Positions 1 to 64,000 of a stretch of DNA of 64,000 nucleotides are shown one piece after another. Both the position numbers and the translations under genes were made by a program. Under the pieces are notes generated by a model. The model did not search any database. It was not told where the DNA came from and saw only the letters and a list, made by a program, of their open reading frames with translations. Numbering within the stretch: the first letter of the stretch is position 1; each line of letters starts with the position of its first letter. The DNA is taken from assembly GCA_003141835.1 (NCBI GenBank), contig PLNR01000006.1, forward strand, positions 142,558 to 206,557, written 5' to 3'. This DNA is from Candidatus Omnitrophota bacterium. Lineage in GTDB: Bacteria > Omnitrophota > Gorgyraeia > Pluralincolimonadales > Pluralincolimonadaceae.

Positions 1-1408
1 ACCTCCTCCCGGAATTGTCGCGCTGGATGAAATCCGCCTGTTTGAAATTCTTGTCTATCTCCTTGGCGCGCTTTAGCTGGTGGTCCCTGAAATATTCGGT
101 CTTCTCCAGCATAAAGTCCGAGTCTCCCGTCTTTTGGATATAAAGGCGGGTCGTAAGGTACGGCCAGATACCGTGATCCATCCAGACGCGGCTTATCCTG
201 TTGCGGTCGGCGATGAACCTGCCGTCTTTGGCGATGACCGTTGCGTTCGATCCGTCGAGCCGCACGCCGCGGAAACTGTCGAATATAAAATCCCTCGCCT
301 TCTCCGGCTCGGTCAATAAAAGCGTCAGCGCGTCCTGCCAGATATCGCGCCAGCCGCGGCCGCCCTTTCCGTAATCAAAGTGCGGCAGAAATGAGCAGCC
401 GAATAATTTCCTGAGGGTCGGCTGCATCTTGACCCACAGCAGCCAGTTGTTGAAATCGCCGTCGTTGAAATCGAATTCGAGCTTCGAAAGGTATTGCTGC
501 CAGTATTTCTTCGTCGCATCGAGGCTCTTATCGACCTTTGCCGGCGAATCCAGGCCCTTGAATATCTTTTTTACGCCTTTCCTGTCGTCGCTGATCCCCA
601 TGACGAGGATATAATCGACCTTCCCGCCTTTTTTCAGCTTCTTACGGTTGAACCTGAACGCGGCGCACGCTTCTTTCCCGTCGAAATCCGGGAGTTTTTT
701 AGAGGCGAGCTTCACGTATTTCTCTGTCGCGTCCGGGAATATCAGATCTCCCTCTCCGCAGAACATGCCGATCGTCGGGAATTGCCCTGCCGGCGCCTTG
801 CCCTTATCCTCGCATCCGAAGACGAAATAATTTGTCCTGTTCTCGATGTGGCCCTTCTCGTCGAATATCATCGTCGGCTTGAGGAAGATACCGTTTCTTT
901 CGAGGTCGACGCGGTTCAACAGCGAGCTCACGTGCCTGTGGTCGCGGATATTTTTTTCGCTGCGGCCGTATAGCGGGATGAAAGACGTCGGCGTTATCTC
1001 TACATCCTTGCCTCTTTTATTCGTGACGCGGACGCGCATGACTTCGACCGCCGTATTGAACGGGATGAAATTCAGCACCTCTATCTCGAGGCCGTGGGCC
1101 TGTTTCGTGACCTTATGGTACAGGAAACCCGCTTCGACGACATCGTCGTGCGGATAAGAGACCCTTATTATCTCATTTCCCACTTTGATGAAGAAATCGC
1201 GGCGGCAGAAGAGGTTGTTGCGGACGTCCTCGATGCTCGCCGGCGGCGTAAGGAAATGGTCATTATCGCGTTTTATGTCCCCGCCGAGGTTGGGGCTTAT
1301 CGAAGACAACAATTTTCCGTCTTTGTCGGCCAGCGGAAAATACAGGTTATACTTGTGCGGATCTTTTACGACGAATGTGCCCTTATCGTCAATGAATTTA
1401 TATATCAT
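1..1408 (-). CDS. 5'-anchored gene running off the left edge of the window (no stop in window). Glycoside phosphorylase-like protein (GH94-like).
   Basis: My hand translation of the minus strand from ATG at 1408 (RBS GGAAAGGA upstream) gives an uninterrupted frame of more than 460 codons to position 1. It begins MIYKFIDDKGTFVVKDPHKYNLYFPL and contains YGKGGRGWRDIWQDAL, reminiscent of GH94-type phosphorylases. It is not in the ORF track because the stop lies outside the window. Confidence 0.45.
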   Translation of the reverse strand, partial: MIYKFIDDKGTFVVKDPHKYNLYFPLADKDGKLLSSISPNLGGDIKRDNDHFLTPPASIEDVRNNLFCRRDFFIKVGNEIIRVSYPHDDVVEAGFLYHKVTKQAHGLEIEVLNFIPFNTAVEVMRVRVTNKRGKDVEITPTSFIPLYGRSEKNIRDHRHVSSLLNRVDLERNGIFLKPTMIFDEKGHIENRTNYFVFGCEDKGKAPAGQFPTIGMFCGEGDLIFPDATEKYVKLASKKLPDFDGKEACAAFRFNRKKLKKGGKVDYILVMGISDDRKGVKKIFKGLDSPAKVDKSLDATKKYWQQYLSKLEFDFNDGDFNNWLLWVKMQPTLRKLFGCSFLPHFDYGKGGRGWRDIWQDALTLLLTEPEKARDFIFDSFRGVRLDGSNATVIAKDGRFIADRNRISRVWMDHGIWPYLTTRLYIQKTGDSDFMLEKTEYFRDHQLKRAKEIDKNFKQADFIQRDNSGRR

Positions 1409-1419
1409 TTTCCTTTCCT

Positions 1420-1446
1420 GGGGGACGTCCCATTGGGGGACACCCT
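1420..1446. repeat. 27-bp REP-like palindromic element, copy 1 (GGGGGACGTCCCATTGGGGGACACCC; inverted relative to copies 3 and 4)
   Basis: Near-identical to the elements at 23422-23448 and 26467-26493. Contains the palindromic GGGACGTCCC half-site. Intergenic, between the phosphorylase-like start and the TrpB2 stop. Confidence 0.7.
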
Positions 1447-1447
1447 A

Positions 1448-2797
1448 TTATGCGTTGCCGATCTCCGGTATTTTCTTTATCGCCTCTTTTATCTTCTCTT
1501 CCGGATGCTCATAGTCCTCGAGCTTTCCGTCGAGGTACGCGTCGTATGCGGAGAGGTCGAAGTGGCCGTGTCCGCTGTAATTGAAGACGATGCATTTGCC
1601 GTCGTTCTTCTTCGCCTCGTCGATGACGCAGCGTATCGCGTGCGCCGTTTCGGGAGCAGGCAGGAATCCTTCTATTCTCGCCCACATCACAGCCGCCTCA
1701 AAGACCGGGTTCTGCGAATACGCCCTCGCCTCTATCACTTTCTTCTTCGCCAACAACGACACCTCAGGCGCCATGCCGTGATACCTCAACCCCCCTGCGT
1801 GTATCCCGGCCGGCACGAAACTGTGGCCCAGCGTGTACATCTTCACAAGCGGCGTAAGTTTCCCGGTATCGCCGAAATCGTACAGGTATTCGCCCTTCGT
1901 CAACGTCGGGCAGGCGGTCGGCTCGACCGCGATGAACTTTATATCCTTCCCCTTTAATTTATCCGGCACGAACGGGAACGTGAACCCGGCGAAATTGCTG
2001 CCGCCGCCGACGCACGCTATCATCGTGTCCGGCTTCTCGCCTATCATCTCGAGTTGTTTCTTCGTCTCGAGCCCGATGACAGACTGGTGCGTAAGCACGT
2101 GGTTTAATACGCTGCCGAGGGAATATTTAGTGTCGTCGTGGATGGCCGCGTCCTCGACCGCCTCTGAGATCGCGATGCCTAAACTGCCCGGCGTCTCCGG
2201 GTCATCGGCCAGAGCCTGCCTTCCGGAATTGGTCTTCGTTGTCGGAGACGGGAATATTTCCGCGCCCCAGACGCGCATCAAGGATTTGCGGTAAGGCTTC
2301 TGGTAATAGCTCGCCTTGACCATATAGACCGTGCATTTCAGGCCAAGGATATTGCAGGCGAACGATAACGCCGAACCCCATTGCCCAGCGCCTGTTTCGG
2401 TCGCTATGCGTTTTACGCCTTCCTTTTTATTGTAATATGCCTGGGCGATGGCCGTGTTCAATTTGTGGCTGCCGGCAGGCGAGGCGCTTTCATCTTTATA
2501 ATAAATGCGGCAATTCGTTTTCAGGGCCTTCTCGAGGCGGACCGCCCTCTTGAGAGGCGTCGGCCTGTAAATTTTATATACATCAAGGACTTCGTCGGGG
2601 ATATCTATCCAGCGCTGCTGGCTCATCTCCTGCTCAATCAACGCCATCGGGAATATCGGCGCCAGGTCGGCTGGCCCGAGCGGTTTCCCGGTCCCGGGAT
2701 TTAAAGGCGGGGGCAATTGTTCGGGCAAGTCAGGGGCAATGTTATACCAGGCTTTGGGGATGTCGTTCAACGACAAGATAACTCTGTCCTTGTCCAT
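1448..2797 (-). CDS. trpB: tryptophan synthase beta chain, TrpB2-type (PLP-dependent)
   Basis: 449-aa ORF. It has the long N-terminal extension typical of TrpB2 and PLP-fold motifs (HKLN, GGGSN); GAG RBS-like context. No trpA adjacent. Confidence 0.8.
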
Positions 2798-2861
2798 CTC
2801 GGTCTCCTTTTACTGGGGGTTATTATGCGGAATTAGGGGTATTTTAGCACAAAGCGTCCCC

Positions 2862-5138
2862 TTAGTATAGGGTTACCTCGTAAATGTCGCATTCACCCTT
2901 GCCGGTGTTGCCGGGGAAATAGAGGTCGAAGTTCCTGACGGCCTGCAGGTCGAGCGTCTTATTGCCGCCCTGGTTGCCGTACATATTCCTGATGGTGAAT
3001 TCCTCGAACGTAAATTCATACGTCTCGGTTTTGCCTGTGCCGTCACCCGTCTCCGAAGCGAAACCCTCGCCGTCGGCCCCGTTGACGCCGTCATACTTCA
3101 CCTTCCCGAGATCGGCCACGCCGGATTCATTTATGAAGACCGAGAACGGCATGCCGTTGGTCAGCGACATCTTTATCCTGATGCCCTTGAAACCCTGGAG
3201 GTCGAAAGAGCCGTCGCTGTTGACGGTCTTGACCTGGCAAGGCAGGCCGAAACCGCAGCCCCAACCGCTGCCGGTATCGATGACGCATTTCAAATAGGCC
3301 CTGCTGAACTTGATCCCGGCCGTTGTCGAGCTGTCCGCCCAGACGCCTAATTTTTCCACATCAATAGTCTTGACGTCGAAGAACGGCTCGGCCTCGCGCT
3401 TGACATCCTTATTGTTAACTTTTGCGTACCCGCCGACCTTGATCAATTTATCCGGATAAGGCATAATGGATTTCTTGTGCATGGAGTCGGCTGCGGCATT
3501 CATCTTCTTCATCTCGGCAGCCAGGAGAGCGTATTCATTATCATGGATGTCGACGAGCCCGTAATCGCTGTCTTCGCCGTCGAAGCTGCGGCCCTGCGGC
3601 GACTCGTCAAAATATTGGAACCAGTGGTAACCGACAAGGTACGGGAATTCCATCATCTGTGTCACGTATTTGTTGAACCCGGCCGCCCTGTCCTGCTGGG
3701 TCCGGACCGTGACATCGGCGCCTTTCCTGTTCTTGTCCCCGCTGCTGTTCTCCATCGCCCTGTAGGAGAACTCGGTTATCATCACCGGCTTCTGCCCGAG
3801 TAAGTAAAAATTATCGATCAGCTCTTTATTGACCTTCATGTCCTTGCAATAATAATTGACCGTCAGCACGTCGCAATACTTCCCGCACGCCCTCGCCACC
3901 TCATCCGGGGCGTTGCCGGCGAAACGGACGCCGAGTATCAGGTGGTTCGGGTCGTACTTTTTGATGAACCCGCATACCGTGGAAAAATACCGTTCGGCGA
4001 TGACGCCGGCAAAAAGCTCCCGCGCCTCTTTGGCCGAGGCGCCGCGCACGTGCATGAAGTCCTCGATGCTCTTGCCGTATTTCTGCTGCAGGAACTCGGC
4101 TAATTTCTGCCTGCCCGGCGCTTTTTCCGGAAGTTTGGCGTATTCATCGAGAAGCGTGGATGGGTGGCCGGTATACCAGCCATAATCCCCGTACCACGGC
4201 AGCTCATTCTCTATAAAATATCCCAAAAGGTATTTCGCGTCCTTGAACCGCTTGCATCTGCCCATAACGTTCTGTTCGGCCATCTCGTCGAACAACGGGT
4301 CAAAAACATCGACGAGCCTGTGGTCGCTAGTCGACGGGATGCCCAGCATGACGGTAAAAGGCATGTCATAATAGAACGTAGCCGGGTCGGACCATGAGCC
4401 TATCGTGTTAAAATCCAGATTTTTAAGGCGCTTTATAACGCTCTTGGCCCACTCGGCGTAATCCTTATACTTCGACGACACGTCATAATATTCGGAATTC
4501 GGAAGCACCGCGCCATCCTTGCTCAGGACCGCGTTGACCCCTTTCGAGATGAACCGCTCCCCGTCCGGAGTGATGAGCCAGTATTTGCCCTTATCCTGTT
4601 TCACGGTGAAAAACGTCTTGCCCTTCGTCAGCATTGCCCTCTTGGAAATATCCTTATACGGCCCGCCTGCCTTGAATTCCATCTCCCATATCGAGAAGCC
4701 CCACGCCGTCGCCCTCTCGATGCAGTCTATCTTCACGAATTTACAGGCTGCCTTCTCCTTAAAATTGATCTTTATATCTTCGCCTTCGTTGCCGTCGTTT
4801 ATCTCGGCGAGGGTCTGCCATGCGGCGCCGTCGGCCGAGCCCAGGACCTTATAACGGTAGGCTGAGGCCGTTTCCCATTTTATCTCGATGCCGTACAGGT
4901 CGACCGGCTGTTCGAATTCCACCTGTATCCACTGGTTATCCTTCAATTCCGATTCCCAGCGGGTGCGAAGATTCCCGTCGACCGCCTTCTCCGGCCTGTT
5001 GTTATCTTTATCGGATGATGCGGTGACGGCTTTGACCGCCGCTGCCGGCGCCGGTGCAGGCGTTTCGGCGCAATAGGCGGGGGTGATAAATATGGGCAAA
5101 AGTGATAACGACAAAATAACGGCGCTAACGGTTTTCAT
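2862..5138 (-). CDS. secreted F5/8 type C (discoidin) domain protein fused to a clan GH-A-like glycoside hydrolase domain
   Basis: Signal peptide MKTVSAVILSLSLLPIFITPAYCA. The N-terminal segment DGNLRTRWESELKDNQWIQVEFEQPVDLYGIEIKW is discoidin-like. The central segment has IENELPW and ITEFSY, which resemble GH-A acid/base and nucleophile motifs. A C-terminal beta-rich region follows. Confidence 0.6.
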   Translation of the reverse strand: MKTVSAVILSLSLLPIFITPAYCAETPAPAPAAAVKAVTASSDKDNNRPEKAVDGNLRTRWESELKDNQWIQVEFEQPVDLYGIEIKWETASAYRYKVLGSADGAAWQTLAEINDGNEGEDIKINFKEKAACKFVKIDCIERATAWGFSIWEMEFKAGGPYKDISKRAMLTKGKTFFTVKQDKGKYWLITPDGERFISKGVNAVLSKDGAVLPNSEYYDVSSKYKDYAEWAKSVIKRLKNLDFNTIGSWSDPATFYYDMPFTVMLGIPSTSDHRLVDVFDPLFDEMAEQNVMGRCKRFKDAKYLLGYFIENELPWYGDYGWYTGHPSTLLDEYAKLPEKAPGRQKLAEFLQQKYGKSIEDFMHVRGASAKEARELFAGVIAERYFSTVCGFIKKYDPNHLILGVRFAGNAPDEVARACGKYCDVLTVNYYCKDMKVNKELIDNFYLLGQKPVMITEFSYRAMENSSGDKNRKGADVTVRTQQDRAAGFNKYVTQMMEFPYLVGYHWFQYFDESPQGRSFDGEDSDYGLVDIHDNEYALLAAEMKKMNAAADSMHKKSIMPYPDKLIKVGGYAKVNNKDVKREAEPFFDVKTIDVEKLGVWADSSTTAGIKFSRAYLKCVIDTGSGWGCGFGLPCQVKTVNSDGSFDLQGFKGIRIKMSLTNGMPFSVFINESGVADLGKVKYDGVNGADGEGFASETGDGTGKTETYEFTFEEFTIRNMYGNQGGNKTLDLQAVRNFDLYFPGNTGKGECDIYEVTLY

Positions 5139-5154
5139 GCGGGCTCCTCCGTAA

Positions 5155-5850
5155 TTATTTATATGCTGCGAATATCTCGCCGGATTTCTTCTCGAGCGTT
5201 TTAAGGTCGACGCCGAAGGTTTTCGTAAATTTATCGCTGAAACTGCCGCTTTGCTTGTAGATATCCTTGAGTTTATCCTTGCCGTAAGTGTCCATCACAT
5301 ATGAGACGATAGCCCACGCATAGAGATACGAGGACTGTTCCGTCTTACCCGCGCCGAATTTCGCCCCGAGCCGCGTAAATGAAAAATCCGTGAAATCCGG
5401 GAGGGCCTTATGGTACACCTTCTTCATATCCCCGTTCTCTACATACATCGCCACGCCTTCGTGGAACCACCGCGGCGCGGTCGACAGCGGTTTGGAAATA
5501 AGGATGTGCGTGATCTCATGCTTGAGCACTCCTTCGTCGATCCTGCCGAGCGTAAGAAAGATAGTCGATGCGCTGGCAGCTGTCCTAAGGGCCCTGCCAT
5601 TTTCCGGCGTTACGTAGACCCGGATCTCTATCTTTCCCGAACTGGTGTATCCCGTGCCGACGGCCTCCGAGACCTCTTTATAAATACCCTCTACACTATC
5701 GCCTACATCCTTGAGGTCCTGCGCCTTGAGGCCCTGCCCGTTAGCGACGACCCTGAAATGCGCCGTTTCTACCGGCGAGACTGCACCGGCCGTTCCCGCA
5801 AATAACAGGATACAAAATGCAATGCTCACATACAAAGCGGGTCTTTTCAT
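5155..5850 (-). CDS. secreted HExxH zinc-metallopeptidase-like protein
   Basis: Signal peptide plus HEITH motif in a 231-aa ORF. Confidence 0.4.
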   Translation of the reverse strand: MKRPALYVSIAFCILLFAGTAGAVSPVETAHFRVVANGQGLKAQDLKDVGDSVEGIYKEVSEAVGTGYTSSGKIEIRVYVTPENGRALRTAASASTIFLTLGRIDEGVLKHEITHILISKPLSTAPRWFHEGVAMYVENGDMKKVYHKALPDFTDFSFTRLGAKFGAGKTEQSSYLYAWAIVSYVMDTYGKDKLKDIYKQSGSFSDKFTKTFGVDLKTLEKKSGEIFAAYK

Positions 5851-6449
5851 GGTCTCCTTAACGTTTCAAGCCATCTGTTTAATTTATCAATGAATTGCGC
5901 GTAGGCGGCTTTTTCGTCGGCGGTGTAGCGGCCACGGCATTCGGTCTCAAATTTTAACCGGTCCTCTGCGGACTCATGGATGATCTCCTGGATCGAATTG
6001 ACGGCATTTACCGTGTCCCTCTCACCATCCCATTTTTCATTGACCGAAAATCCCGCTTTTTTAAGCGGCAGGTCATAAGTCGCGTCGACCAGTACCCATT
6101 TGCTGTTGATATCCGCCTTGCAGGCGAGGTGATAACTCACAGGCATCCGGCTTAACAGGCCCTTTAGATCGGCGGGATATTTTATTTCGGAATCGCCCCA
6201 CCTGAAAACATACGTCACAAACCTGATGGGGATATTTAATTTTCCGAATAACCCGGCCATAAGATAATGCTTCGGCTGGCATGAACCCCTGTTCTGCTCG
6301 ATCAGGCCCGGCGGCCCGGAGACCGGATCTCTTAGTTCGGGAATGATGGCATACGGGATGTCGCGGATATGCTCATAGACCGAGATGCGGGCCTCTTTCG
6401 GCCCTTTCCCCGCGGTCCATTCGCTGAATTTTTGGGTTATGATATCCAT
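5847..6449 (-). CDS. transglutaminase-like domain protein
   Basis: Spacing of Cys (GSCQPKH), His (YHLACK) and Asp (VDATYD) matches a transglutaminase/cysteine-protease core. Overlaps the downstream gene by 4 nt. Confidence 0.45.
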   Translation of the reverse strand: MDIITQKFSEWTAGKGPKEARISVYEHIRDIPYAIIPELRDPVSGPPGLIEQNRGSCQPKHYLMAGLFGKLNIPIRFVTYVFRWGDSEIKYPADLKGLLSRMPVSYHLACKADINSKWVLVDATYDLPLKKAGFSVNEKWDGERDTVNAVNSIQEIIHESAEDRLKFETECRGRYTADEKAAYAQFIDKLNRWLETLRRP

Positions 6450-6670
6450 TATTCCTGCAGGTCTTTGAGCATTTCCTTGGCCGTTTTGGCGTCTTTCTCG
6501 GCAACCTGTATCTCGGGAACGCCGTCTATGGCTTCGAGGCCGATCATGCTCATTACATCCTCGCCCTTGACATAATACTCTATACCGGCGCTTCTAAGAA
6601 GCGATTTTGCAGTCGCTAACGAGGCGCGGTTACCGCTCGTAAATATTGTCACAAATTCTGATTTTTCCAT
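6449..6670 (-). CDS. DUF2007-like small putative signal-transduction protein
   Basis: 73-aa ORF with FVTIFTSGNRASLATAKSLLRSAGIEYYVKGED, typical of the DUF2007 family. Start overlaps the upstream stop. Confidence 0.45.
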   Translation of the reverse strand: MEKSEFVTIFTSGNRASLATAKSLLRSAGIEYYVKGEDVMSMIGLEAIDGVPEIQVAEKDAKTAKEMLKDLQE

Positions 6671-6705
6671 TTATACCTCCCTAATTAAGTGAGCTGTCAC
6701 CATAA

Positions 6706-7869
6706 TTATTTCGACCCCTGCATGACCCAATAATCCGAACCGTTGGTGTATTTCAAAAGGTAGAGGTGCCTGTTAATGTTCGGGTTCGTGTCAAGAATGC
6801 GCGTATAAAAATCATCATAAAATTCCGGGCATTCCAGGTAATAGCCGTGCTTGAAACTCGAGTTATTTATCGCGGTCACATCGATCGTCATGAAGCGCTC
6901 CGGGTCGAGGGATTTCAAATAAAGCACCCCTCTCGCTTCTTCGAGCTGCTCCGGCTCAGCCACCCTCAGTTTTTCGCGCCCGAGCTTCTTCTCCCCGGTG
7001 ATCATTCCGCTCATCAGCAAAGCGCCATCGTCGGAAGAGACGTATGCGGTCAATTTTTTCGATATGGCCTCAAACTCATTTTTGAATTTTTCATTGAATT
7101 TATTACTGCTGATGTCCGGGGCCGCAAGTATGACCTGGTCTATCTCGATATCCGCATCGGCAAAATCGGGATACGTATAAAGCGTGTCAAAAGCGTCGCA
7201 GACCACCTGGCAGCCGAGGCTCGACGCCTCTATCCAGAGTTTTTCCGGTTTGACTTCACGGACGACCTTCGCCAGCACATTCGCCAGGTACAGCCCGGAC
7301 TCGCCGGCCAGGGATTGCGCTTTCACATAGCCGCCGATGCTGACCGATTGGTCGCCGGGCCAGTCAAATAACAATACCGGGGTATTTACATCCAGCAGAT
7401 ACGCGAAATAGGCGGCCTTCATTGCCGTGGCCTCAAAACCGTCTTTATAACCGAAGACAAGCACGAGCAGGGACTTGTGCGGAGACGCCTGCACCGCTGC
7501 AGATAACTCCCTTGTGAAAACTTCAGGATCGAGTCTCGTTGTGTTTTGCAGCTCTATTATGCCGTTCTTCTTAAGCTGGTCCGGCAGCATCGTCCCTATC
7601 CTTACCCTCGGGTCCATCTTGATATCAAGTGTGCCATATGTCGTCTCGTTAGCCAGGTTGGCCTTGAAAACCGGGGAAGGCTTTGCGGTATAGTCAACTT
7701 CCCTGCTTGTCGCGTAGAAGATATTGACTACCCTGTAGCTGCCTTCTACTTTATAGTTCATGCGTTTATAAATGTCATCAAGGGAATAGGACGGGCCTTT
7801 CTTGACGGGAAGGGCCGCGCAGCCCGAGAGGACCGTGCAGCAGAACAACAGCATTAAATATTTACGCAT
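6706..7869 (-). CDS. lipoprotein, alpha/beta-hydrolase-like (DUF900-like)
   Basis: Lipobox LSGCAA. GxSxG-like SSLGC nucleophile elbow. Confidence 0.45.
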   Translation of the reverse strand: MRKYLMLLFCCTVLSGCAALPVKKGPSYSLDDIYKRMNYKVEGSYRVVNIFYATSREVDYTAKPSPVFKANLANETTYGTLDIKMDPRVRIGTMLPDQLKKNGIIELQNTTRLDPEVFTRELSAAVQASPHKSLLVLVFGYKDGFEATAMKAAYFAYLLDVNTPVLLFDWPGDQSVSIGGYVKAQSLAGESGLYLANVLAKVVREVKPEKLWIEASSLGCQVVCDAFDTLYTYPDFADADIEIDQVILAAPDISSNKFNEKFKNEFEAISKKLTAYVSSDDGALLMSGMITGEKKLGREKLRVAEPEQLEEARGVLYLKSLDPERFMTIDVTAINNSSFKHGYYLECPEFYDDFYTRILDTNPNINRHLYLLKYTNGSDYWVMQGSK

Positions 7870-7872
7870 TGG

Positions 7873-8313
7873 TTATTTTTTCCTTAATGTCCTTAGAGCC
7901 CATACGATGAAACGGATCAGCAATAATACCAGGTAAACGATGAGGACTTTTAAAACAAAGAATTTGCCGAAAAATGAGATGAATAATTTATACCAATAAA
8001 CCGCCGTGGAATTAACATAACGCGATCCTTTTAAACCGGATTTAATATGAGCCGTATCCGTAAATTCCTTTATCCGTTTTTCAATAAGTTTTGGCGGCGG
8101 GTTAAGGGCGTCTTCAATGACCTCATTAGAATTATAACCATTGCGGATCTCCGGATATACCTTTATTGTGTATGTTTCCCCGTTAAGGAACTCCAATTTA
8201 TACTTTGGGAATACAACGGGTATTTCGGGGAGGAAGTGCAGGACCGCATATAATACAATGGCTAATCCTATAACTATCAGCCCTTCTTTTGCTATTATTT
8301 TATTGATATTCAT
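7873..8313 (-). CDS. hypothetical membrane protein
   Basis: 146-aa ORF with two hydrophobic segments. AT-rich gene. Confidence 0.35.
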   Translation of the reverse strand: MNINKIIAKEGLIVIGLAIVLYAVLHFLPEIPVVFPKYKLEFLNGETYTIKVYPEIRNGYNSNEVIEDALNPPPKLIEKRIKEFTDTAHIKSGLKGSRYVNSTAVYWYKLFISFFGKFFVLKVLIVYLVLLLIRFIVWALRTLRKK

Positions 8314-8315
8314 TC

Positions 8316-8669
8316 CTATCTATCCACGGGATTATTTACGCTCTCGGTGCTTACGCTGCCTCCATCCGGGCCGTCAGGGTTGTTGACGCTTCCCTCGGCG
8401 GGCGAGTCGATATGCTTTCCCACGGGTTCGGTAGTCGGTTCCGGCGGGAGCGTATTGTCACCTGATTTGCCGATATCCTTATTGTCTTTATTCTCTATTA
8501 CCGGATTATCCGTAGCTTCCGGAGTATCTGCAGTTTCAGGATTATCGACGTTTTCTTGTGTTCCCGGATTATCGTTGGTGGTATCTGAATATTCACCTTC
8601 CGCGTAAGCGCAGCAAGTTGCAAATAACACGATCCCGATCAAGCTGATGAATAATTTTCTAATCTTCAT
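8316..8669 (-). CDS. secreted acidic low-complexity protein with (D/N)NP repeats
   Basis: Signal peptide then NDNPGT, VDNPET, TDNPVI, VNNPDG, VNNPVD. Confidence 0.4.
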   Translation of the reverse strand: MKIRKLFISLIGIVLFATCCAYAEGEYSDTTNDNPGTQENVDNPETADTPEATDNPVIENKDNKDIGKSGDNTLPPEPTTEPVGKHIDSPAEGSVNNPDGPDGGSVSTESVNNPVDR

Positions 8670-8679
8670 TCCCTCTCCT

Positions 8680-9192
8680 TTATGGATGGAATCCTATCTT
8701 CTTCTTTGGCTTTTCTTCCGGCGGCGCCATTAATTCATCAATAAGCTGGTAAATCGTTGTAATATGTCGACCATGTTCTCCAAGTATTTTACCATGTTCT
8801 TTTACCTGTTGCGCAAGTTCTTTATTTTCAGCTAACATTTCTCTTAACCTAACAAATACTCGCATTATTATGATATTTACCCGAATTGCTCTATCACTAT
8901 TTAAAACGCTCGAGAGCATAGCAACCCCTTGCTCTGTAAAAGCATTGAAATTGTATCTTCTGCCGCCCCATCTTGAGGTCGCAAATTGCGACCTCAAGTT
9001 CGTAACTTCTTGTCTTGTAAGAAGAAACATGAAATCAGCTGGAAATCTCTTTAGATTCCTTTTAACTTGTTCATTCGGCCTCTTCGTTGATACTCCGTAC
9101 AGCTGTGCAAGATCTTTATCAAACATCACCTTTTTACCCCTGATAATAAAGATCTTCTGCCGCACAACATCCTGCTCAACCAGATTTGACAT
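8680..9192 (-). CDS. ORF6N-domain DNA-binding protein (antirepressor-related)
   Basis: N-terminal IRGKKVMFDKDLAQLYGVSTKRPNEQVKRNLKRFPADFMF...RWGGRRYNFNAFTEQGVAMLSSVL matches the ORF6N/KilA-N-like family. RBS AAGGAGGG 6 nt upstream. Confidence 0.6.
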   Translation of the reverse strand: MSNLVEQDVVRQKIFIIRGKKVMFDKDLAQLYGVSTKRPNEQVKRNLKRFPADFMFLLTRQEVTNLRSQFATSRWGGRRYNFNAFTEQGVAMLSSVLNSDRAIRVNIIIMRVFVRLREMLAENKELAQQVKEHGKILGEHGRHITTIYQLIDELMAPPEEKPKKKIGFHP

Positions 9193-9199
9193 AAAAAAT

Positions 9200-9250
9200 C
9201 CCTCCTTTAGCTGTATAGACGCTAAAAGGAGGGATTTTCTTTCAACTATT
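9200..9250. repeat. about 50-bp hairpin repeat, copy A (hairpin with TATAGACG loop plus 18-bp tail GATTTTCTTTCAACTATT)
   Basis: The tail 9233-9250 is identical to 17693-17710, and the loop TATAGACGC is shared. On the minus strand it reads as stem-loop plus T-run plus RBS. It overlaps the SIMPL stop codon. Confidence 0.6.
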
Positions 9251-9998
9251 CCGTTATCGCAAAATCCGCATGGACGACCGCGAAGACCTTCTTCTCGAGC
9301 GATGAGGTGTCGTTACTGCCCCAGTCCGAGACCTCGGTCGAATTGACCGGCGTTATCTGGAAGACGCCCATATCCGCCGAGCGTATCCTGCCGACCTTGT
9401 TGCCGGACGCCGAGGCGATCCGTTCGGCCCGTTTCTTCGCGTCCGCGGAGGCCGCGCCGAGCATCTCGAGCTTCAGCTCGGCCAGCTTGGTGTAAAAATA
9501 CTGCGGCGGGTACGAAACGAACCGTATATCCTGCTCGATGAGCCCGGTCGATTCGCGCGACACGGCGGTTATCTTGGCGACGTCAGCCGAGCGCACTTCT
9601 ATCACCTGGCTGAGGTCGTAGGCCTCGATCTCGTTGGTGGCGATGCCCTTCTCGTTCTTCTTGTAGATGACTGTCGTCACCACCTGCGAAACGATCATCT
9701 CGCCCTCGGTTATCCCCTTGGACGCGAGGTAAGCCCTGACCTTGGCCGTGTCCTCTTTTAATTTGGCGAACGCGTCCTTCATCTGTGGGTCCCGCGCCGA
9801 GAACTCGGCCGTCCAGACCGCGTAATCCGATGTTATCCTCTTCTCGGCGGAGCCGGTTACGTTTATCACCTCGGCCGAGGCCTTCTTGAACTTCACCATC
9901 CCGTTGGTCAATATCACCGCGGAACCGATCGCCGCCACTACAAAACATATCCCCAAGATCACTATCTGCGCATTACGCAGGAAACCGTACTTCTCCAT
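9246..9998 (-). CDS. SIMPL-domain (DUF541) periplasmic protein
   Basis: 250 aa, N-terminal TM/signal segment, overall SIMPL-like architecture. Confidence 0.55.
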   Translation of the reverse strand: MEKYGFLRNAQIVILGICFVVAAIGSAVILTNGMVKFKKASAEVINVTGSAEKRITSDYAVWTAEFSARDPQMKDAFAKLKEDTAKVRAYLASKGITEGEMIVSQVVTTVIYKKNEKGIATNEIEAYDLSQVIEVRSADVAKITAVSRESTGLIEQDIRFVSYPPQYFYTKLAELKLEMLGAASADAKKRAERIASASGNKVGRIRSADMGVFQITPVNSTEVSDWGSNDTSSLEKKVFAVVHADFAITE

Positions 9999-10070
9999 CT
10001 CTCTCCCCTTTACATCTTTTTATTCCCGTTTTATCTTTACCGCTTGCCCGGCATCATTGTTTGATCTTCA

Positions 10071-10421
10071 TCACCTCCCCCATGCTATACCGGTGCAAAC
10101 AAAATCACGCAATCTTATATTCTCTTTTACAGGCACAGCCTCAAGTTTAATAGTAAAACCGACATAACGCAAGACCTTTTCCAGCGTCTCCATACTGCTG
10201 AATTCACCATTCTCGATCTTCGATATATGTTGTTGGGTAACACTGATCTTCTTCGCCAGTTGTCCCTGCGTGAGTTTGTGGTCGATGCGGTAGCGGATGA
10301 TGGGTATAACAATCTTTAATTTTTGCTGGCTTATCTCCCACCGCTTCCTGAAATCCGGATTTTTCTTCAGCTCCTCGATATGCTCATTAACACTCATTCC
10401 TAAATGAATATTTCTTTTCAT
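10071..10421 (-). CDS. HTH XRE-family antitoxin (HigA-like)
   Basis: LTQGQLAKKISVTQQHISKIENGE helix-turn-helix. Overlaps the upstream toxin gene by 4 nt. Confidence 0.65.
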   Translation of the reverse strand: MKRNIHLGMSVNEHIEELKKNPDFRKRWEISQQKLKIVIPIIRYRIDHKLTQGQLAKKISVTQQHISKIENGEFSSMETLEKVLRYVGFTIKLEAVPVKENIRLRDFVCTGIAWGR

Positions 10422-10816
10422 ATTCCCTCCCTTTGGCTACTAATAGATATCTTACGTCTTTGTCTGGCCAATGAAATTTCTTTAAGTGGCATTTTTGCGC
10501 TCTTCTTGACAAACGCGTTTGTCATAATGGCTCTGTTCTCCCAAAAGAAATATAATATTCTGATTGTGCCAGCTTCGCTTTGAAATCTTAATTCGAATAT
10601 ATCATCGCCGATATATTTTGAATACGGTTGTTTTAACTCCCTTCCTAATTCTTCGAGCAATCTTTGAATATAAGCAAATTTATCCTGTGTTTTTGATTCA
10701 AACGACTCTATGAATTCCTTTACCGGCATCCTTCCTGAACTTAAACTGTAATAGAAACAGTTAAATCTTCCCACTCTCGCCTCCTTAACTTTACAACCAT
10801 TTAGTTGTATTGTCAA
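10418..10816 (-). CDS. RelE/ParE-superfamily toxin (HigB / Gp49-like). True start possibly the internal Met (MPVKEF...).
   Basis: IFELRFQSEAGTIRILYFFWENRAIMTNAFVKKSAKMPLKEISLARQR matches addiction-module killer proteins. It sits upstream of the XRE antitoxin. Confidence 0.6.
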   Translation of the reverse strand: MTIQLNGCKVKEARVGRFNCFYYSLSSGRMPVKEFIESFESKTQDKFAYIQRLLEELGRELKQPYSKYIGDDIFELRFQSEAGTIRILYFFWENRAIMTNAFVKKSAKMPLKEISLARQRRKISISSQREGI

Positions 10817-10908
10817 TACGTCTTTTTACTGCCCTTATTGTAATAGACGTATAAAGAAGGCATTTTCTTTCAAAATTATTTTTATAAGGGCGTGGATGGA
10901 GGACTGCC

Positions 10909-12120
10909 CTAAACTTGGTATTCTTCGCCGTCAGTTAGGATTTTGACGTTCTGGAATAGTTTGGGATATCTCTCGGCTTCAAAGGTATGGATGGGGATAA
11001 GGACGCGGGGATTAAGGGCCTTGGCGAAGGCCTGGAGGTCCTCGATGATAGCGTGGCCGCTGGTATGTACCGGCTCGATTATCAGACCCTCGCGCTCACA
11101 ATATGCTTTGAATTCATCGGTCAGATATCCCTGCCACATCGAATAAATTATCTTGGCGCCGCGCGCGCCATCGAGTTCCTTCACCGCGATCGGGAAAAAG
11201 GAATTATCGCGCGCCAGCATAAGTATCCTGTTTTTCATGCGGGCGATCTCGAATAGATCGATCTTTCGCTTGTTATAGACAAAAAGCAAATCCCTGTACC
11301 CGGCGCTTTCTAAACATTTGGCATGGTACCCAAGGAATTTTACCCTGATATTCTTCCAATTAAACTGCGGTATATTTTTAGACACCTTTCTCAGCTTATC
11401 CAATATAAACGCGGTATAAAGGTCTATCACGAATACCGAATCCGTCTTCAAGCATGCCCTGTAAGCCGAAACGATCCTGTCGATGTTCTGGGACGAGGCA
11501 AATAGAAAGGTGATCTCCTTCCTCTCTTCCAATATCCGGGCGATCCGCGCCTCGACCTCTTTCTCGTCTTTATACTCCTGCGCGCCCCTGCCGAGCATCG
11601 AGCCCTCCATTATCAGGCAATCAATATCCTTCGGCGGGGCTTCTAACATCATCTTGAATAACGCGCTCTTCCTCCCGTGGCCGCGGAAATCGCCGGAATA
11701 GAATATCCTCTTGCCTTCGCCCTCCACAAGGAAAGTAAGCGCGTCAAACGCGGAATGGTCGACCTGATACGGCGTCACCGTCATGTCCCCAACGACAAAA
11801 GGCTTTTTTGGCTTTACGATGCGCGTGTTTATCTTGCCGGTCTTGTTCGGCGTGAATATATTGGACACCTCTATCAGCTCTTTTGCCCCCTGGCTCATAT
11901 AAACGGGGATATCCGGATGGATGTGGCCCAGCAAGCCATAATGGTCCATGTGGGAATGTGAGATAAGTACGGCATCCGGGAGGATTTTGGGATAGGATGG
12001 CTTTTCGATCTCTTCGTCCAGCGGCTGGCCGAAATCTATCAGGAGCCGCGTTTTATCTGTCTTTAACTCGACGCAGCTACCGCCGATTTCCTGAGTGCCG
12101 CGGTGGATTGTTACTTGCAC
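10909..12120 (-). CDS. MBL-fold metallo-hydrolase (possible nuclease)
   Basis: HSHMDHYG metallo-beta-lactamase motif near the N-terminus, 403 aa. Start overlaps the upstream gene by 1 nt. Confidence 0.65.
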   Translation of the reverse strand: MQVTIHRGTQEIGGSCVELKTDKTRLLIDFGQPLDEEIEKPSYPKILPDAVLISHSHMDHYGLLGHIHPDIPVYMSQGAKELIEVSNIFTPNKTGKINTRIVKPKKPFVVGDMTVTPYQVDHSAFDALTFLVEGEGKRIFYSGDFRGHGRKSALFKMMLEAPPKDIDCLIMEGSMLGRGAQEYKDEKEVEARIARILEERKEITFLFASSQNIDRIVSAYRACLKTDSVFVIDLYTAFILDKLRKVSKNIPQFNWKNIRVKFLGYHAKCLESAGYRDLLFVYNKRKIDLFEIARMKNRILMLARDNSFFPIAVKELDGARGAKIIYSMWQGYLTDEFKAYCEREGLIIEPVHTSGHAIIEDLQAFAKALNPRVLIPIHTFEAERYPKLFQNVKILTDGEEYQV

Positions 12121-12965
12121 TATTTAATCCTGCTAAAATCAATCTCGTTTTTTATATGTAATATTTTTATCTCGGGATGCTTTTTCTTAAGCCCATTTAT
12201 GCTCTGCTCAGCCAAACCTGAATACCCCCCAACGACAACAATTCCCAAAACACCTTCGACAATATCGATCTCCAAACCGTCTGGCAACAGCCCGAGTCCC
12301 CGCTTCTGTAATGCATTCTTTACGTAACACTCCTTATACTGCTGAAAGTTCTTTGTAATACGCTCAATATAGCCGCTAAGTTGCGTAAAGACCTCTTCCT
12401 TCAATTCCAAATTATTTCCCAGCTTAACTTCCAAGACGCAGAACTGATATTTGCCTGCATTATTCCTCTTGAGCGCAAGAAGATCCATCTTAGTAGAGCT
12501 GTCCCGGTCAACAACCTGCCGGTCGATTATTATCAAATCATCTCTGTTAGAATTGTCGGTCAAGATCATTTGCTCGAAAACGATCTCCTCTTGAAACTGA
12601 ACTTCTTTAACCTTTTGTCCCATCAATAATAAATTTCTCGTGCTAAAAAAGGAATGCAATTTCTTATGCCCAACGGTGAATAAATAGTACTCCTTCTCCA
12701 TAGCGTTCTTGAACCGTTTAACCGCAGGGCCCATACCTTCTACAAATTTACGATGGATTCTGATTTCGTACAGATTTTTTGACTTACGGTAGGATATTTT
12801 CCCAAGGCTGTTGCCTTTATAATAAAGATTTAGGTAATCGTCGCGTATCTGCAAACCATACTCAAAACCAGATTGCTTGATCTTATTAATCAAGAAGTCG
12901 AAATCCCTCTTCACGGCCTCGTATGTTTCCTGAGATAGATATCGGCTTATAACTTTATTTTTCAT
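12120..12965 (-). CDS. hypothetical protein with PD-(D/E)XK-like signature (candidate nuclease)
   Basis: 281 aa, AT-rich. MDLLAL...CVLEVK fits a D-x(n)-E-x-K pattern. Unrelated to anything I recognise. Confidence 0.4.
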   Translation of the reverse strand: MKNKVISRYLSQETYEAVKRDFDFLINKIKQSGFEYGLQIRDDYLNLYYKGNSLGKISYRKSKNLYEIRIHRKFVEGMGPAVKRFKNAMEKEYYLFTVGHKKLHSFFSTRNLLLMGQKVKEVQFQEEIVFEQMILTDNSNRDDLIIIDRQVVDRDSSTKMDLLALKRNNAGKYQFCVLEVKLGNNLELKEEVFTQLSGYIERITKNFQQYKECYVKNALQKRGLGLLPDGLEIDIVEGVLGIVVVGGYSGLAEQSINGLKKKHPEIKILHIKNEIDFSRIK

Positions 12966-12992
12966 TTTAGGTTTCCTGCGAACCTTTTATTT

Positions 12993-13053
12993 GGGGACAC
13001 TCTGCAGCCTGTCCCTTTTTGACACGCCCCTATTACCTACTATTACCTATTAC
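12993..13053. repeat. island repeat unit U1 (GGGGACAC...TGTCCCTTTTTGACACGCCCC plus TATTACC tandem)
   Basis: Shares the core GGGGMSKTKTCAAAAAGGGACA (reverse orientation) with U2, U3 and the helicase-gene element. It sits between the Dam-like MTase stop and the 281-aa gene start. Confidence 0.5.
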
Positions 13054-13101
13054 TTCTTCGTGATTTTGCCTTTTTTACGCCCATAAAATAGCAACCTTAG
13101 G

Positions 13102-13989
13102 TTATACAAATAATGTAAAACAATGTTTATTTTTGATTTTGGGTAAGATACAATTCTCGCTGGATATTAATAATTCCTTACCGATGCTAGCTTTATGAAT
13201 AGAATATCTTATTTTAAGATTATTCCGCTGAACGCCTTTGTAAATATTCTTAATAAATGCTATGTTATCATATGAAAGAACCCATTTTAGATCGCTATTT
13301 TCTTTCAAATAATTGCTTAGTCTTTCGTGTTCTTGGGCCTCCATGTAATATTTATATAAATCTCTTCCCTTTTGATAATACGGAGGATCCAAATATATTA
13401 AATAATTTGATTTATCAGGACTTTTTAACGCTAAGTAAGTTTTTAAAAAATCGACTCCATCCTTATTAAATAGCTCAATTTTACTTTTATATTTTGATAT
13501 CAGTTCGATTCTTTTAATTAAATTTATTTTATTAAACCTTGCGTCAATCTTCCATTCGCCATCCTGCTTCATGCCACCTACTGGACCTGACGATAGTATT
13601 CCAGAACGGTTGCAACGATTTAGATAGAAGCTAGCAAACCCAACATCAATATCTGAACCATGTTTTATAAATTCTTTGTCCTTCAATAAATCTCTTTGTA
13701 TTTTCCACTCGCTAATTTTAACAGGTGTAGAAATTACGCGCGCAATAAAACCATCTGTTTGATTTAAAACTGCTTTCCAGAATTTATATATTCGTTCATC
13801 CAAATCGTTAAGTACGATTTTGTCAACGAACCCTTTCGTCAACAAATTTAAAGCTGCGCCAGCTCCTCCAGCAAAAGGTTCAATATACGCTACGTTGACT
13901 AATTCATTGCTTTGGATCACTTTATTTAAATATTTCCACAAAGCTGTTTTTCCGCCGGGGTATCTCAAGGGACTTATATGATTATCCAT
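13102..13989 (-). CDS. DNA adenine methyltransferase, Dam-like (alpha class)
   Basis: EPFAGGAGAALN (motif I) near the N-terminus and YLDPPYY (motif IV, DPPY) in the C-terminal half. AT-rich. Confidence 0.8.
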   Translation of the reverse strand: MDNHISPLRYPGGKTALWKYLNKVIQSNELVNVAYIEPFAGGAGAALNLLTKGFVDKIVLNDLDERIYKFWKAVLNQTDGFIARVISTPVKISEWKIQRDLLKDKEFIKHGSDIDVGFASFYLNRCNRSGILSSGPVGGMKQDGEWKIDARFNKINLIKRIELISKYKSKIELFNKDGVDFLKTYLALKSPDKSNYLIYLDPPYYQKGRDLYKYYMEAQEHERLSNYLKENSDLKWVLSYDNIAFIKNIYKGVQRNNLKIRYSIHKASIGKELLISSENCILPKIKNKHCFTLFV

Positions 13990-15374
13990 TATTCGTTCTT
14001 TTTTAGAACATGTCTCAAATATTCAGATAATTTTTTCCACTTATCTGAAAGCACTGTTCTGTCAGGTATATAACTAGCGTTATGTACGAAAGAGTTCAAA
14101 TCGTCCAATATTGGTTCTTTTCCTTTAAAATCGACATATTTTTTAAGCGCTTTCTTAATTTGCGGATCCATCGCTATATCATTTTCACTAAGCCAAAGTA
14201 GCATTCCCTTAAGTGAGGGCCACGTATCTGGTAAACTTTTCCCGCTTTTTAACTTAGTTTCATCGCGGTTTTTATATTTTTTTAATTCCCCGCTTCTCTC
14301 CATGTAAATATACGTGCCCAATTCTACTAATAGTCTAAAAGTTACCGCATGGGCATTTGGATATGTTTTAGGGTTGAGCCCGTGCAGTTCTCTAAATATA
14401 TCTTTGATTCGCTCATTATTGATTTCACATATAATCGCATCTGGGATAATCGACTTAAACTGAAGTGTTTTAGGTATTTGGTTTTTTATGGCGGATTTTT
14501 TGAAATCTCCAGGATTTGAAAGATAATCTTCTATTGCATCTGCTGTACTTAAATTTCTTGAATTGACTTCTTTATTGGCAATATCCTCAACAATCTGTTT
14601 TAACTTTATATCAGTCTTTTTCTCATTTTCTATAAACTCAATATTTCCATTATCGTTGTAAGTAACTTTTAGATAATCTTTACCTGGCTTGCTTTGAACA
14701 ACTCTATCTAGGGTAGTAAATTCAAATTTTTCTTTTTCGTTTCCGTTTTCTAGACTTAATAATTGATCTTTAATTTTTTTCGAAATAGGTAGTTTGTGTG
14801 CTCTCTGAATGAAGTTGTAACTTACAATTAATTTTTTTATTTTATTAGCTTTGACACCAACGGATAGCGATAAATTATTGATTGTTTCTCCATCTCTAAT
14901 ACGCCGGTAATAAAATATGGCTTGATTTATCGGCAGCCACTTTTTAATAGGTATTTCTGTATGTCTACCTGCAATAATATAATCAGCATCTTTCCTGCTT
15001 GGAGCAAGTACCCCGTTTATTTTTTTAATACTACCTGATTTAGCATTTTTTGCAATTGCCTTAAATCGTTTTTGGTACTTATCAGGTGCGATGCTGGGAT
15101 TCAAAAGAAGCTTGCATGCTGCAAGCCGCCTATTTCCTTCTAATACATATAGTTTTCCTTCTATATCACAAACTATTATAACCTCTGTTGGTAAAAAACC
15201 TCTTTCTGCTATTCTTAACGATAGATCTATAATATTCTCATATTTAATTAGCTCTTCAAGAATGTTTTCTTCTGATAACTCTTCTAAATTAGCAAATCGC
15301 GGGTTTTCAGGGTCTAGTAACAAATTCTCTACATCATACTTATCTATCTTCCAATCCGAATAATTTGTTGGCAT
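13989..15374 (-). CDS. ParB N-terminal (ParB/Srx nuclease-like) domain protein, 461 aa
   Basis: LYVLEGNRRLAACKLLLN matches the ParB GxRR box. Long lysine-rich C-terminal region of unknown function. Its stop overlaps the MTase start (13989). Confidence 0.6.
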   Translation of the reverse strand: MPTNYSDWKIDKYDVENLLLDPENPRFANLEELSEENILEELIKYENIIDLSLRIAERGFLPTEVIIVCDIEGKLYVLEGNRRLAACKLLLNPSIAPDKYQKRFKAIAKNAKSGSIKKINGVLAPSRKDADYIIAGRHTEIPIKKWLPINQAIFYYRRIRDGETINNLSLSVGVKANKIKKLIVSYNFIQRAHKLPISKKIKDQLLSLENGNEKEKFEFTTLDRVVQSKPGKDYLKVTYNDNGNIEFIENEKKTDIKLKQIVEDIANKEVNSRNLSTADAIEDYLSNPGDFKKSAIKNQIPKTLQFKSIIPDAIICEINNERIKDIFRELHGLNPKTYPNAHAVTFRLLVELGTYIYMERSGELKKYKNRDETKLKSGKSLPDTWPSLKGMLLWLSENDIAMDPQIKKALKKYVDFKGKEPILDDLNSFVHNASYIPDRTVLSDKWKKLSEYLRHVLKKNE

Positions 15375-15427
15375 TTAAACCTCCTCAAGTAATAAAATAT
15401 CTTCCGCCCTTATTTGAAATTTAACTA

Positions 15428-15500
15428 GGGGGACGCATACCTTATGACACTGTGCAACCTGTCCCTTTTTGAAGAGTCCTCTATTCTACTTCTATTATTT
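15428..15500. repeat. island repeat unit U2
   Basis: GACACTGTGCAACCTGTCCCTTTTTGAAGAG...CTATTCTACTTCTATTATTT is collinear with U1. Confidence 0.45.
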
Positions 15501-15514
15501 GCTATGGGAACTTC

Positions 15515-15575
15515 GGGGACGTGTCATTTTGGGGCACCCTGCAATCTATTTCTTTTTGACACGTCACTAATATTT
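15515..15575. repeat. island repeat unit U3 (bounded by 9-bp inverted repeat GACGTGTCA / TGACACGTC)
   Basis: GGGGACGTGTCATTTTGGGGCACCCTGCAATCTATTTCTTTTTGACACGTCAC. Confidence 0.45.
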
Positions 15576-15619
15576 TGAATTGATCTGCTCAGAGCTTATC
15601 TAGATTGGAGTATTAGTAA

Positions 15620-16561
15620 TCAAATGCCTTTCAAAAGCTTAGAAAATCCTGCGGTATTAACGAAATAATTGCTCTTATTCTTTTTAAGATATTTATATAT
15701 ATCTTTTTTTGCTTTTGACATCTTATTGTCTGTTGATGCTTCAATTAGTTCGTTAAACATAATTCCATCCAAAAATGCTACATACGAAACATTTTTGTCT
15801 GTGTATTTCAATAAATCCACTATTTCTACAATTGCACCGTATTGCCCTCCACCGCCACCTTTTTTATGTTTATGCTCAACAACATACATATTAGGCCCTT
15901 TTTGAATATAACAATCTGGCATCTTACCTTGTTTTGATTTACTCCATTCAAATTTAATATTACGTTTGTTACAAATGTCTTTAAAATATTTTTTCTCTCC
16001 TTTATCAGGCAATAAATAAAACGAATCCTTTTTGATATCATCGCTTCTTTTATATCTTTTGAAACCTTCCCGCTCAACAAGCATAATAATCTTATTTGCT
16101 CCTGTTGAGCCCCCTCTTTTATGCGAATAATTGTCAGATAGTACTTGTAAAACAATATTAGAATATCCATGAGATGAATACATCGAATGCCTATCCTTAA
16201 TATATTTAATTAACAATTCCCGTAGTAATTTTTTTCTTTCTTGTTCTTTTTCGGCACGCAGTACAGAATATGGCATATCCCATACCATTAAATATTGCGA
16301 GAATGCCGTATAATTCATATGATGTATTTTGAATAATATTGAATCAATCTCCCTGATAATTTCATCATCCTGCTTCTTGGTGAGCTTACCATCCAAAGTA
16401 TGGTACGTTGTTATTAGATCAATTAACCTTTCATTGCTATTAATAATCTTGTTTTTATCTTTTGCGTTTTTCGTTATTACAATAATTTCTTTTTTATTAG
16501 CATCATCAAAAATCTGCTCTCTATTCTTTAACGAGTATTCGAATAAGAGGATGTTGTCCAT
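15620..16561 (-). CDS. hypothetical protein; candidate restriction endonuclease partner of the adjacent MTase
   Basis: 313 aa, AT-rich, no recognisable motifs. Overlaps the upstream NPPY methyltransferase gene by 34 nt. Confidence 0.35.
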   Translation of the reverse strand: MDNILLFEYSLKNREQIFDDANKKEIIVITKNAKDKNKIINSNERLIDLITTYHTLDGKLTKKQDDEIIREIDSILFKIHHMNYTAFSQYLMVWDMPYSVLRAEKEQERKKLLRELLIKYIKDRHSMYSSHGYSNIVLQVLSDNYSHKRGGSTGANKIIMLVEREGFKRYKRSDDIKKDSFYLLPDKGEKKYFKDICNKRNIKFEWSKSKQGKMPDCYIQKGPNMYVVEHKHKKGGGGGQYGAIVEIVDLLKYTDKNVSYVAFLDGIMFNELIEASTDNKMSKAKKDIYKYLKKNKSNYFVNTAGFSKLLKGI

Positions 16562-17613
16562 AATAATTCTTCTCCATAAATATTATTATACGCATTTTCG
16601 AGTATGGCCCTTGCAGTTTCATAATCTAGGCGCCTTCTTCTGCAACCATTTTTCATATTTCCTTTAAAGGGCGACAAAAGCACATCATTCGTTTTGTCTC
16701 TATAATCTGTAAGAATGTTATTGCATTTCTCCAAAAACAATTCTAGCTTATCATGCTTTAATTTATCCAATTTAATTATTGTTATTAGCCTAGAGCTTAT
16801 CTTAATCCCCTTTAAATCATAATCAAGTTCTTCCTTTTTCATGAATTTTATCATGGATTTAGGATTTGTTGTGTCGACCGCTCTTAAGGCAATATTTCCA
16901 CTAGTATCATTAAAAAATATCCTAAGGTATTTTGCGGGCCTTAATCTCAATTTTTCATAATAGTCCAGATTATTTAAATATTTATCATTTTTATACACCT
17001 TGATTTCCGAATATTCTTTTGCTCTGCCATCAAAGCAAAGAACACATACCGGCGTCTCTGTATCATCAAAACAATTTTCTTCTATTATAGTAATCGAATT
17101 TAATCGATATTTATGCTTAAAATTACTATTTATGAAAGTCTCTGGAACAATTGCTACAACGTATTCTTGCGCTTGCAGCATTTTTTCAAGTGCAATTAAA
17201 TATAAATCGCCATATTCAGAACTAATAAAATAATTTTCAGTACTATCATAGATACCTTTTCTTTTAGCACTATAATTACTTAGGTAGGGCGGATTTGTAA
17301 TTATTATGGCATTTTTTCTTGTGGGAATTTTTAATAAACTATCATTCACTGGGAAATTCTTTTTAGAGTCTATGTCCAAACCAAACGCTTTGGTAATTCC
17401 GAAATTATCGGAGAGTTTTAACAAATCGCCGTCTCCAGCATATGGATCATAAATCTCACTACAACCGCTGGATATCACGAATTCTTTAATATGAGTTTTT
17501 AGCCATTTATCTTTTTTAGTAAAATATTGTCCTAATATTTTTTGGTTCATATAATGCCTCTGACAATATTGCGTTTTTTCGTCTCTAACATGGACTTTTA
17601 TCTCGCTTGTCAT
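16528..17613 (-). CDS. N6-adenine (or N4-cytosine) DNA methyltransferase, gamma-class order (motif I then NPPY)
   Basis: DPYAGDGDLL (SAM-binding) followed about 40 residues later by IIITNPPY. Confidence 0.7.
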   Translation of the reverse strand: MTSEIKVHVRDEKTQYCQRHYMNQKILGQYFTKKDKWLKTHIKEFVISSGCSEIYDPYAGDGDLLKLSDNFGITKAFGLDIDSKKNFPVNDSLLKIPTRKNAIIITNPPYLSNYSAKRKGIYDSTENYFISSEYGDLYLIALEKMLQAQEYVVAIVPETFINSNFKHKYRLNSITIIEENCFDDTETPVCVLCFDGRAKEYSEIKVYKNDKYLNNLDYYEKLRLRPAKYLRIFFNDTSGNIALRAVDTTNPKSMIKFMKKEELDYDLKGIKISSRLITIIKLDKLKHDKLELFLEKCNNILTDYRDKTNDVLLSPFKGNMKNGCRRRRLDYETARAILENAYNNIYGEELLWTTSSYSNTR

Positions 17614-17661
17614 GTGTATTTTAACACCTCCCTATTCATGCGTCAATGCAAGGTTTCTTTG

Positions 17662-17710
17662 CTTCCTTACCTATATAGACGCAAGTTAGGAAGATTTTCT
17701 TTCAACTATT
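17662..17710. repeat. about 50-bp hairpin repeat, copy B (partner of 9200-9250)
   Basis: CTTCCTTACCTATATAGACGCAAGTTAGGAAGATTTTCTTTCAACTATT. Identical 18-bp tail and TATAGACGC loop. Confidence 0.6.
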
Positions 17711-17764
17711 TTTTAGAGTTTCCCCTATAACTCCTCACCTTTCATCGGCGTTGCACTCGGGTCC

Positions 17765-17992
17765 CTAATAATTAAAAATATCTTTAATAGCAAAATTATC
17801 TTCCGGCTTTAGCGCGCGAAGGGCATTCAGAATCTTATGTTGGATATTAAGGGTTAATCGCCTTCCCTTGCGCCCCTTTTGCACCATCTTATGCGACAAC
17901 TGCTCAGTGGAAATCTTAACAAGGTCAGAGTTTGAAAAACCTAGCCGCACCATGATCCTGTCAAGCGGCTGGATGCCTAATTCTTCCTTCAT
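17765..17992 (-). CDS. small hypothetical protein (75 aa), basic, possibly DNA-binding
   Basis: Its ATG overlaps the TGA of the upstream NYN gene (ATGA). Flanked by a roughly 30-bp direct repeat. Confidence 0.35.
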   Translation of the reverse strand: MKEELGIQPLDRIMVRLGFSNSDLVKISTEQLSHKMVQKGRKGRRLTLNIQHKILNALRALKPEDNFAIKDIFNY

Positions 17993-18360
17993 ATTTTACT
18001 CCAAAACTCCTCGCATTTCATCGGCGTTGCACGCGCATCCTTCGCATAAAAATACAGCGAGCGGTCGGAGGAGACGACACGCAGGTTGCGGCGCTGGCGC
18101 GGCGGGATCTGGTCGATGTGTTTCTTTATGTAAGAGTCGGCGTTCCGGGCCGCGACGATATGCAGTTTCGCCGTGCTCCTGTTCGGTATATCGAGATATT
18201 CATTCTTGCTGTCGAATACAAGGGTGATGGGGTCGGCGTGGGTCTCCTGGAACTTCTCCAGGATAGCGATCAGGTGCATGGCGCCGGCCAGGGCGTCGTC
18301 ATGATCTATCCCTGAGCCTTCGTGGCGGACCATGTTCCAACCGTCTATAAGTATAGGCAT
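17989..18360 (-). CDS. NYN/PIN-like (YacP-like) domain protein
   Basis: N-terminal ILIDGWNMV and acidic residues are typical of YacP/NYN nucleases. Confidence 0.5.
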   Translation of the reverse strand: MPILIDGWNMVRHEGSGIDHDDALAGAMHLIAILEKFQETHADPITLVFDSKNEYLDIPNRSTAKLHIVAARNADSYIKKHIDQIPPRQRRNLRVVSSDRSLYFYAKDARATPMKCEEFWSKI

Positions 18361-18373
18361 GGCTCCCTAGCAC

Positions 18374-19516
18374 CTAAACCTTTTCGTGGCTAAATTGGCG
18401 CAGATAATCACTGTACATAAACTTGCGATTGCGCTCTTTTCCGGTTATTTCATATAATATGTCTGCCTTAACAAACTTTTCTATCAACTGAAGGATATTC
18501 GCTTTAGAGGATATTCCGGTAATCCGCGAGGCAATCCCTGAATCTACTATAGGGGTTGAATATAGTTTGTTTAACAGTTTTAAGGCTGTTGCGGAATTTC
18601 TGCCCATGCCGGAAACCTTCCTGATGTGCTCCTCCCTTAATTTTGTGATCTTTTGGGCAGTTATCACGGCTTCCTCAGAAACTTCGCGTACGCCTACAAG
18701 AAAATATTTTAGCCAATCTTCTATACCTTTATTAAACCTATATCCGTTTAATTTATCGTAATAATTTGTACGGTGTTTTTTAAAATACTCCGAAATATAC
18801 AAAAGTGGCCGGGACAGCACCTGTTCTTTGTAAAGATAAAAAGTAATCAAGAGTCTCCCCATCCTTCCGTTACCGTCAAGGAACGGATGGATGGTTTCAA
18901 ATTGAGCGTGTATAATGCCGGCTTTTATTAAAGGCGGAAGTTTCGTGGTTTCATCGTGCAAGAACTTTTCCAGATCAGACAAAGATTCATGCATTTGGTG
19001 AGCGGGCGGAGGAACAAAAAAAGCTGTTTCTATAGTAGGGCCTCCTATCCAATTTTGGGAAGTCCTGAATTCCCCCGGATTTCTGTGCTGCCCACGCACT
19101 CCTTTAAGCAAGGCGGAATGCATTTCTCTTATCAAACGCCAGGAGAGAGGAAAGGTCTTTAGCCTTTCTATGCCATGATCCATTGCGGTTATGTAGTTTT
19201 TTATCTCATCGACATCCGAAGGGGAATCCTTATCCTTTAGTTTCGCCTCCGCTTTTATGTAATCGATGAATGTCGCCTGAGTACCTTCTATCTGGCTTGA
19301 TAACGCGGCTTCTTTCGTAACGTACATGTAGATAAAGAAATTAACGTCGGGGACAAGCTGGTCTATGGCATTGAGACTACCTATAGCGCGATCTGCCTTT
19401 GAGAGAAGCATGATTAAATTGTCATCCCAGTTTATGAGATGCTCAGGTGGAAATTTTGCCGGTATAAACGCCTTGTAACCTGTAGGTTGCTGTTGATAAA
19501 AACCTATTTTTCCCAT
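18374..19516 (-). CDS. Fic family protein (probable AMPylase) with C-terminal winged-helix
   Basis: Canonical Fic motif HPFLDGNGRMGR within a 380-aa ORF. Confidence 0.85.
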   Translation of the reverse strand: MGKIGFYQQQPTGYKAFIPAKFPPEHLINWDDNLIMLLSKADRAIGSLNAIDQLVPDVNFFIYMYVTKEAALSSQIEGTQATFIDYIKAEAKLKDKDSPSDVDEIKNYITAMDHGIERLKTFPLSWRLIREMHSALLKGVRGQHRNPGEFRTSQNWIGGPTIETAFFVPPPAHQMHESLSDLEKFLHDETTKLPPLIKAGIIHAQFETIHPFLDGNGRMGRLLITFYLYKEQVLSRPLLYISEYFKKHRTNYYDKLNGYRFNKGIEDWLKYFLVGVREVSEEAVITAQKITKLREEHIRKVSGMGRNSATALKLLNKLYSTPIVDSGIASRITGISSKANILQLIEKFVKADILYEITGKERNRKFMYSDYLRQFSHEKV

Positions 19517-19688
19517 TTCATCCTCCCAGAACTACTGTTTTGGTTAGTTCTGGATAAGTAGTATATCCGATACTTACGCAATATGCAAGTTTTAATTTCA
19601 ATGATTCCAACGTGTTAGAGTAGCTCAATAATTAGTTCTGGTTAATGCCATTATCCAGAACTTGATATTTTCTAAGTTCTGGCTACAG

Positions 19689-22600
19689 TTACCCCCAGCA
19701 GATATCGTAAAAATCGCATTTATTGTTGCCCTGGCCGCATTTGCCGGGTTTCTCGTCGATCTCCGGCAGTTTGGCGAAGTCGAGCTTCCTGATGCGGCGG
19801 CTAACGTCCTTTATGAGCGACTCGAGCTCGGCGACCATATCCTCGGTCAGCTCGACCTTCTTCTTGACGAATTCGCCTTCCTTGAGGTCGTGCTTTATGA
19901 CCGTCTCTTTAGCCGGGTCGAGGAAGACGAGCACCCCCTCCTTTACCTTGCGGCCCTGTGATTCCTTCTTGTCCCTGTCGAAGAGGAGTTTATACGCGAT
20001 GAGCTGGCGCAGGTACCCCTCGAACTCATCACTTGATACCGGTATCTTTTTCGCGAGAGAATTATTGATCCCTTTGACATGTCTATCCGGTTCACCCGTT
20101 TTATAATCTATCACACGAACGGCGGCGGTGCCCGCGGGTTCGGTTTTATCATATTTTCCGGTAAATTTCAGGTCGTCATCGAGCATGACCATCAGGTTTT
20201 TCTCGAGGCCGAGCGGCTTTATCGGCGCGCGTGATTCTTCCTTGAACCAGGCCTTGAACGTCTCGACCTGGCGCAGGCAGGCGGTCTTTATCGCCGCTTC
20301 CGGGGCTTCGTGGCTTAATTCCCTGGTGAACGCCTCCTTGAAGAACGCGAAATCCGGGAATTTGCCGGTCTTCATGAATTTATCATAGGTATTTTCCAGC
20401 GCCTTGTGGGTGCAGTTACCGAAGACGAGCGGCTGCTTCTTGCCCGACGGCAGCATCAGGGCGTTATCATAGAGATATTTGCGCGGGCAATTTATATAAT
20501 TGTTGAGCGATGTGGGGTTGAGCGAGATGCCGGCGACGAGGTCTTTCAATATCTTGTCGGTGCCGATGAACGGGTCTTCTGCGTCGGTTATCTCGAGCGC
20601 GGCTTTGAGCAGGTCCTCTTCTTTATTTGCGGAGGCCTCCCCATCGGCCACGCCCGTAAGATACGAGCTCGGGATCGCGCTCTCGGTCGGGCTGGCGGTG
20701 TAGATGAGGTTCGCCTTGGCGCGCGTCGAGGCGACGTAGAACAGGCGCGTCTCGTCGTAATAATCGAGTTGCTTTAAGATATCCTTGTCGGGCGGGATCT
20801 CCTTCGACTTGTAGACCTCGGGCGGGAGCGGGATCGAGACGCCCTGCGGCCGCTTCGGCCAGCGCTTCTTTTCGAGGCAGAACGGGATGAATACCGTGTG
20901 GAATTCGAGGCCTTTCGAGCCGTGGGCCGTGTAGATGCGCACGCCTTCCTGCGTGGCCGTGACGAGCTCGCCCTTCAGGGACATGCCGTGGGCCTTGCGG
21001 GTCTCGAGCTCATCGATGAATTCCTTGAGCGTGATGCCCGGGCGCGCGATGTCGGATTCCTTGACCATGTTGACGAATGACGTTAGCGCGCGCAGGTCGC
21101 GGATGCGCAGGAGATCATTATCATCATATTTATCCAAGATGAACTTCAAAACCCCTGCATCTTTGATAAATTGCATCAAAATTGCATGCACTGGTCTACT
21201 TTCGGCTTCAAAAAGCAAAGCAGAAATCGAAGCTAAATTTGGGGACGTTTCAAAAAGGGACACTTCACCCACTGAAGTATTAGCAGGGGTGAAATGTAAC
21301 CCTTTTTGAAACGTCCCCAAGCGCATTAGCTCGCTGAACATCGAAATCGTCGGGGCTTCGCCCTTCTTGCGCTGGTCATATTTTTTCACCCGGACTTCGG
21401 CGATGAAGCGCAGGACGTCGCTCATCGGGATGTGCATGTAATCGGCGGTCAAAATGCGGTAGAGATAGGCGTCTTTCTGCTCTATATCGATGTCGGGCGT
21501 GTGCGCGAAATAGAGCACGTCGAGCATCTGGCGGACGCGCTTCTCGCCGGCGATGTCCTCCTTGCCGTCGGTTGCGTACGGGATACCGGCGCGCAGGAAA
21601 GTGTCGACTATTTTGAGGATATCGTCGCGCTGGCGCACGAGGACGGCGACTTCATCAAGCGGGACCTCCTCCTTCTTCGCGATCTCCTTTATGCGGCGCG
21701 CGATAAAGAGCAACTCCTCGGTCTCGGTCGTGAATTCGTCATATTCGATGGTCTTTTTCTTGAAATCTGTCTCCGGCGCGAGTTCTTTGGCGTGGACGCG
21801 CTCTTTAACCGGAAGGTTATTTATTATGCGGCCTGCGAGCGAGATTATCTCTTTTGTCGAGCGGTAGTTCTTTTCGAGCGGGATCTCTTTTAATTTCGGA
21901 AATCTCTTCTTTAGTTCGCGGAAATTCGCTACCGACGCCCCCTGGAACCTAAAAATAGATTGGTCGTCGTCCCCTACGCAGCAAATATTCGTGCCGCCTA
22001 GCTCGAATAATAAGTCCATCTGCGCGCCGTTGGTGTCCTGGAACTCATCAACCATGATGTAGGTGTACTGCTTCTGGAGGGCGGATTTGAGCTCCGGTTC
22101 ATTGCGGATCGCCTCGACCGCGAAAAGTATCATATCATCGTAATCGTAGCGGCCCCGGTCATCGAAAAGTGCCTTATTTTTGCCCGCTTTGTACTCTTCA
22201 TACAGCTTATATACGGTGGCGAGGGCCTTGAGACGTTCTATGTGCTTTTCTTCAATGTAGGCGCCGTCAGGCTCGGTTTTTTCTATTATCTCAGCGAACT
22301 GCGCCGGCGAAACACCTTCGCGCTTAAGCTCGGTTATCCGCTGGCTTATCTCGCGCTCAAAAGCGTACGGCGCGCGGAACGGCCGGATCTTATCGATGCC
22401 GTCAGTATTATCCAAAATATATTCGAGGAGCTTTATCTGCTCGATATCGGTTATCTGGACGCGTTCCTGGATGTATTCGGCCGCCTCTTCGGACTCCAAC
22501 ACGACAGAATTCGCGAAACTGTGGAATGTCGCCGTTTCAATATTGTAAGCGGCGGCTCCAAGGAGTTTCACGAGGCGCTCTTTCATCGCCTTCGCGGCGG

Positions 22601-22775
22601 CATTCGTGTATGTTAGGATGAGGATATTCTCGGGGCGGGCCTTCTTTGCCTTAATTATGTTCGCCGCGCGGACGGAAAGCAGCTCGGTCTTGCCTGTTCC
22701 GGGTCCGGCTAGGACTAAAACGGGGCCATCGAGGGTCTCGGCGGCTAATTTTTGCTTGGTATTCAGATTGATCAT
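19689..22775 (-). CDS. UvrD/PcrA-like SF1 helicase fused to a C-terminal PD-(D/E)XK Cas4/AddB-like nuclease with Cys cluster
   Basis: Walker A LAGPGTGKT and helicase motifs in the N-terminal 650 aa. C-terminal segment VIDYKTGEPDR...QLIAYKLL plus Cys residues (NCPRKY...CGQGNNKCDFYDIC). Start taken at MINLN (ATG 22775). The track ORF extends to 22823. Confidence 0.8.
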   Translation of the reverse strand: MINLNTKQKLAAETLDGPVLVLAGPGTGKTELLSVRAANIIKAKKARPENILILTYTNAAAKAMKERLVKLLGAAAYNIETATFHSFANSVVLESEEAAEYIQERVQITDIEQIKLLEYILDNTDGIDKIRPFRAPYAFEREISQRITELKREGVSPAQFAEIIEKTEPDGAYIEEKHIERLKALATVYKLYEEYKAGKNKALFDDRGRYDYDDMILFAVEAIRNEPELKSALQKQYTYIMVDEFQDTNGAQMDLLFELGGTNICCVGDDDQSIFRFQGASVANFRELKKRFPKLKEIPLEKNYRSTKEIISLAGRIINNLPVKERVHAKELAPETDFKKKTIEYDEFTTETEELLFIARRIKEIAKKEEVPLDEVAVLVRQRDDILKIVDTFLRAGIPYATDGKEDIAGEKRVRQMLDVLYFAHTPDIDIEQKDAYLYRILTADYMHIPMSDVLRFIAEVRVKKYDQRKKGEAPTISMFSELMRLGTFQKGLHFTPANTSVGEVSLFETSPNLASISALLFEAESRPVHAILMQFIKDAGVLKFILDKYDDNDLLRIRDLRALTSFVNMVKESDIARPGITLKEFIDELETRKAHGMSLKGELVTATQEGVRIYTAHGSKGLEFHTVFIPFCLEKKRWPKRPQGVSIPLPPEVYKSKEIPPDKDILKQLDYYDETRLFYVASTRAKANLIYTASPTESAIPSSYLTGVADGEASANKEEDLLKAALEITDAEDPFIGTDKILKDLVAGISLNPTSLNNYINCPRKYLYDNALMLPSGKKQPLVFGNCTHKALENTYDKFMKTGKFPDFAFFKEAFTRELSHEAPEAAIKTACLRQVETFKAWFKEESRAPIKPLGLEKNLMVMLDDDLKFTGKYDKTEPAGTAAVRVIDYKTGEPDRHVKGINNSLAKKIPVSSDEFEGYLRQLIAYKLLFDRDKKESQGRKVKEGVLVFLDPAKETVIKHDLKEGEFVKKKVELTEDMVAELESLIKDVSRRIRKLDFAKLPEIDEKPGKCGQGNNKCDFYDICWG
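21241..21319. mobile_element. MITE-like structured element inside the helicase-nuclease CDS (perfect 19-bp terminal inverted repeats GGGGACGTTTCAAAAAGGG / CCCTTTTTGAAACGTCCCC plus nested hairpin)
   Basis: It is embedded in an AT-rich stretch of about 200 bp (21125-21330) within an otherwise GC-rich gene. The reading frame is maintained. Its core is related to the island repeats U1-U3. Confidence 0.45.
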
Positions 22776-22822
22776 ATTTATGCTATAATTGGATGGTATA
22801 ATTATACCCCAAGGAGGACGCA
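22776..22822. promoter_or_regulatory. divergent promoter region (two TATAAT boxes, RBS AAGGAGGA for the plus-strand gene)
   Basis: TATAAT at 22784-22789 and 22797-22802. AAGGAGGA 5 nt upstream of ATG 22823. Confidence 0.35.
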
Positions 22823-23155
22823 ATGAAAACTGCTATTATTATGTTATCTGTTCTCTCTTTTACCCTTTTCGTGAGCCCGGCAACGGTCAAGGCCGAAGGC
22901 ACCAGCGGCACGCTCGCCGCGCAGGTAGATACGGTCACTGTGGCACAGACCGAGGGCGAGGATTCCACCGTTTCAGTTGTAGATGAATCCGGCGTCACGA
23001 TACTCTTTTATGTGACAGCCGCAACCGTCATCTCCGGCCCGATAGGCGAGCCGATAAGCCTCGGCAATATCAACCAGAACGACCCGGTCGAGATAGAATA
23101 CGATAATCTCGAGGGCGGGGTCGGGCTGGCGAAGTCAATAAAACTAACAGAGTAA
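22823..23155 (+). CDS. small secreted protein, paralog 1 of 3 (possible OB-fold periplasmic protein)
   Basis: Signal peptide. Shares the C-terminal pattern of hydrophobic and Gly positions with 25322-25636 and 25662-26000. Confidence 0.5.
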   Translation: MKTAIIMLSVLSFTLFVSPATVKAEGTSGTLAAQVDTVTVAQTEGEDSTVSVVDESGVTILFYVTAATVISGPIGEPISLGNINQNDPVEIEYDNLEGGVGLAKSIKLTE

Positions 23156-23160
23156 ATATA

Positions 23161-23207
23161 GGGTGTCCCCCACTGAGGTGGGACCTTGCCCCAATGGGAC
23201 GTCCCCC
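23161..23207. repeat. REP-like element copy 2 (split by a 19-bp internal insert)
   Basis: GGGTGTCCCCC / ACTGAGGTGGGACCTTGCC / CCAATGGGACGTCCCCC. Confidence 0.6.
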
Positions 23208-23215
23208 AGGAAAAA

Positions 23216-23896
23216 ATGCGCATACTTGTAGTCGAAGACGAAAAAAAGATAGCAAATTTCATAAAACGCGGCCTGAAGGAAGAGGGCTACGCTGTCGACG
23301 CGGCTGAAGACGGCGAGCAGGGATATTTTATGGCCACAACGCAGGATTACGACCTCATCGTCCTCGACCTGATGCTGCCGAAGATGGATGGCCTCACCCT
23401 TTGCAGGAAGTTGCACGAAATGGGGTGTCCCCCAATGGGACGTCCCCCAGTATTGATACTCACGGCCAAGGACACGGTAAAAGACAAGGTCTCCGGCCTC
23501 GACTCCGGCGCGGACGATTACATCACCAAGCCGTTCGCTTTCGAGGAGTTCCTGGCGCGGGTGCGGGCGCTTTTGCGCAAACGCGAAGGCAGTGCGTCGA
23601 CGAAACTCACGGCCGGCGAACTCACGCTCGACCTCGTCACGCACAAGGTATCGCGCGGCGGCAAAGAGATCGAGCTTACGGCCAAGGAATACGCGCTCCT
23701 TGAATATTTCATGCGCAACGCCGGCACGTGCGTCACCAGGACGATGATATCCGAGCACGTCTGGGACATGAATTTCGATAGTTTTACAAACGTCATAGAC
23801 GTCTATGTGAACTATCTACGAAAAAAACTGGACAACGGCCCCGGCAAAAAACTCATCCAGACCGTCCGCGGCAGGGGTTATATCCTCAAAGGTTAA
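23216..23896 (+). CDS. OmpR-family response regulator
   Basis: Receiver domain (VVEDE, D..LDLMLP, LTAKD) plus winged-helix effector (LTAKEYALLEYF...RTVRGRGY). Confidence 0.85.
   Translation: MRILVVEDEKKIANFIKRGLKEEGYAVDAAEDGEQGYFMATTQDYDLIVLDLMLPKMDGLTLCRKLHEMGCPPMGRPPVLILTAKDTVKDKVSGLDSGADDYITKPFAFEEFLARVRALLRKREGSASTKLTAGELTLDLVTHKVSRGGKEIELTAKEYALLEYFMRNAGTCVTRTMISEHVWDMNFDSFTNVIDVYVNYLRKKLDNGPGKKLIQTVRGRGYILKG
23422..23448. repeat. REP-like element copy 3, inside the response-regulator CDS (encodes GCPPMGRPP in frame)
   Basis: GGGGTGTCCCCCAATGGGACGTCCCCC. Confidence 0.7.
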
Positions 23897-23897
23897 T

Positions 23898-25247
23898 ATG
23901 AATATCAAGTCTATCCGCGTCAAACTGATCCTCTGGTACATGATGTTGCTCGCGCTGACTCTTATATTCTTCAGCGTGCTTCTCTACAACATCTTCAGCG
24001 GCAGCATAAGAAGCAGCGCCGACGCCCTCCTGCGGTCGAGGGCCGAGGGCATCGCGAACTCTATAGACACCTATTGGGAGACCGAGCGGCTCGAGGCGAT
24101 AAAAGACGGCGTTGTCATCGAGGAATTCAGCAAGATAGACAACATCAATTTCGCCAAGGTAGCCCAGCGCTGGGTCGAGGAAAAAAGCAACGACCCCCAG
24201 CTCATAGGGACTATCGTCCAGATATACGACGCCGACGGGAACCGCATCGCGTATTCAAAGAACATCCCGAAGATATCCATCCTTTCGCAAAAGACTTTTG
24301 CTCACATCCTCAAGGGAAAGGGCATATTTGAAAAAATAGATATTGACCTGCCGGGAAGCAAGCCGGTAGACCTGAGGACACTCACGATGCCGGTGATGGA
24401 AAATCACAAGGTCGCCTATATCGTGCAGGTGGCAAGGCCCCTTGCCCTGGTGACCTCGGCGCGGCAGAATTTGAAGTTCCTCCTCTTCATCCTCCTCCCC
24501 CTGACCGTCCTCCTGACCGGGTTGATCGGGTCGATACTGGCGAAATTCGCCAACCTGGAACGGTCATTCATGATGCAGAAGCAATTCATCGAGGACCTTT
24601 CGCACGAATTGAAGACCCCTCTCTCCGTTTTAAAGGGCGAGATGGAGGTCACATTAAAGAAGTTGCGCTCGCCCGAGGATTACGAGTCGATATTAAAGAG
24701 CGGCCTCGATGAGACGAATACCCTCATCCGGATCGTCGAGAACCTTTTGATGCTGGCGAGGTTCGACAGCAATGCTATCCCGCTTGAAATGAAGACGCTC
24801 GATGCCGCGGAAATAATACGTAACGCCGCGCGTGATGTCAAAGTCCTCGCCGACCAGAAAAATATAACCATATCCCTACCCCCGGCCGCGGTGGCCGGAG
24901 CCACGAAAATAAAAGGCGACGAAGGCCAGATACGCCGGCTCTTTTTGAACCTGTTCGACAACGCCGTCAAATACACCCCTGAGGGGGGAAGCGTGACGGT
25001 GGATATCGCCGAAGACCATCCTTACGTGAAGATCTCGGTTACCGACACGGGCGTGGGCATCCCCCCTGCCGAGCTGCCGCATATATTCGACAGATTCTTC
25101 CGCGTAGACAAATCCCGCGGGTCGGTCGGCTTCGGCCTGGGGCTAAGCATATCGAAAGCCATCGCAGAAGCGCACAAGGGCCGCATCGAAGTTAAGAGCG
25201 AGCCGGGCCGCGGCGCCACATTCACGGTATTCATTAGAAATTTTTAA
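23898..25247 (+). CDS. sensor histidine kinase (HisKA + HATPase_c), two TM segments
   Basis: H-box SHELKTPL. N, G1 and G2 boxes (NLFDNAVKYT, DTGVGI, GLGLSI). Confidence 0.85.
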   Translation: MNIKSIRVKLILWYMMLLALTLIFFSVLLYNIFSGSIRSSADALLRSRAEGIANSIDTYWETERLEAIKDGVVIEEFSKIDNINFAKVAQRWVEEKSNDPQLIGTIVQIYDADGNRIAYSKNIPKISILSQKTFAHILKGKGIFEKIDIDLPGSKPVDLRTLTMPVMENHKVAYIVQVARPLALVTSARQNLKFLLFILLPLTVLLTGLIGSILAKFANLERSFMMQKQFIEDLSHELKTPLSVLKGEMEVTLKKLRSPEDYESILKSGLDETNTLIRIVENLLMLARFDSNAIPLEMKTLDAAEIIRNAARDVKVLADQKNITISLPPAAVAGATKIKGDEGQIRRLFLNLFDNAVKYTPEGGSVTVDIAEDHPYVKISVTDTGVGIPPAELPHIFDRFFRVDKSRGSVGFGLGLSISKAIAEAHKGRIEVKSEPGRGATFTVFIRNF

Positions 25248-25321
25248 TCATCTACTAATGATGGTTTAACCGCCGTTATTGTATACTTCCTCCTAGATAC
25301 AATAAAAAGGAGGTGAAACAA

Positions 25322-25636
25322 ATGAAGAAGATAGCGATCCTGTTGGTAGCATTGATGTCTCTTGGCATGATATCCGGGACGGTAATGGCGGCAGATACGA
25401 AAGCTGCGGATACAGCGAAGGCCGGCATGGAGACTATAAAGGGCAAAATAACCTCGATCGACACGACAAAGAACGTAATCGTCCTCAAAGAAATGAAGAC
25501 GAAGGTAGAGAAGACCATAACGGTCGATCCTAAGGTCATCGCAACACTGAAGGTCGGCGACGCGGTTAAGATCGAGTCGAAGACAGGCAGCAACGTGGCT
25601 GATAGCGTTAAAGTTGTACCCCCGAAGAAGAAGTAA
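25322..25636 (+). CDS. small secreted protein, paralog 2 of 3
   Basis: Strong RBS AAAGGAGGTG, signal peptide, KGKITSIDTTKNVIVLKE...LKVGDAVKIE pattern. Start moved to ATG 25322. Confidence 0.5.
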   Translation: MKKIAILLVALMSLGMISGTVMAADTKAADTAKAGMETIKGKITSIDTTKNVIVLKEMKTKVEKTITVDPKVIATLKVGDAVKIESKTGSNVADSVKVVPPKKK

Positions 25637-25661
25637 GATATTCGGGATGGAAGGAGCGGGA

Positions 25662-26000
25662 ATGAAAAAGATAGTTTTAGCGGTATTGTTGATCGCAGTC
25701 ATGCTTTCTTTGACTGCCAACGCGATAGCGGCGAAAAAAGTCGAATCGGAGAACGTCGAGGGTAAGGTGACTTCCGTGATGTCAGCCGATCCGGCCAGAG
25801 GCATGAAACCGACGATCGCAGTCACCGATAAGAAGGGTGAAAGGACTTTATTCGAGATCACCCCCACCACCACTCTTTACGGGATCGATATGAAGCCGGT
25901 TACGTTAGAGGTAATAAAAAAGGGTGCCTCGGTTAAGGTAAAAGGCACCTCTATAGTAGAAGGCATCGGCTCAGCGACTTCGATAAGATTACTGAAATAG
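25662..26000 (+). CDS. small secreted protein, paralog 3 of 3
   Basis: RBS GGAAGGAG, signal peptide, shared C-terminal pattern. Confidence 0.5.
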   Translation: MKKIVLAVLLIAVMLSLTANAIAAKKVESENVEGKVTSVMSADPARGMKPTIAVTDKKGERTLFEITPTTTLYGIDMKPVTLEVIKKGASVKVKGTSIVEGIGSATSIRLLK

Positions 26001-26014
26001 ATCCAAAGCAGTAA

Positions 26015-26069
26015 AGAGGACATCTGTAGTTTAAGAGGGCCACCCCCTCCAGGATGTCCTCTTTTTTTT
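26015..26069. terminator. bidirectional rho-independent terminator between convergent genes
   Basis: AGAGGACATC...GATGTCCTCT stem followed by TTTTTTTT. Confidence 0.65.
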
Positions 26070-26451
26070 ACCGCAATACTGCGTTTATTTCGGGATTGCC
26101 GTGCAGGGTGTTGTGGACGGGGCAATTATTGATGAAGCGCATGAGGTTGTCCTTTTTTGCCTGGTCTAACGGCGCGTCTTTCAGGTCTATCACGACGTTT
26201 ATCTTCCTGAAACTCATTACCGGGGTCTTTTCGAGCTCGGCCTCGACGCTGATGCTGAATTCCTTGATCGGGAGCTTCATGTTATCGGCGTACCTGCGCA
26301 GGAAGACGCCCATGCACGAGCCCAAAGCCGCCAAAAGCGTCGGCAGCGGACCGAGGTTCTCTTTTTCGGCCATGTCTATCGTGGATTTCGCCTCACCCGA
26401 CGTCACATTAAACACGCTGCCCTCTTTGCATGAAATGTCGACTTTATACAT
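26068..26451 (-). CDS. OsmC/Ohr-family peroxiredoxin-like protein
   Basis: 127 aa with LAALGSCMG and NCPVHNTL motifs. Confidence 0.7.
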   Translation of the reverse strand: MYKVDISCKEGSVFNVTSGEAKSTIDMAEKENLGPLPTLLAALGSCMGVFLRRYADNMKLPIKEFSISVEAELEKTPVMSFRKINVVIDLKDAPLDQAKKDNLMRFINNCPVHNTLHGNPEINAVLR

Positions 26452-26466
26452 GTTTTCCTCCGGAAT

Positions 26467-26493
26467 GGGGTGTCCCCCAATGGGACGTCCCCT
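26467..26493. repeat. REP-like element copy 4 (intergenic)
   Basis: GGGGTGTCCCCCAATGGGACGTCCCC, between the OsmC start and the YhaM-like stop. Confidence 0.7.
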
Positions 26494-27433
26494 AGGTTTT
26501 TTTGAGAAGATATTTGCGGCCTTTGAGGCTTACATACGAGGACCAGACCTTGTCTCCGCCGGACTGCTGGACGATGATCTCCTTGACCGCGTTCGCCTGC
26601 GAGACGAGCTCGTCGGCCTGGTAGACGATCGTCGCCTCGAGCGTCTTCGGGAGTATCGGCGACTGCTGTTCGTATTCGCCGTGGTGGCTTAAGATGATAT
26701 GCTTGAGGCGCAGGGCGAGGTCCTTCGGGAAGTTCTTGATATTTTTTATCTTCTCGGAGACCATCTCGTAGCCGAGCGTCAGGTGGCCGATCAGCCCGCC
26801 GTCGACCGTGTATTCGAAGGTGCTGATGTCGAGCTCGACGGTCTTGCCGATGTCGTGGGCGAACGCGCCGATCATCACGATGTCGCGGTCGGCGTCGGGA
26901 TAAAGGTCGCAGACCACGCCGCTGATGCGCATCACCTCGTACGTGTGCTCCATCAGCCCGCCGATGTAGGCGTTGTGCCAATTCTGGGCGCCGGGCGATT
27001 TTTTGAATTTCGCCATCAGTTCGTCATCGGAGAGGAACTCCTTCGCCAGCGCCGCGAGCCATTTTTCGGAGATCCCGTCAAGTGCCTCTTTGATATTCTT
27101 GAATATCTCTTCGGGCTTTTCGACGGAGCGGACGAGCTCCTCGAATTTGTATTCTTTCGGCTCGGCAAGGCGTATCTGGTCGACGCGTATCTGCAGGTCG
27201 CCCTTGAATGAATCGACGCGGCCGTTGACGAAGACCGCTTCGCCTGTCGCGACCATTTCGTCGGCGGCCCCGGCATTCTCCCAGACCTTCGCTTCCATCC
27301 GGCCGGTCTTATCCGAGAGCGTTAATTTAAGGAACGGCTTTCCGCCTTGCGTGAGCGCAAGTTCTTTCTTCTTGAGGAAATACACGTCCTCGATCGTATC
27401 GTTTGTCTTGAGGTTTTTTATGAATTTAGGCAT
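26492..27433 (-). CDS. OB-fold + HD-domain phosphohydrolase (YhaM-like 3'-5' exoribonuclease family)
   Basis: N-terminal OB-fold region then an HD-domain motif (FAHDIGK...H...D). Confidence 0.6.
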   Translation of the reverse strand: MPKFIKNLKTNDTIEDVYFLKKKELALTQGGKPFLKLTLSDKTGRMEAKVWENAGAADEMVATGEAVFVNGRVDSFKGDLQIRVDQIRLAEPKEYKFEELVRSVEKPEEIFKNIKEALDGISEKWLAALAKEFLSDDELMAKFKKSPGAQNWHNAYIGGLMEHTYEVMRISGVVCDLYPDADRDIVMIGAFAHDIGKTVELDISTFEYTVDGGLIGHLTLGYEMVSEKIKNIKNFPKDLALRLKHIILSHHGEYEQQSPILPKTLEATIVYQADELVSQANAVKEIIVQQSGGDKVWSSYVSLKGRKYLLKKT

Positions 27434-27451
27434 GTGCTTATTATACCACCC

Positions 27452-28504
27452 TTATGCCGGGCAGGCTATCTTCCTGCGGTACGCGTTTATCATGAGGATG
27501 ATGAGCAGCGGACCCGCGATCAGGCTCGCGTCATGCGCCATATGAGAATGCGAACCCTTGCCAAGGCCCGTCATTATATTTATATTGAAAGTCTTGTAGA
27601 CATAATTTAAAAGTAACCCCATGCCGACCGCGCATACCGATATGGCCAAAAGATAGATAGCGACTGTCCTCTTCCCCATAAATTTGGCGACCGTGATTAT
27701 CCCCGCGGTATTCGTCGCCGGCCCTGCCAGCAAAAATACGAGTGCCACGCCCGGGCTCATCCCCTTCGCGATCAGCGCCGCCGCGATAGGCGTCGAGGCC
27801 GACGCGCAGATATAAAGCGGGATGCCGATCAAGAGCATTATGAACATCGCGGGCAAGTCGTATCCGAGATAATTTTTTATCAGGTCCGCCGGCACGAAAT
27901 ACGATATCACGCCCCCGGCGATTATGCCCAAGGCAAGCCAGGCGGCTATGTCCCCGAGAAGGTCCACAAAGGCGTATTCCATCGAGTGGATGAACTTGTT
28001 GAAGAAAGAATGCGAGTGCGCGTGTCCGTGGCCTTCCTCCTCGCAGAATACGCATTTTTCTTCTTTAGGCGCCGCAACCGGCTTTTCTTTCTTCCCGAAG
28101 AGGTTTTCCGATATGCCTGCCGTCAGGGCGGTAATAAGGGCCGCGAAAGGCCGGAATACCGTCATCAGCGGGTCGAGCAGCGCGTATGACAGGAATATCG
28201 AGTCTACGCCTGTCTCAGGCGTCGATATCAAAAATGAAAGCGTGGCCCCCTTCGATGCGCCGTTCTTGCGCAGGGACATCGCCGTCGGCAGTACGCCGCA
28301 CGAACAGAGCGGCAGCGGTATGCCGAAGAGCGCCGCCAGGAATACCGACTTGAACCTCGGCTTGCCGAGGTGTTTCACCACTTTTTCGCGGTCGAAGAAA
28401 ATATGGATAAACCCCGCCACGAAAGTCCCGAAAAGTATATACGGCGCGGCGGTGCTGAACGTTTTCCATATCTCTTTTATAAGACCGGTAAGTATTTCAA
28501 CCAT
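27452..28504 (-). CDS. permease (DUF318/ArsP-like family) with His-rich cytoplasmic loop
   Basis: Multiple TM segments, LPLCSCGVLP motif, EEEGHGHAHSHSF loop. Confidence 0.55.
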   Translation of the reverse strand: MVEILTGLIKEIWKTFSTAAPYILFGTFVAGFIHIFFDREKVVKHLGKPRFKSVFLAALFGIPLPLCSCGVLPTAMSLRKNGASKGATLSFLISTPETGVDSIFLSYALLDPLMTVFRPFAALITALTAGISENLFGKKEKPVAAPKEEKCVFCEEEGHGHAHSHSFFNKFIHSMEYAFVDLLGDIAAWLALGIIAGGVISYFVPADLIKNYLGYDLPAMFIMLLIGIPLYICASASTPIAAALIAKGMSPGVALVFLLAGPATNTAGIITVAKFMGKRTVAIYLLAISVCAVGMGLLLNYVYKTFNINIMTGLGKGSHSHMAHDASLIAGPLLIILMINAYRRKIACPA

Positions 28505-28580
28505 GGGAACGGGACGGCTCCTTTGCCATATTCTAATATAGTCGGTGAGTTATTTCCATAAGTATTGTATAATAGTGGCC

Positions 28581-29012
28581 ATGGGCAAGATGAATAAAAT
28601 AATTACATTCCTGTCCGGCATATACCTGGCTGTATTCGGGGCGTTCCAGCTCGTCCGCCTCTTACCGCGTTATAATTTCATAATGGGGTTGACCCCCAGC
28701 CCGCATCACACGTTCCTGGCGGTGAACTTCGGCATCTTCTCGACCTTAGGCCTTTTATGCGTGATCATTGGATTGGGGCTCATATACAGGCAGGCCTGGG
28801 CGAGGAGCATGGTGATAATCGCGTCTATATTCTCGCTTTTCTTCGGGATAACTATCGTGGTATGCATGACATGGTTGTATTTTATGCTCCCTTACGGCGG
28901 GGTCGCGGTGAGCGAGACATACACCCTTTATTATTGGGTTTATCTTCTAATATGCCTCATCATAATGCCGGCGTTTTTTCTTATATTTTTTTCCAGGGAA
29001 AAGACGCTGTAA
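28581..29012 (+). CDS. hypothetical membrane protein (4 TM)
   Basis: Hydrophobic 143-aa ORF. Start placed at MGKMNK. Confidence 0.35.
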   Translation: MGKMNKIITFLSGIYLAVFGAFQLVRLLPRYNFIMGLTPSPHHTFLAVNFGIFSTLGLLCVIIGLGLIYRQAWARSMVIIASIFSLFFGITIVVCMTWLYFMLPYGGVAVSETYTLYYWVYLLICLIIMPAFFLIFFSREKTL

Positions 29013-29024
29013 GCCTGTTTTAAA

Positions 29025-30758
29025 CTACCAGCCCCCGCCTCCCCCTCCGCCGCCGCCACCTCCCCCGCCTCCCCCTCCGCCGCTGAAACCGGAGCTTGAA
29101 CCCGGAGCGACCGAAGAAGAAGATATGGAACTTGCGAGCGAACCTCCTAATGACGAAAAACCGGTGATGCCTCCGAACCTCGTTACGCCGATACCCGGCC
29201 CTCTATACCAAACCGGCGAGTATCCTTCGCCTCCCGTACCGGCGCGCGATAACACATCGGTGAATTTTTTCGCCCAGGCGTTCTCCAGGTCGAGCGCGAC
29301 AGCGTACGGCAGGTATTTCTCGAAAAGTTCCGGCGTCTTCGCCGGCGCGGCCATGCCTGCTATCTCGTCCTTTTCCGCCGTGCGGAGGTACATTCCGAAA
29401 CCTTCTATCTGGTCCATGACGGTCCTGCCTGCAAGCGTCGGCGCCTTAAGCAGCTGGTAGAAGATAAAATTAAGCGCGGCGAGAATAATAGATGATGCGA
29501 AAGTGCTTAAAGTATCCATGGACGATAATAACGCGACGGAGAGGATGGTAATAATAGATATCACCATGCCGGGGACAAAATATTGCGCGTTGGTCAGGAA
29601 ATATGTCTTCTCGAACTCCGTCTTTAGGGTATCCTTGAGCGAATCTATCGCCCCCGCTACTTCATCGTGATTGGCGTTCTCGAATTTGAAGTACTTCCGC
29701 TCCCCCATAAGCTCATCGGCTATGACCTTTTCTTCCGGGCTTAAGTTCGACGGATCCGCGGGACCGCGGTCTACGGAATAAGTTCCGTCCTCTTCAATTA
29801 TGGTGAAATACCTTTTGACCGCCATATTTATTACTGCCGAGGAGAAACACTTGGCATCATAACCCATATTTTTTATATAACGGATCGCGGACGGAGATAC
29901 GCCTTTCGGCGGCGCAAATAACGGGATTATGGTCCCTTTCGGCGGATTTTTGCCGAAGAGAGCCCAGGTAATGATGAAGTAAACAAAAAGCACGACGACA
30001 CCCAGCGCGCCGGCAGCCAAGCCGGGATTATCACTCAGGAAATACATCCATTTCTCCCGGGCGGTCAGCTCATGCACAAAACCTTTCGGCCAACCGACCA
30101 CGATCGTTAAGCCCTCGCGGGGGGCAAGCGGCCGTGTCGTCACAAAAACCGGCCTGCCCTCATTATCGAAGGATACATTAGAATCTTTCGCGTGCGAACC
30201 TAGCGGCCCGGTGTATTCATCTGTCTTTATCACGTCCCGGGCGATCCCCGCAGGGAGGACCACGGTCGCGGACGCGTTGAGGATCGGGAAATCCCACCCG
30301 TTACCCGTGACATTCCAATAGAGTTCATCGTGGTCCTTGAAAAATCCCAGCTGGCGGTTGGTGTCATATTTTATCGTATATGTATGGACTCCGGGCTGGA
30401 CATAAGTATTTTCGTTGCCTATGTAGACCCTTTCCCCGTTCGAGAGCGCGGCAGTATGATACGGCTCGGGCGTCCCGTCGCGCAGGACCTCTTTCACAGT
30501 AAAACCTACGGAATACCGGAGCGAGGTGCCGTTTTTGTAGATCGTATATTTTGTCGGGAAATCGCGGTATATGCCGTGCCTTATCCGGTAATTCTCGGCG
30601 TTTACCTTTATAGCCTCGATCACCGACATCGTCGAGTCCTGATGTACGGTAATGAGGCTGTCAAAGGAGAGTATGCTTTCGGAGGCACGGGAAACAGGCA
30701 AAGCAAAAAGGATAGCTATGAGGAAGAATACCGCGAAAAGGGATCTTTTCCCAAACAT
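29025..30758 (-). CDS. DUF2207-family membrane protein with C-terminal poly-glycine tail
   Basis: Signal peptide, large extracytoplasmic domain, TM region, then a run of about 17 Gly ending in W. LemA gene adjacent. Confidence 0.6.
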   Translation of the reverse strand: MFGKRSLFAVFFLIAILFALPVSRASESILSFDSLITVHQDSTMSVIEAIKVNAENYRIRHGIYRDFPTKYTIYKNGTSLRYSVGFTVKEVLRDGTPEPYHTAALSNGERVYIGNENTYVQPGVHTYTIKYDTNRQLGFFKDHDELYWNVTGNGWDFPILNASATVVLPAGIARDVIKTDEYTGPLGSHAKDSNVSFDNEGRPVFVTTRPLAPREGLTIVVGWPKGFVHELTAREKWMYFLSDNPGLAAGALGVVVLFVYFIITWALFGKNPPKGTIIPLFAPPKGVSPSAIRYIKNMGYDAKCFSSAVINMAVKRYFTIIEEDGTYSVDRGPADPSNLSPEEKVIADELMGERKYFKFENANHDEVAGAIDSLKDTLKTEFEKTYFLTNAQYFVPGMVISIITILSVALLSSMDTLSTFASSIILAALNFIFYQLLKAPTLAGRTVMDQIEGFGMYLRTAEKDEIAGMAAPAKTPELFEKYLPYAVALDLENAWAKKFTDVLSRAGTGGEGYSPVWYRGPGIGVTRFGGITGFSSLGGSLASSISSSSVAPGSSSGFSGGGGGGGGGGGGGGGGGW

Positions 30759-30768
30759 GGGACCTCCT

Positions 30769-31326
30769 TTATATTTTTACTTCGGGGGCCTGGCGCTCCG
30801 TCGCTAATTCTATTTCAAAAAATTCAGCTTTGCCAAAATGGAAAGAGCCGGCTATCATGCTGCTGGGAAAGGTCTGCGACAGGATATTATAATCGCGGAC
30901 CGTGCCGTTGTAATAACGGCGGGCCATCTGGAGGTTGTCCTCTATATCAACAAGGTTCTTGTGCAGGTCGAGGAAACTCTGGCTGGCTTTAAGTTCGGGG
31001 TACGCTTCTACTACTGCAAAAATTGATTTTAATGAGCGGGAGATCGCATTCTCCGGGCCGGCTTTATCCTGCGGCCCTTCCGCGGCTGTGGCTTTGGAAC
31101 GCAAAGCGGTGACTTCTTCTAGGGTCTTCCTTTCGAATTGCTTGTATCCTTTGACGGCCTCTACGAGGTTCGGGATGAGGTCTGCGCGGCGCTTAAGCTG
31201 GACGTCTATCCCGCTCCAGGCCTCTTTCATCAGGTTCTTGTATTTGATAAGGAGATTATAAGTAAAAACAGTCCATATTACCAGCCCGGCTAAAAGCAAT
31301 AACCCTGCGGTCCCGTATCCCAGCAT
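30769..31326 (-). CDS. lemA: LemA family protein
   Basis: N-terminal TM plus LemA-like helical region (NLLIKYKNLMKEAWSGIDVQLKRRADLIPNLVEAVKGY). Confidence 0.7.
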   Translation of the reverse strand: MLGYGTAGLLLLAGLVIWTVFTYNLLIKYKNLMKEAWSGIDVQLKRRADLIPNLVEAVKGYKQFERKTLEEVTALRSKATAAEGPQDKAGPENAISRSLKSIFAVVEAYPELKASQSFLDLHKNLVDIEDNLQMARRYYNGTVRDYNILSQTFPSSMIAGSFHFGKAEFFEIELATERQAPEVKI

Positions 31327-31335
31327 TTTTGCCTC

Positions 31336-32232
31336 CTACTTAGTAAGCGGTTTGCCGTCCAGCGGCGGGCTGATCTTCCCCACGTCCACACCAAACCTGT
31401 CGAGGATAGTCGGGGTGACGTCTGATTGGAAACCCTGCCTTATCCCCCTCGGGTCGTTCGTGGCCATGAAGACGTACGGTGCATAACCGTGGCCCTTTTG
31501 CCCCTCATCAAAACCGTGGTCGGCGGTCACATAGATGATCGTCGTATCGTATAATTTCAGGTCTTTAAGCTTTTTGACGATGTCGCCTGTCAACTTATCG
31601 CAGGCGATGAGCGCGTCGTTGTATTCTTTCGAATTCTCGCCGAATTCATGGCCCTTGCTGTCGATCGCGGCGAACTGCAGGAAAAAGAAGAACGGCCTTC
31701 CTTTGTATTCCTCGAGAAGCCTCTCCGCCTCGCTCGCGACCCTCTGGTCTTCGTTGAGGCCGTTCTTGAATACGTCGGTCTCCTTGGCGGCATTGTAATA
31801 CGGCTTATCGGGGCTGTCGGATTTAAAACGATGGCCCTTATTATAAAGTGCCACCGTCACGAATTTATCGTGCCCGAAATGGTCCTCGAGCCGCTCGAAT
31901 ATCGTATAGCCTTTCGGTATCGCCTGATATTTTTCGTTACTGCGGACGCCCGAGGTCTCGGCTTTATATCCGGTGAGTATCTGCGCGAAACCGGGCTCGG
32001 TCTCGGTCTGGTGGCCCTGGACGTCTATCTCGACGAACGAACCTTCTGACGATAATTTTTTGAGGTACGGGAGTTCGCCGCGGCCGAGGCATTCCTTCAC
32101 GTGGTTCAATTGCGCCCCGTCCCAGCCGATGAGTACTATATCTTTCGGCCGCTCGTTTAATCCCAGCGCATATGATGGGACCGTAATACAGAGCGCGGCG
32201 CAAAACGCCAGGAAAAGCGCAAACCTCTTCAT
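31336..32232 (-). CDS. secreted alkaline-phosphatase-superfamily enzyme (nucleotide pyrophosphatase/phosphodiesterase-like)
   Basis: Signal peptide. LIGWDGAQ and VTADHGFDE metal-binding motifs. Confidence 0.55.
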   Translation of the reverse strand: MKRFALFLAFCAALCITVPSYALGLNERPKDIVLIGWDGAQLNHVKECLGRGELPYLKKLSSEGSFVEIDVQGHQTETEPGFAQILTGYKAETSGVRSNEKYQAIPKGYTIFERLEDHFGHDKFVTVALYNKGHRFKSDSPDKPYYNAAKETDVFKNGLNEDQRVASEAERLLEEYKGRPFFFFLQFAAIDSKGHEFGENSKEYNDALIACDKLTGDIVKKLKDLKLYDTTIIYVTADHGFDEGQKGHGYAPYVFMATNDPRGIRQGFQSDVTPTILDRFGVDVGKISPPLDGKPLTK

Positions 32233-34010
32233 TTATTTACCAGTCCGCGTTTGGTGTATGTCGTGTGCAGGAGATGGTGCGACTTCTCCCCGAGCGGCTC
32301 GACCAGGAATTCCTTGTAGATAGCTGTGATCGAGGGGTTCTCGTGCGATTTCCTTATCGGTTTGCCCAGGTCTTCCCTGTATATCGCTTCAGCCCTCTTC
32401 TTTCTCACTTCGGTATTCGTGGGGATGGGCTGTCCGCCGCCGCCGAGGCATCCGCCCGGGCAGCACATTATCTCTATGAAATGGTACGGGGACTTGCCGG
32501 CCTTGACCTCGTCCAGCAATTTCCGCGCGTTCGCCAGGCCGCTCGCGACCGCGACCTTTACCTTCAGCCCGTCGACGTCTACCTCTGCGGATTTTATCCC
32601 TTCGAAGCCGCGGACGGCCTGAAAATCGAGCTTGTCGAGCTTCTTCTTCGTGATGACTTCATACGCGGTCCTTAACGCGGCTTCCATGACGCCGCCTGTC
32701 GCGCCGAATATTACGGCCGCGCCGGTCGACTCGCCGAGCGGATTGTCAAAATCCTCATCGGGAAGTTTATTGAAATCGATGCCCGCTTCTTTTATCATCT
32801 GGGCGGCTTCCCTCGTCGTAAGGACGTAATCGACGTCCGGGAACTTGTCGCTCTCCTTGTATGCCTTCTTGTCTTTCCAGTATTCGAAGGCACTGTCCAT
32901 CTCCGGGCGTTTCGCCTCGAATTTCTTCGCGGTGCAAGGCATTATCGAGACGACTACCATATCTTTCGCGTCTACGCCGGCCTTCTCCGCGTAATAGGTC
33001 TTCGCGACCGCGCCGAACATCTGCTGCGGCGATTTGCAGGTCGAAAGATGGTCGAGGAGATCCGGGAAAAAATGCTCGCTGAACTTTATCCATCCCGGGG
33101 AGCACGATGTTATAAGGGGAAGCACGCCTTTATTCTTTATCCTGTCGATGAGCTCGAAGCCCTCCTCCATAATGGTGAGGTCTGCGGTAAACTGCGTGTC
33201 GAAGACTTTATTGTACCCGAGCCTGCGGAGCGCCGCGGTCATCTTTCCGGTAACAAGCGTCCCGGCAGGCAGGCCGAATTCCTCGCCTATCGCGGCCCTT
33301 ACAGCCGGCGCGGTCTGGACTACGACGGTCTTCTTCGGATCGTGTATAGCCTTCCATACGTCGTCTATCGAGCTCTTCTCTGTCAATGCGCCTGTCGGGC
33401 AGACGAGTACGCACTGGCCGCAGTTAGCGCATTCGACCTTGCCGAGCCCTTCGTTAAAAAATGTCGAGACGATCGTCTTGCTGCCCCTGTTCACGAAATC
33501 GATAGCATTGACCGACTGGACCTGCGAGCAGACCGCGATGCAGCGTCCGCAAAGTATGCATTTGTTGGGGTCGCGTATGATCGACGGGGAGCTCAGGTCG
33601 ACGTCGAAGTCGCGTTTCCGCGTCTTCGCGAACCTGACATCCCTTATGCCGAGGTCCGAGGCCAAGATGCGCAATTCGCAGGTCTCGTTTTTGTCGCAGG
33701 TCGGGCATTCTTTCGGATGGCCCGCAAGGAGGAGTTCGACGTTCATCCTGCGCGCGCCGCGGACTGCCGGCGTGTTTGTGTATATCTCCATACCTTCGGA
33801 GACCTTCGTTATGCACGCCCTCAAAAGGCTCTTGGCGTTCCTGACTTCGACGCAGCAGACGCCGCACGAAGCGTTCTCGGATATCCCCTCGAGATAGCAG
33901 AGCGTCGGTATATCGATCCCCGCTTCCCTGGCCGCCTTAAGTATCGTCGTCCCTTCGGCCGCTTTGTATTCTTTCCCGTCTATCTTTATGTTCATTATCC
34001 TGTCGGCCAT
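32229..34010 (-). CDS. hydA: [FeFe]-hydrogenase catalytic subunit HydA (N-terminal 2Fe-2S and 4Fe-4S ferredoxin domains plus H-cluster domain)
   Basis: H-cluster motifs MPCTAKKFE and EIMCCPGGCLGGGGQP are present. Motif 1 reads TSCSPGW instead of TSCCPxW. Start taken at MADRIM, overlapping the hydB stop. Confidence 0.8.
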   Translation of the reverse strand: MADRIMNIKIDGKEYKAAEGTTILKAAREAGIDIPTLCYLEGISENASCGVCCVEVRNAKSLLRACITKVSEGMEIYTNTPAVRGARRMNVELLLAGHPKECPTCDKNETCELRILASDLGIRDVRFAKTRKRDFDVDLSSPSIIRDPNKCILCGRCIAVCSQVQSVNAIDFVNRGSKTIVSTFFNEGLGKVECANCGQCVLVCPTGALTEKSSIDDVWKAIHDPKKTVVVQTAPAVRAAIGEEFGLPAGTLVTGKMTAALRRLGYNKVFDTQFTADLTIMEEGFELIDRIKNKGVLPLITSCSPGWIKFSEHFFPDLLDHLSTCKSPQQMFGAVAKTYYAEKAGVDAKDMVVVSIMPCTAKKFEAKRPEMDSAFEYWKDKKAYKESDKFPDVDYVLTTREAAQMIKEAGIDFNKLPDEDFDNPLGESTGAAVIFGATGGVMEAALRTAYEVITKKKLDKLDFQAVRGFEGIKSAEVDVDGLKVKVAVASGLANARKLLDEVKAGKSPYHFIEIMCCPGGCLGGGGQPIPTNTEVRKKRAEAIYREDLGKPIRKSHENPSITAIYKEFLVEPLGEKSHHLLHTTYTKRGLVNK

Positions 34011-37000
34011 TAGATTGCCTCCTTCACATCGCATCTCAAGCAGCGGGTAGTCTCAGTTTTTACGTCATCCCAGCACAATCCGAGCGATACTTCTTTAAAG
34101 TTCTTCTTCCTGGCTTTCACCGAGAGCGTCTTCGGATACCTCCTGCCCTCAGGGCTCGGCTCGAGCGGGACAATGTTCTTATATTTGAATTTCTTCGACA
34201 GCATCTCTATCCTCTTCTCCCCCATGAGGTCAAGGTCGATCGCCTCGGCAGCTTTTCTGCCTTGGGCCATCGCCTCGACCGCGGTCGCAGGCCCCATGAC
34301 AAGGTCGCCGCCCGCATAAATTTTAGGATCGACGGTCTGGAGCGTGGATTTATCTACTTTTATCGTACCGTCCTCGTTGGCGTCGATGCCGACATTGCGT
34401 ATGAAGCCCGAGTCGACGCGCTCGCCTATGGCGAGTATGACCGAGTTGCAGGTGATCGCCTCGTATGTATCGGTCGCGACAGGCCTTCTCCTGCCGGATA
34501 GGTCGAATTCACCCGGCTTCATCTTGCTTATCTCTATGCCCTTCACTTTTCCTTTTTCGCCGATGATGGATTTCGGAGCGGCAAGGAAGATGAATTTAAT
34601 TCCTTCATGCTCGGCTTCTTTGATCTCTTCTTTATTCGCAGGCATATCCGCTTTCTCGCGGCGGTAGACTACCGTGACGTCGCTGCCGAACCTGAAAGCG
34701 GTCCTGGCCGCGTCTATGGCGACGTTACCGGCGCCGATTATCGCTACTTTCTTGCCTATCGCCGGTTTCTTTCCGGTTGCCACCTGCTCTAAGTATTCGG
34801 TCCCGCGCAGGACTCCTTTAAGGTCCCTGCCGGGGATGTCGAGGTCCATCTCTTTATACGCGCCCGTCGCGAGGAAGATCGTGTCGAACGAACTCTCGAG
34901 TTCACGCAATTTCTTCTCGCTGACTTTAGAGTTAAAAATGAACTTCACCCCGAAGTCCTTGATGAACTTAATCTCCCTTTCAAGGACGTCCTTCGGCAGC
35001 CTGTATGACGGTATGCCGTACATCAGGACGCCGCCGGCCTTCGGTTTCTCTTCGTACACTGTCACCGAATGGCCGAGCCGCGCCAGGTAATAAGCCGCGG
35101 TAAGTCCGGCCGGGCCAGCGCCGACTACGGCGATCTTTTTCCCGGTCGCAGGCAGTTTCTCTTTCAATAACCTGCGCATGACCGGCTTGTCCTTGCCGTA
35201 TTTGTGCATATTATCGGCGACGAAGCGGTGTATCTCGCCCTGGGATACCGGATCGTCGATATCCTCCCTCCTGCAGCGCATCTTGCAATGGAAATGGCAT
35301 ATCCTTCCCGAACTTGCCGGGAAAGGATTGTCGCGCAGGATAAGGTCATACGCGTCGTCCATCTGCTTTTCGTTCACCAATTCGAGGAAGCCCGGGATGT
35401 TCATATGGAGCGGGCAGCTGTTCTCGCACGGAGATAGGAACAGCGACTGGCAAACGCCTGCGTCGCATCTCTTGTCCCTTATGTGCTCCTCGTATTCGTC
35501 CCTGAAATATTTCAGCGTCGTAAGGACCGGGTTCGGCGCTGTCTGGCCGAGGCCGCATATCGCCGTATCCTTTATGACCTTGCCGAGGTCTTCGAGGGTC
35601 TTGATGTTTTCCATCTTGCCCCTTCCCTCGGTTATGTCCTTTAAGATCTTCAACGCCTGCTGTAGCCCCTCGCGGCACGGCGTGCACTTGCCGCACGACT
35701 CGGAAGTGGTGAATTCTATGAAATAGCGGGCGACATCGACCATGCAATTGTCCTGGTCCATGACGACCATACCGCCTGAGCCGAGTATCGCGCCGAGCTG
35801 CGCGAGGTTCTCGTAATCTATCTTGGAATTAAAAAGCGACGCCGGGATGCATCCGCCTGAAGGGCCGCCTGACTGGACCGACTTGATGACCTTATTCTTG
35901 CCGCTACCCTCGCCCATCTGGTAGATGAGAGAAAGTATCGGCGAGCCGAATGGCAGTTCCACAAGCCCCGTATTCTTCACCTTGCCTACGAGCGAAAATA
36001 CTTTTGTGCCGGCGCTCGCCGACGTGCCTGTCTGCGCGAACCACTGGCCGCCCCTGGCGATTATCGCCGGGACGTTGCTTAATGTCTCGACATTATTTAT
36101 GGTCGTGGGTTTGTCCCATAATCCCTTCTCCGCCGGGAAAGGAGGCCTGGGCCTCGGACGGCCGGGCTTGCCTTCGAGCGAGAATATGAGCGCCGTCTCC
36201 TCGCCGCAGACGAACGCGCCCGCGCCCTCGACTATCTGGATGTCAAAACTAAAATTTGTCCCCATTATATTCTTCCCGAGGAAACCCCACTCCTCGGCCT
36301 GGACGAGCGCCTTCTTTATCCTCTGGACCGCCAATGGGTATTCGGCGCGGATGTAGATTATCCCGGCGGTAGCGCCCATCGTATAAGCGGCTATCGCGAT
36401 GCCCTCTATCAGCATGTGCGGGTCGCTCTCTATCTCGTTGCGGTTCATGTAAGCGCCCGGGTCGCCTTCGTCGGCGTTGCACGCTACAAATTTTTGGTCG
36501 GCCTTTATGCCGCGCATGATCTCCCATTTCCTCCACGGCGGAAAACCCGCGCCGCCCCTGCCCCTCAACTTCGAGATCTTGAGCTCTTCTATGATCTTCT
36601 CAGGGGTCATGCTAGTGATGGCTTTATATAACGACTGGTAACCGCCGACCGCTATGTAATCGTCTATGTTCTCGGGGTCTATGAGTCCGCAGTCCCTCAG
36701 GACTATCTTCTTTTGCCCCTTAAAGAACGGCACCTCGTTCCAGATCGGGACTCCTGGCCAACCACGCCCGTATATCACCTTTCCGGTGATGTGGTCCCAT
36801 TCCTCGATCTTGCATAATACCCTTTCCTCATATATGTCGCCCTTCATAGTTTTTTCAACTATCTTCGCGGCGTCCTTCGGTTTGACCTTAGAGAGGATGA
36901 TAAGCGGTTTCCCGGGCATATAAATATTTACCACCGGCTCGTCGGCGCAGAAACCGAAACAGCCGACCTTTCCGAGGGATATCTCGGCCTTCTTCCTGCG

Positions 37001-37153
37001 CAGCGATTTCTCGAGTTCCTTATATACCTCGTCGGCGCCGTTCCCGATGCCGCAGGTGCCCATGCCCACGGAGATCCGCGGCCTGTGCGACAATATCTGC
37101 CTTAGCCTTTTATCGCGTTCGCTGTTCAATTGTTCAAGATTGGCTATGTTCAT
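34010..37153 (-). CDS. hydB: HydB (NuoF-like flavoprotein, Complex1_51K) fused to a GltD-like FAD/NAD(P)H oxidoreductase domain, 1047 aa
   Basis: N-terminal thioredoxin-like 2Fe-2S region, GGAGFP FMN/NADH site, FeS Cys motifs. Then C-x-C-rich linker, VAVVGAGPAGLTAAYYLARLG and a second AIIGAGNVAIDAART Rossmann motif typical of GltD/NfnB. Confidence 0.8.
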   Translation of the reverse strand: MNIANLEQLNSERDKRLRQILSHRPRISVGMGTCGIGNGADEVYKELEKSLRRKKAEISLGKVGCFGFCADEPVVNIYMPGKPLIILSKVKPKDAAKIVEKTMKGDIYEERVLCKIEEWDHITGKVIYGRGWPGVPIWNEVPFFKGQKKIVLRDCGLIDPENIDDYIAVGGYQSLYKAITSMTPEKIIEELKISKLRGRGGAGFPPWRKWEIMRGIKADQKFVACNADEGDPGAYMNRNEIESDPHMLIEGIAIAAYTMGATAGIIYIRAEYPLAVQRIKKALVQAEEWGFLGKNIMGTNFSFDIQIVEGAGAFVCGEETALIFSLEGKPGRPRPRPPFPAEKGLWDKPTTINNVETLSNVPAIIARGGQWFAQTGTSASAGTKVFSLVGKVKNTGLVELPFGSPILSLIYQMGEGSGKNKVIKSVQSGGPSGGCIPASLFNSKIDYENLAQLGAILGSGGMVVMDQDNCMVDVARYFIEFTTSESCGKCTPCREGLQQALKILKDITEGRGKMENIKTLEDLGKVIKDTAICGLGQTAPNPVLTTLKYFRDEYEEHIRDKRCDAGVCQSLFLSPCENSCPLHMNIPGFLELVNEKQMDDAYDLILRDNPFPASSGRICHFHCKMRCRREDIDDPVSQGEIHRFVADNMHKYGKDKPVMRRLLKEKLPATGKKIAVVGAGPAGLTAAYYLARLGHSVTVYEEKPKAGGVLMYGIPSYRLPKDVLEREIKFIKDFGVKFIFNSKVSEKKLRELESSFDTIFLATGAYKEMDLDIPGRDLKGVLRGTEYLEQVATGKKPAIGKKVAIIGAGNVAIDAARTAFRFGSDVTVVYRREKADMPANKEEIKEAEHEGIKFIFLAAPKSIIGEKGKVKGIEISKMKPGEFDLSGRRRPVATDTYEAITCNSVILAIGERVDSGFIRNVGIDANEDGTIKVDKSTLQTVDPKIYAGGDLVMGPATAVEAMAQGRKAAEAIDLDLMGEKRIEMLSKKFKYKNIVPLEPSPEGRRYPKTLSVKARKKNFKEVSLGLCWDDVKTETTRCLRCDVKEAI

Positions 37154-37671
37154 TTCTTCTTACCTCCCCGGCTGAGCTCTTTTACCATCCTTGATAATCT
37201 CCCTGTGTCCATATGGACAAATATTTTGCCGTCCAGGACAACGACCGGCGCGAGCGCGCATTGGCCGAAGCAGGCGACCGTCCTCACCGTGAATTTATTA
37301 TCGGGCGTCGTATAGAACGACTCGCCCTCGTCAAAAACCCCTTTTATCTTCAATATGCTTTCGAGATGCTCTAACAATGCCTTTGAACCCTTCGTGTGGC
37401 AGGCCGTCCCCCTGCATACTATTATCGAATGCTCGCCCTGCGGTTTAAGGTTAAAAAATGCGTAAAAAGTGGCGACGCTGTAGATCTTCGAGGCCGGCAG
37501 GTCGAGGCTCCCGGCTATGTATTCAAGCGTCTCCCTTGGGAGATATTTATGCCTGTGGAGCTCCTGCGCCTCTTCGAGGATACAAAGGACGTCGCCCGGC
37601 CCTCCCTTATATTTCTCGATTATCCTGTCCAGCGATTTCGTATCGACGTCTTTTTCCAAAGTTGCTTTCAT
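37150..37671 (-). CDS. hydC: HydC / NuoE-like thioredoxin-fold [2Fe-2S] subunit
   Basis: CRGTACH...CFGQCALAP motifs. Confidence 0.75.
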   Translation of the reverse strand: MKATLEKDVDTKSLDRIIEKYKGGPGDVLCILEEAQELHRHKYLPRETLEYIAGSLDLPASKIYSVATFYAFFNLKPQGEHSIIVCRGTACHTKGSKALLEHLESILKIKGVFDEGESFYTTPDNKFTVRTVACFGQCALAPVVVLDGKIFVHMDTGRLSRMVKELSRGGKKK

Positions 37672-38306
37672 ACACGTTCTCCTTTTAATTTATATATCAG
37701 GCCCTGAAGCTCTGAGGCCATATCTACGTTCGAGACTGAAATTTTTTTGGGTAACATGAGGTTTACCGGCGCGAAGTTCAATATCGCCTTTACGCCGCAG
37801 GCTGCGAGCTCCTCGCCGACTTCCTGCGCCTTATCGGCCGGGACCGCGAGGATAGCTATCTTTATCCCCTTTTTCCTTAATACGCCCCTCATCGACTTGG
37901 CGTCTTCTATCGTTATGCCCTTGCGGACCTTGCCTATCCTTTCAGGGTCATTATCGAATGCGGCGTTGATCTGGAGGTTAGATTCCGTGAAACCGGGGTA
38001 TCCCAGGAGGGCTGAGCCGAGCTTGCCGGCCCCGACGATGGCTATCTTCCACGCTACGTCGGCGCCGAGGATCTTTTCTATCTCTTTTGTAAGCGCGCTT
38101 GTGCCGTAGCCGACGCCGCGCTTTCCGAAGCCGCCGAAATAAGAGAGGTCCTTCCTGAACTGGACTGACGAGACATTGAGGAACTCGGTGATGTCCTCAG
38201 ATGAGGCGACGTCCACTCTCTTCTTCTCAAGCATCCTTAAGCTTCTAAGGTATAGGCTTAAACGGCTTGCTGTATCCTGGGGAATGTACTTTTTAGTTTT
38301 GGGCAT
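37668..38306 (-). CDS. rex: redox-sensing transcriptional repressor Rex
   Basis: N-terminal winged helix (RLSLYLR) plus Rossmann GAGKLG. Overlaps hydC by 4 nt. Confidence 0.8.
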   Translation of the reverse strand: MPKTKKYIPQDTASRLSLYLRSLRMLEKKRVDVASSEDITEFLNVSSVQFRKDLSYFGGFGKRGVGYGTSALTKEIEKILGADVAWKIAIVGAGKLGSALLGYPGFTESNLQINAAFDNDPERIGKVRKGITIEDAKSMRGVLRKKGIKIAILAVPADKAQEVGEELAACGVKAILNFAPVNLMLPKKISVSNVDMASELQGLIYKLKGERV

Positions 38307-38317
38307 TCAAAAATACT

Positions 38318-38335
38318 TTGTTACGATTTTCACAA
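38318..38335. promoter_or_regulatory. candidate Rex operator (TTGTTACGATTTTCACAA)
   Basis: Close match to the TTGTGAA-N4-TTCACAA Rex box consensus, immediately upstream of the rex start. Confidence 0.55.
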
Positions 38336-38410
38336 TCTAATTAATTATACCATATAATCCTTAAATGTCACGAAAATTATTTGCTGCGGGAGGGCTGCGG
38401 CGGGACCGGC

Positions 38411-39484
38411 TTAGACGTTAAATCTTATGTTTATTATATCCCCGTCCTCTACTATATATTCTTTGCCCTTGAGGTAGAGCTTTCCGGCTTCCTTGACCTT
38501 CTCCTCGCTGCCGAGCCCTTCGAGGTCGGCGAATTTAATGACCTCTGCGCGGATGAAGCCCTTCTGCAGGTCGGAATGTATCGCGCCTGCCGCCTCGGGC
38601 GCCGAGGAATTGCGCTTTACCGGCCATTGCCTTACCTCGTCCTCACCTACGGTGAAGAACGATATGAGGTTGAGCGCCTGTATGCAAAGGCGGCTGAGCA
38701 TATTTATTGCCGGCTCCTCTATCCCGAGCGCGGAAAGGAACTCCTGCTGCTCCTTCTCCGTCTCTAGGGAGGCGATCTCGGATTCGACCTTGGCCGAGAC
38801 GAGCATCACCTCGATCTTTAAATGTTCGTATCTTTTCTTCAGTTCGTCCAGGAGCGCCTTGTTCTTCAGGTCGTCTTCCGAGACGTTCACGGCCAGTATC
38901 ATCTCCTTTAACGTCACGAAAGGATAGCTGGCGATCACCCTCTTCTCCTCGGGTTTAAGTTCAAGGAGCCTGAGCGGAAGTTCTTTTTCGATATGGGCTT
39001 TTATGTGAGCCACGACCTCCCTCTCCTTCGCCTTTACCTCGTCCTTGGCCTTCCTGAGGTCCAGGTCAAGTTTTTCGAGGCGTTTCTCCGCGAAGATGAG
39101 GTCATGGAGGATGAGTTCGGAATTGACGCTGTCTATGTCGCGCTTGGGGTCGACCGTGCCGTTTATGTGGTAGACCGAATCGTCCTTAAAGCCCCTTACG
39201 ACATGGCATATGGCGTCGGTTTCGGCGATATCTTTAAATATGTCACCTTTGGTTATGGCGTCTTTTTCTATTTTAGGGAGGAGCTCTATCTCTATCCTGG
39301 CCCTGACGTTCTTCTTGGGCTTATAGAGCGCGACGAGCTTGTCGTAACGGGGATCCTTGATCTCGGCGATGCTCTTGATGTTCTTGTTCGAGGCAAGGTC
39401 CTTCTCCGAGATCTTGTGGTTTGTCAGGAGTTCGAATAAGGTCTTCTTGCCGGTCTGTGGCAGGCCTATAATACCGATCTTCAT
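38411..39484 (-). CDS. YchF/Obg-family GTPase-like protein with C-terminal TGS-like domain
   Basis: G1 GLPQTGKKT, coiled-coil insertion, C-terminal YIVEDGDIINIRFNV. Confidence 0.55.
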   Translation of the reverse strand: MKIGIIGLPQTGKKTLFELLTNHKISEKDLASNKNIKSIAEIKDPRYDKLVALYKPKKNVRARIEIELLPKIEKDAITKGDIFKDIAETDAICHVVRGFKDDSVYHINGTVDPKRDIDSVNSELILHDLIFAEKRLEKLDLDLRKAKDEVKAKEREVVAHIKAHIEKELPLRLLELKPEEKRVIASYPFVTLKEMILAVNVSEDDLKNKALLDELKKRYEHLKIEVMLVSAKVESEIASLETEKEQQEFLSALGIEEPAINMLSRLCIQALNLISFFTVGEDEVRQWPVKRNSSAPEAAGAIHSDLQKGFIRAEVIKFADLEGLGSEEKVKEAGKLYLKGKEYIVEDGDIINIRFNV

Positions 39485-39500
39485 AGCTAGGGATTATATC

Positions 39501-40793
39501 TTAAACGGGAGCGGAAGACAACCACGAAAACTTGCGGTTGTTCCACTTCCATTCTTTTACGATGAAATATCCCATGAAGCGCAGCATCCCGTTCCTGAAA
39601 TGCATCCTCATGAGCAAGGAGAGTGACGTCCATACCGAATAATACTTGGTATAGGCCTTTAGGACGCTTAACTGCAGGTCCCTGGCCGATATCAGTTTCG
39701 GCTTAAAGACTATGTGCTGGCCGTCGTAGAGGTTCCAGTCCTTTGTGAATATCCTTTTCTGGGCTTCCAGGTCGTGATAGACCTTCGTCCCCGGGAAAGG
39801 GGTCAATACCATCATCTGGATGGTGTCTATCTTCTGTTTCACCGCGAACCTGAGCGTCTCCCATACGGTCTTAATGCTGTCGTCATCGCCGCCCAGGACG
39901 AACATCCCGTGGACCTTGATATTCCTTTTATGGAACGCGCGGATAGCGTCTATGATCTGCGCTACCGTCTGTTTCTTGTCATAGGCGGCGAGGGTCTTCT
40001 CGTTGACCGACTCGATGCCCACGCATACGCCGATGCACCCGGCGTCGGACATGAGTTTGAGCATCCGGTCGTCCCTGGTGACGTCGCAGCGGACCTGGCA
40101 TGTCCAGTTCCTTATATTGCTCTTGAGCAAAAGCTCAAGCAATTTGTATGTGCGCGAAGGTTTGGCGGCGAAATTGTCGTCGCAGAAAAATATCGACTTC
40201 TTGTCCCTGTTCTTTAACTCGCCCATCACGTTCTCGGCGCTCCTGAAACGGTATTCGCGCCCGAACATCTTCGTGACCGAGCAGAAACTGCAGTCGTAAG
40301 GGCAGCCCCTGGACGTCGAGATGGGCCTCGCCAAAGAGCGCGACTTGTCGCCCATTATCAATGAAAAATCCGGGTACGGCAGGGCGTCGAGGTCCTTTAC
40401 CGGCCTGCCCTTTACGATCGGTTCCGTTATCCTGCCTTCGGCGATATCGACGATGACCTCTTCGGCCTCGCCGACAACGACCTGCCTGGCGTATTTTATG
40501 GCCTCTTCCGGGATAAGGCTGGCGTGCACCCCGCCCATTATCACTTTTTCCCTGGGAAATTGGGCCGCTATCTCGTATCCGCGCTTGGCGGTCGAGGTCA
40601 GGATCGAGATCCCTACCAGGTCCGCTTCCAGCTTGGAGTAATCCGGCTTGAATATATCCTCATTATATATCTCGACCTCATGCCCGCGGGCTTTAAGTAT
40701 GGTACCCAGATATATCGGTCCCAAAAGTGGCATGGATACTTTGCTGTATACATTCGCTTCTGTCGAGCGCGGTTCGATAAATACTATCTTCAT
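39501..40793 (-). CDS. B12-binding-domain radical SAM protein
   Basis: N-terminal B12-binding-like domain plus radical SAM motif CPYDCSFC. Confidence 0.75.
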   Translation of the reverse strand: MKIVFIEPRSTEANVYSKVSMPLLGPIYLGTILKARGHEVEIYNEDIFKPDYSKLEADLVGISILTSTAKRGYEIAAQFPREKVIMGGVHASLIPEEAIKYARQVVVGEAEEVIVDIAEGRITEPIVKGRPVKDLDALPYPDFSLIMGDKSRSLARPISTSRGCPYDCSFCSVTKMFGREYRFRSAENVMGELKNRDKKSIFFCDDNFAAKPSRTYKLLELLLKSNIRNWTCQVRCDVTRDDRMLKLMSDAGCIGVCVGIESVNEKTLAAYDKKQTVAQIIDAIRAFHKRNIKVHGMFVLGGDDDSIKTVWETLRFAVKQKIDTIQMMVLTPFPGTKVYHDLEAQKRIFTKDWNLYDGQHIVFKPKLISARDLQLSVLKAYTKYYSVWTSLSLLMRMHFRNGMLRFMGYFIVKEWKWNNRKFSWLSSAPV

Positions 40794-40811
40794 TTTACGC
40801 CTGTTCTTTCT

Positions 40812-40850
40812 ATGCCCGGAATAAAAAAGGGCCCGCGCTTTGACGCGGGC
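40812..40850. terminator. rho-independent terminator downstream of csp (GC-rich stem GGGCCCGCG...CGCGGGCCC flanked by T/A runs on both strands)
   Basis: Perfect 9-bp GC stem with T-run. Confidence 0.6.
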
Positions 40851-40866
40851 CCGTTGTTTTCGGGTC

Positions 40867-41067
40867 TTACGCCTTTGTTACATTTTTAGCTTGTTCGCCT
40901 TTGTCGCCTTTTTCGATGTCGAAATTGACTGCCTGGCCCTCTTCTAGGGTCTTGTAACCGTCGCCCTGGATGGCGCTGTAATGCACAAACACATCATTAC
41001 CCGACTCAGGGGTTATGAAGCCATAACCCTTCTGGTTGCTGAACCACTTCACCTTGCCTGTAGCCAC
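40867..41067 (-). CDS. csp: cold-shock protein (CspA family), GTG start
   Basis: [18 protein letters not shown]1-like motif. AGGAGG RBS 7 nt upstream of the GTG. Confidence 0.8.
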
Positions 41068-41245
41068 TGTACTACCTCCTTTCGATAAAAATTGTAGATA
41101 AGGGCAGAACAAAAAAAAGCCGCAAGGTTAGACTATCTTGCCTTACGGCTCAATCTTTCTAAACCCTCACTTACTCTTAAAACACTTCTTAATCGTAAAA
41201 CCATGACTACCTAATTATACCTGAACTTTCGTTATTGTCAACTGA

Positions 41246-42223
41246 TTATTTGAAACTGTATTTCTTTATGAACTTCACGATCTCGGAAACGCTCGCCTCG
41301 GCCATGCCTATGCAGGTGTCGGCGCAGCCGTAATACAGCCTCAGGCGGTCGCCATCGACCACGGCAGAGCTCGGGAAGAGGACGTTCGGGACGTCGCCTA
41401 CGCGCTCGTACATCTCGGACGGATACATCAGGTAATCCCGCGTCCTGTAAAGCACCTTCCATGGCTTTTTAAGGTCCAAAAGCGCGCCGCCGGCCGAGTA
41501 GATATAGCCGTTACAGCTCGTCCAGACGCCGTGGTATATGAGCAGCCAACCGTCTTTTGTCCTTATGGGATGCGGCCCGGGGCCAACCTTTGTCGATTGC
41601 CAGCCGCCTTTGGGCCCGAATACGAACCTGTGGTGGCCCCAGTGGACCAGGTCCGGGCTCTCGGCGTAGAATACGTCGCCGAACGGGGTATGCCCCCTGT
41701 CGCTCGGCCTGTGGAGCATCGCGAACTTGCCGTCTATCTTCTCCGGGAAGATGACGCAGTTGCGGTTGGCCGGGGGGAGCGGGTTCTCCAGCTGCTTGAA
41801 CGCCTTGAAATCCTTGGTCGTGGCAAGGCCTATGCACGGGCCCTGGGCGCCGGCGTTGCACCATGTAATGTAATAGGTGTCGCCTAACTTTGTGACGCGC
41901 GGGTCGTAGCTATGGTCGGTCACGAAGACCTCGGGATCGCCGCTCTTCATCTTTATGGGAGCGGCTTCTATGTCCCACTTGATCCCGTCCTTGCTCCTGC
42001 CGAGATGGAGGGTGTAGTTCAAGTCGATCTCATCGACGCGGAATATGCCCCGGTATTCGGCGCCGAAGGCGATGATGGCGCTATTGTGGATGGAGTTAGC
42101 GCGGGGAACGGCTTTCGCCGTTATGATAGGATTGCCTCTGTAACGCTTAAAAACTGTATCGTTAGCCATTAACTTCTCCTCGTATGGCTCCCTTACCCGA
42201 ATTGTTTTAAAGTATACTAGCAA
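41246..42223 (-). CDS. GH130-family glycoside phosphorylase/hydrolase
   Basis: YRGNPIIT, beta-propeller-like repeats, about 325 aa, consistent with GH130. Confidence 0.65.
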   Translation of the reverse strand: MLVYFKTIRVREPYEEKLMANDTVFKRYRGNPIITAKAVPRANSIHNSAIIAFGAEYRGIFRVDEIDLNYTLHLGRSKDGIKWDIEAAPIKMKSGDPEVFVTDHSYDPRVTKLGDTYYITWCNAGAQGPCIGLATTKDFKAFKQLENPLPPANRNCVIFPEKIDGKFAMLHRPSDRGHTPFGDVFYAESPDLVHWGHHRFVFGPKGGWQSTKVGPGPHPIRTKDGWLLIYHGVWTSCNGYIYSAGGALLDLKKPWKVLYRTRDYLMYPSEMYERVGDVPNVLFPSSAVVDGDRLRLYYGCADTCIGMAEASVSEIVKFIKKYSFK

Positions 42224-42382
42224 ATACCGGAAATGTCAATGACGGCAGGCTGGCGGCTGATAAGCGCCGAGGTGGAGTTTCAGAAGATCTAAGATGTGAT
42301 GGGGCGAAACTCCACCGCCGGAGCCGGATCCTTCTCCTCCCCCGAGAAATACGTAGGAGCGCCTTCATCTCCCCCGATTGAA

Positions 42383-42634
42383 TCAAGACGAAAGCGCTCC
42401 AAAATCCAGTTCATTGTCCAAAGCCTTACGGATGACCCGCAAAGGAAGGCCCGCGTTTATGAGTTGGGTTATCTTCGCGAGGCGCGCGGCGGTATCATCT
42501 CCGTCATAAAGGCGGATGTTCCCCTTCCTTGAAACGACGTTTATCAAGCCGATATTGGTATAGTGGTTGACAGTCTGGTAGGTAAGGCTGTGTTTCGTGG
42601 CTATCTCCTTGGCTGATATGAGGTCCTTCTTCAT
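42383..42634 (-). CDS. small MerR-family HTH regulator
   Basis: ISAKEIATKHSLTYQTVNHYTNIGLI...RLYDGDDTAARLAKITQL fits a MerR N-terminal domain. Start at MKKDL (ATG 42634). Confidence 0.5.
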   Translation of the reverse strand: MKKDLISAKEIATKHSLTYQTVNHYTNIGLINVVSRKGNIRLYDGDDTAARLAKITQLINAGLPLRVIRKALDNELDFGALSS

Positions 42635-42756
42635 ATCCCCCCGTTTATTATAGTTACAATAACTATGATACTTATTATTGTTATCAAACTTATCATAATC
42701 ACAATAACTTGTCAACAAAAAAAGAAGGGCTGCCCTTTTCCGGCCGCCCGTCTTAA

Positions 42757-43380
42757 TTATTTATATGATTCTTTTGGTATGATCGAGGTCGCGATAAGCG
42801 CTGCGATGACGGATTTAATTATGTCCCCGGGTATGAACGGTATGAAGCCCATCCATAAAACCTCGCCTAACGAGGCCCCTTGCCCTTTCACGGCGCTTAG
42901 CCATATCCAGAGATAGGCCGAACCTAACGCGAGGATTAAAGCGCTCGAGATGAGCATCAGGTTGAACATCGGCAGGAATTTCCTCGCCTTCGCGTAATTG
43001 TCCGTTACATAACCGATGAGGAACGAGACCGCTATTATTCCGATAAGGTATCCGGCCGTAGGCCCGAATAAAATGGCCGCGCCGCCTTTAAGCCCTGTGA
43101 ATACCGGAAGGCCTGCAGCGCCGAGGGTTACATATATGAGCATGCTTATCCCGCCCCATACATTCCCTAGGAGGACGCCGGCGAATATCGCGCCGAACGT
43201 CGAGCCGGTTATCGGGACAGGCGTCCACGGCAGCGGTATCCTTACCTGCGCAAGTATCACCATAACGCCGGCCATCAAAAAGGCAAGTGTCAGCTTCTCG
43301 GCCTCAGCCAAATGGTACCGCCACTTGAATACTTCGTATCTTGTCCTTGCGTATCTTTCGCCCAGAGTTATCGCGGTCAT
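42757..43380 (-). CDS. bioY: biotin transporter BioY
   Basis: Membrane protein with VPITGSTFG and GAAGLPVF motifs typical of BioY. Confidence 0.7.
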   Translation of the reverse strand: MTAITLGERYARTRYEVFKWRYHLAEAEKLTLAFLMAGVMVILAQVRIPLPWTPVPITGSTFGAIFAGVLLGNVWGGISMLIYVTLGAAGLPVFTGLKGGAAILFGPTAGYLIGIIAVSFLIGYVTDNYAKARKFLPMFNLMLISSALILALGSAYLWIWLSAVKGQGASLGEVLWMGFIPFIPGDIIKSVIAALIATSIIPKESYK

Positions 43381-43463
43381 CGTCTACCTCCGTTAATTTT
43401 ATCGTTTACGATTATCCCGCAAATATATATATTTGCGGGATACGATTATACCACATTACGGTA

Positions 43464-44588
43464 TTAAAGCAACTCACTTGAGACCGTGTCGCAGAAGAGG
43501 AACCCTTTCTTCGTGAGCGATACCGCGGCGGCCCTGCCTTTGGCTTTCTTATATTTTATGAGGCCCGCGCCGGTAAGTTTCCGCAGGGCATCCGCCTCAA
43601 GCTCGCCCAGGGCGAACCCGGTCTTCTTTTTGAACCAGCTGAAATCTATCCCTTCGGCAGTCCTTATCTTTACCGCCGCAGTTTCTTTCGCCTTGCGCTC
43701 GCCGGTAAGCCGCTCGGATGAAACGATAGTGCTCTTCCCGGCATTGGCCCTATTGATGTACTCCCAGACATCGGGCACATGCCTCTTCCTGATCCCGCCG
43801 ATATACGAGACAGCCGACGGTCCGAGGCCTATATATTCATCGTTGCGCCAATAATTGAGGTTGTGCCTGCATTCAAAACCTTTTTTGGCGAAATTCGACA
43901 CTTCGTAATGCCGGAAACCGTGCCTGGGGAGATACCCGATCGCGAAGGAATACATCTGGGCGGTGCATTCCTCGTCGACAGGGATGATATTCCCGCATTT
44001 CCTCGCGTTATAAAGCGTTGTCCCTTTTTCATAGGTCAGGCCGTAGCATGAGATATGCGTGACCGGTAATTTTACTGCCCGCGCCAATTCGGAGTAACAG
44101 TCATTAAGTGTTTCGCCGGGCGCGCCGAAGATAAGGTCTATGTTGAGGTCGGCGAAACCTTTCTTCTTTGCCAGCATAACCGAGTCGACCGCCTTTTTGG
44201 CGCTATGGATCCTGCCCAGCCTCTTTAGCTTCCTGTCGTCGAAAGACTGGACCCCGATGCTCAACCTGTTGGCCCCTTCGTCCAATAAGAGGCGCAGCTT
44301 CCCGGCGTCAAGGCTTTCAGGGTTCGCCTCGACCGTGAACTCGGCTCCTTCGGCGGCCAATCTTCGGGCGGCGCGCAGAAGTTTTTTCAACAACGGACTA
44401 CCAAGCGCGCTGGGGGTGCCTCCGCCGATAAATACGGTAGAGACGCTGCTGTTAATGCCGTTTATTTGCGCGGCAAGCGCGTCAACGTAAGCGGCTGCCG
44501 GGCCTTCTTCGTAAGCGATGCTGTAGAAATCGCAATAACCGCATTTTTTCGCGCAAAAGGGTATGTGCACATATAATGAAGGCGTCAT
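43464..44588 (-). CDS. hemW: radical SAM heme chaperone HemW (HemN-like)
   Basis: HIPFCAKKCGYCDF. Start taken at the internal Met MTPSLYVHIPF. Confidence 0.7.
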   Translation of the reverse strand: MTPSLYVHIPFCAKKCGYCDFYSIAYEEGPAAAYVDALAAQINGINSSVSTVFIGGGTPSALGSPLLKKLLRAARRLAAEGAEFTVEANPESLDAGKLRLLLDEGANRLSIGVQSFDDRKLKRLGRIHSAKKAVDSVMLAKKKGFADLNIDLIFGAPGETLNDCYSELARAVKLPVTHISCYGLTYEKGTTLYNARKCGNIIPVDEECTAQMYSFAIGYLPRHGFRHYEVSNFAKKGFECRHNLNYWRNDEYIGLGPSAVSYIGGIRKRHVPDVWEYINRANAGKSTIVSSERLTGERKAKETAAVKIRTAEGIDFSWFKKKTGFALGELEADALRKLTGAGLIKYKKAKGRAAAVSLTKKGFLFCDTVSSELL

Positions 44589-44659
44589 TTTATTTTTCTC
44601 TTGCATTATACCGTATTTCCTATATAATTGTAAACCATAAAACATCAAGGAGGTTTACA

Positions 44660-45472
44660 ATGCGTAAAGCCAGGATGGCTGCCGTTTTCTCCCTGCTGAT
44701 CATTATACCAAATATTGCTGCAGCCATAAACTTCTATGACGGGGTGCGCGCGGCCAAAGGGCTCTACTTCCTCACCTACTCCACCGTCTATGCCGCCGAC
44801 AAGGTGACCGACTCAAAGGGCAGGACAGCCATAAAGGATTACGACCTCCTTAAGGTCGAGGAGTTGCTGCGTTTTTGCTATTACTCGCCCGATTTCGTCT
44901 TCACCGCGCTCCTGCCGGCTGGAGGCGTCCATGTCGGGTCGACGGACAAAAATTCATTCGGCCTCGGCGACGCCTCGATAGGCGCCGGCTGGTTCCTGCC
45001 TGTCAAGGAAGTCGATATCCTGCCGATGCTCTTTGTCAAGGCGCCTACCGGGCAATACGCCTCGGACAAGAGCACAAATTACGGTACGCACCAGGTAGAC
45101 ATCAAGCCCGTCGTATTCTTCCATAAGACGATAAACGATTTCAGCATGGATGCGGCCGCGAAATATTTTTTCAGGCTGGAGAATGATAAGAATATCGCTC
45201 CGGGCGACGAGCTCCACCTGGAATATCTCCTCGGATATAACGTCACGAAAAACTTCAAGCTCGGCCCCTCGGTAAGCTGGATGATAAGCCGGGACAAGCG
45301 GGTGGACGGGGCCAGGGTGCCGGGCAGCGCGCGCCAGACGCTTTCGGCCGGGGCGGAATTTTACACGAAGTTCTCGGGGATGAGTTTTGATTTCAGCTAT
45401 CTTTACGACGCCTTCGCGGAGAACTCGCCGAAAGGCCATTTCTTCCAATTGAAAAGCTGCTACAAGTTTTAG
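44660..45472 (+). CDS. putative outer-membrane beta-barrel protein (MetA-pathway/phenol-degradation-like family)
   Basis: RBS AAGGAGG. Signal peptide, alternating beta-strand pattern, C-terminal F. Confidence 0.45.
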   Translation: MRKARMAAVFSLLIIIPNIAAAINFYDGVRAAKGLYFLTYSTVYAADKVTDSKGRTAIKDYDLLKVEELLRFCYYSPDFVFTALLPAGGVHVGSTDKNSFGLGDASIGAGWFLPVKEVDILPMLFVKAPTGQYASDKSTNYGTHQVDIKPVVFFHKTINDFSMDAAAKYFFRLENDKNIAPGDELHLEYLLGYNVTKNFKLGPSVSWMISRDKRVDGARVPGSARQTLSAGAEFYTKFSGMSFDFSYLYDAFAENSPKGHFFQLKSCYKF

Positions 45473-46206
45473 AATTTACCGCTCAATAATTCCGATACGG
45501 TCACGAACTTATAGCCCTTTTCCTCCAACCTCTTTACAAGCCGCGGGATGGTCTTGACGGTTTGGCTGCGGTCCCCTCCCTCGGTGCTGAAGACCCCTCC
45601 GCTGTCATGGAACAGGATGATGTCCCCGGGCTTGATATGCCTCGCTATGAATGAGGTGATCTGTTTATCGTGGAACGTGACCCAATCCTTGGAGTTCAAG
45701 GACCACAGGACCACCCCGTATCCCATATCCTTGACCTTTTGTTTCTCCGTATCGTTAAGCCAGGCTTTGGGGGGCCTGAAATACTTTGTCGTCCGGCCGG
45801 TGACGTCCTTAATGACCTTCTCCGTCTCATCTATCTCTTTCTTAAGCTCATCTGTTTTATAATAGATCATGACCTTGTGGTCATATCCGTGGTTCTCTAT
45901 ATCGTGCCCCTCGCGCGCGACGCGCCTGGCGATCTCGGGATACTGTTCCACGTGTTTTCCTATCATGAAAAAAGTCGCCTTGATGCCGGCCTTTTTAAGC
46001 TCGTCCAGGACTTGCGGCGTCCATAACGGCGAAGGGCCGTCGTCGAAGGTCAACGCGACGACTTTCTCGTCGGTTTTAAGGCGGTAGATGGTGGATTTGC
46101 GCACGAGGACTGCCTGGTCAAAAAAGACGCAAAAAGCCATTATCGCCGTCGCGGCAATGATGACCGCTATCGTCGAGATCCAGATATATCTTTTAAGGTT
46201 TCGCAT
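45469..46206 (-). CDS. polysaccharide deacetylase (NodB homology domain), membrane-anchored
   Basis: LTFDDGP and HGYDH motifs. Confidence 0.75.
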   Translation of the reverse strand: MRNLKRYIWISTIAVIIAATAIMAFCVFFDQAVLVRKSTIYRLKTDEKVVALTFDDGPSPLWTPQVLDELKKAGIKATFFMIGKHVEQYPEIARRVAREGHDIENHGYDHKVMIYYKTDELKKEIDETEKVIKDVTGRTTKYFRPPKAWLNDTEKQKVKDMGYGVVLWSLNSKDWVTFHDKQITSFIARHIKPGDIILFHDSGGVFSTEGGDRSQTVKTIPRLVKRLEEKGYKFVTVSELLSGKF

Positions 46207-46214
46207 ATCCGATC

Positions 46215-48773
46215 CTAATCATAACCGAATTTCTTTACGAACCAGGTTTTCACGACCTGCACCAGCAGCATATATGTCACGACCATGACAAAAAGGATCA
46301 CGAAGAATAATGGCGGTGGCGCCACGAACCCGAAGGACTTGGCCAGTGGAGACAAGGGAATTAATATGCCCATCGCGACTATGGCTATTGACGTCATAAT
46401 AAGGAACTTGCTCGGCCTGCTCTCGATGAACGGTATCTTTCCGGTGCGTATGACGTGGATGATGAGCGTCTGGGTGCAAAGAGACTCTATAAACCAGCCC
46501 GTGTGGAACAATTCCGGGTTGTTCCAGGTATTGAATACGAAAAGCATCACGCCGTAAGTCAGGAAATCATAGATAGAGCTCAGCGGGCCTATAAACACCA
46601 TGAAATTCCTTATCGACTTGATGTTCCAGGCGCGAGGTTTCACGAGGTACTCCTTGTCCACTTCGTCGGTGGGTATGGCTACCTGCGACAGGTCGTAAAG
46701 GAAGTTATTAAGCAGGATCTGTATCGGCAGCATCGGCAGGAACGGCAGGAAGATGGTACCGCCGGTCATGCTGAGCATATTCCCGAAGTTCGAGCTGGAA
46801 CCCATTTTTATATATTTTATTATATTGCCAAAAGTCTTCCTCCCTTCTACGACCCCGTCCTCGAGGACTAGAAGATTTTTTTTGAGGAGTATTATATCCG
46901 CGGATTCCTTCGCTATGTCCACGGCGTTATCCACGGAGATGCCGACGTCTGACGCCTTCAGCGCCGGCGCGTCGTTTATGCCGTCGCCGAGGTAACCTAC
47001 TATATGTTTATTCCGGTGGAGAGCCCGGATCACCCGCTCTTTCTGGAGGGGCGACATTCGCGCGAAGACGTTCGAGGTCTCGGCCGCAGCCTGGAGTTCG
47101 GCATCGGACATCTTTTCCAATTGTTCGCCTATGATAAGGCCCGTGATATTGAGGCCTACCTCATTGCATATCTTTTTCGTGACGAGCTCGTTATCGCCCG
47201 TCAGGACCTTGAACTGTATCCCCTGCTTAGTAAGCGCCTCGATAGCCTCTTTCGCGTCCGCCTTCGGAGGGTCAAGGAAAGCGACATAGCCCTTCAGGAC
47301 GAGCTCCTGCTCGTCATCCCGCGAATAGGCCTCTTTCTTTGTCTCCTCATCCTTATAGGCGATGGCGAGGACCCTGAAACCGTCGGTGCTCAGCCTGTCG
47401 TATTCTTCCCTCAGATCCGCCAAAAGCCACTGCTCCATCTCGAATATCTCGCCGTCAAGCTCATAGTGCGTGCAGCGTTTGAATATCTCTTCCGGCGCGC
47501 CTTTCGCGATAAGCGTATGCTTGCCGTCCATCCCCACAACGACCGACATGATCTTCCTCGAAAAATCGAACGGCATCTCGTCTATTTTTTTGAACTCCTT
47601 GACAGGCATCTTCTTGTACTTCAGGATGGCCTTATCGAGGAGGTTCTTAAGCCCTGTCTGGTAGTAGCTGTTAAGGTACGCGTACTTCAGGACGGTCTCG
47701 TCGTCTTTCCTGACCACGTCGCAATGCTTCTCCAGGATGATGTGGTCCATGGTCAAGGTGCCGGTCTTATCGGTGCAGATGACGTCCATGGCGCCGAAGT
47801 TCTGGATCGAGTTCAAGCGCTTTACTATGACGTCTTTCTTGGACATCGCGATAGCGCCCTTTGAAAGGTTAAGGGTGATGAGCATAGGCAGCATCTCCGG
47901 AGTCAAGCCTACCGCCACGCCGAGAGAGAAAAGGAAAGCCTCCCTGAAAGGGCGCCCGCGCAACGCGTTTATCCCGAAGATGACTATTACCATGAATATC
48001 ATCGCCCGGATCATGAGCCACGTGAAACTGTTCACGCCCTTGTCGAAGCTCGTCTCGATCCTCATGGTAGCCAGCCTGCGCGATATTTCGCCGAACTGCG
48101 TCGAGATGCCTGTCTTTACGACCACCGCCAGCGCAGTGCCGCTTACCACGCTTGAGCCCATGAACGCGATATTGCGCAATTCCGAATTAGCGGAGGATTT
48201 TGCCTGTACCGGCCCGGCGACTTTCTCTATAGGGAAAGATTCCCCTGTCAAAGAGGCCTGGTTGATAAAAAGGTCCTTGCACGAGATTATCCTTAAGTCG
48301 GCAGGGATCATGTCGCCGGCGAAAAGGTCTACGATATCGCCCGGGACGATTTCGCGGATATTTATCTCTTTCGGCCTGCCGTTCCTGTAAACGGTCGCGG
48401 TCGTGTGTACCATCTCGCTGAGTTTTTCGACGGCTTTTTCGGAACGGTGCTCCTGTATGAACGAAAGGAACACGCTAAGGACGATCATCAGGAAGACAAG
48501 GAAGGCGCTCACCGTAGAGCCGGAATAGAGGGAAAATCCGCAGATGATTATAAGGACGATCACGAGCGGGTTTACGAACTTGGAGAGGATCTGGGTAAAG
48601 ATAGTCCTCTTCTTCTTCCTGGCGGGCTCATTTAACCCGTAATACTCGAGGCGTTTTTTCGCTTCTTTCTCGGAAAGGCCCTTCTGGGAGGTTTTAAGCT
48701 TTAAAAAGACCTCCTCGATGGGGGTGCTGATATAATTAAAAGACGGGCTAGATATTTTCGGTAAGGACTTCAT
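46215..48773 (-). CDS. mgtA: magnesium-translocating P-type ATPase (MgtA-like)
   Basis: DKTGTLT, TGES and GDGINDAPAL motifs. 852 aa with 10 TM segments. Confidence 0.8.
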   Translation of the reverse strand: MKSLPKISSPSFNYISTPIEEVFLKLKTSQKGLSEKEAKKRLEYYGLNEPARKKKRTIFTQILSKFVNPLVIVLIIICGFSLYSGSTVSAFLVFLMIVLSVFLSFIQEHRSEKAVEKLSEMVHTTATVYRNGRPKEINIREIVPGDIVDLFAGDMIPADLRIISCKDLFINQASLTGESFPIEKVAGPVQAKSSANSELRNIAFMGSSVVSGTALAVVVKTGISTQFGEISRRLATMRIETSFDKGVNSFTWLMIRAMIFMVIVIFGINALRGRPFREAFLFSLGVAVGLTPEMLPMLITLNLSKGAIAMSKKDVIVKRLNSIQNFGAMDVICTDKTGTLTMDHIILEKHCDVVRKDDETVLKYAYLNSYYQTGLKNLLDKAILKYKKMPVKEFKKIDEMPFDFSRKIMSVVVGMDGKHTLIAKGAPEEIFKRCTHYELDGEIFEMEQWLLADLREEYDRLSTDGFRVLAIAYKDEETKKEAYSRDDEQELVLKGYVAFLDPPKADAKEAIEALTKQGIQFKVLTGDNELVTKKICNEVGLNITGLIIGEQLEKMSDAELQAAAETSNVFARMSPLQKERVIRALHRNKHIVGYLGDGINDAPALKASDVGISVDNAVDIAKESADIILLKKNLLVLEDGVVEGRKTFGNIIKYIKMGSSSNFGNMLSMTGGTIFLPFLPMLPIQILLNNFLYDLSQVAIPTDEVDKEYLVKPRAWNIKSIRNFMVFIGPLSSIYDFLTYGVMLFVFNTWNNPELFHTGWFIESLCTQTLIIHVIRTGKIPFIESRPSKFLIMTSIAIVAMGILIPLSPLAKSFGFVAPPPLFFVILFVMVVTYMLLVQVVKTWFVKKFGYD

Positions 48774-49326
48774 AAAACGCCTGCGGGTGTTTGCAGGCCG
48801 GGCATTCTTTGGGGGCTTCAGCCCCTTCGAACACGTAGCCGCAGTTTATGCAATGCCATTTGACCGGCGCCTTCTTCTTGAAGACTTCGCCATTCGCTAT
48901 GTTATTGATCAGCTTCCTGTACCTGGATTCGTGGAATTTTTCCACTTTAGAGATATTGTCGAAGGACCTTGCGACCTCCGGAAATCCCTCGTTCTCGGCT
49001 ACCCTCGAAAAATCGGAATACAACGTAGTCCACTCGAGGTTCTCCCCCGCGGCGGCAGCCTCAAGGTTCGCCTTCGTGTTATTTATCGTGCCGGCCGGAT
49101 AGGTAGCGGTTATCTCGACGTCCCCGCCCTCAAGATACTTGAAAAATACCTTGGCGTGCTCCTTCTCATTCTCCGCGGTCTCGATGAATATATTCGCTAT
49201 CTGCTCGTAACCTTCCTTCCGCGCGGCGCTTGCGAAATATGTGTACCTGTTCCTCGCCTGCGATTCACCCGCGAACGAGGCAAGCAGGTTCTTCTCGGTC
49301 TGTGTGCCCTTCAGTGATTTGCCCAT
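48748..49326 (-). CDS. rbr: rubrerythrin (ferritin-like diiron domain plus C-terminal rubredoxin-like CxxC...CxxC)
   Basis: EXXH motifs and CINCGYVF...CPACKHP. RBS GAGGAGG. Start at MGKSLKG. Confidence 0.8.
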   Translation of the reverse strand: MGKSLKGTQTEKNLLASFAGESQARNRYTYFASAARKEGYEQIANIFIETAENEKEHAKVFFKYLEGGDVEITATYPAGTINNTKANLEAAAAGENLEWTTLYSDFSRVAENEGFPEVARSFDNISKVEKFHESRYRKLINNIANGEVFKKKAPVKWHCINCGYVFEGAEAPKECPACKHPQAFYEVLTENI

Positions 49327-49357
49327 TTTTGATTTCCTCCTCGGTGGGATGACTATA

Positions 49358-49391
49358 TATATACCATAAATATATATATTTATGGTGTTAT
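49358..49391. promoter_or_regulatory. AT-rich perfect palindrome CCATAAATATATATATTTATGG upstream of rbr (candidate PerR/Fur-type operator)
   Basis: 22-bp perfect inverted repeat located 35-60 bp upstream of the rbr start. Confidence 0.4.
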
Positions 49392-49406
49392 ACCACAAAC
49401 GGCGCG

Positions 49407-50345
49407 TTATTTCAACGGCCTAATGTCAAATACGGTTATCTCCGGCCTGACCAGGAACCTTACCCTGATGCCGAACTTCCCTTCGGTCCCTATGCCGCGG
49501 TTCACATAGAGGACCGTATTCCCGACCTTGTATTCCCCTGCTTCGTATCTCTTGCCGTATTTTGAAAGCGTGATTATGGCCCCGTAAAAAGGCAGCGCCA
49601 CCTGGCCGCCGTGCGTGTGGCCGGCAAGATACAAGTCGACATTCGAGTTCTTCACATCTTCGATGAGGTCTGGCCTATGATACAGGAATATGCTGTAATA
49701 CCCGCGCGGCACATTCTTCAACACGGGGAACCAATACATGCCATGCTCGAAGTTTACCCCCGAGATGAAAACGGTATCACCGTCCTTGTTTATCTTCTCG
49801 ATCCTGCCGTCCAGGACGCTAAAATCGGTGCCGCCGAAAAGGTCAATGCCGCGCAGGAACCAGTAATCATAATTCCCTGTCACGGCGTATTTCCCTATAC
49901 CCGCCTTCAGGCTCTTCATGGTCTTCTTAAATACGGGCAGCGCCTTCGAGGCATTTACCGTATCCCCGGTAAAAACTATGATGTCGGGTTTCAGGGCGTT
50001 GACTATCTCTACTATTTTTTTCTCGTTTATTCCTTTAGGGTCGGTATGCAAGTCCGACAGCTGGACTATGCGGAGGCTGGCGTGGGATAGTTTTGGGGTC
50101 TTTATCTCTACCGTCTTCACGTCTATCCAATGCGGTTCTATGAGGAGGCCATACAGGAAACAAAGGATGCCGGCTGCCGCAACTATGTGTACGGCTATCG
50201 CAGGCTTGGTCAGGAAACCTGAAGGGCCTTCTTTGCGCCCTAACTTATGGAGGAGCAGCTTTGATATCAGCTGCCCCTCCTTGATGTATATTGCGAGGAC
50301 AAACGCCAGAAAAACGCTGAGCGATACGAATTCCCGGATCAGCAT
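49407..50345 (-). CDS. membrane-anchored metallophosphoesterase (calcineurin-like)
   Basis: GDTVN, GNYDYW and GHTHGG motifs. Confidence 0.7.
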   Translation of the reverse strand: MLIREFVSLSVFLAFVLAIYIKEGQLISKLLLHKLGRKEGPSGFLTKPAIAVHIVAAAGILCFLYGLLIEPHWIDVKTVEIKTPKLSHASLRIVQLSDLHTDPKGINEKKIVEIVNALKPDIIVFTGDTVNASKALPVFKKTMKSLKAGIGKYAVTGNYDYWFLRGIDLFGGTDFSVLDGRIEKINKDGDTVFISGVNFEHGMYWFPVLKNVPRGYYSIFLYHRPDLIEDVKNSNVDLYLAGHTHGGQVALPFYGAIITLSKYGKRYEAGEYKVGNTVLYVNRGIGTEGKFGIRVRFLVRPEITVFDIRPLK

Positions 50346-52855
50346 TAAAGCAATTTGCCGTTTTGGAGCGTAAATGCCCCTTTGAGCTTGATATCCCTGG
50401 ACGAACTGCCTACCAGGATTTCAAATTGCCCGGGTTTCACGGCCCAGTCCTTTTTCCCGGCGTCATAAAATGCGAGGGACCTCTTATCGAGCCTGATCGT
50501 CACCCTTACCGTCTCGCCGGGCTTCACGTCGACCCTCTTGAATCCCTTGAGTTCCATCACCGGCCTCTCGACGCCGGGCGCGACTTCCCTTATATAAAGC
50601 TGGGCCACTTCGGCGCCGGCCCTCTGGCTCGTGTTCTTGAGGTCGAAAGACGCCTCGAGATCGATATTGCCGGCCTGCACCGTGCCGGGCGTTATCGTGA
50701 GGTTGCTGTATTCAAACGTGCTGTAAGAAAGGCCGTGTCCGAACGGGAAGAGGACTTTCATCCCGTGCTTGTCGAAATAACGGTAGCCGACGAAGATGCC
50801 TTCCGCATAAATCACCTTGCCGTTTTTCCCGGGATAATTCGAATACGCGGGACAATCCTCCCACTTCAGGGGGAAGGTCGTGGGCAATTTGCCCGACGGG
50901 TTATAATCACCGAGGAGCACGTCCGCGATAGCGTTGCCGCCCTCCTGCCCGGGGAACCACATCTCGATCAGCGCGGGGACTTTATCCCCCCAGTCGTTCA
51001 TGACGACAGGGGCGCCGGTATTCAGCACGACGACTGTATTTTTGTTCGCCGCAACGACCTTCTTGACGAGATCGTTCTGGTTCTCGGGAAGGCTCATGTC
51101 CTTCCTGTCGAAATTTTCCGACTCAATACGGCCGGAAAGGCCGATGAATACGATCGCGATATCGGATCTCTTAGCGACCTCGGCTGCCTGGTTTGCCAGC
51201 TCACCGGGAATGTCCCATCCCAGCTTGCAGGTTGCGTTGCCGGTATTCTCGTAAAATTCCACGCGCACGCCGTACTCTTTTCCCGCCTCAAGAGTTACCC
51301 ATGTGCTTTTAGTATCTTCACCGTGGTCCTTCCAGTTGCTTATGACTTCCTTGCCGTCTATGAAGAGGCGGGAACCGTCATCGCTCATAACGCTTAGCTC
51401 GTACGTCCCGGTCTTCGGCGGCGCAAGCTTCGCCGTCCATCTTACGGAGAAATGGTCTTTCGGGATGCCGTCTGCCGGCGACGCTTCGCCCCAGTTGAAA
51501 TTTACCTGTTTATCCACCCTCGACAGGACGGGTGAGCCCGAAAGCTGCTGGTTATTGAAATATTCCCCCAGGAAACCGTTCACTTTCTTGCCCTCAAAGA
51601 CCGTATGTGCCGCCGAAGATTCGATAGGCGTCATTTCCCCGTCAAGCTTGCAGCCTAACGCGTAATTGATCGCGACCTTATCCCCGAGCTTTTTCTTCAA
51701 GCCGTCAAGCGGGCTCACGGCATAAGCCGGCGTCACCTCTGAGCTGCCGCCGCCTCCGAACCTGTTGATGGCGGCATTCGGACCTATTACCGCGATCGAT
51801 TTGACCTTATTTATGTCTATAGGAAGGATCCCGCCGGAATTTTTAAGCAGGACTATGCCTTCCCTGGATACCTGGAGTGCGGCCTGTTTGTGTTCCGAAG
51901 TATTAAGGACGCCATGGACCGGCGCCGGATTGGCGTCAAAAAGTCCGAGCCAGAACATAGCCCTAAGGATGCGCCTTACTTTGTCGTCTATTACCGATTC
52001 CTTTACCTGGCCGTTATTAACCGCGCTCACCAGGTTCGCGTTGAAATTATCCCCTTTCGGCATCTCGAGATCGAGGCCGTAATTCGCCGCGTTGACCGTG
52101 CTGTGCGTGGCTCCCCAGTCCGAGACGACAAATCCCTTGAATCCCCATTCTTTCTTAAGGATATCGTTAAGCAGGTGGTCGTTCTCGCTCGCATGATAGC
52201 CGTTTATTTTATTATAGGAGCACATCACCGACCACGAACCGCCCTCTTTTACCGCCGCCTCGAACGCAGGGAGGTATATCTCCCTGAGCGCGCGCTCGTC
52301 GATGACCACATCTATCGTGCCGCGGTCCCATTCCTGGTTATTGCAGGCGTAGTGTTTTACCGTCGCGACGACTTTATTGTCCTGAAGGCCCTTTACATAC
52401 GCTACGGCCAGCCGGGATGATAGATAGGGATCTTCCCCAAAGCTCTCAAAATTCCTTCCGCCCATCGGGACCCTGTGGATATTCACGCACGGGCCCAGGG
52501 ACATATTATTGTCCTTCGCCTTGACTTCTTCGGCAAGCGCCGTTGACATCTTGTAGGCCGCATCCGGATCCCATGTCGCCGCCAGGCATACCGACGACGG
52601 GAAAGACGTCACCGGGCCGCTCCTGGCGACGCCGACCGGGCCGTCGCACATCTTCAATTTCGGGATACCCAGCCGCCCGATAGTATACGTCTCCATGCCG
52701 TTTCCACCGATAAGGGTCACCTTCTCACTGAGTGTCATCTTATTTATCAATTCGTCTATCTTCTTTTCCACCTGTGAATCCTCGCCGTAAAGTATCGTGC
52801 CCGAAAGCAAAAAAACCGAAACAAGGGAGACCATAAAAACAACGGGCTTATTCAT
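50345..52855 (-). CDS. secreted GH3 beta-glucosidase with PA14 insertion
   Basis: KHYACNNQE, VVSDWGA and a PA14-like segment (FSVRWTAKL...TYELSVMSDDGSRLFIDGK). Confidence 0.85.
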   Translation of the reverse strand: MNKPVVFMVSLVSVFLLSGTILYGEDSQVEKKIDELINKMTLSEKVTLIGGNGMETYTIGRLGIPKLKMCDGPVGVARSGPVTSFPSSVCLAATWDPDAAYKMSTALAEEVKAKDNNMSLGPCVNIHRVPMGGRNFESFGEDPYLSSRLAVAYVKGLQDNKVVATVKHYACNNQEWDRGTIDVVIDERALREIYLPAFEAAVKEGGSWSVMCSYNKINGYHASENDHLLNDILKKEWGFKGFVVSDWGATHSTVNAANYGLDLEMPKGDNFNANLVSAVNNGQVKESVIDDKVRRILRAMFWLGLFDANPAPVHGVLNTSEHKQAALQVSREGIVLLKNSGGILPIDINKVKSIAVIGPNAAINRFGGGGSSEVTPAYAVSPLDGLKKKLGDKVAINYALGCKLDGEMTPIESSAAHTVFEGKKVNGFLGEYFNNQQLSGSPVLSRVDKQVNFNWGEASPADGIPKDHFSVRWTAKLAPPKTGTYELSVMSDDGSRLFIDGKEVISNWKDHGEDTKSTWVTLEAGKEYGVRVEFYENTGNATCKLGWDIPGELANQAAEVAKRSDIAIVFIGLSGRIESENFDRKDMSLPENQNDLVKKVVAANKNTVVVLNTGAPVVMNDWGDKVPALIEMWFPGQEGGNAIADVLLGDYNPSGKLPTTFPLKWEDCPAYSNYPGKNGKVIYAEGIFVGYRYFDKHGMKVLFPFGHGLSYSTFEYSNLTITPGTVQAGNIDLEASFDLKNTSQRAGAEVAQLYIREVAPGVERPVMELKGFKRVDVKPGETVRVTIRLDKRSLAFYDAGKKDWAVKPGQFEILVGSSSRDIKLKGAFTLQNGKLL

Positions 52856-53429
52856 TTTCTTTCATTCCTTTCATCATATTGCCGATATCCGGCATGTCCA
52901 TGGAGAATTTTTTGTAATCCGACGGTACCTCGAACAGCGAGTCCGGCTGCGGCCCGGTCTTTATGTTCCTGTATTCGACGCTCCAGCTGCCGTCTAACGC
53001 AGCCGATTTAAGGGGGAGGCTCGAACCGCTCTCCACCCATTGCAGCATCTCGTTCTTGATCCCGTCTATCTCGTAAGTCACTTTATATTTGTCCGCCGTC
53101 TTCCCGTCGACCGTATCCTTGCCGAGGGGCGTGCGCTCAAGCTCGCCTTCGACCTTTTCTGCGGCGGTCGTCATTTTCTTAGGGTCAAAAGGCTGCTCCA
53201 TATACATCTTCTGGCCCGGCATAAGTATCCACACGACCTTCTTGTCCACCCTTGATATGGATATGCTCTCGGGGGCTTCCATCCTGCTCTTCTCCCCGCT
53301 GACGAAAACCCTGGCACTAAAGGTCTTGCCACCCTGGGTGGTGACTACATCAGCGGAAAAGTCCACCGCGAAGGCGGGTACGGCCAGCGAAAAAACCAGC
53401 ATGACCGCAAAACAAAAAGGAACCCTCAT
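52848..53429 (-). CDS. secreted hypothetical protein (LolA-like / DUF4412-like)
   Basis: Signal peptide. 193 aa. Confidence 0.35.
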   Translation of the reverse strand: MRVPFCFAVMLVFSLAVPAFAVDFSADVVTTQGGKTFSARVFVSGEKSRMEAPESISISRVDKKVVWILMPGQKMYMEQPFDPKKMTTAAEKVEGELERTPLGKDTVDGKTADKYKVTYEIDGIKNEMLQWVESGSSLPLKSAALDGSWSVEYRNIKTGPQPDSLFEVPSDYKKFSMDMPDIGNMMKGMKENE

Positions 53430-53512
53430 TATTTTTCCTCCTCATTTATACAAAAGGGGCACAACATCAATTATATATTGTGCCCCTCCATTTATCCAGT
53501 AAATATTCGGTC

Positions 53513-55651
53513 CTATTCCGTTATCTTATAACACCCTCCGTCCAGGACGACGATGACGTTCTTTGCGATCGCGAAATATTTCGCGGCCTGGGGATTCTGC
53601 TTGAGCAGTTCGAAATACTTGCCGCTCAAATATTTAACCTCGGCCGTCTTCATGCTCTCCTTATATTTCGCGTCTATCCAAACGTTCCCGTTCAGGTAAA
53701 AGGTCTTGTCGCCGACATGTTTGACCGTATCGAGCGACGGCTGGGAAGCGGACATCTTTTCCTTCATGCCCTTTATGTCCACTGAGGCATATACCGCATC
53801 GGCTCCGACTTCCCGCTGCATCGAATCCTTGAACACCATACCGTTAAACTCTAATTTCTTGGCCTCTTCGCCCCTTATCCCCCACCGTCCGGAATCCTGC
53901 TCGTTCTCCAGGACGAGGAAAGACGTGTACGGCGTCATGATCCCGTGCTCCTTGCTCAGTTTTACTATCTCATCGACAAGCTCCTTATTCTCGCCCTTGA
54001 GGCGTATCTCGCTCATAAGGTAACCGATCTTGCGCGTAGCCCAGATGCGCGGGATGAAATCATTCTCGGTGCTCGCCTCCGGGAACCTGTCTTCAAATGT
54101 CATCCTCTTCTCGGAGCCGTTGACATTTCCCGTAAGGGTGATAGCGACAGCTCCGGCGCCTTCATACCTGCCGAATAATACGAGCTGCGATCCCTTGAAT
54201 ATATCGGGAAGCGCCGTTGGATACATATCCTTCACTTTGATCTTCCCGAAATCAAGCTTTATGTCCGAGAGGACCGGCTCGCTTATCTTCGAGTAGAAAG
54301 ACGAGACTTTTACCTCTATATCCTCTCCCGGGACGACGTATTCGCACACGCCGCGCTGGACTTCGGCCATCTTATCGAGAAGATGCGTGTTCACGTCGCT
54401 TCCTACCCCGAAGATGAATATCCTCGCCTTGACCCCGTTGGCATCCGCGACATTCTTGAGGATATCGTTGGGGTTCGTCGTGCCGACAGTCGGCTCCCCG
54501 TCGGTAAGGAAGACCACCATCCGCGGCCTTTTAGAGTCCCCGAACATCCTGAGGGACGTGAGAAGGGCATTATTTATGTCAGTCCCTCCCCTCGCCTGGA
54601 ACTTGCCGACAAATTCGGAAGCGCTGCTTATATTATCCTTCGTGGCGTCGACAAGGGTATCCCTGAATGTATTCACGTCTGAAGCGAAGTTCACGATATT
54701 GAACCTGTCGCCTTCGCCGAGCCTGTTGACGCAGAACCGCAGCGCCGCTTTCGCCTGGTCTATCTTATCCCCGGCCATGCTCCCCGACGTGTCGAGGACG
54801 AATATTATGTCCTTCTCTATCGCGCGCGCGTCGAGCTGGCCCGGGGAAAGCAGCATTATGAAGTAACCGTCCTCGCCGGCCTTTTCGCGGTAAGTGAGGA
54901 GGTTCAGGCCCATCTCTTTCTCGGAGACCGTATAATACATGACGAAGTCCTTGTCCGGCCTGACATTCTTCGCCTCGAAACCGCAGCTGGCAGTGAACCG
55001 GTCCAGCTTCGTATCCACTTCATGGCTGGGCGAATAGATGCTCTTTATGGCGACCTTCGAGGTGACCTTGGCAGATATCGTCACTTCCTCAAGCGGCTTG
55101 GGAGAGAACTTCTCGGTATTGAGCGGATAGACGTATTTGTATACGCCCGCGTCGTAATTAAGTGTTTGCTGGTAGACTATCTCGATGCGGGTCTCCCCGT
55201 GTTTCGGGACGGGATATACCCGCGCCTTGAACATGTTGCGCCCGGCGTATTCCAGCAGCCCCGGGTCCTTCATGCGCCTTACGATATCCTCGTATATCTG
55301 CCGCGCCTTGTCTTTATCCAGGAGTTCGCCGCTTACCCTTTTGCCGTTCATGTAAAGCGCAAAATCCTTTATCGCCGCCTCTTCCGGTATCGGGAACATA
55401 TATGTCGCCTCAAGGTCGGCGTCATAATCGTTCCTGAATACCTGGTCGATGGATGTGGTCGCTACCCCGTTATTGATATCGACCTTGACCCTGTGGTATT
55501 TGACAGGCAGGGGCTGGGGATTCACGAACCTTTCGATGCGGATACCAATGGGAGGTTCGGCTATCAATACACCGTCCGCGAATGCGGTATTCAACGCAAA
55601 AAACAGGCCTAACACTGACAACATTACCGGTAAAAACGCTTTGGTCTTCAT
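53513..55651 (-). CDS. secreted VIT (vault/inter-alpha-trypsin) + von Willebrand factor A domain protein
   Basis: vWA MIDAS motif FVLDTSGSM. N-terminal VIT-like region. Confidence 0.7.
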   Translation of the reverse strand: MKTKAFLPVMLSVLGLFFALNTAFADGVLIAEPPIGIRIERFVNPQPLPVKYHRVKVDINNGVATTSIDQVFRNDYDADLEATYMFPIPEEAAIKDFALYMNGKRVSGELLDKDKARQIYEDIVRRMKDPGLLEYAGRNMFKARVYPVPKHGETRIEIVYQQTLNYDAGVYKYVYPLNTEKFSPKPLEEVTISAKVTSKVAIKSIYSPSHEVDTKLDRFTASCGFEAKNVRPDKDFVMYYTVSEKEMGLNLLTYREKAGEDGYFIMLLSPGQLDARAIEKDIIFVLDTSGSMAGDKIDQAKAALRFCVNRLGEGDRFNIVNFASDVNTFRDTLVDATKDNISSASEFVGKFQARGGTDINNALLTSLRMFGDSKRPRMVVFLTDGEPTVGTTNPNDILKNVADANGVKARIFIFGVGSDVNTHLLDKMAEVQRGVCEYVVPGEDIEVKVSSFYSKISEPVLSDIKLDFGKIKVKDMYPTALPDIFKGSQLVLFGRYEGAGAVAITLTGNVNGSEKRMTFEDRFPEASTENDFIPRIWATRKIGYLMSEIRLKGENKELVDEIVKLSKEHGIMTPYTSFLVLENEQDSGRWGIRGEEAKKLEFNGMVFKDSMQREVGADAVYASVDIKGMKEKMSASQPSLDTVKHVGDKTFYLNGNVWIDAKYKESMKTAEVKYLSGKYFELLKQNPQAAKYFAIAKNVIVVLDGGCYKITE

Positions 55652-55711
55652 GGGACCCTCCTTTCCTTTACACCAGTTTAGACAGGAAAGGGGGCAAAAA
55701 GTTCCCGGATA

Positions 55712-56584
55712 TTATTTTACGGCGAGCTTGATGCGGACCCGGACGGTTTCCAGGCCCTGGGGCGCTTCTTTCAGGATAGGTTCTTGGAGGACGCCGATGC
55801 CGGCGAGCTTCCCTATAAATGCCGGGTAACCGGCCGCGGGTATCTCGGCATCGATGTATTGCGGCATGCCTGTATCTTTATTCATTTCGACATTCGTGAC
55901 CTTGCCCTGCGCCAGTTCTACCTGGTTCTTAACCTTCGAAAGGGCTTCGGTTAAATAGGGTCTCCTGGCTTGCGCCATTTCCGCTTGAGGAACTGATTTT
56001 CCCTTTTCAAGGGCCCTCTCTTCGTAGACCCTCTCTTCGGAGGCTTTTTCTTCACGCCCTCTCTCCGTAAATACATTCCCTTTTACCGCACCTACCAGGA
56101 GGGCAAGTTCTACGGGTTTGCTTTCCGCGGCCGGCGCCTGGGCAGCGATCTTATCGCTAAACTCAAGACTTGCCGAAATACGTTCTTTATTTGCATAGAC
56201 GTTTTCGGCGTCGCCCCTGCCGCCTTCCGCCTCGGCTAACTTCTTATCGGCAACCGGTTGATTCGCGAATCCGTTAAACGCCATTTCTGATTTAGGCGCA
56301 TGATCAGGTTTAGGCGCATAAGCGAGCTGTTCAGCCGGTTTCTTTATTCCGATAGTAGAGACGATCAGGATGACCGCCGCGGCCATTGCGGCGACTTCCA
56401 GCGGGACCTTGATCTTTACCGGGACGAATAAAGTCCGCATTATCTTTTCAAACGCGGAACGCCTTTCGATGCGCTCGTGCACCTTCTTAAGGAAGTCTTC
56501 GGGCGCTTTTACCTTCGGCAGGGAATTCATCTGCTTCAGGTACTCTTCTTCCGGCATCATGTTTTTCTTGTCTTCGCGTTCCAT
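55712..56584 (-). CDS. putative anti-sigma factor (single TM)
   Basis: Immediately downstream of the ECF sigma gene. Central TM, Ala/Glu-rich periplasmic part. Confidence 0.45.
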   Translation of the reverse strand: MEREDKKNMMPEEEYLKQMNSLPKVKAPEDFLKKVHERIERRSAFEKIMRTLFVPVKIKVPLEVAAMAAAVILIVSTIGIKKPAEQLAYAPKPDHAPKSEMAFNGFANQPVADKKLAEAEGGRGDAENVYANKERISASLEFSDKIAAQAPAAESKPVELALLVGAVKGNVFTERGREEKASEERVYEERALEKGKSVPQAEMAQARRPYLTEALSKVKNQVELAQGKVTNVEMNKDTGMPQYIDAEIPAAGYPAFIGKLAGIGVLQEPILKEAPQGLETVRVRIKLAVK

Positions 56585-57127
56585 CTATACCAGCCCCTTT
56601 AATTTCTCTCTCAATTCCTGCCTCGCCCTCGCGAGTTTCGATTTCACGGTCCCGAGGTTATAACCGGTCACTTCCGATATCTCCTCATACGGCAGCCCTT
56701 CAACGTCGCGCAGCACCACGACCGACTTCTGGTCGGCCGGAAGGGAATTTATCGCGGCCTGTATAAGCTCGCCCTTCTCTTTCCTGTCCAATTCGCCGGA
56801 CGGGGACAATGACCTCCCCGCAACCTCGACCGCCCGCTCGCCGTCTTCCGTCTCTTTGGGCTCATCCAGCCGGACCATATTCCTGCTGCCGCGGTACTGC
56901 GCGGACTTGAGCCTGTTCTTGCATGTGTTCACCGCTATCCTGTATATCCAAGTCGAGACGGACGACTCGGCCCTGAAATCTTTCAAAGACCGGTAGACCT
57001 TTACGAACGTCTCCTGCGCGCAATCGTCGGCTTCACCGTGATCACCCATAAAACGGTAGCACAAATTGAAGACCTTGTCCTTATGCTTAAGGACCAGCTC
57101 GTCGAAATTTACGCTCTCTTCATCCAT
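56585..57127 (-). CDS. ECF-type RNA polymerase sigma-70 factor
   Basis: Region 2 (FVKVYRSL, WIYRIAVN) and region 4 HTH. Confidence 0.8.
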   Translation of the reverse strand: MDEESVNFDELVLKHKDKVFNLCYRFMGDHGEADDCAQETFVKVYRSLKDFRAESSVSTWIYRIAVNTCKNRLKSAQYRGSRNMVRLDEPKETEDGERAVEVAGRSLSPSGELDRKEKGELIQAAINSLPADQKSVVVLRDVEGLPYEEISEVTGYNLGTVKSKLARARQELREKLKGLV

Positions 57128-57523
57128 TTAGACAATCTTCAGTTTGGAAAGTTCCGCAGCCGGAATAGGCTTTGTCTTGAGGTTTGTATCCACGCACGCG
57201 CATACGACCTTCGCTTTCAATAAAAGGGTGCCGCCCTTCCTTATCTCCTGCTCGAAATCAATGGAGGCGTGGCCGACCTTCCCGATCGAGGTAGCCACCT
57301 CGATAGTGTCCCCGTAAACCGCGGGGAACTTGTAGTCCACCTCGATATGGATGACCGGGAATATCGTTCCGCTGCGGGCCAGCTCCCCGACGTCGATACC
57401 CTTCTCGCGGAGGAATTCGGTCCTTCCCTCCTCCAGGTGGTTAAGGTATGCGGCGTGATAGACTACGCCGCCGCAATCGGTATCATGGTAATATATCTTT
57501 TTTTTGAGGATCCCGGCCGCCAT
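57128..57523 (-). CDS. acyl-CoA thioesterase (YbgC/4HBT hotdog fold)
   Basis: YHDTDCGGVVYHAAYL motif. Confidence 0.7.
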   Translation of the reverse strand: MAAGILKKKIYYHDTDCGGVVYHAAYLNHLEEGRTEFLREKGIDVGELARSGTIFPVIHIEVDYKFPAVYGDTIEVATSIGKVGHASIDFEQEIRKGGTLLLKAKVVCACVDTNLKTKPIPAAELSKLKIV

Positions 57524-57535
57524 CCTATCCCCCTG

Positions 57536-58033
57536 TTAAAACTTTTTCATCAGCCACTTTCCCACAAATTCGCTCGCTATGATGACAACGATCGCGATGG
57601 AAAAGTGCTCGAGTATCGACTGGTACGGGTTCAGTCCCCTGCCCCTGGCTATGGAATAGCTTATTGCGGCAAGCAGGCCCATTCCCCAGATCACGGAGCA
57701 CGGTACGGCAAGGTTAAGCGGGAGGAATGCGACCAGAGCGACGAATGATAAGGAGACGAAAAGCCGCGTAAAGAAATTCGTAACGGTCGACAGCCAGACC
57801 TCTTTCTTGTCTACGCATTCCGATTCCTGGAAGATGTGTATCCCCAGGGAATCCGAGATGTTATCGGCCAGCGCTATTACCAATATGCCGCTTATTATCA
57901 CTACTTTGGGATTGGCCGTGCCGTCCAGGCCTATTATAAGCCCCAGGATGGTGATGATAGCCGAGGTCCCGCCGAAACTGAATTTGGTCTGGTTGGGCCG
58001 GCACTTTCCTTTCGTCTCAACGTTTTTTTGCAT
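57536..58033 (-). CDS. VIT1/CCC1-family-like membrane protein (short)
   Basis: GGTSAIITILGLIIGLDG and subsequent TM helices resemble the VIT family membrane domain. Confidence 0.4.
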   Translation of the reverse strand: MQKNVETKGKCRPNQTKFSFGGTSAIITILGLIIGLDGTANPKVVIISGILVIALADNISDSLGIHIFQESECVDKKEVWLSTVTNFFTRLFVSLSFVALVAFLPLNLAVPCSVIWGMGLLAAISYSIARGRGLNPYQSILEHFSIAIVVIIASEFVGKWLMKKF

Positions 58034-58124
58034 GGCTACATTTTACCTTAAAGACGAAACCTCTGCAAGACTATTGAAATCTTCGGCTGTTTATGTAAAA
58101 ATGGCCTTAACAAAGGAGGGTGCC

Positions 58125-58763
58125 ATGTCCAAGACAAGTGTTGTTTTAATGGCGGTTTGCATCTCTGTCTTTTCTTTGTTTTCCGGCAAAACATACGCCG
58201 CCGTAAAAGCTGCCGCCGCGCCGTCAGCCACGCTCAGCAATCTTTTAGCCGCTTATAACGGCGAAAAGAACGCCCAGATGCGTTATATGCTATTCGCCCA
58301 ACAGGCTGACAAGGAAGGCTATAACGGCGTAGCCAGCCTTTTCAGGGCAGCAGCGCGCTCCGAGCAGGTCCATTACGAAGGACACGCCAAGGCAATAAAT
58401 GAACTGGGCGGCGCTCCTCCGGCGATAAAGATGGCGACACCGGTAGTAAAGAGCACTAAAGAGAACCTTGAGGCGGCCATAAACGGCGAAAATTACGAAT
58501 TCGGGAAGATGTACCCGGAATTCCTGAAGCAGGCGGAGAAAGATAAGGTCAAATCCGCGATCGTTTCGTTCAAAGGCGCCTTGAAGATCGAGGGGATCCA
58601 CGCCCAATTATTCAAGAAGGCCCTAAAGGACATGGAAACGTGGAAGGGACAGAAGAAAGATTTCTTCGTCTGCCTGGTATGCGGCAACGTAGTGGAGAAT
58701 AAGCCGCCGATGGTCTGCCCTATTTGCGCAGCTCCCAGGGAAAAATTCACGGCCGTTAACTAA
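58125..58763 (+). CDS. rubrerythrin-like protein with N-terminal signal peptide (ferritin-like plus C-terminal rubredoxin-like CxxC x2)
   Basis: RBS AAGGAGGG. Signal-like N-terminus MSKTSVVLMAVCISVFSLFSG. CLVCGN...CPICAAP. Confidence 0.6.
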   Translation: MSKTSVVLMAVCISVFSLFSGKTYAAVKAAAAPSATLSNLLAAYNGEKNAQMRYMLFAQQADKEGYNGVASLFRAAARSEQVHYEGHAKAINELGGAPPAIKMATPVVKSTKENLEAAINGENYEFGKMYPEFLKQAEKDKVKSAIVSFKGALKIEGIHAQLFKKALKDMETWKGQKKDFFVCLVCGNVVENKPPMVCPICAAPREKFTAVN

Positions 58764-58767
58764 ACTT

Positions 58768-59337
58768 TTATTTTGCGGCCTTTAGGTACGCCTTGATGAT
58801 CTTTTGTTCGGCCTTAGGTTTGTCGTTCCTGCCGACGGCCGAGTTCTCTATCTTCTCGACCGCGTCGTAGCCCGATACCACCTTGCCGAATATGGTATGC
58901 TTCCCGTTCAACCAAGGGGTCTTGGCGGTCGTAATGAAGAACTGGCTCCCGTTGGTGCTGGGCCCGGAATTCGCCATGGCCAGCAGGCCCGGTGCGTCAA
59001 ATTGGACTTTCGGATCGATCTCGTCCCCGAACGATTTTCCCCAGCATGATTGCCCTCCCATCCCGGTCCCGGTCGGGTCGCCGCCCTGTATCATGAAACC
59101 TTTTATGACCCTGTGGAATATCAGGCCGTTATAATACCCTTTCCCTACCAGCGTGGTGAAATTTTCGCAAGCCTTCGGCGCTACTTCAGGCATAAGTTTT
59201 ATCTCGATGATCCCCTGGTTAGTCTCTAAGACAACGACCTGGTCATCCATGGCAAAAAGGCCTCCGTTGGTGTTAATACAGGTTATACAGAAAAACAGGA
59301 CGGTAATAAAGACAAATATCCTCTCCATTGTCCGCAT
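58768..59337 (-). CDS. secreted cyclophilin-type peptidyl-prolyl cis-trans isomerase
   Basis: FHRVIKGFMIQGGDP and WLNGKHTIFG motifs. Confidence 0.85.
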   Translation of the reverse strand: MRTMERIFVFITVLFFCITCINTNGGLFAMDDQVVVLETNQGIIEIKLMPEVAPKACENFTTLVGKGYYNGLIFHRVIKGFMIQGGDPTGTGMGGQSCWGKSFGDEIDPKVQFDAPGLLAMANSGPSTNGSQFFITTAKTPWLNGKHTIFGKVVSGYDAVEKIENSAVGRNDKPKAEQKIIKAYLKAAK

Positions 59338-59406
59338 CTCCTTTTTTCTTATTTTACCATATCTTGCGGAAAATTATCTTACTCTTTCTTTTTGCCCATG
59401 GCGTTC

Positions 59407-59934
59407 TTACCTGCCATACAAGGCCCTCAATTGGTCCACGGTCGGATTGCCCGGGTAAAATTCACCCTGCGGCCCTTTGTATCCGTTCCCGTGCTTAAAC
59501 AGCGTTATCTTGGTAAAAGTTCCGTCTGAATTCGGGACATTTACTTCCACCGGTTGCCCCTCTGCGGCAGGAGCCTGCACGACGACAGGAGCCGCCGGCG
59601 CAACGTAATAATTTGTCGCAGGCGCGGCTACCACGACAGGCTGCTGGACGATCATATAGCCCTGGGGCACTTGCTGGTAGTAGCTGCCGTCGCAATAGTA
59701 GTAAGTCTGCCCGTTCATCACCATATATCGCCCGTTATCCGGCCTGGACGCCAATATTGCGCCTATGGCAAGCGTGGTAACACCGAAATCAAGCCAGGCG
59801 CCTTCACGGTAATAACGATGGTTGCGGTAAGTATACCTGCCGCCGCCACGCCCGCCGCGGCCCCAATCCGCGAACGCGGGAGCGCACGACAAAGTCAGAA
59901 AAACAACTGCCATTAACATACACAGCTTCTTCAT
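59407..59934 (-). CDS. secreted hypothetical protein (Tyr/Gln-rich)
   Basis: Signal peptide. YYYCDGSYYQQVPQGY. Confidence 0.4.
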   Translation of the reverse strand: MKKLCMLMAVVFLTLSCAPAFADWGRGGRGGGRYTYRNHRYYREGAWLDFGVTTLAIGAILASRPDNGRYMVMNGQTYYYCDGSYYQQVPQGYMIVQQPVVVAAPATNYYVAPAAPVVVQAPAAEGQPVEVNVPNSDGTFTKITLFKHGNGYKGPQGEFYPGNPTVDQLRALYGR

Positions 59935-60002
59935 CTCTCTACCTCCTCTTTTAACATATTAGACGCGATATGTCCTGAGAAGGTTTACTCGATAATTATT
60001 CC

Positions 60003-60581
60003 TTATAGGGACGCTATTTTCTTGCCGAATGCGAACGCTTTACCGCGGATACCCTTAAGCTTTACGATATCCCCGGATTCGCGGGCGTTGGGAACGAGCA
60101 GGGAGAAGAATTTCATTTCACTGTAATCGGCTATGATCTTGAAAGATCTTTTAACGTTATCCAGCCCTATATCCTCATAAGCGCTCAGGAGCAGGGCCAT
60201 AGCCTTACCCTTCAACGGGGATTCGAAGGTGTCGGTCGTATTGTCCCATTTGTACAGGGAGAACATCCGGTCGATGATCACCTTCAGCTGCGCGCTGGGG
60301 CCGTAGAAATAGAGCGGCGTAGCGAAAACAATGACGTCCGCTTTGGCCATTTTCTTGAGGACGGCCTTCGCGCCGTCATTTATCACGCACTCGTATTCCT
60401 TGATCTTCTGGCACGTCCTGCAGGATGTGCAGCCGCTGGACTTGTACTTAAGGAAAGCGGCATTTATGACCTCGACACCGGCGCCTTTAGAGCGCGCGCC
60501 GGCCGCGAACCAGCAGGAAAGCTTTGCGGTGTTCCCGTTCTTTTTAGGGCTTCCGTTGAGGACCAGGATCTTCTTGGGCAT
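60003..60581 (-). CDS. iron-sulfur flavoprotein (NADPH-dependent FMN reductase fold with compact Cys motif)
   Basis: KILVLNGSPKKNGNT flavodoxin-like start. CTSCRTCQKIKEYEC. Confidence 0.6.
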   Translation of the reverse strand: MPKKILVLNGSPKKNGNTAKLSCWFAAGARSKGAGVEVINAAFLKYKSSGCTSCRTCQKIKEYECVINDGAKAVLKKMAKADVIVFATPLYFYGPSAQLKVIIDRMFSLYKWDNTTDTFESPLKGKAMALLLSAYEDIGLDNVKRSFKIIADYSEMKFFSLLVPNARESGDIVKLKGIRGKAFAFGKKIASL

Positions 60582-60659
60582 GGCGTTATTTTACGGCAAA
60601 CAAAAATCCCCTGCAAGTTAAATTGCAGGGGATCTCTGGTGTACCTATCGAATCTCTAA

Positions 60660-60833
60660 TTAACGTCCTTCGTTCTTGCGCTTCGAAAAACAATCCTTGC
60701 AATATACGGGACGGTCATCTCTCGGTTTGAAAGGGACTTCGCATTCCTTCTTGCAATCCGCGCAAGTCGCTTTGTGCATTTCCCTAGGCCCGCCGAACCC
60801 GCCACCACCACCGCCACCACCTTGGTACCCCAT
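60660..60833 (-). CDS. unannotated 57-aa CxxC-x17-CxxC zinc-ribbon mini-protein with N-terminal Gly8 run
   Basis: Hand translation gives MGYQGGGGGGGGFGGPREMHKATCADCKKECEVPFKPRDDRPVYCKDCFSKRKNEGR. Too short for the 60-aa ORF track. Confidence 0.5.
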   Translation of the reverse strand: MGYQGGGGGGGGFGGPREMHKATCADCKKECEVPFKPRDDRPVYCKDCFSKRKNEGR

Positions 60834-60908
60834 GTTACCTCCTTTTTATTGAACTACACTCTAGGTGTGATTCTACCCTAAATCAGGGCCCAGCGCAACA
60901 TATTTTTA

Positions 60909-61271
60909 TCAGTACCCCGGTGAAGGTTGTACGGGCTTTGAGGACGTAATGCTTTCGGCGACGCTTGAGTCGCTCTTATATTTGACCTCGACAGTATCTC
61001 CGAGCCTGAGCGAATTGATCTCTTCGGGCTTTACCGTAAATTGTCTCTCGGTGAGCTTATTCGGGTCCTTGACCGTGATCTGGTTGAACGACCTCTTGAT
61101 CGAGACTACTTCGCCGGACAATGTCATGAGGGGCGCTCCTTCCCCGGAGATCCCTGCCGACTGGTCATCTCCCACCAAAGCTTCACGTGCCGCTTTTTGC
61201 TGGGAAGGGCTCACTGCGAAACAACTCGCCGCAAGGCATAATATCGCGGCCGCGGCCATTATCCGTTTCAT
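60909..61271 (-). CDS. secreted hypothetical protein
   Basis: Signal peptide. 120 aa. Confidence 0.35.
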   Translation of the reverse strand: MKRIMAAAAILCLAASCFAVSPSQQKAAREALVGDDQSAGISGEGAPLMTLSGEVVSIKRSFNQITVKDPNKLTERQFTVKPEEINSLRLGDTVEVKYKSDSSVAESITSSKPVQPSPGY

Positions 61272-61522
61272 CTTTTTCCCCTTTCGCTTTTTACCAATGC
61301 CAGTTTTTTCTCGCGGGGCCAGGTCTTGATCCGGGATTCGCGCTTCTGGGCTATCGACCTGTTAGGATGGACTTCTTTGTATAACAATTCGACAGGCCTG
61401 TGCATCCTGGTATACTTTCCGCCTTTACCGGAATTATGCTCTTTCAGGCGGCGGCCTACGTCGGAACTGGCGCCGGTATAAAAACTTCCGTCAAGGCAGC
61501 GTAATATATATACGTACCACAT
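61268..61522 (-). CDS. GIY-YIG nuclease-domain protein (UPF0213-like)
   Basis: YVYILRC...GSFYTGAS...RLKEHNSGKG GIY-YIG motif. Confidence 0.7.
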   Translation of the reverse strand: MWYVYILRCLDGSFYTGASSDVGRRLKEHNSGKGGKYTRMHRPVELLYKEVHPNRSIAQKRESRIKTWPREKKLALVKSERGKR

Positions 61523-61525
61523 AAA

Positions 61526-62098
61526 TTAGAACGACCAGTTTACCAGGACCATGAACTCAAACGGTTTCTTGTTGCCGTTATAGTTTCCGAGGCCTATCTG
61601 CAGGCCGTCGAGGGATTTCGTATAGTTGACGAACCCGAACTGGAGCCCGTGCATCTCTTTGGCATAATTAACGCCGCCGAACTGGAGGCCCTTGAACGAT
61701 CCTTCGCTATAATTCACCATGCCAAGTTCCATTCCCGCAGATTGCCCTTTCGAAACGTTCAGGAACCCGTACTGGAGGCCATGCATAAATCCTTCATCCC
61801 AGTTCACGAAACCCAGCTGCACGCCGCTGAAATCGCCTTCCGTAATATTTGCGGCGCCCCATTGCAGGCCTACGCCGCGCCCCTTGGTGCGGTTGATGAG
61901 GCCGAGGCTTATGCCGCCAACATCCTGGTTGGCGCCGTAGATAAGGCTCAGGCTCAGGCCATTTATCGACTCATTCTCCGGGACGAGCTGGATGGGATCG
62001 AAAATAGCCAACTGGATAGGCTTTGCTTCTGCGGCTTGCGCTAACTGCGGCATTAACACCATTACCGATAATACAAAAAACAGTACCTTTTTTGTCAT
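61526..62098 (-). CDS. secreted repeat protein with about 19-aa periodic GLQ(F/Y)G-x-(V/L)N motifs
   Basis: Signal peptide. At least 7 repeats (GVGLQWGAANI, GVQLGFVNW, GLQYGFLNV, GMELGMVNY, GLQFGGVNY, GLQFGFVNY, GLQIGLGNY). Confidence 0.5.
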   Translation of the reverse strand: MTKKVLFFVLSVMVLMPQLAQAAEAKPIQLAIFDPIQLVPENESINGLSLSLIYGANQDVGGISLGLINRTKGRGVGLQWGAANITEGDFSGVQLGFVNWDEGFMHGLQYGFLNVSKGQSAGMELGMVNYSEGSFKGLQFGGVNYAKEMHGLQFGFVNYTKSLDGLQIGLGNYNGNKKPFEFMVLVNWSF

Positions 62099-62137
62099 GG
62101 CTGGTCCTTTCTGTTTGGGAAACCGGCTTGCGATTAA

Positions 62138-62731
62138 CTATGCGGCTCCCCGCTTCTCCCGTTTCTTGTGTTTATAGAGAGTGGTGTAAGATACGCCGAT
62201 AATGATGCAGAGCGGGCTGAGGTAAGAATAGAAAGAACCCGGTAAGGCAGCGGGATAGAATAACCGGAAAGCGCTGAAAGCTGTCGGGATTAAAAGCAGC
62301 GCTCCCCAGAAAATGGCGATGAACCGGCAACCGCTGATCATATCTTCATTATTCCATTGATCTTTCGGCAGTTCTTCCCGCGCATATTGCAATGTGAACG
62401 GTTTGCCTGTCAGCACCGTGAACCAAATAACACCGGTCAGGAAGCCGTTTGAAATGATCGCCATATGTTGTGCCAGCCACATCCACTTGAATCCGTAGAA
62501 TGATATTGTGCAAACAAGAAAAAACATTATGGTAGCCCACTGCAAAATGAAGCCCCTGCGCAGCTCTTTCCAGCCGAAAATAACGGACATGACCAGGCAT
62601 ATCGCTACTGCTCTCTCTAAATGGCCCCAGCTATCTGTCGGCAGGATCAAAAACAGGATCCAGGGCAAGAACCCCAGGAGGAATTTCGCGATGTCCAATA
62701 ATTCATTAACCATTCGGATCTCCTTTTTCAA
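62138..62731 (-). CDS. hypothetical membrane protein (5-6 TM)
   Basis: Hydrophobic 197-aa ORF. Preceded by a terminator hairpin plus RBS. Confidence 0.4.
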   Translation of the reverse strand: MKKEIRMVNELLDIAKFLLGFLPWILFLILPTDSWGHLERAVAICLVMSVIFGWKELRRGFILQWATIMFFLVCTISFYGFKWMWLAQHMAIISNGFLTGVIWFTVLTGKPFTLQYAREELPKDQWNNEDMISGCRFIAIFWGALLLIPTAFSAFRLFYPAALPGSFYSYLSPLCIIIGVSYTTLYKHKKREKRGAA

Positions 62732-62813
62732 TCATTTTACTCCAAACAAAAACCCTCCGCAATGTTTAATTGCAGAGGGTAACTATAACGGCAATGCCGC
62801 TAGCTGTCATAGG

Positions 62814-63203
62814 TCAATCGAGCGCTTTAATCGATTCGGCCCCGTTCTTACCATTAGTTATGCTCGAGCCGTCCGTTATGGTAGAGTATTTAACTTCAAC
62901 GCGTTCGCCCATCTTGAGAAGCATGGCTCCGTGCGTTTTTCCGCCATCGTTCAGGTCTTTGCCGGAAGCGTCGGTCACGGACGTGGTCCCCATCACAAAA
63001 AATTCGACTTTCTCGCCGCTGTCGGGAGCTACCGTCATTTTGCAATACGGTCCGCTCGGTGACCTGCTCATAGTCATCTTCTTAGATTCTATTTTGCCTG
63101 CAAGGGTCTTGGCCTCATCGGCAGCCTTTAGGGACGGCTGGCTGATGAAACACAAGGACCCGGAAAATGCGACAGCGATTAATGCAAAAACTATTTTTTT
63201 CAT
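62814..63203 (-). CDS. secreted hypothetical protein
   Basis: Signal peptide MKKIVFALIAVAFSGS. 129 aa. Confidence 0.4.
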   Translation of the reverse strand: MKKIVFALIAVAFSGSLCFISQPSLKAADEAKTLAGKIESKKMTMSRSPSGPYCKMTVAPDSGEKVEFFVMGTTSVTDASGKDLNDGGKTHGAMLLKMGERVEVKYSTITDGSSITNGKNGAESIKALD

Positions 63204-63435
63204 TCCTCCCTCCTTTTCCTAATTTTACTCCAAACAATACCCCGCTCGGGTCGCTTCGCTCCCTGAGAGAAAACCCTGATGGTTTTCTCTCAGCGCCGCA
63301 CAACCTTTAGCGGGACTGCTCTCTTTCCTTCCGCCGGGATGCTTACGGGACAGAGGGAAAACGGTCTTTTCCCTCTGTAACTCCCTATTTCTCGGCGGTG
63401 TCGCCAAATTTTATTACTCTTGGCGCGAGAAAATT

Positions 63436-63475
63436 TGGCTCCCCCGCCTGGGCTCGAACCAGGGACACGTGGATT
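63436..63475 (-). other. tRNA-like 3' fragment (T-arm GGTTCGAGCC plus 7-nt acceptor strand plus discriminator plus encoded CCA) with no recognisable 5' half
   Basis: Minus-strand read ...GTGTCCCTGGTTCGAGCCCAGGCGGGGGAGCCA. I could not find a matching 5' acceptor strand (TCCCCCG), D-arm or paired anticodon stem within 170 nt upstream. Confidence 0.35.
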
Positions 63476-63648
63476 ACAAGTACCCCGGTATTGCTACCGG
63501 ACTTGGACTATATCATCTCCTACGGCTTTACGTTTAGGAGGCAGGTGCATAGTCTCTGAACCTTCCCTTTATTTCTAAAGGGCTCGGCTGCTGATTACCC
63601 CAGAGGGGCTTCCAGGATGCCACAATGTGGCATCTCCGTCAGCTAATA

Positions 63649-63999
63649 CTACGCTGCGGACAATTCTCCTGCTTTTTCAATCCCGATTTCTCGGGAAAGC
63701 TGCGCTTGGACATGAGTCTCTCGGTGACAATTGGCGCACAGCAATACACATTTGTCCAATTCTTCTTTTACTTTCGTCCAACTTCTCGTATATCCTTTTG
63801 AGGATATGCTGAAGTCTTTCTTGGAAGAATCGACGTGATGGAACTCCAAAGCATCGCTGCAACGGTCGTAACCGCATACTTCACAGCGACCGCCTTTATA
63901 CTCAATAGCCATTTGCCTTATCTTTCTCCGTCTTTTATGGACGGCGGCTATTATGTATTGCCGGCGATCTTTGTAAGTCCGCGTATCGCGTTTTGCCAT
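63649..63999 (-). CDS. HNH endonuclease
   Basis: CEVCGY...HHVD...CANCH HNH/zinc-finger motif. 116 aa. Confidence 0.7.
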   Translation of the reverse strand: MAKRDTRTYKDRRQYIIAAVHKRRRKIRQMAIEYKGGRCEVCGYDRCSDALEFHHVDSSKKDFSISSKGYTRSWTKVKEELDKCVLLCANCHRETHVQAQLSREIGIEKAGELSAA

Positions 64000-64000
64000 T

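Follow-up and report, generated by a model that had tools for sequence, protein, structure and literature searches.

A putative two-nuclease module of a beta-CASP MBL-fold protein and a PD-(D/E)XK protein in a defence island of an Omnitrophota bacterium

The 64,000-nucleotide stretch of Candidatus Omnitrophota DNA analysed here (the window) carries two overlapping genes, one for a 281-aa protein (hereafter the partner) and, directly downstream, one for a 403-aa metallo-beta-lactamase (MBL)-fold protein. A preliminary description of this DNA proposed that the two could form a two-component nuclease system within a defence island. The locus therefore raises three questions: is each protein a nuclease, do the two genes belong together, and what might the pair do? 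The features discussed are collected in Table 1.

The location in a defence island was confirmed by PADLOC, which identified PD-Lambda-5 A and B (7e-55 and 2e-106), SoFic (2e-117) and PDC-S05 in the window; a Gp49/HTH toxin-antitoxin pair lies beside the two nuclease genes. The same search returned no match of any kind for the MBL protein and no convincing match for the partner. We rejected the idea that the pair is a component of PD-Lambda-5, because A and B are fully covered by their own genes and the other annotated loci examined had no flanking PD-Lambda-5 pair, although at L045 a fused ParB_N-methylase lies ~4 kb upstream. Literature searches on PD-Lambda-5 with MBL, beta-CASP with anti-phage, EF2904, RNase J with defence, and 6A-MBL found no description of the pair.

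Table 1. Features of the gene pair and its surroundings (positions in the window)
Feature	Position	Strand	Description	Basis
Partner gene	12120..12965	-	281 aa, two domains; ATG start 12965, TAG stop 12122-12120	ORF list
Partner N-terminal alpha/beta domain	12600..12965	-	~residues 1-122; conserved 'NLYYKGNS' hairpin (R41, Y48, G51)	Foldseek
Partner C-terminal PD-(D/E)XK nuclease domain (predicted)	12123..12599	-	residues 123-281	AF2 topology, Foldseek, conservation
Partner key residues	D161 (12485-12483), E179 (12431-12429), K181 (12425-12423)	-	also E127, E131, D148-R-Q150, Q195xxxY199	
MBL gene (predicted beta-CASP MBL-fold nuclease)	10909..12120	-	403 aa, GTG start	ORF list
Gene junction	12118..12131	-	AGGA Shine-Dalgarno 12131-12128, 7-nt spacer, TAGTG stop/start overlap 12122-12118	read from sequence
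Recombination junction, partner cassette / MBL cassette	12029..12109	-	inside conserved 5' end of MBL gene	nt identity breakpoints
Upstream intergenic region	12966..13101	-	136 nt, between PD-Lambda-5 methyltransferase and partner	read from sequence
Probable Shine-Dalgarno	within 12966..13101	-	CAGGAAAC	read from sequence
Tandem repeat	13030-13053		CTATTACCTA x2.4, in the 136-nt upstream intergenic region	read from sequence
PD-Lambda-5 A and B	13989-15374 and 13102-13989			PADLOC

Organization of the gene pair

Direct reading of the sequence bore out the one-nucleotide stop/start overlap first reported for this pair: the plus strand reads 'cacta' at 12118-12122, which is TAGTG on the minus strand, and base 12120 is common to the partner's stop codon and the MBL gene's start codon (12120-12118). 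The GTG start is supported by the homologues, all of which begin at the same alignment column (MxLIIHRGT...). Related loci showed overlaps of -1, -4, -11, -13 and -17 nt. Overlaps of 1 or 4 nt are ordinary between genes of one operon; the overlap alone is not significant, and the significant part is that the adjacency is conserved across phyla. The overlap had been read as implying co-translation, a wording that we correct to probable translational coupling of the two genes.

A promoter and terminator scan of the intergenic region upstream of the partner called no sigma-70-like promoter and no terminator, the counts being at shuffle level. As for an RNA component, positions 8000-19000 gave no Rfam match (E ≤ 1) and no tRNA, and no meaningful repeats were found in 10700-13200.

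Predicted folds and active sites of the two proteins

Sequence and model together predict that the 403-aa protein is a beta-CASP nuclease from end to end, closest to EF2904 of E. faecalis and to RNase J. The HxHxDH motif seen earlier in this protein is present as H55-S-H57-M-D59-H60 (nt 11958-11941) and, with D29, H122 and D144, is invariant in 41 family members; beta-CASP motifs A (E172), B (H352-T-S-G-H356-A) and C (H378) are likewise invariant in the family alignment. Both features that define the beta-CASP subfamily, MBL motifs 1-4 and motifs A, B and C on an inserted beta-CASP domain, are thus present; every metal-binding motif is intact, the two-metal site is complete, and the active-site residues are under purifying selection. 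Pfam returned Lactamase_B_2 (2e-17) and RMMBL (6e-5), and NCBIfam an RNase J subfamily (2e-14) far under its cutoff; the scores against TIGR00649 and NF047419 were 52.9 bits vs 400 and 43.8 vs 820. Sequence matches in the PDB were 2az4 (EF2904), aCPSF and RNase J. The AF2 model (pLDDT 84.8) superposed end to end on RNase J, CPSF73 and EF2904 (TM 0.67-0.78), and Foldseek matched it to 2az4 (7.7e-23) and to RNase J (~1e-20). The distinction between a beta-CASP protein and a generic lactamase, which the first proposal named as a check, falls to beta-CASP along the whole chain, and the end-to-end matches are beta-CASP nucleases rather than glyoxalase II or arylsulfatase.

EF2904 is the top match both by sequence (5e-17 with the window protein as query, 7.7e-30 when the family profile is used) and by fold (TM 0.73). 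It shares the full motif set, including E as motif A and the xSGHA...PIHT signature, and its 429 aa are close to the 403 aa of the window protein and the ~430 aa of most relatives, yet it is just ~20% identical to the window protein. RNase J is the 5'->3' exo/endoribonuclease of bacteria and archaea that belongs to the beta-CASP family. The window protein resembles it in the two-domain MBL and beta-CASP fold (TM 0.70-0.78), in HxHxDH and in the 'H-x-S-G-H-A ... P-[IV]-H' pattern; VHTSGHA...LIPIHT can be matched position by position to IHVSGHA...FLPVHG in the H. pylori enzyme, and HxSGHA is the signature of the RNase J 5'-monophosphate pocket. It differs in that the chain stops at residue 403, directly past motif C, so that the C-terminal dimerisation domain of ~100 aa is absent; the chains of RNase J run to 550-570 aa, and normalising TM by target length gives 0.53-0.56. 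It differs also in that RNase J is a core gene, whereas the window MBL gene is mobile, patchy and paired with a partner-sized gene. With His as motif C, the protein is RNase J-like rather than Artemis/SNM1-like, so that RNA and DNA are equally likely as substrates.

Two other assignments were considered and rejected. For a metabolic MBL hydrolase (glyoxalase II, arylsulfatase, PhnP, RNase Z, beta-lactamase), the NCBIfam matches were partial and weak (1e-8 to 1e-3) and Foldseek favoured beta-CASP. For a cyclic-nucleotide phosphodiesterase of Apyc1 type, the matches (a 'faint' one to Pfam PF23023, and NCBIfam cyc_nuc_deg at 0.0019) were ascribed to the common MBL core; Apyc1-type enzymes are not known to carry the beta-CASP insertion.

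The partner had been called an ORFan, which is wrong: at 90% identity its homologues fall into 685 clusters, and at 50% into 291. The D...ExK pattern picked out in it ('MDLLAL...CVLEVK') was borne out: all of 41 relatives carry D161, E179 and K181, and in a deep set of 73 representatives (25-56% identity) D161 is invariant and E179, K181, E127 and E131 are conserved in at least 90%; the active-site residues are under purifying selection. The AF2 model (pLDDT 92, pTM 0.89) has an alpha-beta-beta-beta-alpha-beta core (H126-137, E144-151, E160-167, E173-182, H191-205, E235-246), with the D...(D/E)xK residues on beta-2 and beta-3 and an acidic residue on helix 1, as defines PD-(D/E)XK proteins, and Q195xxxY199 is a motif of RecB/Cas4 type. 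A C-terminal PD-(D/E)XK core with an intact catalytic set is thus predicted for this protein, in which the lack of a nuclease fold would have counted against the first proposal.

Whole-chain Foldseek matches of the partner were weak (E 9e-4 to 0.3), the best being EndoMS/NucS 5gkj (9.3e-4, prob 0.6), followed by Can2, Card1, BstEII and the Cas4-family ACE1; BFVD matches included HamA and PD-(D/E)XK proteins. The assignment draws mainly on topology and the conserved motif. NucS/EndoMS, a mismatch endonuclease, shares the two-domain layout, with a DNA-binding domain at the N-terminus followed by a PD-(D/E)XK domain, but TM is just 0.20-0.24, the window partner has no sequence-profile match to it, and the N-terminal domain resembles MotA-CTD/YdhG rather than that of NucS. 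Foldseek matched this N-terminal domain to the C-terminal DNA-binding domain of T4 MotA (5jlt/1kaf, prob 0.97-0.98), to YdhG/DUF1801 (9t2w/2oc6, prob 0.96-0.99) and to YjbR, with MotA and Alc among the BFVD matches. G51 is invariant in the deep alignment, and a role in nucleic-acid binding or sensing is predicted from the model. Pfam, NCBIfam and PHROG scans gave no match to the partner, nor did a PDB sequence search, also with the family profile at E ≤ 10; the sole profile match was PADLOC PDC-S18 (1.4e-4) over residues 118-203 (85 residues). With its MotA-like N-terminal domain, the partner defines a new predicted PD-(D/E)XK family, for which Pfam has no model.

Linkage and cassette exchange across genomes

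We surveyed the linkage from both sides. Scanning 185,579 species genomes with a sequence pattern for the partner yielded 34 species-level loci in at least 12 phyla, 32 of them testable. An adjacent MBL gene was present at 22/32; three held MBL remnants beside intact partners (L018, L019, L022), and seven a solitary partner. Overlaps in the paired loci were mostly -1 to -17 nt. From the MBL side, ten look-ups (five metagenomic and five plasmid MBLs) found a partner-sized gene adjoining the MBL gene in every case, even at an MBL identity to the window's of just 32-37% and with inverted gene order. Homology of that gene to the partner was supported in six (L043, L047 and L053-L055 by HMM, 5e-11 to 1e-106; L045 by hhalign, prob 92%); the other four had the D...ExK motif only, with an hhalign prob of 0.2% at L007. 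The pairwise identities of partner and MBL proteins correlate (r = 0.50, Mantel p ~0.001), suggesting that the two co-evolve. Co-occurrence across genomes, named in the preliminary description as a check, thus proved strong, spanning at least 12 phyla and several gene orders.

No third gene accompanies the pair consistently: among 137 neighbouring ORFs scanned, no family recurred more than two or three times. DUF6508 adjoins the pair in four (L004, L015, L037, L038) and is not in the window, and a small protein of 124-158 aa accompanies the proteobacterial plasmid versions only. In one protein, P0281, an MBL C-terminus is fused to a partner; this is a single N-terminally truncated prediction, and we did not rely on it as evidence of interaction.

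Nucleotide identities between loci point to exchange of the partner. The window and L052 are 91% identical, but the identity is confined to 10908-12109, and the gene upstream at L052 is of a different type from the window's partner (300 aa, with a faint Pfam NucS_C match at 0.024). Identity to L043 (78.6%) runs across 10963-12119. Conversely, L009 is 80% identical across 12029-12953, covering the partner, although its MBL protein is just 56-60% identical to the window's. The MBL gene has a GC content of 0.50 and the partner gene one of 0.39, in an island of 0.31-0.35 on a backbone of ~0.53. As judged from these identities, the MBL gene is conserved and the partner is exchanged as a cassette.

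These results bear on whether the two genes are merely neighbours, that is, independent single-gene nucleases in a crowded island. The difference in GC, the joining of the genes by recent recombination and the ability of the partner to occur alone would all fit that account. The recurrent linkage has largely refuted it already: the two families lie side by side in dozens of unrelated contexts and phyla, in both gene orders and usually with overlapping reading frames, and the swap put one partner type for another at the same position, so that no new adjacency was created. We regard incidental adjacency as extremely improbable.

A housekeeping role in nucleic-acid metabolism, as an RNA-processing or DNA-repair pair after the manner of RNase J, or of NucS with an exonuclease, would agree with folds that resemble RNase J and NucS/EndoMS and with the placement of some loci among housekeeping genes. 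It agrees poorly with a distribution so patchy (34 loci in 185,579 species genomes, at least 12 phyla), with the atypical GC of both genes in their island, with cassette swapping and pseudogenised copies, and with an MBL protein that scores 52.9 bits against a 400-bit RNase J cutoff and lacks the RNase J C-terminal domain. We consider it very unlikely.

Restriction-modification genes (Type I/IIG/ISP) and other defence genes (OLD/AAA_15, Dsr1, MADS, CBASS, PD-Lambda-4, AbiEi) occur near related loci; integrases, a serine recombinase and a WYL regulator are also found. The defence-gene enrichment among the 137 neighbours is a rough estimate made without a control, and the genes flanking the other loci include many with housekeeping roles (aconitase, enolase, riboflavin synthesis), which counts against a role in defence. 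Neither protein matched in 50,697 phage genomes, the partner scan matched one of 2.9 M viral contigs, and tblastn of the partner against plasmids and phages gave no match. The pair is nearly absent from phages.

A function in the mobile elements themselves, namely DNA end-processing or recombination in integration, excision or conjugative establishment, or anti-defence, has some appeal. At L047-L049 an excisionase-like HTH gene, the partner, the MBL gene and a large serine recombinase form an overlapping run whose upstream DNA varies between samples; at L004 the pair adjoins a prim-pol and an integrase; and MBL homologues occur on 12 plasmids, some near a MobF relaxase. At most loci, however, neither a recombinase nor a relaxase lies nearby, integrases themselves typically have defence systems as adjacent cargo, the 50,697 phage genomes lack the pair, and a conserved effector combined with a fast-diversifying partner is a hallmark of conflict systems. 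This explanation seems to us distinctly unlikely.

A candidate defence module

Given the linkage from both sides, the co-evolution, the conserved active sites, the nuclease folds, the swapping, the island context and the near-absence from phages, the reading we favour, with about even confidence, is that the pair is a self-contained, horizontally mobile two-nuclease module and, most probably, a defence system against phages or plasmids that is as yet uncharacterised. The two-component nuclease system first proposed thus stands as regards nuclease folds, catalytic residues and linkage; the system itself we infer from genomics and predicted structure. Cooperation between the proteins, physical or functional, is presumed, as are a trigger and a defence phenotype.

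In such a module, the variable partner would recognise foreign nucleic acid and make an endonucleolytic cut leaving a 5'-phosphate, and the conserved beta-CASP enzyme would enter at that end and degrade 5'->3'. The partner would serve as the specificity module; it would diversify, and recombination at the MBL gene's conserved 5' end would exchange it. Two observations count against the favoured reading and its putative hand-off from endonuclease to exonuclease: (i) the 7/32 solitary partners indicate that the partner does not strictly need the MBL protein, and (ii) the motif C His and RMMBL match point to RNA, while most PD-(D/E)XK relatives cut DNA, which makes a substrate common to both uncertain. 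Only tentatively do we suggest a widespread unrecognised immune system in which a hypervariable, swappable PD-(D/E)XK sensor-endonuclease makes 5'-phosphate entry sites for an RNase J-like exonuclease and specificity is renewed by recombination.

A toxin-antitoxin-like or abortive-infection module would assign the roles differently: the beta-CASP RNase would be a growth-arresting toxin, neutralised or regulated by the upstream protein and freed on infection to degrade cellular and phage RNA. The order of upstream regulator and downstream enzyme with a stop/start overlap is as expected, as are the RNA-type features of the MBL protein (motif C His, RMMBL match, RNase J signature) and the adjoining Gp49/HTH pair. 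The partner occurs alone in 7/32 loci, yet an MBL gene without a partner-sized neighbour in 0/10, an asymmetry that fits orphan antitoxins, orphan toxins not being tolerated. Nonetheless, the partner's nuclease site (E, D, ExK, QxxxY) is kept across 291 clusters, a conservation not called for in a mere inhibitor; toxin-antitoxin components are usually smaller than either protein; and MBL remnants by intact partners also fit decay of an accessory gene. We judge such a module unlikely.

The known systems close to the proposed defence module include the nuclease-based innate defences Hachiman (HamA PD-(D/E)XK nuclease and HamB helicase) and Shedu (SduA), compact, methylation-independent defence-island modules in which one component is likewise a PD-(D/E)XK nuclease whose N-terminal domain regulates or senses. 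In BFVD, a protein with a HamA domain resembles the partner weakly over its whole length (prob 0.87). Pfam and PADLOC, however, gave no DUF1837 or HamA match, and no helicase gene is adjacent in the window or related loci; the second component here is a beta-CASP nuclease where Hachiman has HamB. For Shedu, Pfam and PADLOC gave no SduA/DUF4263 match at E ≤ 0.1.

MBL-fold effectors encoded beside a partner gene are known from the Trypsin-MBL modules of defence systems (HamM, Avs2, Lamassu), whose ComEC-like MBLs lack beta-CASP and depend for activation on a fused trypsin-like protease next to them (PMC12799240). In contrast, no protease gene adjoins the window pair, and its MBL is of beta-CASP type. 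Cas14 of type VII CRISPR is a beta-CASP nuclease acting as an immune effector, and NCBIfam cas14_MBL_CASP gave a weak N-terminal match to the window protein (1.3e-13, 50 bits; cutoff 800 bits); Cas14 differs in its 612 aa, and the window pair has no Cas5/Cas7 or CRISPR array nearby. Apart from Cas14, our literature search found no beta-CASP or RNase J-like enzyme in defence.

Homologous pairs occur in culturable hosts (Butyrivibrio proteoclasticus B316 pCY186, Rhizobium phaseoli pRphaN671a, Ochrobactrum, Sphingomonas and Burkholderia sp. YI23), making the hypothesis directly testable; the genes concerned are BPR_RS19060 and BPR_RS19055 on pCY186, and AMC80_RS21365, RS21360 and RS21355 on pRphaN671a. 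The conserved effector, swapped partner and mapped junction offer a compact natural example of specificity-module exchange in conflict systems. If the pair is a defence system, it would represent a new effector class in bacterial immunity and the first defence system built on an enzyme of RNase J/EF2904 type. It would also supply a function for the structural-genomics orphan EF2904, whose structure (2az4) is 20 years old, and a functional context for the large family to which EF2904 belongs, a family with more than 6,500 cluster-level matches that carries no annotation beyond 'MBL fold metallo-hydrolase' or 'ribonuclease J'.

Two overlapping genes and their predicted nuclease products

The preliminary description paired the 403-aa metallo-beta-lactamase-fold (MBL) protein with a 281-aa PD-(D/E)XK-like ORFan encoded in overlap with it. 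The overlap was confirmed in the window sequence: the plus strand at 12118-12122 is cacta, so that the minus strand reads TAGTG (12122-12118), in which the partner stop and the MBL start have base 12120 in common. The GTG start is credible, because 40 of 40 aligned MBL homologues start at one column (MxLIIHRGTxEIGGS), initiation at the first in-frame Met (residue 58) would delete metal-binding motifs, and an AGGA lies at 12131-12128, 7 nt 5' of the GTG. Overlaps of 1 nt are frequent among same-operon genes and unremarkable on their own; expression is probably operonic, and the co-translation suggested earlier holds in the weaker form of likely translational coupling.

Sequence matches, invariant motifs and an end-to-end fold match indicate that the MBL protein is an EF2904/RNase J-type beta-CASP nuclease, with predicted activity. 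Pfam returned Lactamase_B_2 (2e-17) and the RMMBL domain (6e-5); none of the top NCBIfam models, RNase J (2e-14), Cas14 beta-CASP and aCPSF1, came near its cutoff; and among PDB sequences EF2904 (2az4) was closest, with archaeal CPSF and RNase J next. The HxHxDH motif noted previously is present as H55xH57xD59H60 and, like all the catalytic motifs, is invariant in the family alignment (MBL-fold D29, H122 and D144; beta-CASP motifs A, E172; B, H352-T-S-G-H356-A; and C, H378). In Foldseek, the AF2 model (pLDDT 84.8) matched beta-CASP nucleases end to end: EF2904 (E 7.7e-23, TM 0.73), bacterial and archaeal RNase J (E about 1e-20, TM 0.70-0.78) and, with weaker E and lower TM, CPSF73 and IntS11. 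This fold and these motifs exclude a metabolic hydrolase, the alternative originally entertained, and place the protein with RNase J-like rather than Artemis-like enzymes or generic lactamases. It is not an RNase J orthologue, since its score of 52.9 bits falls short of the 400-bit cutoff and the C-terminal domain is missing. In alignment with H. pylori RNase J, its VHTSGHA...LIPIHT segment falls opposite IHVSGHA...FLPVHG, and we take the HxSGHA-type motif to be the 5'-phosphate pocket of RNase J structures. Under the classical beta-CASP rule, said to go back to Callebaut et al. in 2002, a His at motif C is the RNA-type state; thus, RNA is as plausible a substrate as DNA.

The partner had no match in Pfam, NCBIfam, PHROGs or PDB sequences, including in a search with a 73-sequence profile; it is nevertheless no ORFan, having homologues in 685 clusters at 90% identity (291 at 50%). 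Its confident AF2 model (pLDDT 92, pTM 0.89) has two domains. Residues about 30-120 resemble the C-terminal DNA-binding "double-wing" domain of T4 MotA and YdhG/DUF1801/YjbR (Foldseek prob 0.96-0.99), and the second domain (residues about 123-281) shows the alpha-beta-beta-beta-alpha-beta PD-(D/E)XK topology, the nuclease fold expected of this protein. The top whole-chain matches were EndoMS/NucS (9.3e-4), Can2, Card1, BstEII and a Cas4-family protein. Among representatives at 25-56% identity, G51, E127, E131, N138, D148-R-Q150, D161, E179, K181, Q195 and Y199 are invariant or at least 90% conserved. Judged from its sequence, the partner has every element of the RecB/Cas4-type set E / D / ExK / QxxxY, and the MDLLAL...CVLEVK pattern first recognized there is a genuine predicted active site (D161, E179, K181).

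Domain fusions recur in the partner family (L042, one of the related loci; proteins P0243, P0301 and P0303; the C-termini of P0248 and P0253). An N-terminal extension of about 205-225 aa, without a Pfam match, shows 25-47% identity across three clusters; a second, C-terminal extension is common to P0248 and P0253 (50% identity over 131 aa). These extensions may be extra sensor or regulatory domains.

Linkage of the pair and exchange of its partner

A pattern search through 185,579 species genomes yielded 34 partner loci from many phyla, including Omnitrophota, Margulisiibacteriota, Bacteroidota, Planctomycetota, Desulfobacterota, Nitrospirota, Gemmatimonadota, Actinomycetota, Chloroflexota, Verrucomicrobiota and Latescibacterota, as well as one cultured Clostridium. 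Where the partner flank was present (32 loci), an MBL gene adjoined the partner in 22, MBL remnants only were found in three, and seven had no MBL gene; in two of the last, the partner is followed by another nuclease (HNH in L031, an RNase T-like exonuclease in L041). Usually the partner comes first and shares 1-17 nt with the MBL gene; the order is reversed in three loci, and in one the two genes diverge. Linkage was also examined starting from MBL proteins, five of them metagenomic (61-93% identity) and five plasmid homologues (32-37% identity), and all ten genes have a neighbour encoding 255-320 aa. Homology of this neighbour to the partner was backed in six, by HMM (L043, 1.9e-28; L047, 1.9e-106; L053 and L054, about 1e-13 to 7e-11; L055, 5.4e-11) or by hhalign (L045, prob 92%). 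In L007, L052, L056 and L057 the neighbour shows only a D...ExK motif, besides weak matches to HSDR_N, NucS_C or PDDEXK_9, and hhalign did not support the L007 neighbour as a partner homologue (prob 0.2%). Pairwise identities of partner and MBL correlate over 20 loci (r = 0.50, Mantel p about 0.001). The co-occurrence that the preliminary description put forward as a check is therefore conserved, and a linkage that outlasts near-complete divergence, order inversion and inter-phylum transfer is strong evidence that the two proteins are functionally dependent.

Two further genes were seen beside the pair. One, for a DUF6508 protein (about 135 aa), adjoins the partner gene at four independent loci, in three of which it runs into the partner's start; the window is without it, and the protein may be an optional third component. 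On alphaproteobacterial plasmids, a conserved 124-158-aa protein with no Pfam match joins the two genes, in the order small-MBL-partner or partner-MBL-small.

Some loci depart from parallel divergence (protein identity to the window: L043, MBL 74%, partner 22%; L036, MBL 69%, partner 41%; L009, partner 83%, MBL 60%). The window pair is itself a recombinant, joined where the MBL gene is highly conserved, inside its 5' end, because DNA homologies break cleanly and GC differs between the genes (MBL 0.50, partner 0.39; neighbouring PD-Lambda-5 genes 0.32, backbone about 0.53). The window MBL gene is 91% identical in nucleotides to that of L052, limited to 10908-12109, and the L052 gene 5' of it encodes another partner type of 300 aa; identity to L043 is 78.6% over 10963-12119. 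L009 matches at 80% over 12029-12953, a stretch made up of the partner gene and the opening 90 nt of the MBL gene; this homology stops at 12953 and the 136-nt intergenic region 5' of the partner gene is not conserved in L009. That region holds a tandem decamer, CTATTACCTA (x2.4). A constant enzyme with a quickly diverging, swappable partner is the pattern expected of an effector and its specificity or sensor module in a conflict system.

Genomic setting

The island around the window pair spans about 6.7-19.5 kb and is a mosaic of low GC.

Features of the island and of related loci
Feature	Position	Strand	Remarks
ORF6N protein	8680-9192	-	PADLOC candidate PDC-S05, 4.6e-58
Conserved element, about 95 nt	10015-10118; L052 643-738, 4791-4882	- (window)	non-coding
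Gp49/HigB-like toxin + HTH antitoxin	10071-10816	-	toxin 2e-23; 4-nt overlap; immediately downstream of MBL
MBL ORF	12120-10909	-	403 aa, GTG start
Partner ORF	12965-12120	-	281 aa, ATG start
Tandem decamer	13030-13053		
PD-Lambda-5, complete	13102-15374	-	directly upstream of pair; GC 0.32; two genes, 1-nt overlap
PD-Lambda-5_A		-	ParB-like, 461 aa, PADLOC 7e-55
PD-Lambda-5_B		-	Dam-type D12 methyltransferase, 295 aa, PADLOC 2e-106
361-aa protein overlapping 313-aa ORF	15620-17613	-	361-aa protein: Eco57I-type methylase domain, 2.4e-6
SoFic	18374-19516	-	Fic/DOC, full-length model match, 2.3e-117
UvrD-helicase/PD-(D/E)XK (AddA/RecB-like)	19689-22823	-	1044 aa; GC back at backbone level
Partner-family fusion	L042 4358-5035		
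DUF6508 gene	L004 5591-6004; L015, L038 7582-7986; L037 8874-9236		
Small plasmid gene	L053 4558-4953; L054 4516-4992; L055 6256-6630		
HTH, partner, MBL, recombinase run	L047 3989-7915		

The 361-aa/313-aa gene pair is the island's lowest-GC part (0.31-0.33) and may be an unrecognised restriction-modification pair; the 313-aa ORF had no Pfam or PADLOC match. The UvrD-like gene probably marks the chromosomal side. The island of L043 is related, because the same Gp49/HTH and DUF900 genes follow its MBL gene.

Elsewhere, the pair neighbours Type I, IIG and ISP restriction-modification, OLD/AAA_15, RmuC, integrases, prim-pol, a WYL regulator and a large serine recombinase. In a plain listing of 137 neighbouring ORFs, strong PADLOC matches were to Dsr1, MADS, CBASS cyclase and phospholipase, PD-Lambda-4, PDC-S02/S11, restriction-modification and AbiEi; numerous other neighbours are housekeeping genes, suggesting that the module inserts widely. 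Searching 50,697 phage genomes by tblastn matched neither protein, and among 2.9 million viral contigs the scan for the partner picked out one; the MBL gene is present on twelve plasmids. In L047-L049, a single run of overlapping genes encodes a 59-aa MerR/excisionase-like HTH, the partner, the MBL protein and a large serine recombinase of 541 aa, and the upstream DNA varies by sample, which places the pair at the edge of an integrative element.

The conserved element has the core GCGTGATTTTGTTTGCACCGG...GGAGGTGATGAAGA.CAAACAATGATGCCGGGCAAGCGGTAAAGATA. Its window copy runs over the HTH antitoxin gene's 3' end, stopping 17 nt 5' of a SIMPL gene; in L052, two copies (86-87% identity) bracket a 4-gene cassette with partner and MBL. 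As RNA it is predicted to fold modestly (-23.1 kcal/mol, z = -2.4), with no Rfam match, and it could be a leader/UTR or a repeat at the cassette border.

Proposed action and standing of the pair

By motifs and predicted structure, each protein has one intact nuclease active site. We suggest that the partner would grip its target via the MotA-like domain and cut it. PD-(D/E)XK enzymes produce 5'-phosphate ends; at such ends the MBL protein, with its RNase J-type pocket motif, might enter and degrade 5'->3'. The asymmetry of the surveys, with partners occurring alone (7/32) and none of the ten sampled MBL genes lacking an adjacent partner-sized gene, fits this cut-then-degrade model. It fits equally a toxin-antitoxin-like arrangement in which the MBL protein is harmful without its partner, although the partner's fully conserved nuclease site speaks against inhibition as its sole role.

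In PADLOC v2, the MBL protein is covered by no model and the partner drew one marginal, partial match. MBL nucleases known from defence belong to the trypsin-MBL modules of HamM, Avs and Lamassu; they are ComEC-like and switched on by a protease (PMC12799240), whereas that of the window is a beta-CASP protein; type VII CRISPR Cas14 was the sole beta-CASP immune effector found in NCBIfam and the literature. Literature searches for the pair and for EF2904 function found nothing. Of the two-component nuclease system in a defence island first proposed, the folds, linkage and island stand, and the function is a computational prediction. The pair is a compact nuclease-based defence candidate, composed of an undescribed PD-(D/E)XK family and an uncharacterised beta-CASP clade. 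Such candidates are an already crowded class, to which it adds one more; it is well defined, widespread and uncharacterised, with clean signs of module exchange, and it occurs in culturable hosts.

Follow-up and report, generated by a model that had tools for sequence, protein, structure and literature searches.

PD-lambda-5 of E. coli was isolated by functional selection and is described as 'ParB/HEPN, methyltransferase' (Vassallo 2022, PMC9519451). The HHpred matches given there for the prototype are ParBc (96.4%) and MethyltransfD12 (99.9%); the system affected the plating of all but one of 10 test phages, had its strongest effect on T-even phages, which carry heavily modified DNA, and could be cloned only in a host deleted for mrr, a sign that its methylase is active (PMC9519451). 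It is now called routinely in PADLOC and DefenseFinder surveys. Fusions of ParB to HEPN domains, as well as operons combining ParB, a DNA methylase and HEPN, had been catalogued computationally in 2013 (Anantharaman, PMC3710099), and ParB-fold proteins are known to bind CTP, ATP or GTP via the arginine of their GxRR box (PMC12704722). Here we analyze a gene pair that brings these modules together in a 64 kb stretch of DNA (hereinafter the window) from an uncultured bacterium.

The gene pair and its family

The initial annotation had singled out two adjacent ORFs, both of which we confirmed on the minus strand at the positions it had given. Together with the signals read from the sequence at their boundaries, they are:

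13989–15374, minus strand: gene A (PD-lambda-5 A), 461-aa ParB/Srx-N + HTH/helical + HEPN-like protein
13102–13989, minus strand: gene B (PD-lambda-5 B), 295-aa D12-class, Dam-family, alpha-order N6-adenine DNA methyltransferase
13987–13991, minus strand: A/B stop/start overlap, TAATG
15380–15386, minus strand: Shine-Dalgarno-like GAGGAGG, preceding the start codon of A by 5 nt

A immediately precedes B in the same orientation, and their junction reads gaaTAATGgat, with the TAA stop of A and the ATG start of B having a single base, 13989, in common. The overlap had thus been placed correctly at 13989 but misread as a 4-nt ATGA; it is a 1-nt overlap in the sequence TAATG. At related loci the distance from the A stop to the B start runs from about -17 to +41 nt, and overlaps of the ATGA type are present at loci L085 and L086.

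Sequence profile searches placed both products in a described family. Twenty-three PADLOC PD-Lambda-5_A profiles match A (best E 7.2e-55), together covering both of its halves: PDLC04008 aligns A residues 297–456 to profile positions 298–447 of 449, and PDLC04014 aligns residues 14–373. B matches the PD-Lambda-5_B profile PDLC04018 over positions 1–288 of 291 (E 2.3e-106). With A profiles that include the non-ParB half, a D12-type B, the A–B operon order and the ParB + HEPN architecture all present, A and B very probably belong to the PD-lambda-5 anti-phage family. The pair had been proposed as uncharacterised, a description that does not survive these matches, since PADLOC identifies both proteins as components of a system reported in 2022 to be protective in E. 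coli; the module is therefore already known, and only its mechanism remains unpublished. What the window holds is a divergent new copy: the find is real, and the system is not new.

The family comprises 2,370 cluster representatives (50% identity, E<=1e-30), and the closest database relatives of the window pair are 56–60% identical to it. In 63 of 64 genome loci with a full-length A, the next gene downstream encodes a DPPY methyltransferase in the same orientation, and these paired loci span Proteobacteria, Acidobacteriota, Planctomycetota, Bacteroidota, Actinobacteria, Firmicutes, Chloroflexi and one archaeon. The retention of the pairing across so many phyla indicates that the association of A with B is more than chance. 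Searches of phage and plasmid collections with tblastn recovered no full-length E. coli A; one phage copy and ParB relatives of the short P2 type were the only matches. We also observed genomic relatives of about 360–378 aa that have the ParB N-domain and no methylase partner; at 461 aa, the window A is among the shorter full-length family members seen.

Domains and conserved residues of A and B

B appears, from its sequence, to be an active Dam-family N6-adenine DNA methyltransferase. It matches Pfam MethyltransfD12 (PF02086; 4.8e-21) and the adenine methyltransferase of PDB 7m6b (4.5e-12); against the Dam equivalog TIGR00571 it scores 73 bits, under the cut-off of 114.85. The assignment to the DPPY-bearing alpha class of adenine methyltransferases made in the initial annotation holds, as the AdoMet-binding motif I precedes the catalytic motif IV, and DPPY is found in all 64 partner methyltransferases of related loci. 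Both motifs can be read in the sequence:

13858–13881, minus strand: AdoMet-binding motif I, EPFAGGAG, aa 37–44 of B
13378–13389, minus strand: catalytic motif IV, DPPY, aa 201–204 of B

For A, the following regions were delineated:

14937–15374, minus strand: ParB/Srx N-terminal domain, aa 1–146, with DPxNPR at aa 21–26 and EGNRR at aa 79–83
15105–15146, minus strand: GxRR box VLEGNRRLAACKLL, aa 77–90, recognized from its sequence and from its invariance among family representatives
14475–14933, minus strand: central HTH/helical region, aa 148–300, with the conserved R224
13992–14441, minus strand: C-terminal HEPN-fold domain, aa ~312–461, with the non-canonical motif [LM]-[NDH]-x3-H431-N and R347

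Neither ParB nor HEPN was detected in A by Pfam and NCBIfam profile searches, and a profile of the C-terminal domain run against PDB sequences returned no HEPN protein, only spurious coiled-coil matches. In structure comparison, the same C-terminal domain has the helical HEPN fold and matches HEPN proteins, not the dimerisation domains found at the C-termini of ParB proteins. The region following the ParB domain, said earlier to hold no recognisable motif, thus resolves into an HTH/helical middle and a HEPN-like domain. Its reported richness in lysine is real (13.6% K in residues 131–461), though largely a reflection of the 32% GC of the genes. The textbook GxRR box claimed for the protein is indeed there, at residues 77–90.

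Across 131 diverse family representatives, G80, R82, R83, H138 and W146 are invariant (131/131), and R224, R347 and H431 are conserved in 130. The family-wide conserved positions of the N-domain (N24, R26, G80–R83, H138 and W146) form a predicted ParB NTP pocket. In the HEPN-like domain the same 131 representatives define the motif [LMFI]-[NDH]-x3-H431-N, with R347 lying 84 residues upstream of the histidine. The canonical HEPN Rx4-6H motif is missing, the residue five positions before H431 being L, M, F or I and never R in these representatives; consequently, an RNase activity of the HEPN-like domain is only putative.

The ParB/Srx fold is in some proteins a DNase. The pair might accordingly be a plain Type II-like restriction-modification (R-M) system in which the ParB/Srx fold of A would be an endonuclease acting on DNA unmethylated at the B site, with the HEPN-like domain having a structural or regulatory role and no cleavage activity. 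That a methyltransferase always accompanies A fits such a system, as do the HEPN motif lacking its canonical arginine and the place of ParB among the four R-M-type endoDNase folds found fused to HEPN (Anantharaman 2013, PMC3710099). However, R347, H431 and E329 in the C-terminal HEPN-like part show the same invariance as the ParB box, which speaks for a chemical or ligand-binding role of this part; among known ParB structures the N-domain is best matched by KorB and PadC, which are CTP-binding switches and not nucleases; and the prototype is strongest against T-even phages, on which most classical restriction enzymes fail. No PD-(D/E)xK, HNH, GIY-YIG or PLD nuclease domain was found in A. We consider this explanation fairly unlikely.

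Genomic setting and flanking repeats

The segment of the window from 10 to 19.5 kb is a defence island of 32% GC in a chromosome of ~52% GC. The A–B pair itself has 32% GC and the remainder of the window 52%, a difference that we count as support for its horizontal acquisition. Neighboring genes include a putative Type II R-M pair (an Eco57I-like methylase and a 313-aa ORF), SoFic, HigB/HTH and an NYN gene; the gene setting is chromosomal (hydrogenase, Mg-ATPase, HemW). Close homologs of the pair have a Type ISP R-M enzyme, or AbiJ and ThsB-TIR, as neighbors, or are embedded in a Type I R-M operon. The co-occurrence search suggested in the initial annotation thus bore out a link to defence contexts, with the pair kept together in 63/64 loci and its relatives set amid R-M, Abi and Thoeris genes. 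Very probably, then, the window pair is a horizontally acquired defence system of the PD-lambda-5 type in a chromosomal defence island. An extended four-gene system was rejected: no related locus contains homologs of the neighboring 281-aa, 313-aa, 361-aa and MBL proteins.

The two closest homologs of the pair lie inside or adjoining Type I R-M operons. This bears on a PrrC-like guard or toxin-antitoxin arrangement, whereby the HEPN domain of A would be a latent toxin held in check by contact with B or by its activity, and a phage that inhibits or overloads the methylase would release it, resulting in abortive infection and not in discrimination of self from foreign DNA. Abi systems repeatedly feature HEPN genes placed within R-M operons (PrrC/EcoprrI), and translational coupling would fix the A:B ratio. 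Nevertheless, the Type I R-M adjacency of those two homologs is not general (any such match was seen in 1/80 genome loci, for which reason we rejected it as a feature of the family), and the arrangement leaves the invariant ParB NTP pocket and the HTH without a role. We regard it as improbable.

The pair had been described as flanked on both sides by copies of one repeat family, and three such copies are present (nhmmer E 1e-21 to 6e-19; the 21-nt core pattern occurs 3 times where 0.03 occurrences are expected):

15505–15600, minus strand: repeat Ua, the two-tier hairpin element of the host (~60 nt) in a nearly complete copy
15415–15511, minus strand: repeat Ub, degenerate copy of the ~60-nt hairpin element
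12968–13062, minus strand: repeat Uc, copy whose 3' arm is degenerate, located between B and the following operon

Their consensus is GGGGACGTGTCA-AAAAG-GGGACA-loop-TGTCCC-AAAGT-GACACGTCCCC. In other contigs copies flank RsmE, Memo/AMMECR1, hemerythrin and DUF488 genes; since the hairpins also border housekeeping genes elsewhere, they are not part of the A–B system. They are degenerate copies of an intergenic element of ~60 nt dispersed in the host lineage and lie outside the defence system, so that the earlier use of the repeats as evidence for a module or cassette falls away. With its two-tier hairpin, variable loop and co-orientation with the genes, the repeat looks attC-like at first sight; an integron attC was rejected, as the AAC/GTT boxes are absent and copies elsewhere stand beside housekeeping genes. 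A structured or known RNA was likewise rejected (no Rfam match at E<=1); single copies fold no better than shuffled sequences (z -1.4 to +1.1) and the consensus hairpin has almost no covariation. Scans with promoter and terminator consensuses were at chance level, and these roles, too, were rejected.

A last alternative suggested by the locus is a plasmid- or phage-type ParB serving partition or the epigenetic regulation of a mobile element, accompanied by an orphan methylase and with no part in defence. Its N-domain and HTH are laid out like those of ParB, KorB and Spo0J, copies of the family are known in temperate phages (one adjoins an integrase), and there are repeats on both flanks. Yet these repeats are the host hairpin family, which also occurs beside housekeeping genes elsewhere, and the neighborhood is chromosomal; the absence of parA noted previously extends to any frame of the whole 64 kb, where no ParA Walker A motif of the KGGxGK[ST] type occurs, and to all neighbors; the flanks have no locus-specific repeats of the parS type, the only repeats there being the dispersed hairpins. 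Moreover, the C-terminus of A is HEPN-like in place of a ParB dimerisation domain, and the family prototype has a demonstrated defence phenotype. Partition is hardly credible for this pair, and the initial reading as a two-gene, modification-linked anti-phage module stands, apart from its label of uncharacterised.

Candidate mechanism and comparison with known systems

Standard defence-annotation tools would call the pair PD-lambda-5, and what interest remains lies in how the system works. The family is widespread, with thousands of 50%-identity clusters, and has a broad spectrum in E. coli; in the searchable literature we found no published mechanism and no answer as to whether it acts in an R-M-like or a methylation-sensing manner. 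From the placement of the pair in the family, the folds of its domains, the residues that do not vary and the obligate A–B synteny, we infer what A senses, what is cut and what the nucleotide does. The mechanism that we find most likely, and favor tentatively, is one in which self is marked by methylation and a ParB/HTH sensor is linked to a HEPN nuclease of non-canonical type. B would methylate a specific adenine motif on host DNA as the mark of self. Unmarked DNA, such as that of an incoming phage, would be engaged by A through its HTH and an NTP-gated ParB domain. The effector would then be switched on, in the form of the HEPN-like domain, whose most likely target is RNA, of a DNase activity of the ParB fold, or of both, and phage development would halt. 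Finally, the A-then-B order with its overlapping stop and start would couple the synthesis of B to that of A, such that no effector is made without its protective methylase. The best protection by the prototype being against T-even phages, with their heavily modified DNA, is a point against a simple rule that equates unmethylated with foreign.

A more specific proposal is that A is a ParB-type nucleotide-gated DNA clamp that would sense the lack of B's m6A mark on incoming DNA and trigger a non-canonical HEPN nuclease with its catalytic R347 and H431 contributed by different helices, self and non-self being read on DNA and the cut made in RNA. We hold this to be doubtful; were it true, PD-lambda-5A would represent a novel type of restriction effector, of which the 461-aa window A would be a convenient minimal version. 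Experimental handles are provided by the invariant predicted ParB NTP pocket, the R347/H431 pair in a HEPN fold without the canonical motif, and the near-absolute coupling of A to B.

Among systems sharing parts of this architecture, the short ParB-like proteins of P2-like phage hotspots (Wphi gp98 and P2-type proteins of 372–401 aa) have N-domains 29–34% identical to A over residues ~7–193 (phrog_3694 matches A at 3.9e-32). They sit in a prophage hotspot; they differ in their shorter length and C-terminus, and their downstream partner is a 330–369-aa protein rather than a D12 methylase. The CTP switches ParB, KorB and PadC have in common with A the N-domain fold, the phosphate-binding GxRR box, an NPR box-I-like motif and, after these, an HTH; unlike them, the window A lacks ParA, parS and a C-terminal dimerisation domain and has a HEPN-like C-terminus and an obligate methyltransferase partner. 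PrrC-EcoprrI and other R-M-embedded HEPN Abi genes, like the window pair, couple a HEPN-fold effector genetically to DNA modification; however, the N-domain of PrrC is an ABC-ATPase, and PrrC requires a complete Type I R-M system, whereas A has a ParB/HTH module and its own small Type II-like methylase, and R-M adjacency is not conserved in its family. The Saro_3948-type ParB-HEPN fusions and MAE_28990 operons contain all three modules of the window pair (ParB/Srx, HEPN and DNA methylase) and were read as an R-M-linked two-pronged defence (PMC3710099). These are computational categories; the MAE_28990 type has HEPN as a separate gene, and the Saro_3948 clade is listed as 'mostly active' (PMC3710099), whereas the window family lacks the Rx4-6H arginine.

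The nearest counterpart is PD-lambda-5 of E. coli ECOR7 (RCQ13837.1 and RCQ13838.1; PMC9519451), to which the window pair is linked through PADLOC profiles and shared architecture rather than by direct alignment. The window copy, known from sequence alone, belongs to an uncultured anaerobe of ~52% GC in which its genes have 32% GC, whereas the prototype comes from E. coli; the window A has 461 aa, and the prototype A, whose HHpred matches reach residue 498, is longer. The two are alike in having A followed by B, a ParB N-domain with a HEPN-like C-terminus, a D12 adenine methyltransferase, and a location on mobile or defence islands.

The gene pair and its flanking repeats

Searches with the PADLOC profile library assign both genes of the following pair to PD-lambda-5, a two-gene anti-phage system of E. 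coli:

13989..15374, minus strand: A, 461-aa ORF, followed by B
13102..13989, minus strand: B, 295-aa methyltransferase ORF, directly after A

Protein A is matched by 23 PD-Lambda-5_A profiles (best e-value 7.2e-55), some covering residues 297-456 in its C-terminal half and others residues 14-373, and gave no match in Pfam or NCBIfam scans; B is matched end to end by PD-Lambda-5_B (e-value 2.3e-106) and by Pfam MethyltransfD12 (4.8e-21). The initial annotation had described a GxRR-box ParB-like ORF paired with a DPPY alpha-class methylase, and both ORFs and their motifs were located: VLEGNRRLAACKLL forms residues 77-90 of A, while B carries EPFAGGAG (37-44) and DPPY (201-204) in the alpha motif order. 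The observation is real and needs one small correction, in that the junction, taken as an ATGA overlap, reads gaaTAATGgat with a single shared base at 13989. GAGGAGG lies 5 nt ahead of the A start codon, and the GC content of the pair is 32%, against 52% in the window outside 10-19.6 kb.

Copies of one repeat family flank the pair on both sides, as first described:

12968-13062: one copy, downstream of A/B
15415-15511 and 15505-15600: two copies, upstream of A/B

All three belong, in degenerate form, to a family of two-tier hairpins ~60 nt long with the consensus GGGGACGTGTCA-AAAAG-GGGACA-[variable loop]-TGTCCC-AAAGT-GACACGTCCCC. The outer stem spans 9-12 bp (GGGGACGTGTCA/TGACACGTCCCC) and is separated by an A-rich internal loop from an inner stem of 6 bp (GGGACA/TGTCCC), which is capped by the variable loop. 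Metagenome contigs hold at least 20 further copies (the retrieved loci L134, L130, L140, L179 and about 16 others), nearly always lying between genes and pointing the same way as their neighbors, among them RsmE, Memo/AMMECR1, hemerythrin and DUF488. Given such neighbors and the absence of AAC/GTT attC boxes from the consensus, we rejected the repeats as cassette evidence, and their initial use in support of a module falls away. The hairpin, which has no match in Rfam and almost no covariation, is a REP-like element that the host lineage carries between genes, and it does not belong to the defence module; the family may represent a dispersed element of that lineage not described before.

Domains and conservation of protein A

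An AlphaFold2 model of A, computed from an alignment of 31 full-length homologs (A1), has a mean pLDDT of 89.9. The A1 profile matches Helicobacter pylori ParB (4umk; e-value 1.8e-4, EGNRR aligned with GERR) and gives HTH-like matches over residues 150-218; the viral structure matches of A are proteins with a ParB/Spo0J N-domain and an HTH. The ~330 C-terminal residues, earlier considered motif-less, are thus predicted to comprise an HTH/helical middle (~148-300) and a HEPN-fold domain (~312-461). The HEPN assignment is drawn from the modeled fold; Pfam scans of all A members and a C-terminal profile compared with PDB sequences returned nothing for HEPN.

Among 131 A representatives mutually at most 50% identical, G80, R82, R83, H138 and W146 are invariant and N81, R224, R347 and H431 are kept in 130; N24 and R26 are kept in all A sequences having residues at those positions. 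The HEPN motif takes the non-canonical form [LMFI]-[NDH]-x3-H-N (A1 and the 131 representatives), with no arginine at the Rx4-6H position in the 131, and the virtually invariant R347 lies on a different helix, 84 residues upstream. A partition or regulatory role, such as the ParB N-domain might evoke, is highly improbable: neither ParA nor parS is present, and A has no dimerisation domain; a partition ParB with a parS cassette was rejected on the same grounds. The original preference for defence over partition is borne out.

Coupling of A to B and the defence island

An exhaustive profile search recovered 7,807 cluster representatives of the A family at E<=1e-3 and 2,370 at E<=1e-30. When a single genome was scanned for each species, 564 relatives emerged, of which the best 80 were examined. 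Of these loci, 64 have an A ORF of 400 aa or longer; in 63 of them the next gene downstream, on the same strand, encodes a D12 methyltransferase, and in the 64th a methylase is close by on the opposite strand. The 63 partners have an intact DPPY and are 36-49% identical to B; A-B gaps in related loci run from about -17 to +41 nt, and the host genomes come from many bacterial phyla and from one archaeon of the Thermoplasmata. No methylase was found beside shorter (~360-378 aa) ParB-N relatives in the examined genome loci, or beside the ParB-N proteins of the P2-like phage hotspot. Because no other island gene of the window recurs in the related loci examined, the A/B pair is taken to be autonomous.

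P2-like phages (e.g., phage Wphi, L081; Yersinia phage HQ103, L084; E. coli phage vB_EcoM-12474II, L088) carry at a genome-end hotspot a shorter ParB-N relative (372-401 aa, phrog_3694) with a 330-369-aa partner and no D12 methylase, a sister two-gene module of unassigned function.

The entire 10-19.5 kb stretch is a defence island set among chromosomal housekeeping genes of an anaerobe, which farther out include those for [FeFe] hydrogenase, Mg-ATPase and HemW. The neighbors of A/B are all on the minus strand.

Genes around the A/B pair
10071-10816, minus: Gp49/HigB toxin and HTH antitoxin pair
10909-12965, minus: 281-aa ORF and 403-aa metallo-beta-lactamase/RMMBL-fold protein, one-base overlap
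15620-17613, minus: Eco57I-like NPPY N6-adenine methylase (361 aa; 340 aa from NCBI start) overlapping a 313-aa ORF
17989-18360, minus: YacP-type NYN protein, putative nuclease, with an adjoining 75-aa ORF
18374-19516, minus: SoFic-type Fic protein (PADLOC 2.3e-117)
19689..22823, minus: uninterrupted 1,044-aa UvrD/PcrA-like helicase ORF with C-terminal RecB/Cas4-like nuclease

The Eco57I-like methylase and the 313-aa protein, the latter without a Pfam, NCBIfam, PADLOC or PHROG match, are probably a Type II R-M pair. By eye, the 281-aa ORF displays a PD-(D/E)xK-like D...EVK signature, its PADLOC matches being weak (PDC-S18, 1.4e-4); its operon with the 403-aa gene strongly matches none of the known defence systems and is possibly more novel than A/B. 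A 53-nt direct repeat (77% identity; 17712-17764 and 17988-18040) brackets the 75-aa ORF at the island's high-GC/low-GC boundary, one copy overlapping the 3' end of the YacP-type NYN gene, and may be the scar of an insertion or duplication. Within the helicase ORF sits an 85-nt near-perfect palindrome related to the hairpin family (21236-21320; GGGGACGTTTCAAAAAGGG...CCCTTTTTGAAACGTCCCC), which by analogy with Rickettsia palindromic elements could be an in-frame insertion.

The closest A homologs (56-60% identical) occur in three defence settings: adjoining a Type ISP R-M enzyme; within a Type I R-M operon (hsdR-hsdS-[A-B]-hsdM); and flanked on one side by hsdS/hsdR with AbiJ, on the other by a ThsB-TIR gene. 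In Marinobacter phage AS1 the pair adjoins the integrase. Type I R-M adjacency as a general trait was ruled out, with any match in just 1 of the best 80 of 564 loci.

Mechanism and comparison with the PD-lambda-5 prototype

The prototype, obtained by functional selection in E. coli ECOR7, is entered as 'ParB/HEPN, methyltransferase', with HHpred probabilities of 96.4% for ParBc in A and 99.9% for MethyltransfD12 in B; it altered plating or plaque size for 9 of 10 phages, T-even phages most strongly, and its cloning required an mrr-deleted host (Vassallo et al., 2022; PMC9519451). ParB-HEPN fusions and HEPN/ParB nuclease/DNA methylase operons had been catalogued already in 2013 (PMC3710099).

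Broad protection and incompatibility with Mrr are established for the prototype (PMC9519451); for the A/B pair, the analysis establishes that it belongs to the family, which folds A adopts, that the ParB pocket and R347/H431 are invariant, and that A is obligately coupled to an m6A methylase. In the mechanism we favor, advanced tentatively, B, apparently an active m6A methylase, would mark self DNA; A would engage unmarked DNA through its HTH and NTP-gated ParB domain, and this engagement would switch on HEPN-like and/or ParB-fold nuclease chemistry, translational coupling precluding synthesis of A without B. Two main points go unexplained: the HEPN motif lacks its arginine, and the prototype acts so strongly on T-even phages. 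A plain R-M system, with the ParB fold as the DNase, seems rather unlikely, and a PrrC-like guard or abortive-infection arrangement is more doubtful still.

A literature search found PD-lambda-5 routinely called in defence-system surveys and no paper giving its mechanism; discovery value is low, and moderate mechanistic value is left. Rather than the uncharacterised module initially envisaged, the A/B pair is, by its profile matches, a further member of the known PD-lambda-5 system, the experimental validation being that of the phage-protective prototype.

Follow-up and report, generated by a model that had tools for sequence, protein, structure and literature searches.

A probable two-gene restriction–modification cassette with a candidate GTWAC site in an Omnitrophota defence island

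In the 64-kb stretch of Omnitrophota DNA analysed here (the window), a DNA methyltransferase gene (M) overlaps the gene for a 313-amino-acid (aa) protein (R). Do the two form a restriction–modification (R–M) system and, if so, which DNA site would it recognise? A first-pass annotation had called them a probable Type II R–M pair, with R described as an 'ORFan' and as an unrecognisable restriction enzyme. Here we set out the anatomy of the two genes, the families of their products, their linkage across genomes and the sites that are depleted in the genomes that carry them.

Gene anatomy and island context

The overlap between the two genes and the succession of DPYAGDGDLL and NPPY in M, both pointed out in the first-pass annotation, were found again at the positions given in Table 1. 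The start codon of R (ATG 16561) falls within the 3′ end of M and is preceded, at a distance of 9 nt, by GGAGAAG; translational coupling of R to M is therefore likely. For M, position 17613 merely marks where the longest open reading frame (ORF) begins: homologues and other annotators start the protein at M22, a database protein 100% identical to M (P0122) is called at 340 aa, and the alignment of the M family (A2) begins at M22. The promoter-like site upstream of M matches 10 of 12 positions, and such sites are no commoner in the region than in shuffled sequence; a transcript from this predicted site would start at or after 17613. The GC contents of the two genes (0.311 and 0.304) are the minimum of the window, the host standing at about 0.53, in keeping with the earlier placement of the pair in the AT-richest part of the island.

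The cassette sits in a defence island, where it adjoins PD-Lambda-5 and SoFic. PD-Lambda-5 is, like the M–R pair, a two-gene defence module of methylase and nuclease; however, its proteins come from families other than those of M and R, neither of which matched the PADLOC PD-Lambda-5 A/B profiles, and it is not co-inherited with the M–R cassette. The 54-nt repeat found twice just downstream of R has a third copy at 12982, downstream of the PD-Lambda-5 methylase. This repeat may act as a terminator or mark a boundary of the cassette; a terminator consensus scan of the two copies downstream of R called none. Further copies of the 49-nt intergenic element upstream of M occur at 9202 and 10830, and the element is kept upstream of M in a syntenic locus (L001), in which the host flanks are 92–93% identical, the cassette is merely 81% identical and the other island genes differ. 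On the basis of this comparison, the GC content of the cassette (0.31 versus 0.53 for the host) and a GTWAC count in the window that is not significantly below expectation, we conclude that the cassette is a recent arrival in a defence-island hotspot that lies between an NYN gene and a SIMPL gene. The cassette is mobile.

Table 1: Positions in the window of the features of the M–R cassette and its surroundings
Feature	Position	Strand	Remarks
Longest M ORF	16528-17613	-	361 aa
Methyltransferase gene (M)	16528..17550	-	340 aa; probable start ATG 17550
Methylase motif I (SAM binding)	17419..17448	-	IYDPYAGDGDLL / DPYAGDGDLL; read from sequence
Methylase motif IV (catalytic)	17284..17295	-	NPPY; read from sequence
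Restriction endonuclease gene (R)	15620..16561	-	313 aa; predicted PD-(D/E)XK fold
M/R overlap	16528..16561	-	34 nt
Nuclease catalytic motif	15842..15919	-	P215-D216 ... E229-x-K231 ... G235-GGGG-Q240; invariant A1 columns
Promoter-like site upstream of M	17618..17646	-	TTGACG-17-TAAAAT with TG extension; weak prediction
49-nt repeated intergenic element, upstream of M	17662..17710	-	hairpin and TTGAAA
54-nt repeat, two copies just downstream of R	15432..15572	-	GACGTGTCA/TGACACGTC hairpin
PD-Lambda-5 genes	13102-15374		ParB-N-like protein and D12/Dam methylase; PADLOC E 7e-55, 2e-106

The two proteins and their linkage across genomes

The motifs and predicted structure of M are those of a gamma-class N6-adenine DNA methyltransferase. 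Motif X (GQYFT, residues 7–11) is followed by motif I (DPYAGDGD, 35–42), motif IV (NPPY, 86–89) and a C-terminal target-recognition domain that is conserved across the family; D35, P36, A38, G39 and G41 of motif I and N86, P87, P88 and Y89 of motif IV are invariant in A2. The protein matched Pfam Eco57I (PF07669) at 28.2 bits, above the cut-off of 25.3, gave no more than weak matches with PADLOC profiles and had no match in a search of PDB sequences. The best PDB matches of its AF2 model (pLDDT 90.3) were M.BseCI, CamA and M.TaqI (Foldseek, E about 1e-11 to 1e-10), which have the same gamma-class motif order X–I–IV followed by a C-terminal target-recognition domain. However, their identity to M is just 13–17%, M.TaqI and M.BseCI are longer than M (about 420 and about 580 aa, respectively), and the target-recognition domain of M is family-specific.

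The description of R as an ORFan did not hold: a word-indexed search returned at least 146 homologues at E ≤ 0.01, and the family comprises at least 424 representatives at 50% identity (E ≤ 1e-3). The label 'unrecognisable' is apt for R itself, which had no match among Pfam (at E ≤ 0.1), NCBIfam and PADLOC profiles, but not for all of its relatives, 11 of 45 of which match Pfam Tsp45I (PF06300); UniRef names some relatives restriction endonucleases and some 'DpnII-like'. No match to R was found among PDB sequences, either with the single protein or with a profile (HMM), among annotated plasmids and phages (tblastn) or in a scan of IMG/VR viral contigs.

In an alignment of 45 R-family sequences (A1), 24 columns are invariant, all of which are kept in R of the window, and PD-x12-ExK is present throughout. 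The AF2 model of R (pLDDT 91.6) has a helical N-terminal half and a C-terminal half that forms the catalytic α/β core, in which D216 precedes a strand (217–221), E229 and K231 lie in a strand (224–232), and a helix (238–252) and a further strand (258–265) follow. On sequence and model, R belongs to the PD-(D/E)XK nuclease superfamily, with the core layout as expected. Foldseek placed BstEII bound to DNA (9ibq_A) first among PDB structures (E 1.3e-3, probability 1.0), with an alignment over the full length (312 columns), a modest TM of 0.41–0.44 and 12% identity; weaker matches to PspGI, Can2, SfsA, NucS and MspJI, likewise PD-(D/E)XK proteins, came after it. A fold search of BFVD gave mostly uncharacterised proteins and a few weak matches (E > 0.1) named as endonucleases. 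The first-pass annotation had allowed for a clearly non-nuclease fold; the PD-x12-ExK motif, the α/β core and BstEII as best match speak for a nuclease instead.

The matches of the relatives to PF06300 (best E 8e-8) run from profile positions 139 to 251 and cover the C-terminal catalytic half (residues about 180–300); the catalytic-motif region of R relatives is the part that matches the Tsp45I, DpnII and BsuBI/PstI profiles of Pfam. Rescanned individually against PF06300, three relatives scored 22–23 bits, under the gathering cut-off of 25 bits. Steczkiewicz et al. 2012 (PMC3424549) placed PF06300 in PD-(D/E)XK. Membership of R in this family was rejected, because R has no match at E ≤ 0.1 and its relatives match over the C-terminal half only; by sequence, R is a remote relative of PF06300.

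Linkage was assessed in 80 genome loci picked solely for a homologue of R. Of these, 78 have a homologue of M (40–85% identity) directly upstream and in the same orientation, and the remaining two are truncated by a contig end, so M is not the orphan among its relatives that the first-pass annotation had considered. The carriers span Omnitrophota, Saganbacteria, Patescibacteria, Clostridia, Alphaproteobacteria, Verrucomicrobiota, Planctomycetota and others. All-against-all clustering of the 80 loci returned M and R as the sole families in common and no third shared gene, for which reason a controller (C-protein) gene was rejected; tblastn with the 75-aa ORF upstream of the cassette matched none of the 80 loci. 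The tight junction of M and R is not due to chance: across 77 related loci it spans about −200 to +146 nt, with most values between −50 and +16. Conservation is 50–60% for M and 35–40% for R; a methylase that is better conserved than its nuclease is usual in R–M pairs. The co-conservation of M and R, together with the nuclease fold and motif in R, supports the original proposal of a Type II R–M pair.

Depletion of GTWAC in carrier loci

The recognition site is probably GTWAC (GT[A/T]AC). This sequence occurs 304 times in the 80 carrier loci against 552 expected (observed/expected (O/E) 0.55, z −10.6), which makes it the most depleted of 512 5-mers, with fewer sites than expected in 71 of the 80 loci; in 80 control loci without the system, which are GC-richer and of other taxonomy, O/E is 0.92 (rank 124). 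The depletion is present in each GC stratum and in each flanking-base class, the latter pointing to a site of 5 bp. Taken alone, the plain comparison of k-mers between carriers and controls is not specific, as GATC, GGCC, CCWGG, ACGT and CATG are also more depleted in carriers. A stop codon or frameshift breaks R in 5 of 74 scorable loci, and there GTWAC is close to expectation (38 versus 39.1, O/E 0.97), as against O/E 0.52 in R-intact loci (p = 3e-4), a contrast drawn from just five broken loci with a grouping set after the data were seen. By this measure GTWAC ranks first of 512 5-mers, whereas GATC, GGCC, CCWGG and other palindromes are equally depleted in R-intact and R-broken loci. One Gracilibacteria locus (L034) was moved from the broken to the intact group because its tblastn alignment is continuous and UGA recoding is likely. 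In independent viral contigs with relatives of M, GTWAC is again the top 5-mer (83 versus 148 expected, z −5.3). The related sites GTSAC, which is not depleted in carriers, and GGTNACC were rejected as candidates (O/E 0.97 and 0.88).

Individual loci vary. GTWAC is strongly depleted in L167 (O/E 0.28), in which GATC is at 73 observed versus 66.6 expected; it shows no depletion in three Fibrobacteraceae loci with intact genes, and in L162, from which R has been lost, it is still depleted. Within the cassettes themselves 54 GTWAC sites are still present, many other palindromes are avoided as well, and k-mer depletion inside the cassettes alone singles out no site. No significant GTWAC depletion was detected in the window (54 versus 63.7 expected, p = 0.12), which fits the recent acquisition of the cassette. 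Methylation of GTWAC is on record for marine metagenome-assembled genomes, and in 2022 the methylated motif matched no REBASE methyltransferase motif (PMC8919816); a literature search found no paper assigning GTW(m6A)C to an enzyme.

It is quite possible, at somewhat less than even chances, that the pair is a Type II R–M system with a site other than GTWAC, be it GATC, GTAC, GTNAC or one that varies by subfamily, and that the depletion stems from other systems or lineage biases. GATC has the largest palindrome z-score in carriers (O/E 0.69, individually significant in 45 of 80 loci), and one R relative weakly matches the Pfam profile of DpnII, a GATC enzyme, in line with the 'DpnII-like' names in UniRef; in the viral contigs, depletion among 4-mers is strongest for GTAC, and some gene-intact loci are undepleted in GTWAC. 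These observations are offset by the indifference of GATC and all other tested palindromes to R integrity, which GTWAC alone tracks, by the GTWAC-poor and GATC-undepleted locus L167, by the conservation of the target-recognition domain of M across the family, and by the GTxAC cores recognised by the nearest nuclease relatives of R. The unremarkable GTWAC count in the window could also reflect an R that, in this genome, is silent or inactive, with M as a de facto orphan methylase, all the more so as R has decayed elsewhere in the family. We consider this unlikely: both ORFs are full length with every family-invariant residue kept, and recent acquisition explains the missing depletion equally well.

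Readings that dispense with a two-gene R–M system fare worse. An orphan or regulatory methylase might stand beside an unrelated PD-(D/E)XK nuclease with a role in repair, as a methyl-dependent Type IV enzyme or as a toxin, given that no curated family model matches the 313-aa protein and that PD-(D/E)XK folds serve many functions, with Can2, SfsA and NucS in the fold list. Such a coincidence is very improbable in view of overlapping genes whose linkage is strict across phyla, a DNA-bound Type II enzyme as best structural match of R, relatives that match the Tsp45I, PstI and DpnII endonuclease profiles, and a palindrome depletion that depends on intact R. Still less credible is a four-gene composite of the M–R pair with the adjoining ParB-like nuclease and Dam-type methylase of PD-Lambda-5: the four genes stand side by side in one orientation and are all low in GC, and the same 54-nt repeat follows both modules, but in none of the 80 other loci does a PD-Lambda-5 homologue occur within 5 kb of the cassette, the two modules are set apart by 245 nt of intergenic sequence that contains hairpin repeats, and PADLOC treats PD-Lambda-5 as a self-contained two-gene system.

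Proposed mechanism and implications

We therefore regard the pair as, very likely, a two-gene Type IIP R–M cassette that is transcribed M then R. In the proposed mechanism, M would use SAM to methylate adenine N6 within a short palindrome, in each of the two strands, and would thereby protect the host chromosome. R, presumably an Mg2+-dependent homodimer with D216, E229 and K231 as its predicted catalytic residues, would cut the same site when unmethylated, for example in incoming phage or plasmid DNA. Its translation would be coupled to that of M, with no controller protein involved. The site would most probably be GTWAC, with the methylated A the one that precedes C, and cleavage may, as a speculative analogy with the GTxAC-core enzymes Tsp45I and BstEII, leave a 5-nt 5′ overhang.

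The Tsp45I system (GTSAC) is likewise Type IIP with a PD-(D/E)XK endonuclease, and its site shares with the inferred GTWAC the GTxAC frame and an adenine available for N6 methylation. However, the N-terminal helical half of R is unrelated in sequence to Tsp45I, and because carriers are GTWAC-poor with GTSAC undepleted, the preference at the central base pair would be the opposite. BstEII (GGTNACC, PDB 9ibq), the best structural match, has a GTNAC core that resembles GTWAC, but it recognises 7 bp rather than 5 and has no sequence-level similarity to R in an HMM search of PDB sequences; a literature search on the BstEII structure found no paper. PspGI, EcoRII and Ecl18kI (CCWGG/CCNGG) resemble the inferred system in their 5-bp interrupted palindromes, central W discrimination and PD-(D/E)XK folds. 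They differ from it in the outer base pairs and in being paired with m5C or m4C rather than N6-adenine methylases, and PspGI is a weak match to R in the fold search (rank 7, E 0.16).

As a gene pair, M–R is a routine, conventional defence system. We tentatively propose, as a possibility rather than an expectation, that its family supplies the Type II system for GTWAC that has so far been missing, with R as the W-selective counterpart of Tsp45I and BstEII. The endonuclease family, with hundreds of clusters (at least 424 at 50% identity), is missed by the Pfam, NCBIfam and PADLOC models, at least for the member in the window. GTWAC would offer a concrete candidate specificity for a methylation motif without an assigned enzyme, and R may be a new enzyme that cuts at a 5-bp site. 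Comparing intact with broken R genes, moreover, provides a way to nominate a recognition site from genome sequence alone. Because the defence-annotation profiles searched miss at least this member of the R family, R–M systems may be under-counted in Patescibacteria, Omnitrophota and lineages of the gut and rumen.

The methylase and endonuclease genes

The methylase gene (M) and the endonuclease gene (R) share 34 nt, and the M ORF encodes IYDPYAGDGDLL, then IIITNPPY further along; the overlap and the order of motif I before NPPY are both as described in the first-pass annotation. Its placement of the pair in the AT-rich part of the island also stands, with GC contents of 0.311 (M) and 0.304 (R) inside a low-GC block at about 12.1 to 17.7 kb, against a host level of about 0.53 in the window. 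The long M ORF proposed there is present, but its start at 17613 most likely gives way to the second ATG, at 17550 (340 aa), because an identical database protein is called at 340 aa, the alignment of all homologues begins there and the sole good promoter-like site (17646–17618) would put the transcription start at about 17613.

M matches Pfam Eco57I (PF07669) above the cut-off. An alignment of 34 M sequences (53–87% identity) shows conservation of motif X (GQYFT), motif I, NPPY and the entire C-terminal domain, with stretches such as LRAVDTTNP, IKxSSRL and SPFKGNMKNGxRRRRLDY. An AlphaFold2 model (pLDDT 90.3) matches M.BseCI, CamA and M.TaqI, the closest known methylases, at E values of 1e-11 to 1e-10. 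Family match, motif order and predicted fold all agree with the original call, and we predict that M is a gamma-class N6-adenine DNA methyltransferase.

R matched nothing in Pfam, NCBIfam, PADLOC or the PDB sequences. Its earlier description as an ORFan does not hold: a search of 5.8 billion proteins returned 146 homologues of about 310–345 aa that align end to end, and the family profile recovered 424 of 1.84 billion cluster representatives at E ≤ 1e-3 (201 at E ≤ 1e-30). An alignment of 45 family members contains a conserved N-terminal helical block (RH..Y..HGYSN..LQV..DNYSHKR) and 24 invariant columns, among them P215-D216, E229-x-K231 and G237-G238-x-Q240, which together read as a textbook PD-(D/E)XK signature. 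In the AlphaFold2 model built on this alignment (pLDDT 91.6), residues 1–165 are helical, and in the C-terminal core D216 begins one strand and E229/K231 lie in the next. The top Foldseek match in the PDB, DNA-bound BstEII (9ibq_A; E 1.3e-3, probability 1.0), is the best structural match, though a moderate one (312 aligned columns, TM 0.41–0.44); the PD-(D/E)XK proteins Can2, Card1, PspGI, SfsA, NucS and MspJI rank lower. Pfam matches among the 45 relatives were to Tsp45I (11/45, best E 8e-8), BsuBI/PstI (6/45) and DpnII (1/45), those to Tsp45I and DpnII mapping to the catalytic half in the relatives that were rescanned one by one, and some family members are already named restriction endonucleases in UniRef. 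Taken together, the motif, the modelled fold and the annotations of relatives indicate that R is a PD-(D/E)XK endonuclease of a sizeable, poorly modelled family remote from PF06300, and structure prediction thus supplies the nuclease core suspected in the 313-aa protein. BstEII and the Tsp45I family are the closest known endonucleases; R is only remotely related to the latter and falls outside it by Pfam's criterion.

Linkage and genomic setting of the cassette

With R as the sole query against GTDB contigs (one genome per species), we collected 80 carrier loci. An M homologue (40–85% identity) lies directly upstream on the same strand in 78, and a contig end interrupts both of the others; junctions are mostly −50 to +16 nt. 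All-against-all clustering of every ORF revealed M and R as the only families common to different loci, and no controller protein or common flank. The hosts include Omnitrophota, Saganbacteria, Patescibacteria, Clostridia, Alphaproteobacteria, Verrucomicrobiota, Planctomycetota, Fibrobacterota and others. Because M and R are strictly paired across phyla without another common gene or flank, the pattern is, as judged from these loci, that of a Type II R-M cassette that stands alone and moves horizontally; together with the motif and predicted fold of R, it upholds the pairing first proposed. R homologues were absent from an annotated plasmid collection, a phage collection and IMG/VR. In five loci, R carries a stop codon or frameshift next to an intact M, and such decay is typical of R-M systems. 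In the proposed Type IIP system, M would protect host DNA, R would cut unmodified sites and R translation would be coupled to that of M, with no controller protein.

Some arrangements differ. Two loci (L019 5001–6942 and L021 3974–5966) have a single methylase followed by two intact tandem endonuclease paralogues (47–50% mutual identity, PD...ExK...GGG in both), which could form a heterodimeric enzyme or be a recent duplication. In L060 (3906–5948), a frameshift splits the methylase and the downstream endonuclease ORF is intact; if real, this would be expected to be lethal, and faulty assembly or loss of R activity may explain it.

The cassette lies in a predicted defence island. A complete PD-Lambda-5 system (GC about 0.32) is immediately downstream; it was linked to the cassette in 0/80 other loci, and the two therefore appear to be independent modules. 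Further downstream, a 281-aa protein with a PD-(D/E)XK-like motif (DLLAL...LEVKLG; D..EVK) and weak PADLOC matches to PDC-S18 and PDC-S11 overlaps an MBL-fold gene of unlike GC (0.39 versus 0.50); the two may be another two-gene defence module, beyond which lies a Gp49/HTH pair. Upstream, a 53-nt direct repeat flanking a 75-aa ORF duplicates the NYN_YacP 3′ end, and this therefore looks like a small insertion with target duplication at the island edge; tblastn found no match to the ORF in the related Omnitrophota MAG locus L001 (JBAZJG010000002.1). A 49-nt repeat, also found in L001, forms an imperfect hairpin (CTTCCTTAC...GTAAGGAAG, then TTTCTTTCAA) and may be a lineage-specific promoter/operator or cassette junction. 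A 54-nt repeat, with two copies 3′ of R and one 3′ of the PD-Lambda-5 methylase, may be a terminator or module boundary; a consensus scan called no terminator there. The window also contains an [FeFe]-hydrogenase operon (31–37 kb).

Between L001 and the window, the host flanks are 92% (NYN) and 93% (SIMPL gene) identical at the nucleotide level and the cassette 81%, and the defence genes between them (about 9.2–18.4 kb) mostly differ, M-R being common to both. On this basis, we read the NYN–SIMPL interval as a defence-island integration hotspot with module turnover. The comparison also suggests that the source of the window is an Omnitrophota-like anaerobe related to L001.

Features of the cassette and its surroundings (window coordinates unless a locus is named)
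Feature	Position	Strand	Remark
M, longest ORF	16528–17613	−	361 aa
R ORF	15620–16561	−	313 aa
PD-Lambda-5_A, ParB-N-like protein	13989–15374	−	461 aa; PADLOC E 7e-55
PD-Lambda-5_B, D12/Dam-type methylase	13102–13989	−	295 aa; PADLOC E 2e-106
281-aa protein + 403-aa MBL-fold/beta-CASP hydrolase	10909–12965	−	1-nt overlap
75-aa ORF	17765–17992	−	upstream of cassette
53-nt direct repeat	17712–17764, 17988–18040		77% identical
YacP-like NYN-domain gene (NYN_YacP)	17989–18360	−	upstream island flank
SoFic defence protein	18374–19516	−	upstream island flank; PADLOC E 2e-117
UvrD/PD-(D/E)XK (AddA-like) helicase-nuclease	19689–22823		beyond SoFic
49-nt intergenic repeat	9202–9250, 10830–10878, 17662–17710; L001 3907–3965		before several island operons
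54-nt repeat	12982–13035, 15432–15485, 15519–15572		hairpin GACGTGTCA/TGACACGTC
Methylase relative + preceding 270-aa ORF (example)	L167 9184–11029		IMG/VR contig

Candidate recognition site

Expected k-mer counts were calculated locus by locus with a maximal-order Markov model. Among 512 5-mers, GTAAC/GTTAC (GTWAC) was the most depleted in the 80 carrier loci (304 versus 552 expected, O/E 0.55, z −10.6; below expectation in 71/80), several of which have 0–1 sites versus 7–15 expected. GTSAC was not depleted in these loci (O/E 0.97) and GGTNACC only marginally (O/E 0.88, z −1.4); GTWAC was depleted in every flanking-base class, which indicates a 5-bp site. The 80 control loci comprise 1.0 Mb of metagenome contigs, picked via an unrelated P-type ATPase and free of M or R homologues; there GTWAC ranked 124th (O/E 0.92), and across all GC strata carriers gave 0.51–0.62 versus 0.91–0.94 in controls. 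GATC, GGCC, CCWGG, ACGT and CATG are likewise more depleted in carriers than in controls, and the cassettes' own sequence avoids many palindromes, so depletion by itself is not specific. The discriminating result is the contrast with the five broken-R loci, where GTWAC is at expectation (38 versus 39.1), whereas the 69 intact-R loci have an O/E of 0.52 (p = 3e-4). All other palindromes are equally depleted in both groups, and when the 512 5-mers are ranked by this contrast, GTAAC comes first.

As an independent replicate, six IMG/VR contigs were fetched by the methylase query alone. GTWAC was their top-depleted 5-mer, both in the pooled set (83 versus 148, z −5.3) and in L162, L164 and L167 taken singly, the last without GATC depletion. 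The methylase relative (38–40% identical) in L165 and L167 is preceded by a 270-aa ORF that bears an ID...AK...GSGQ motif and aligns weakly with the catalytic region of the R family (hhalign E 0.002), which suggests an R-then-M order with a different nuclease family. The same methylase relatives occur in L163, L164 and L166; in L162, the endonuclease is reduced to a 28-aa remnant.

Two results count against GTWAC: its depletion is absent in three Fibrobacteraceae loci despite intact genes, and it is not significant in the window itself (54 versus 63.7 expected, p = 0.12). The latter, together with the cassette GC of 0.31 and its greater divergence than the flanks relative to L001, indicates recent arrival in this host. 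On balance, we infer, at slightly better than even confidence, that M-R recognizes GTWAC. Methylated GTWAC has been reported in marine MAGs by a metaepigenomic study, matching no REBASE methyltransferase motif (PMC8919816). Should the GTWAC specificity be confirmed and still be without an assigned enzyme, the modest interest of the cassette would rise somewhat.
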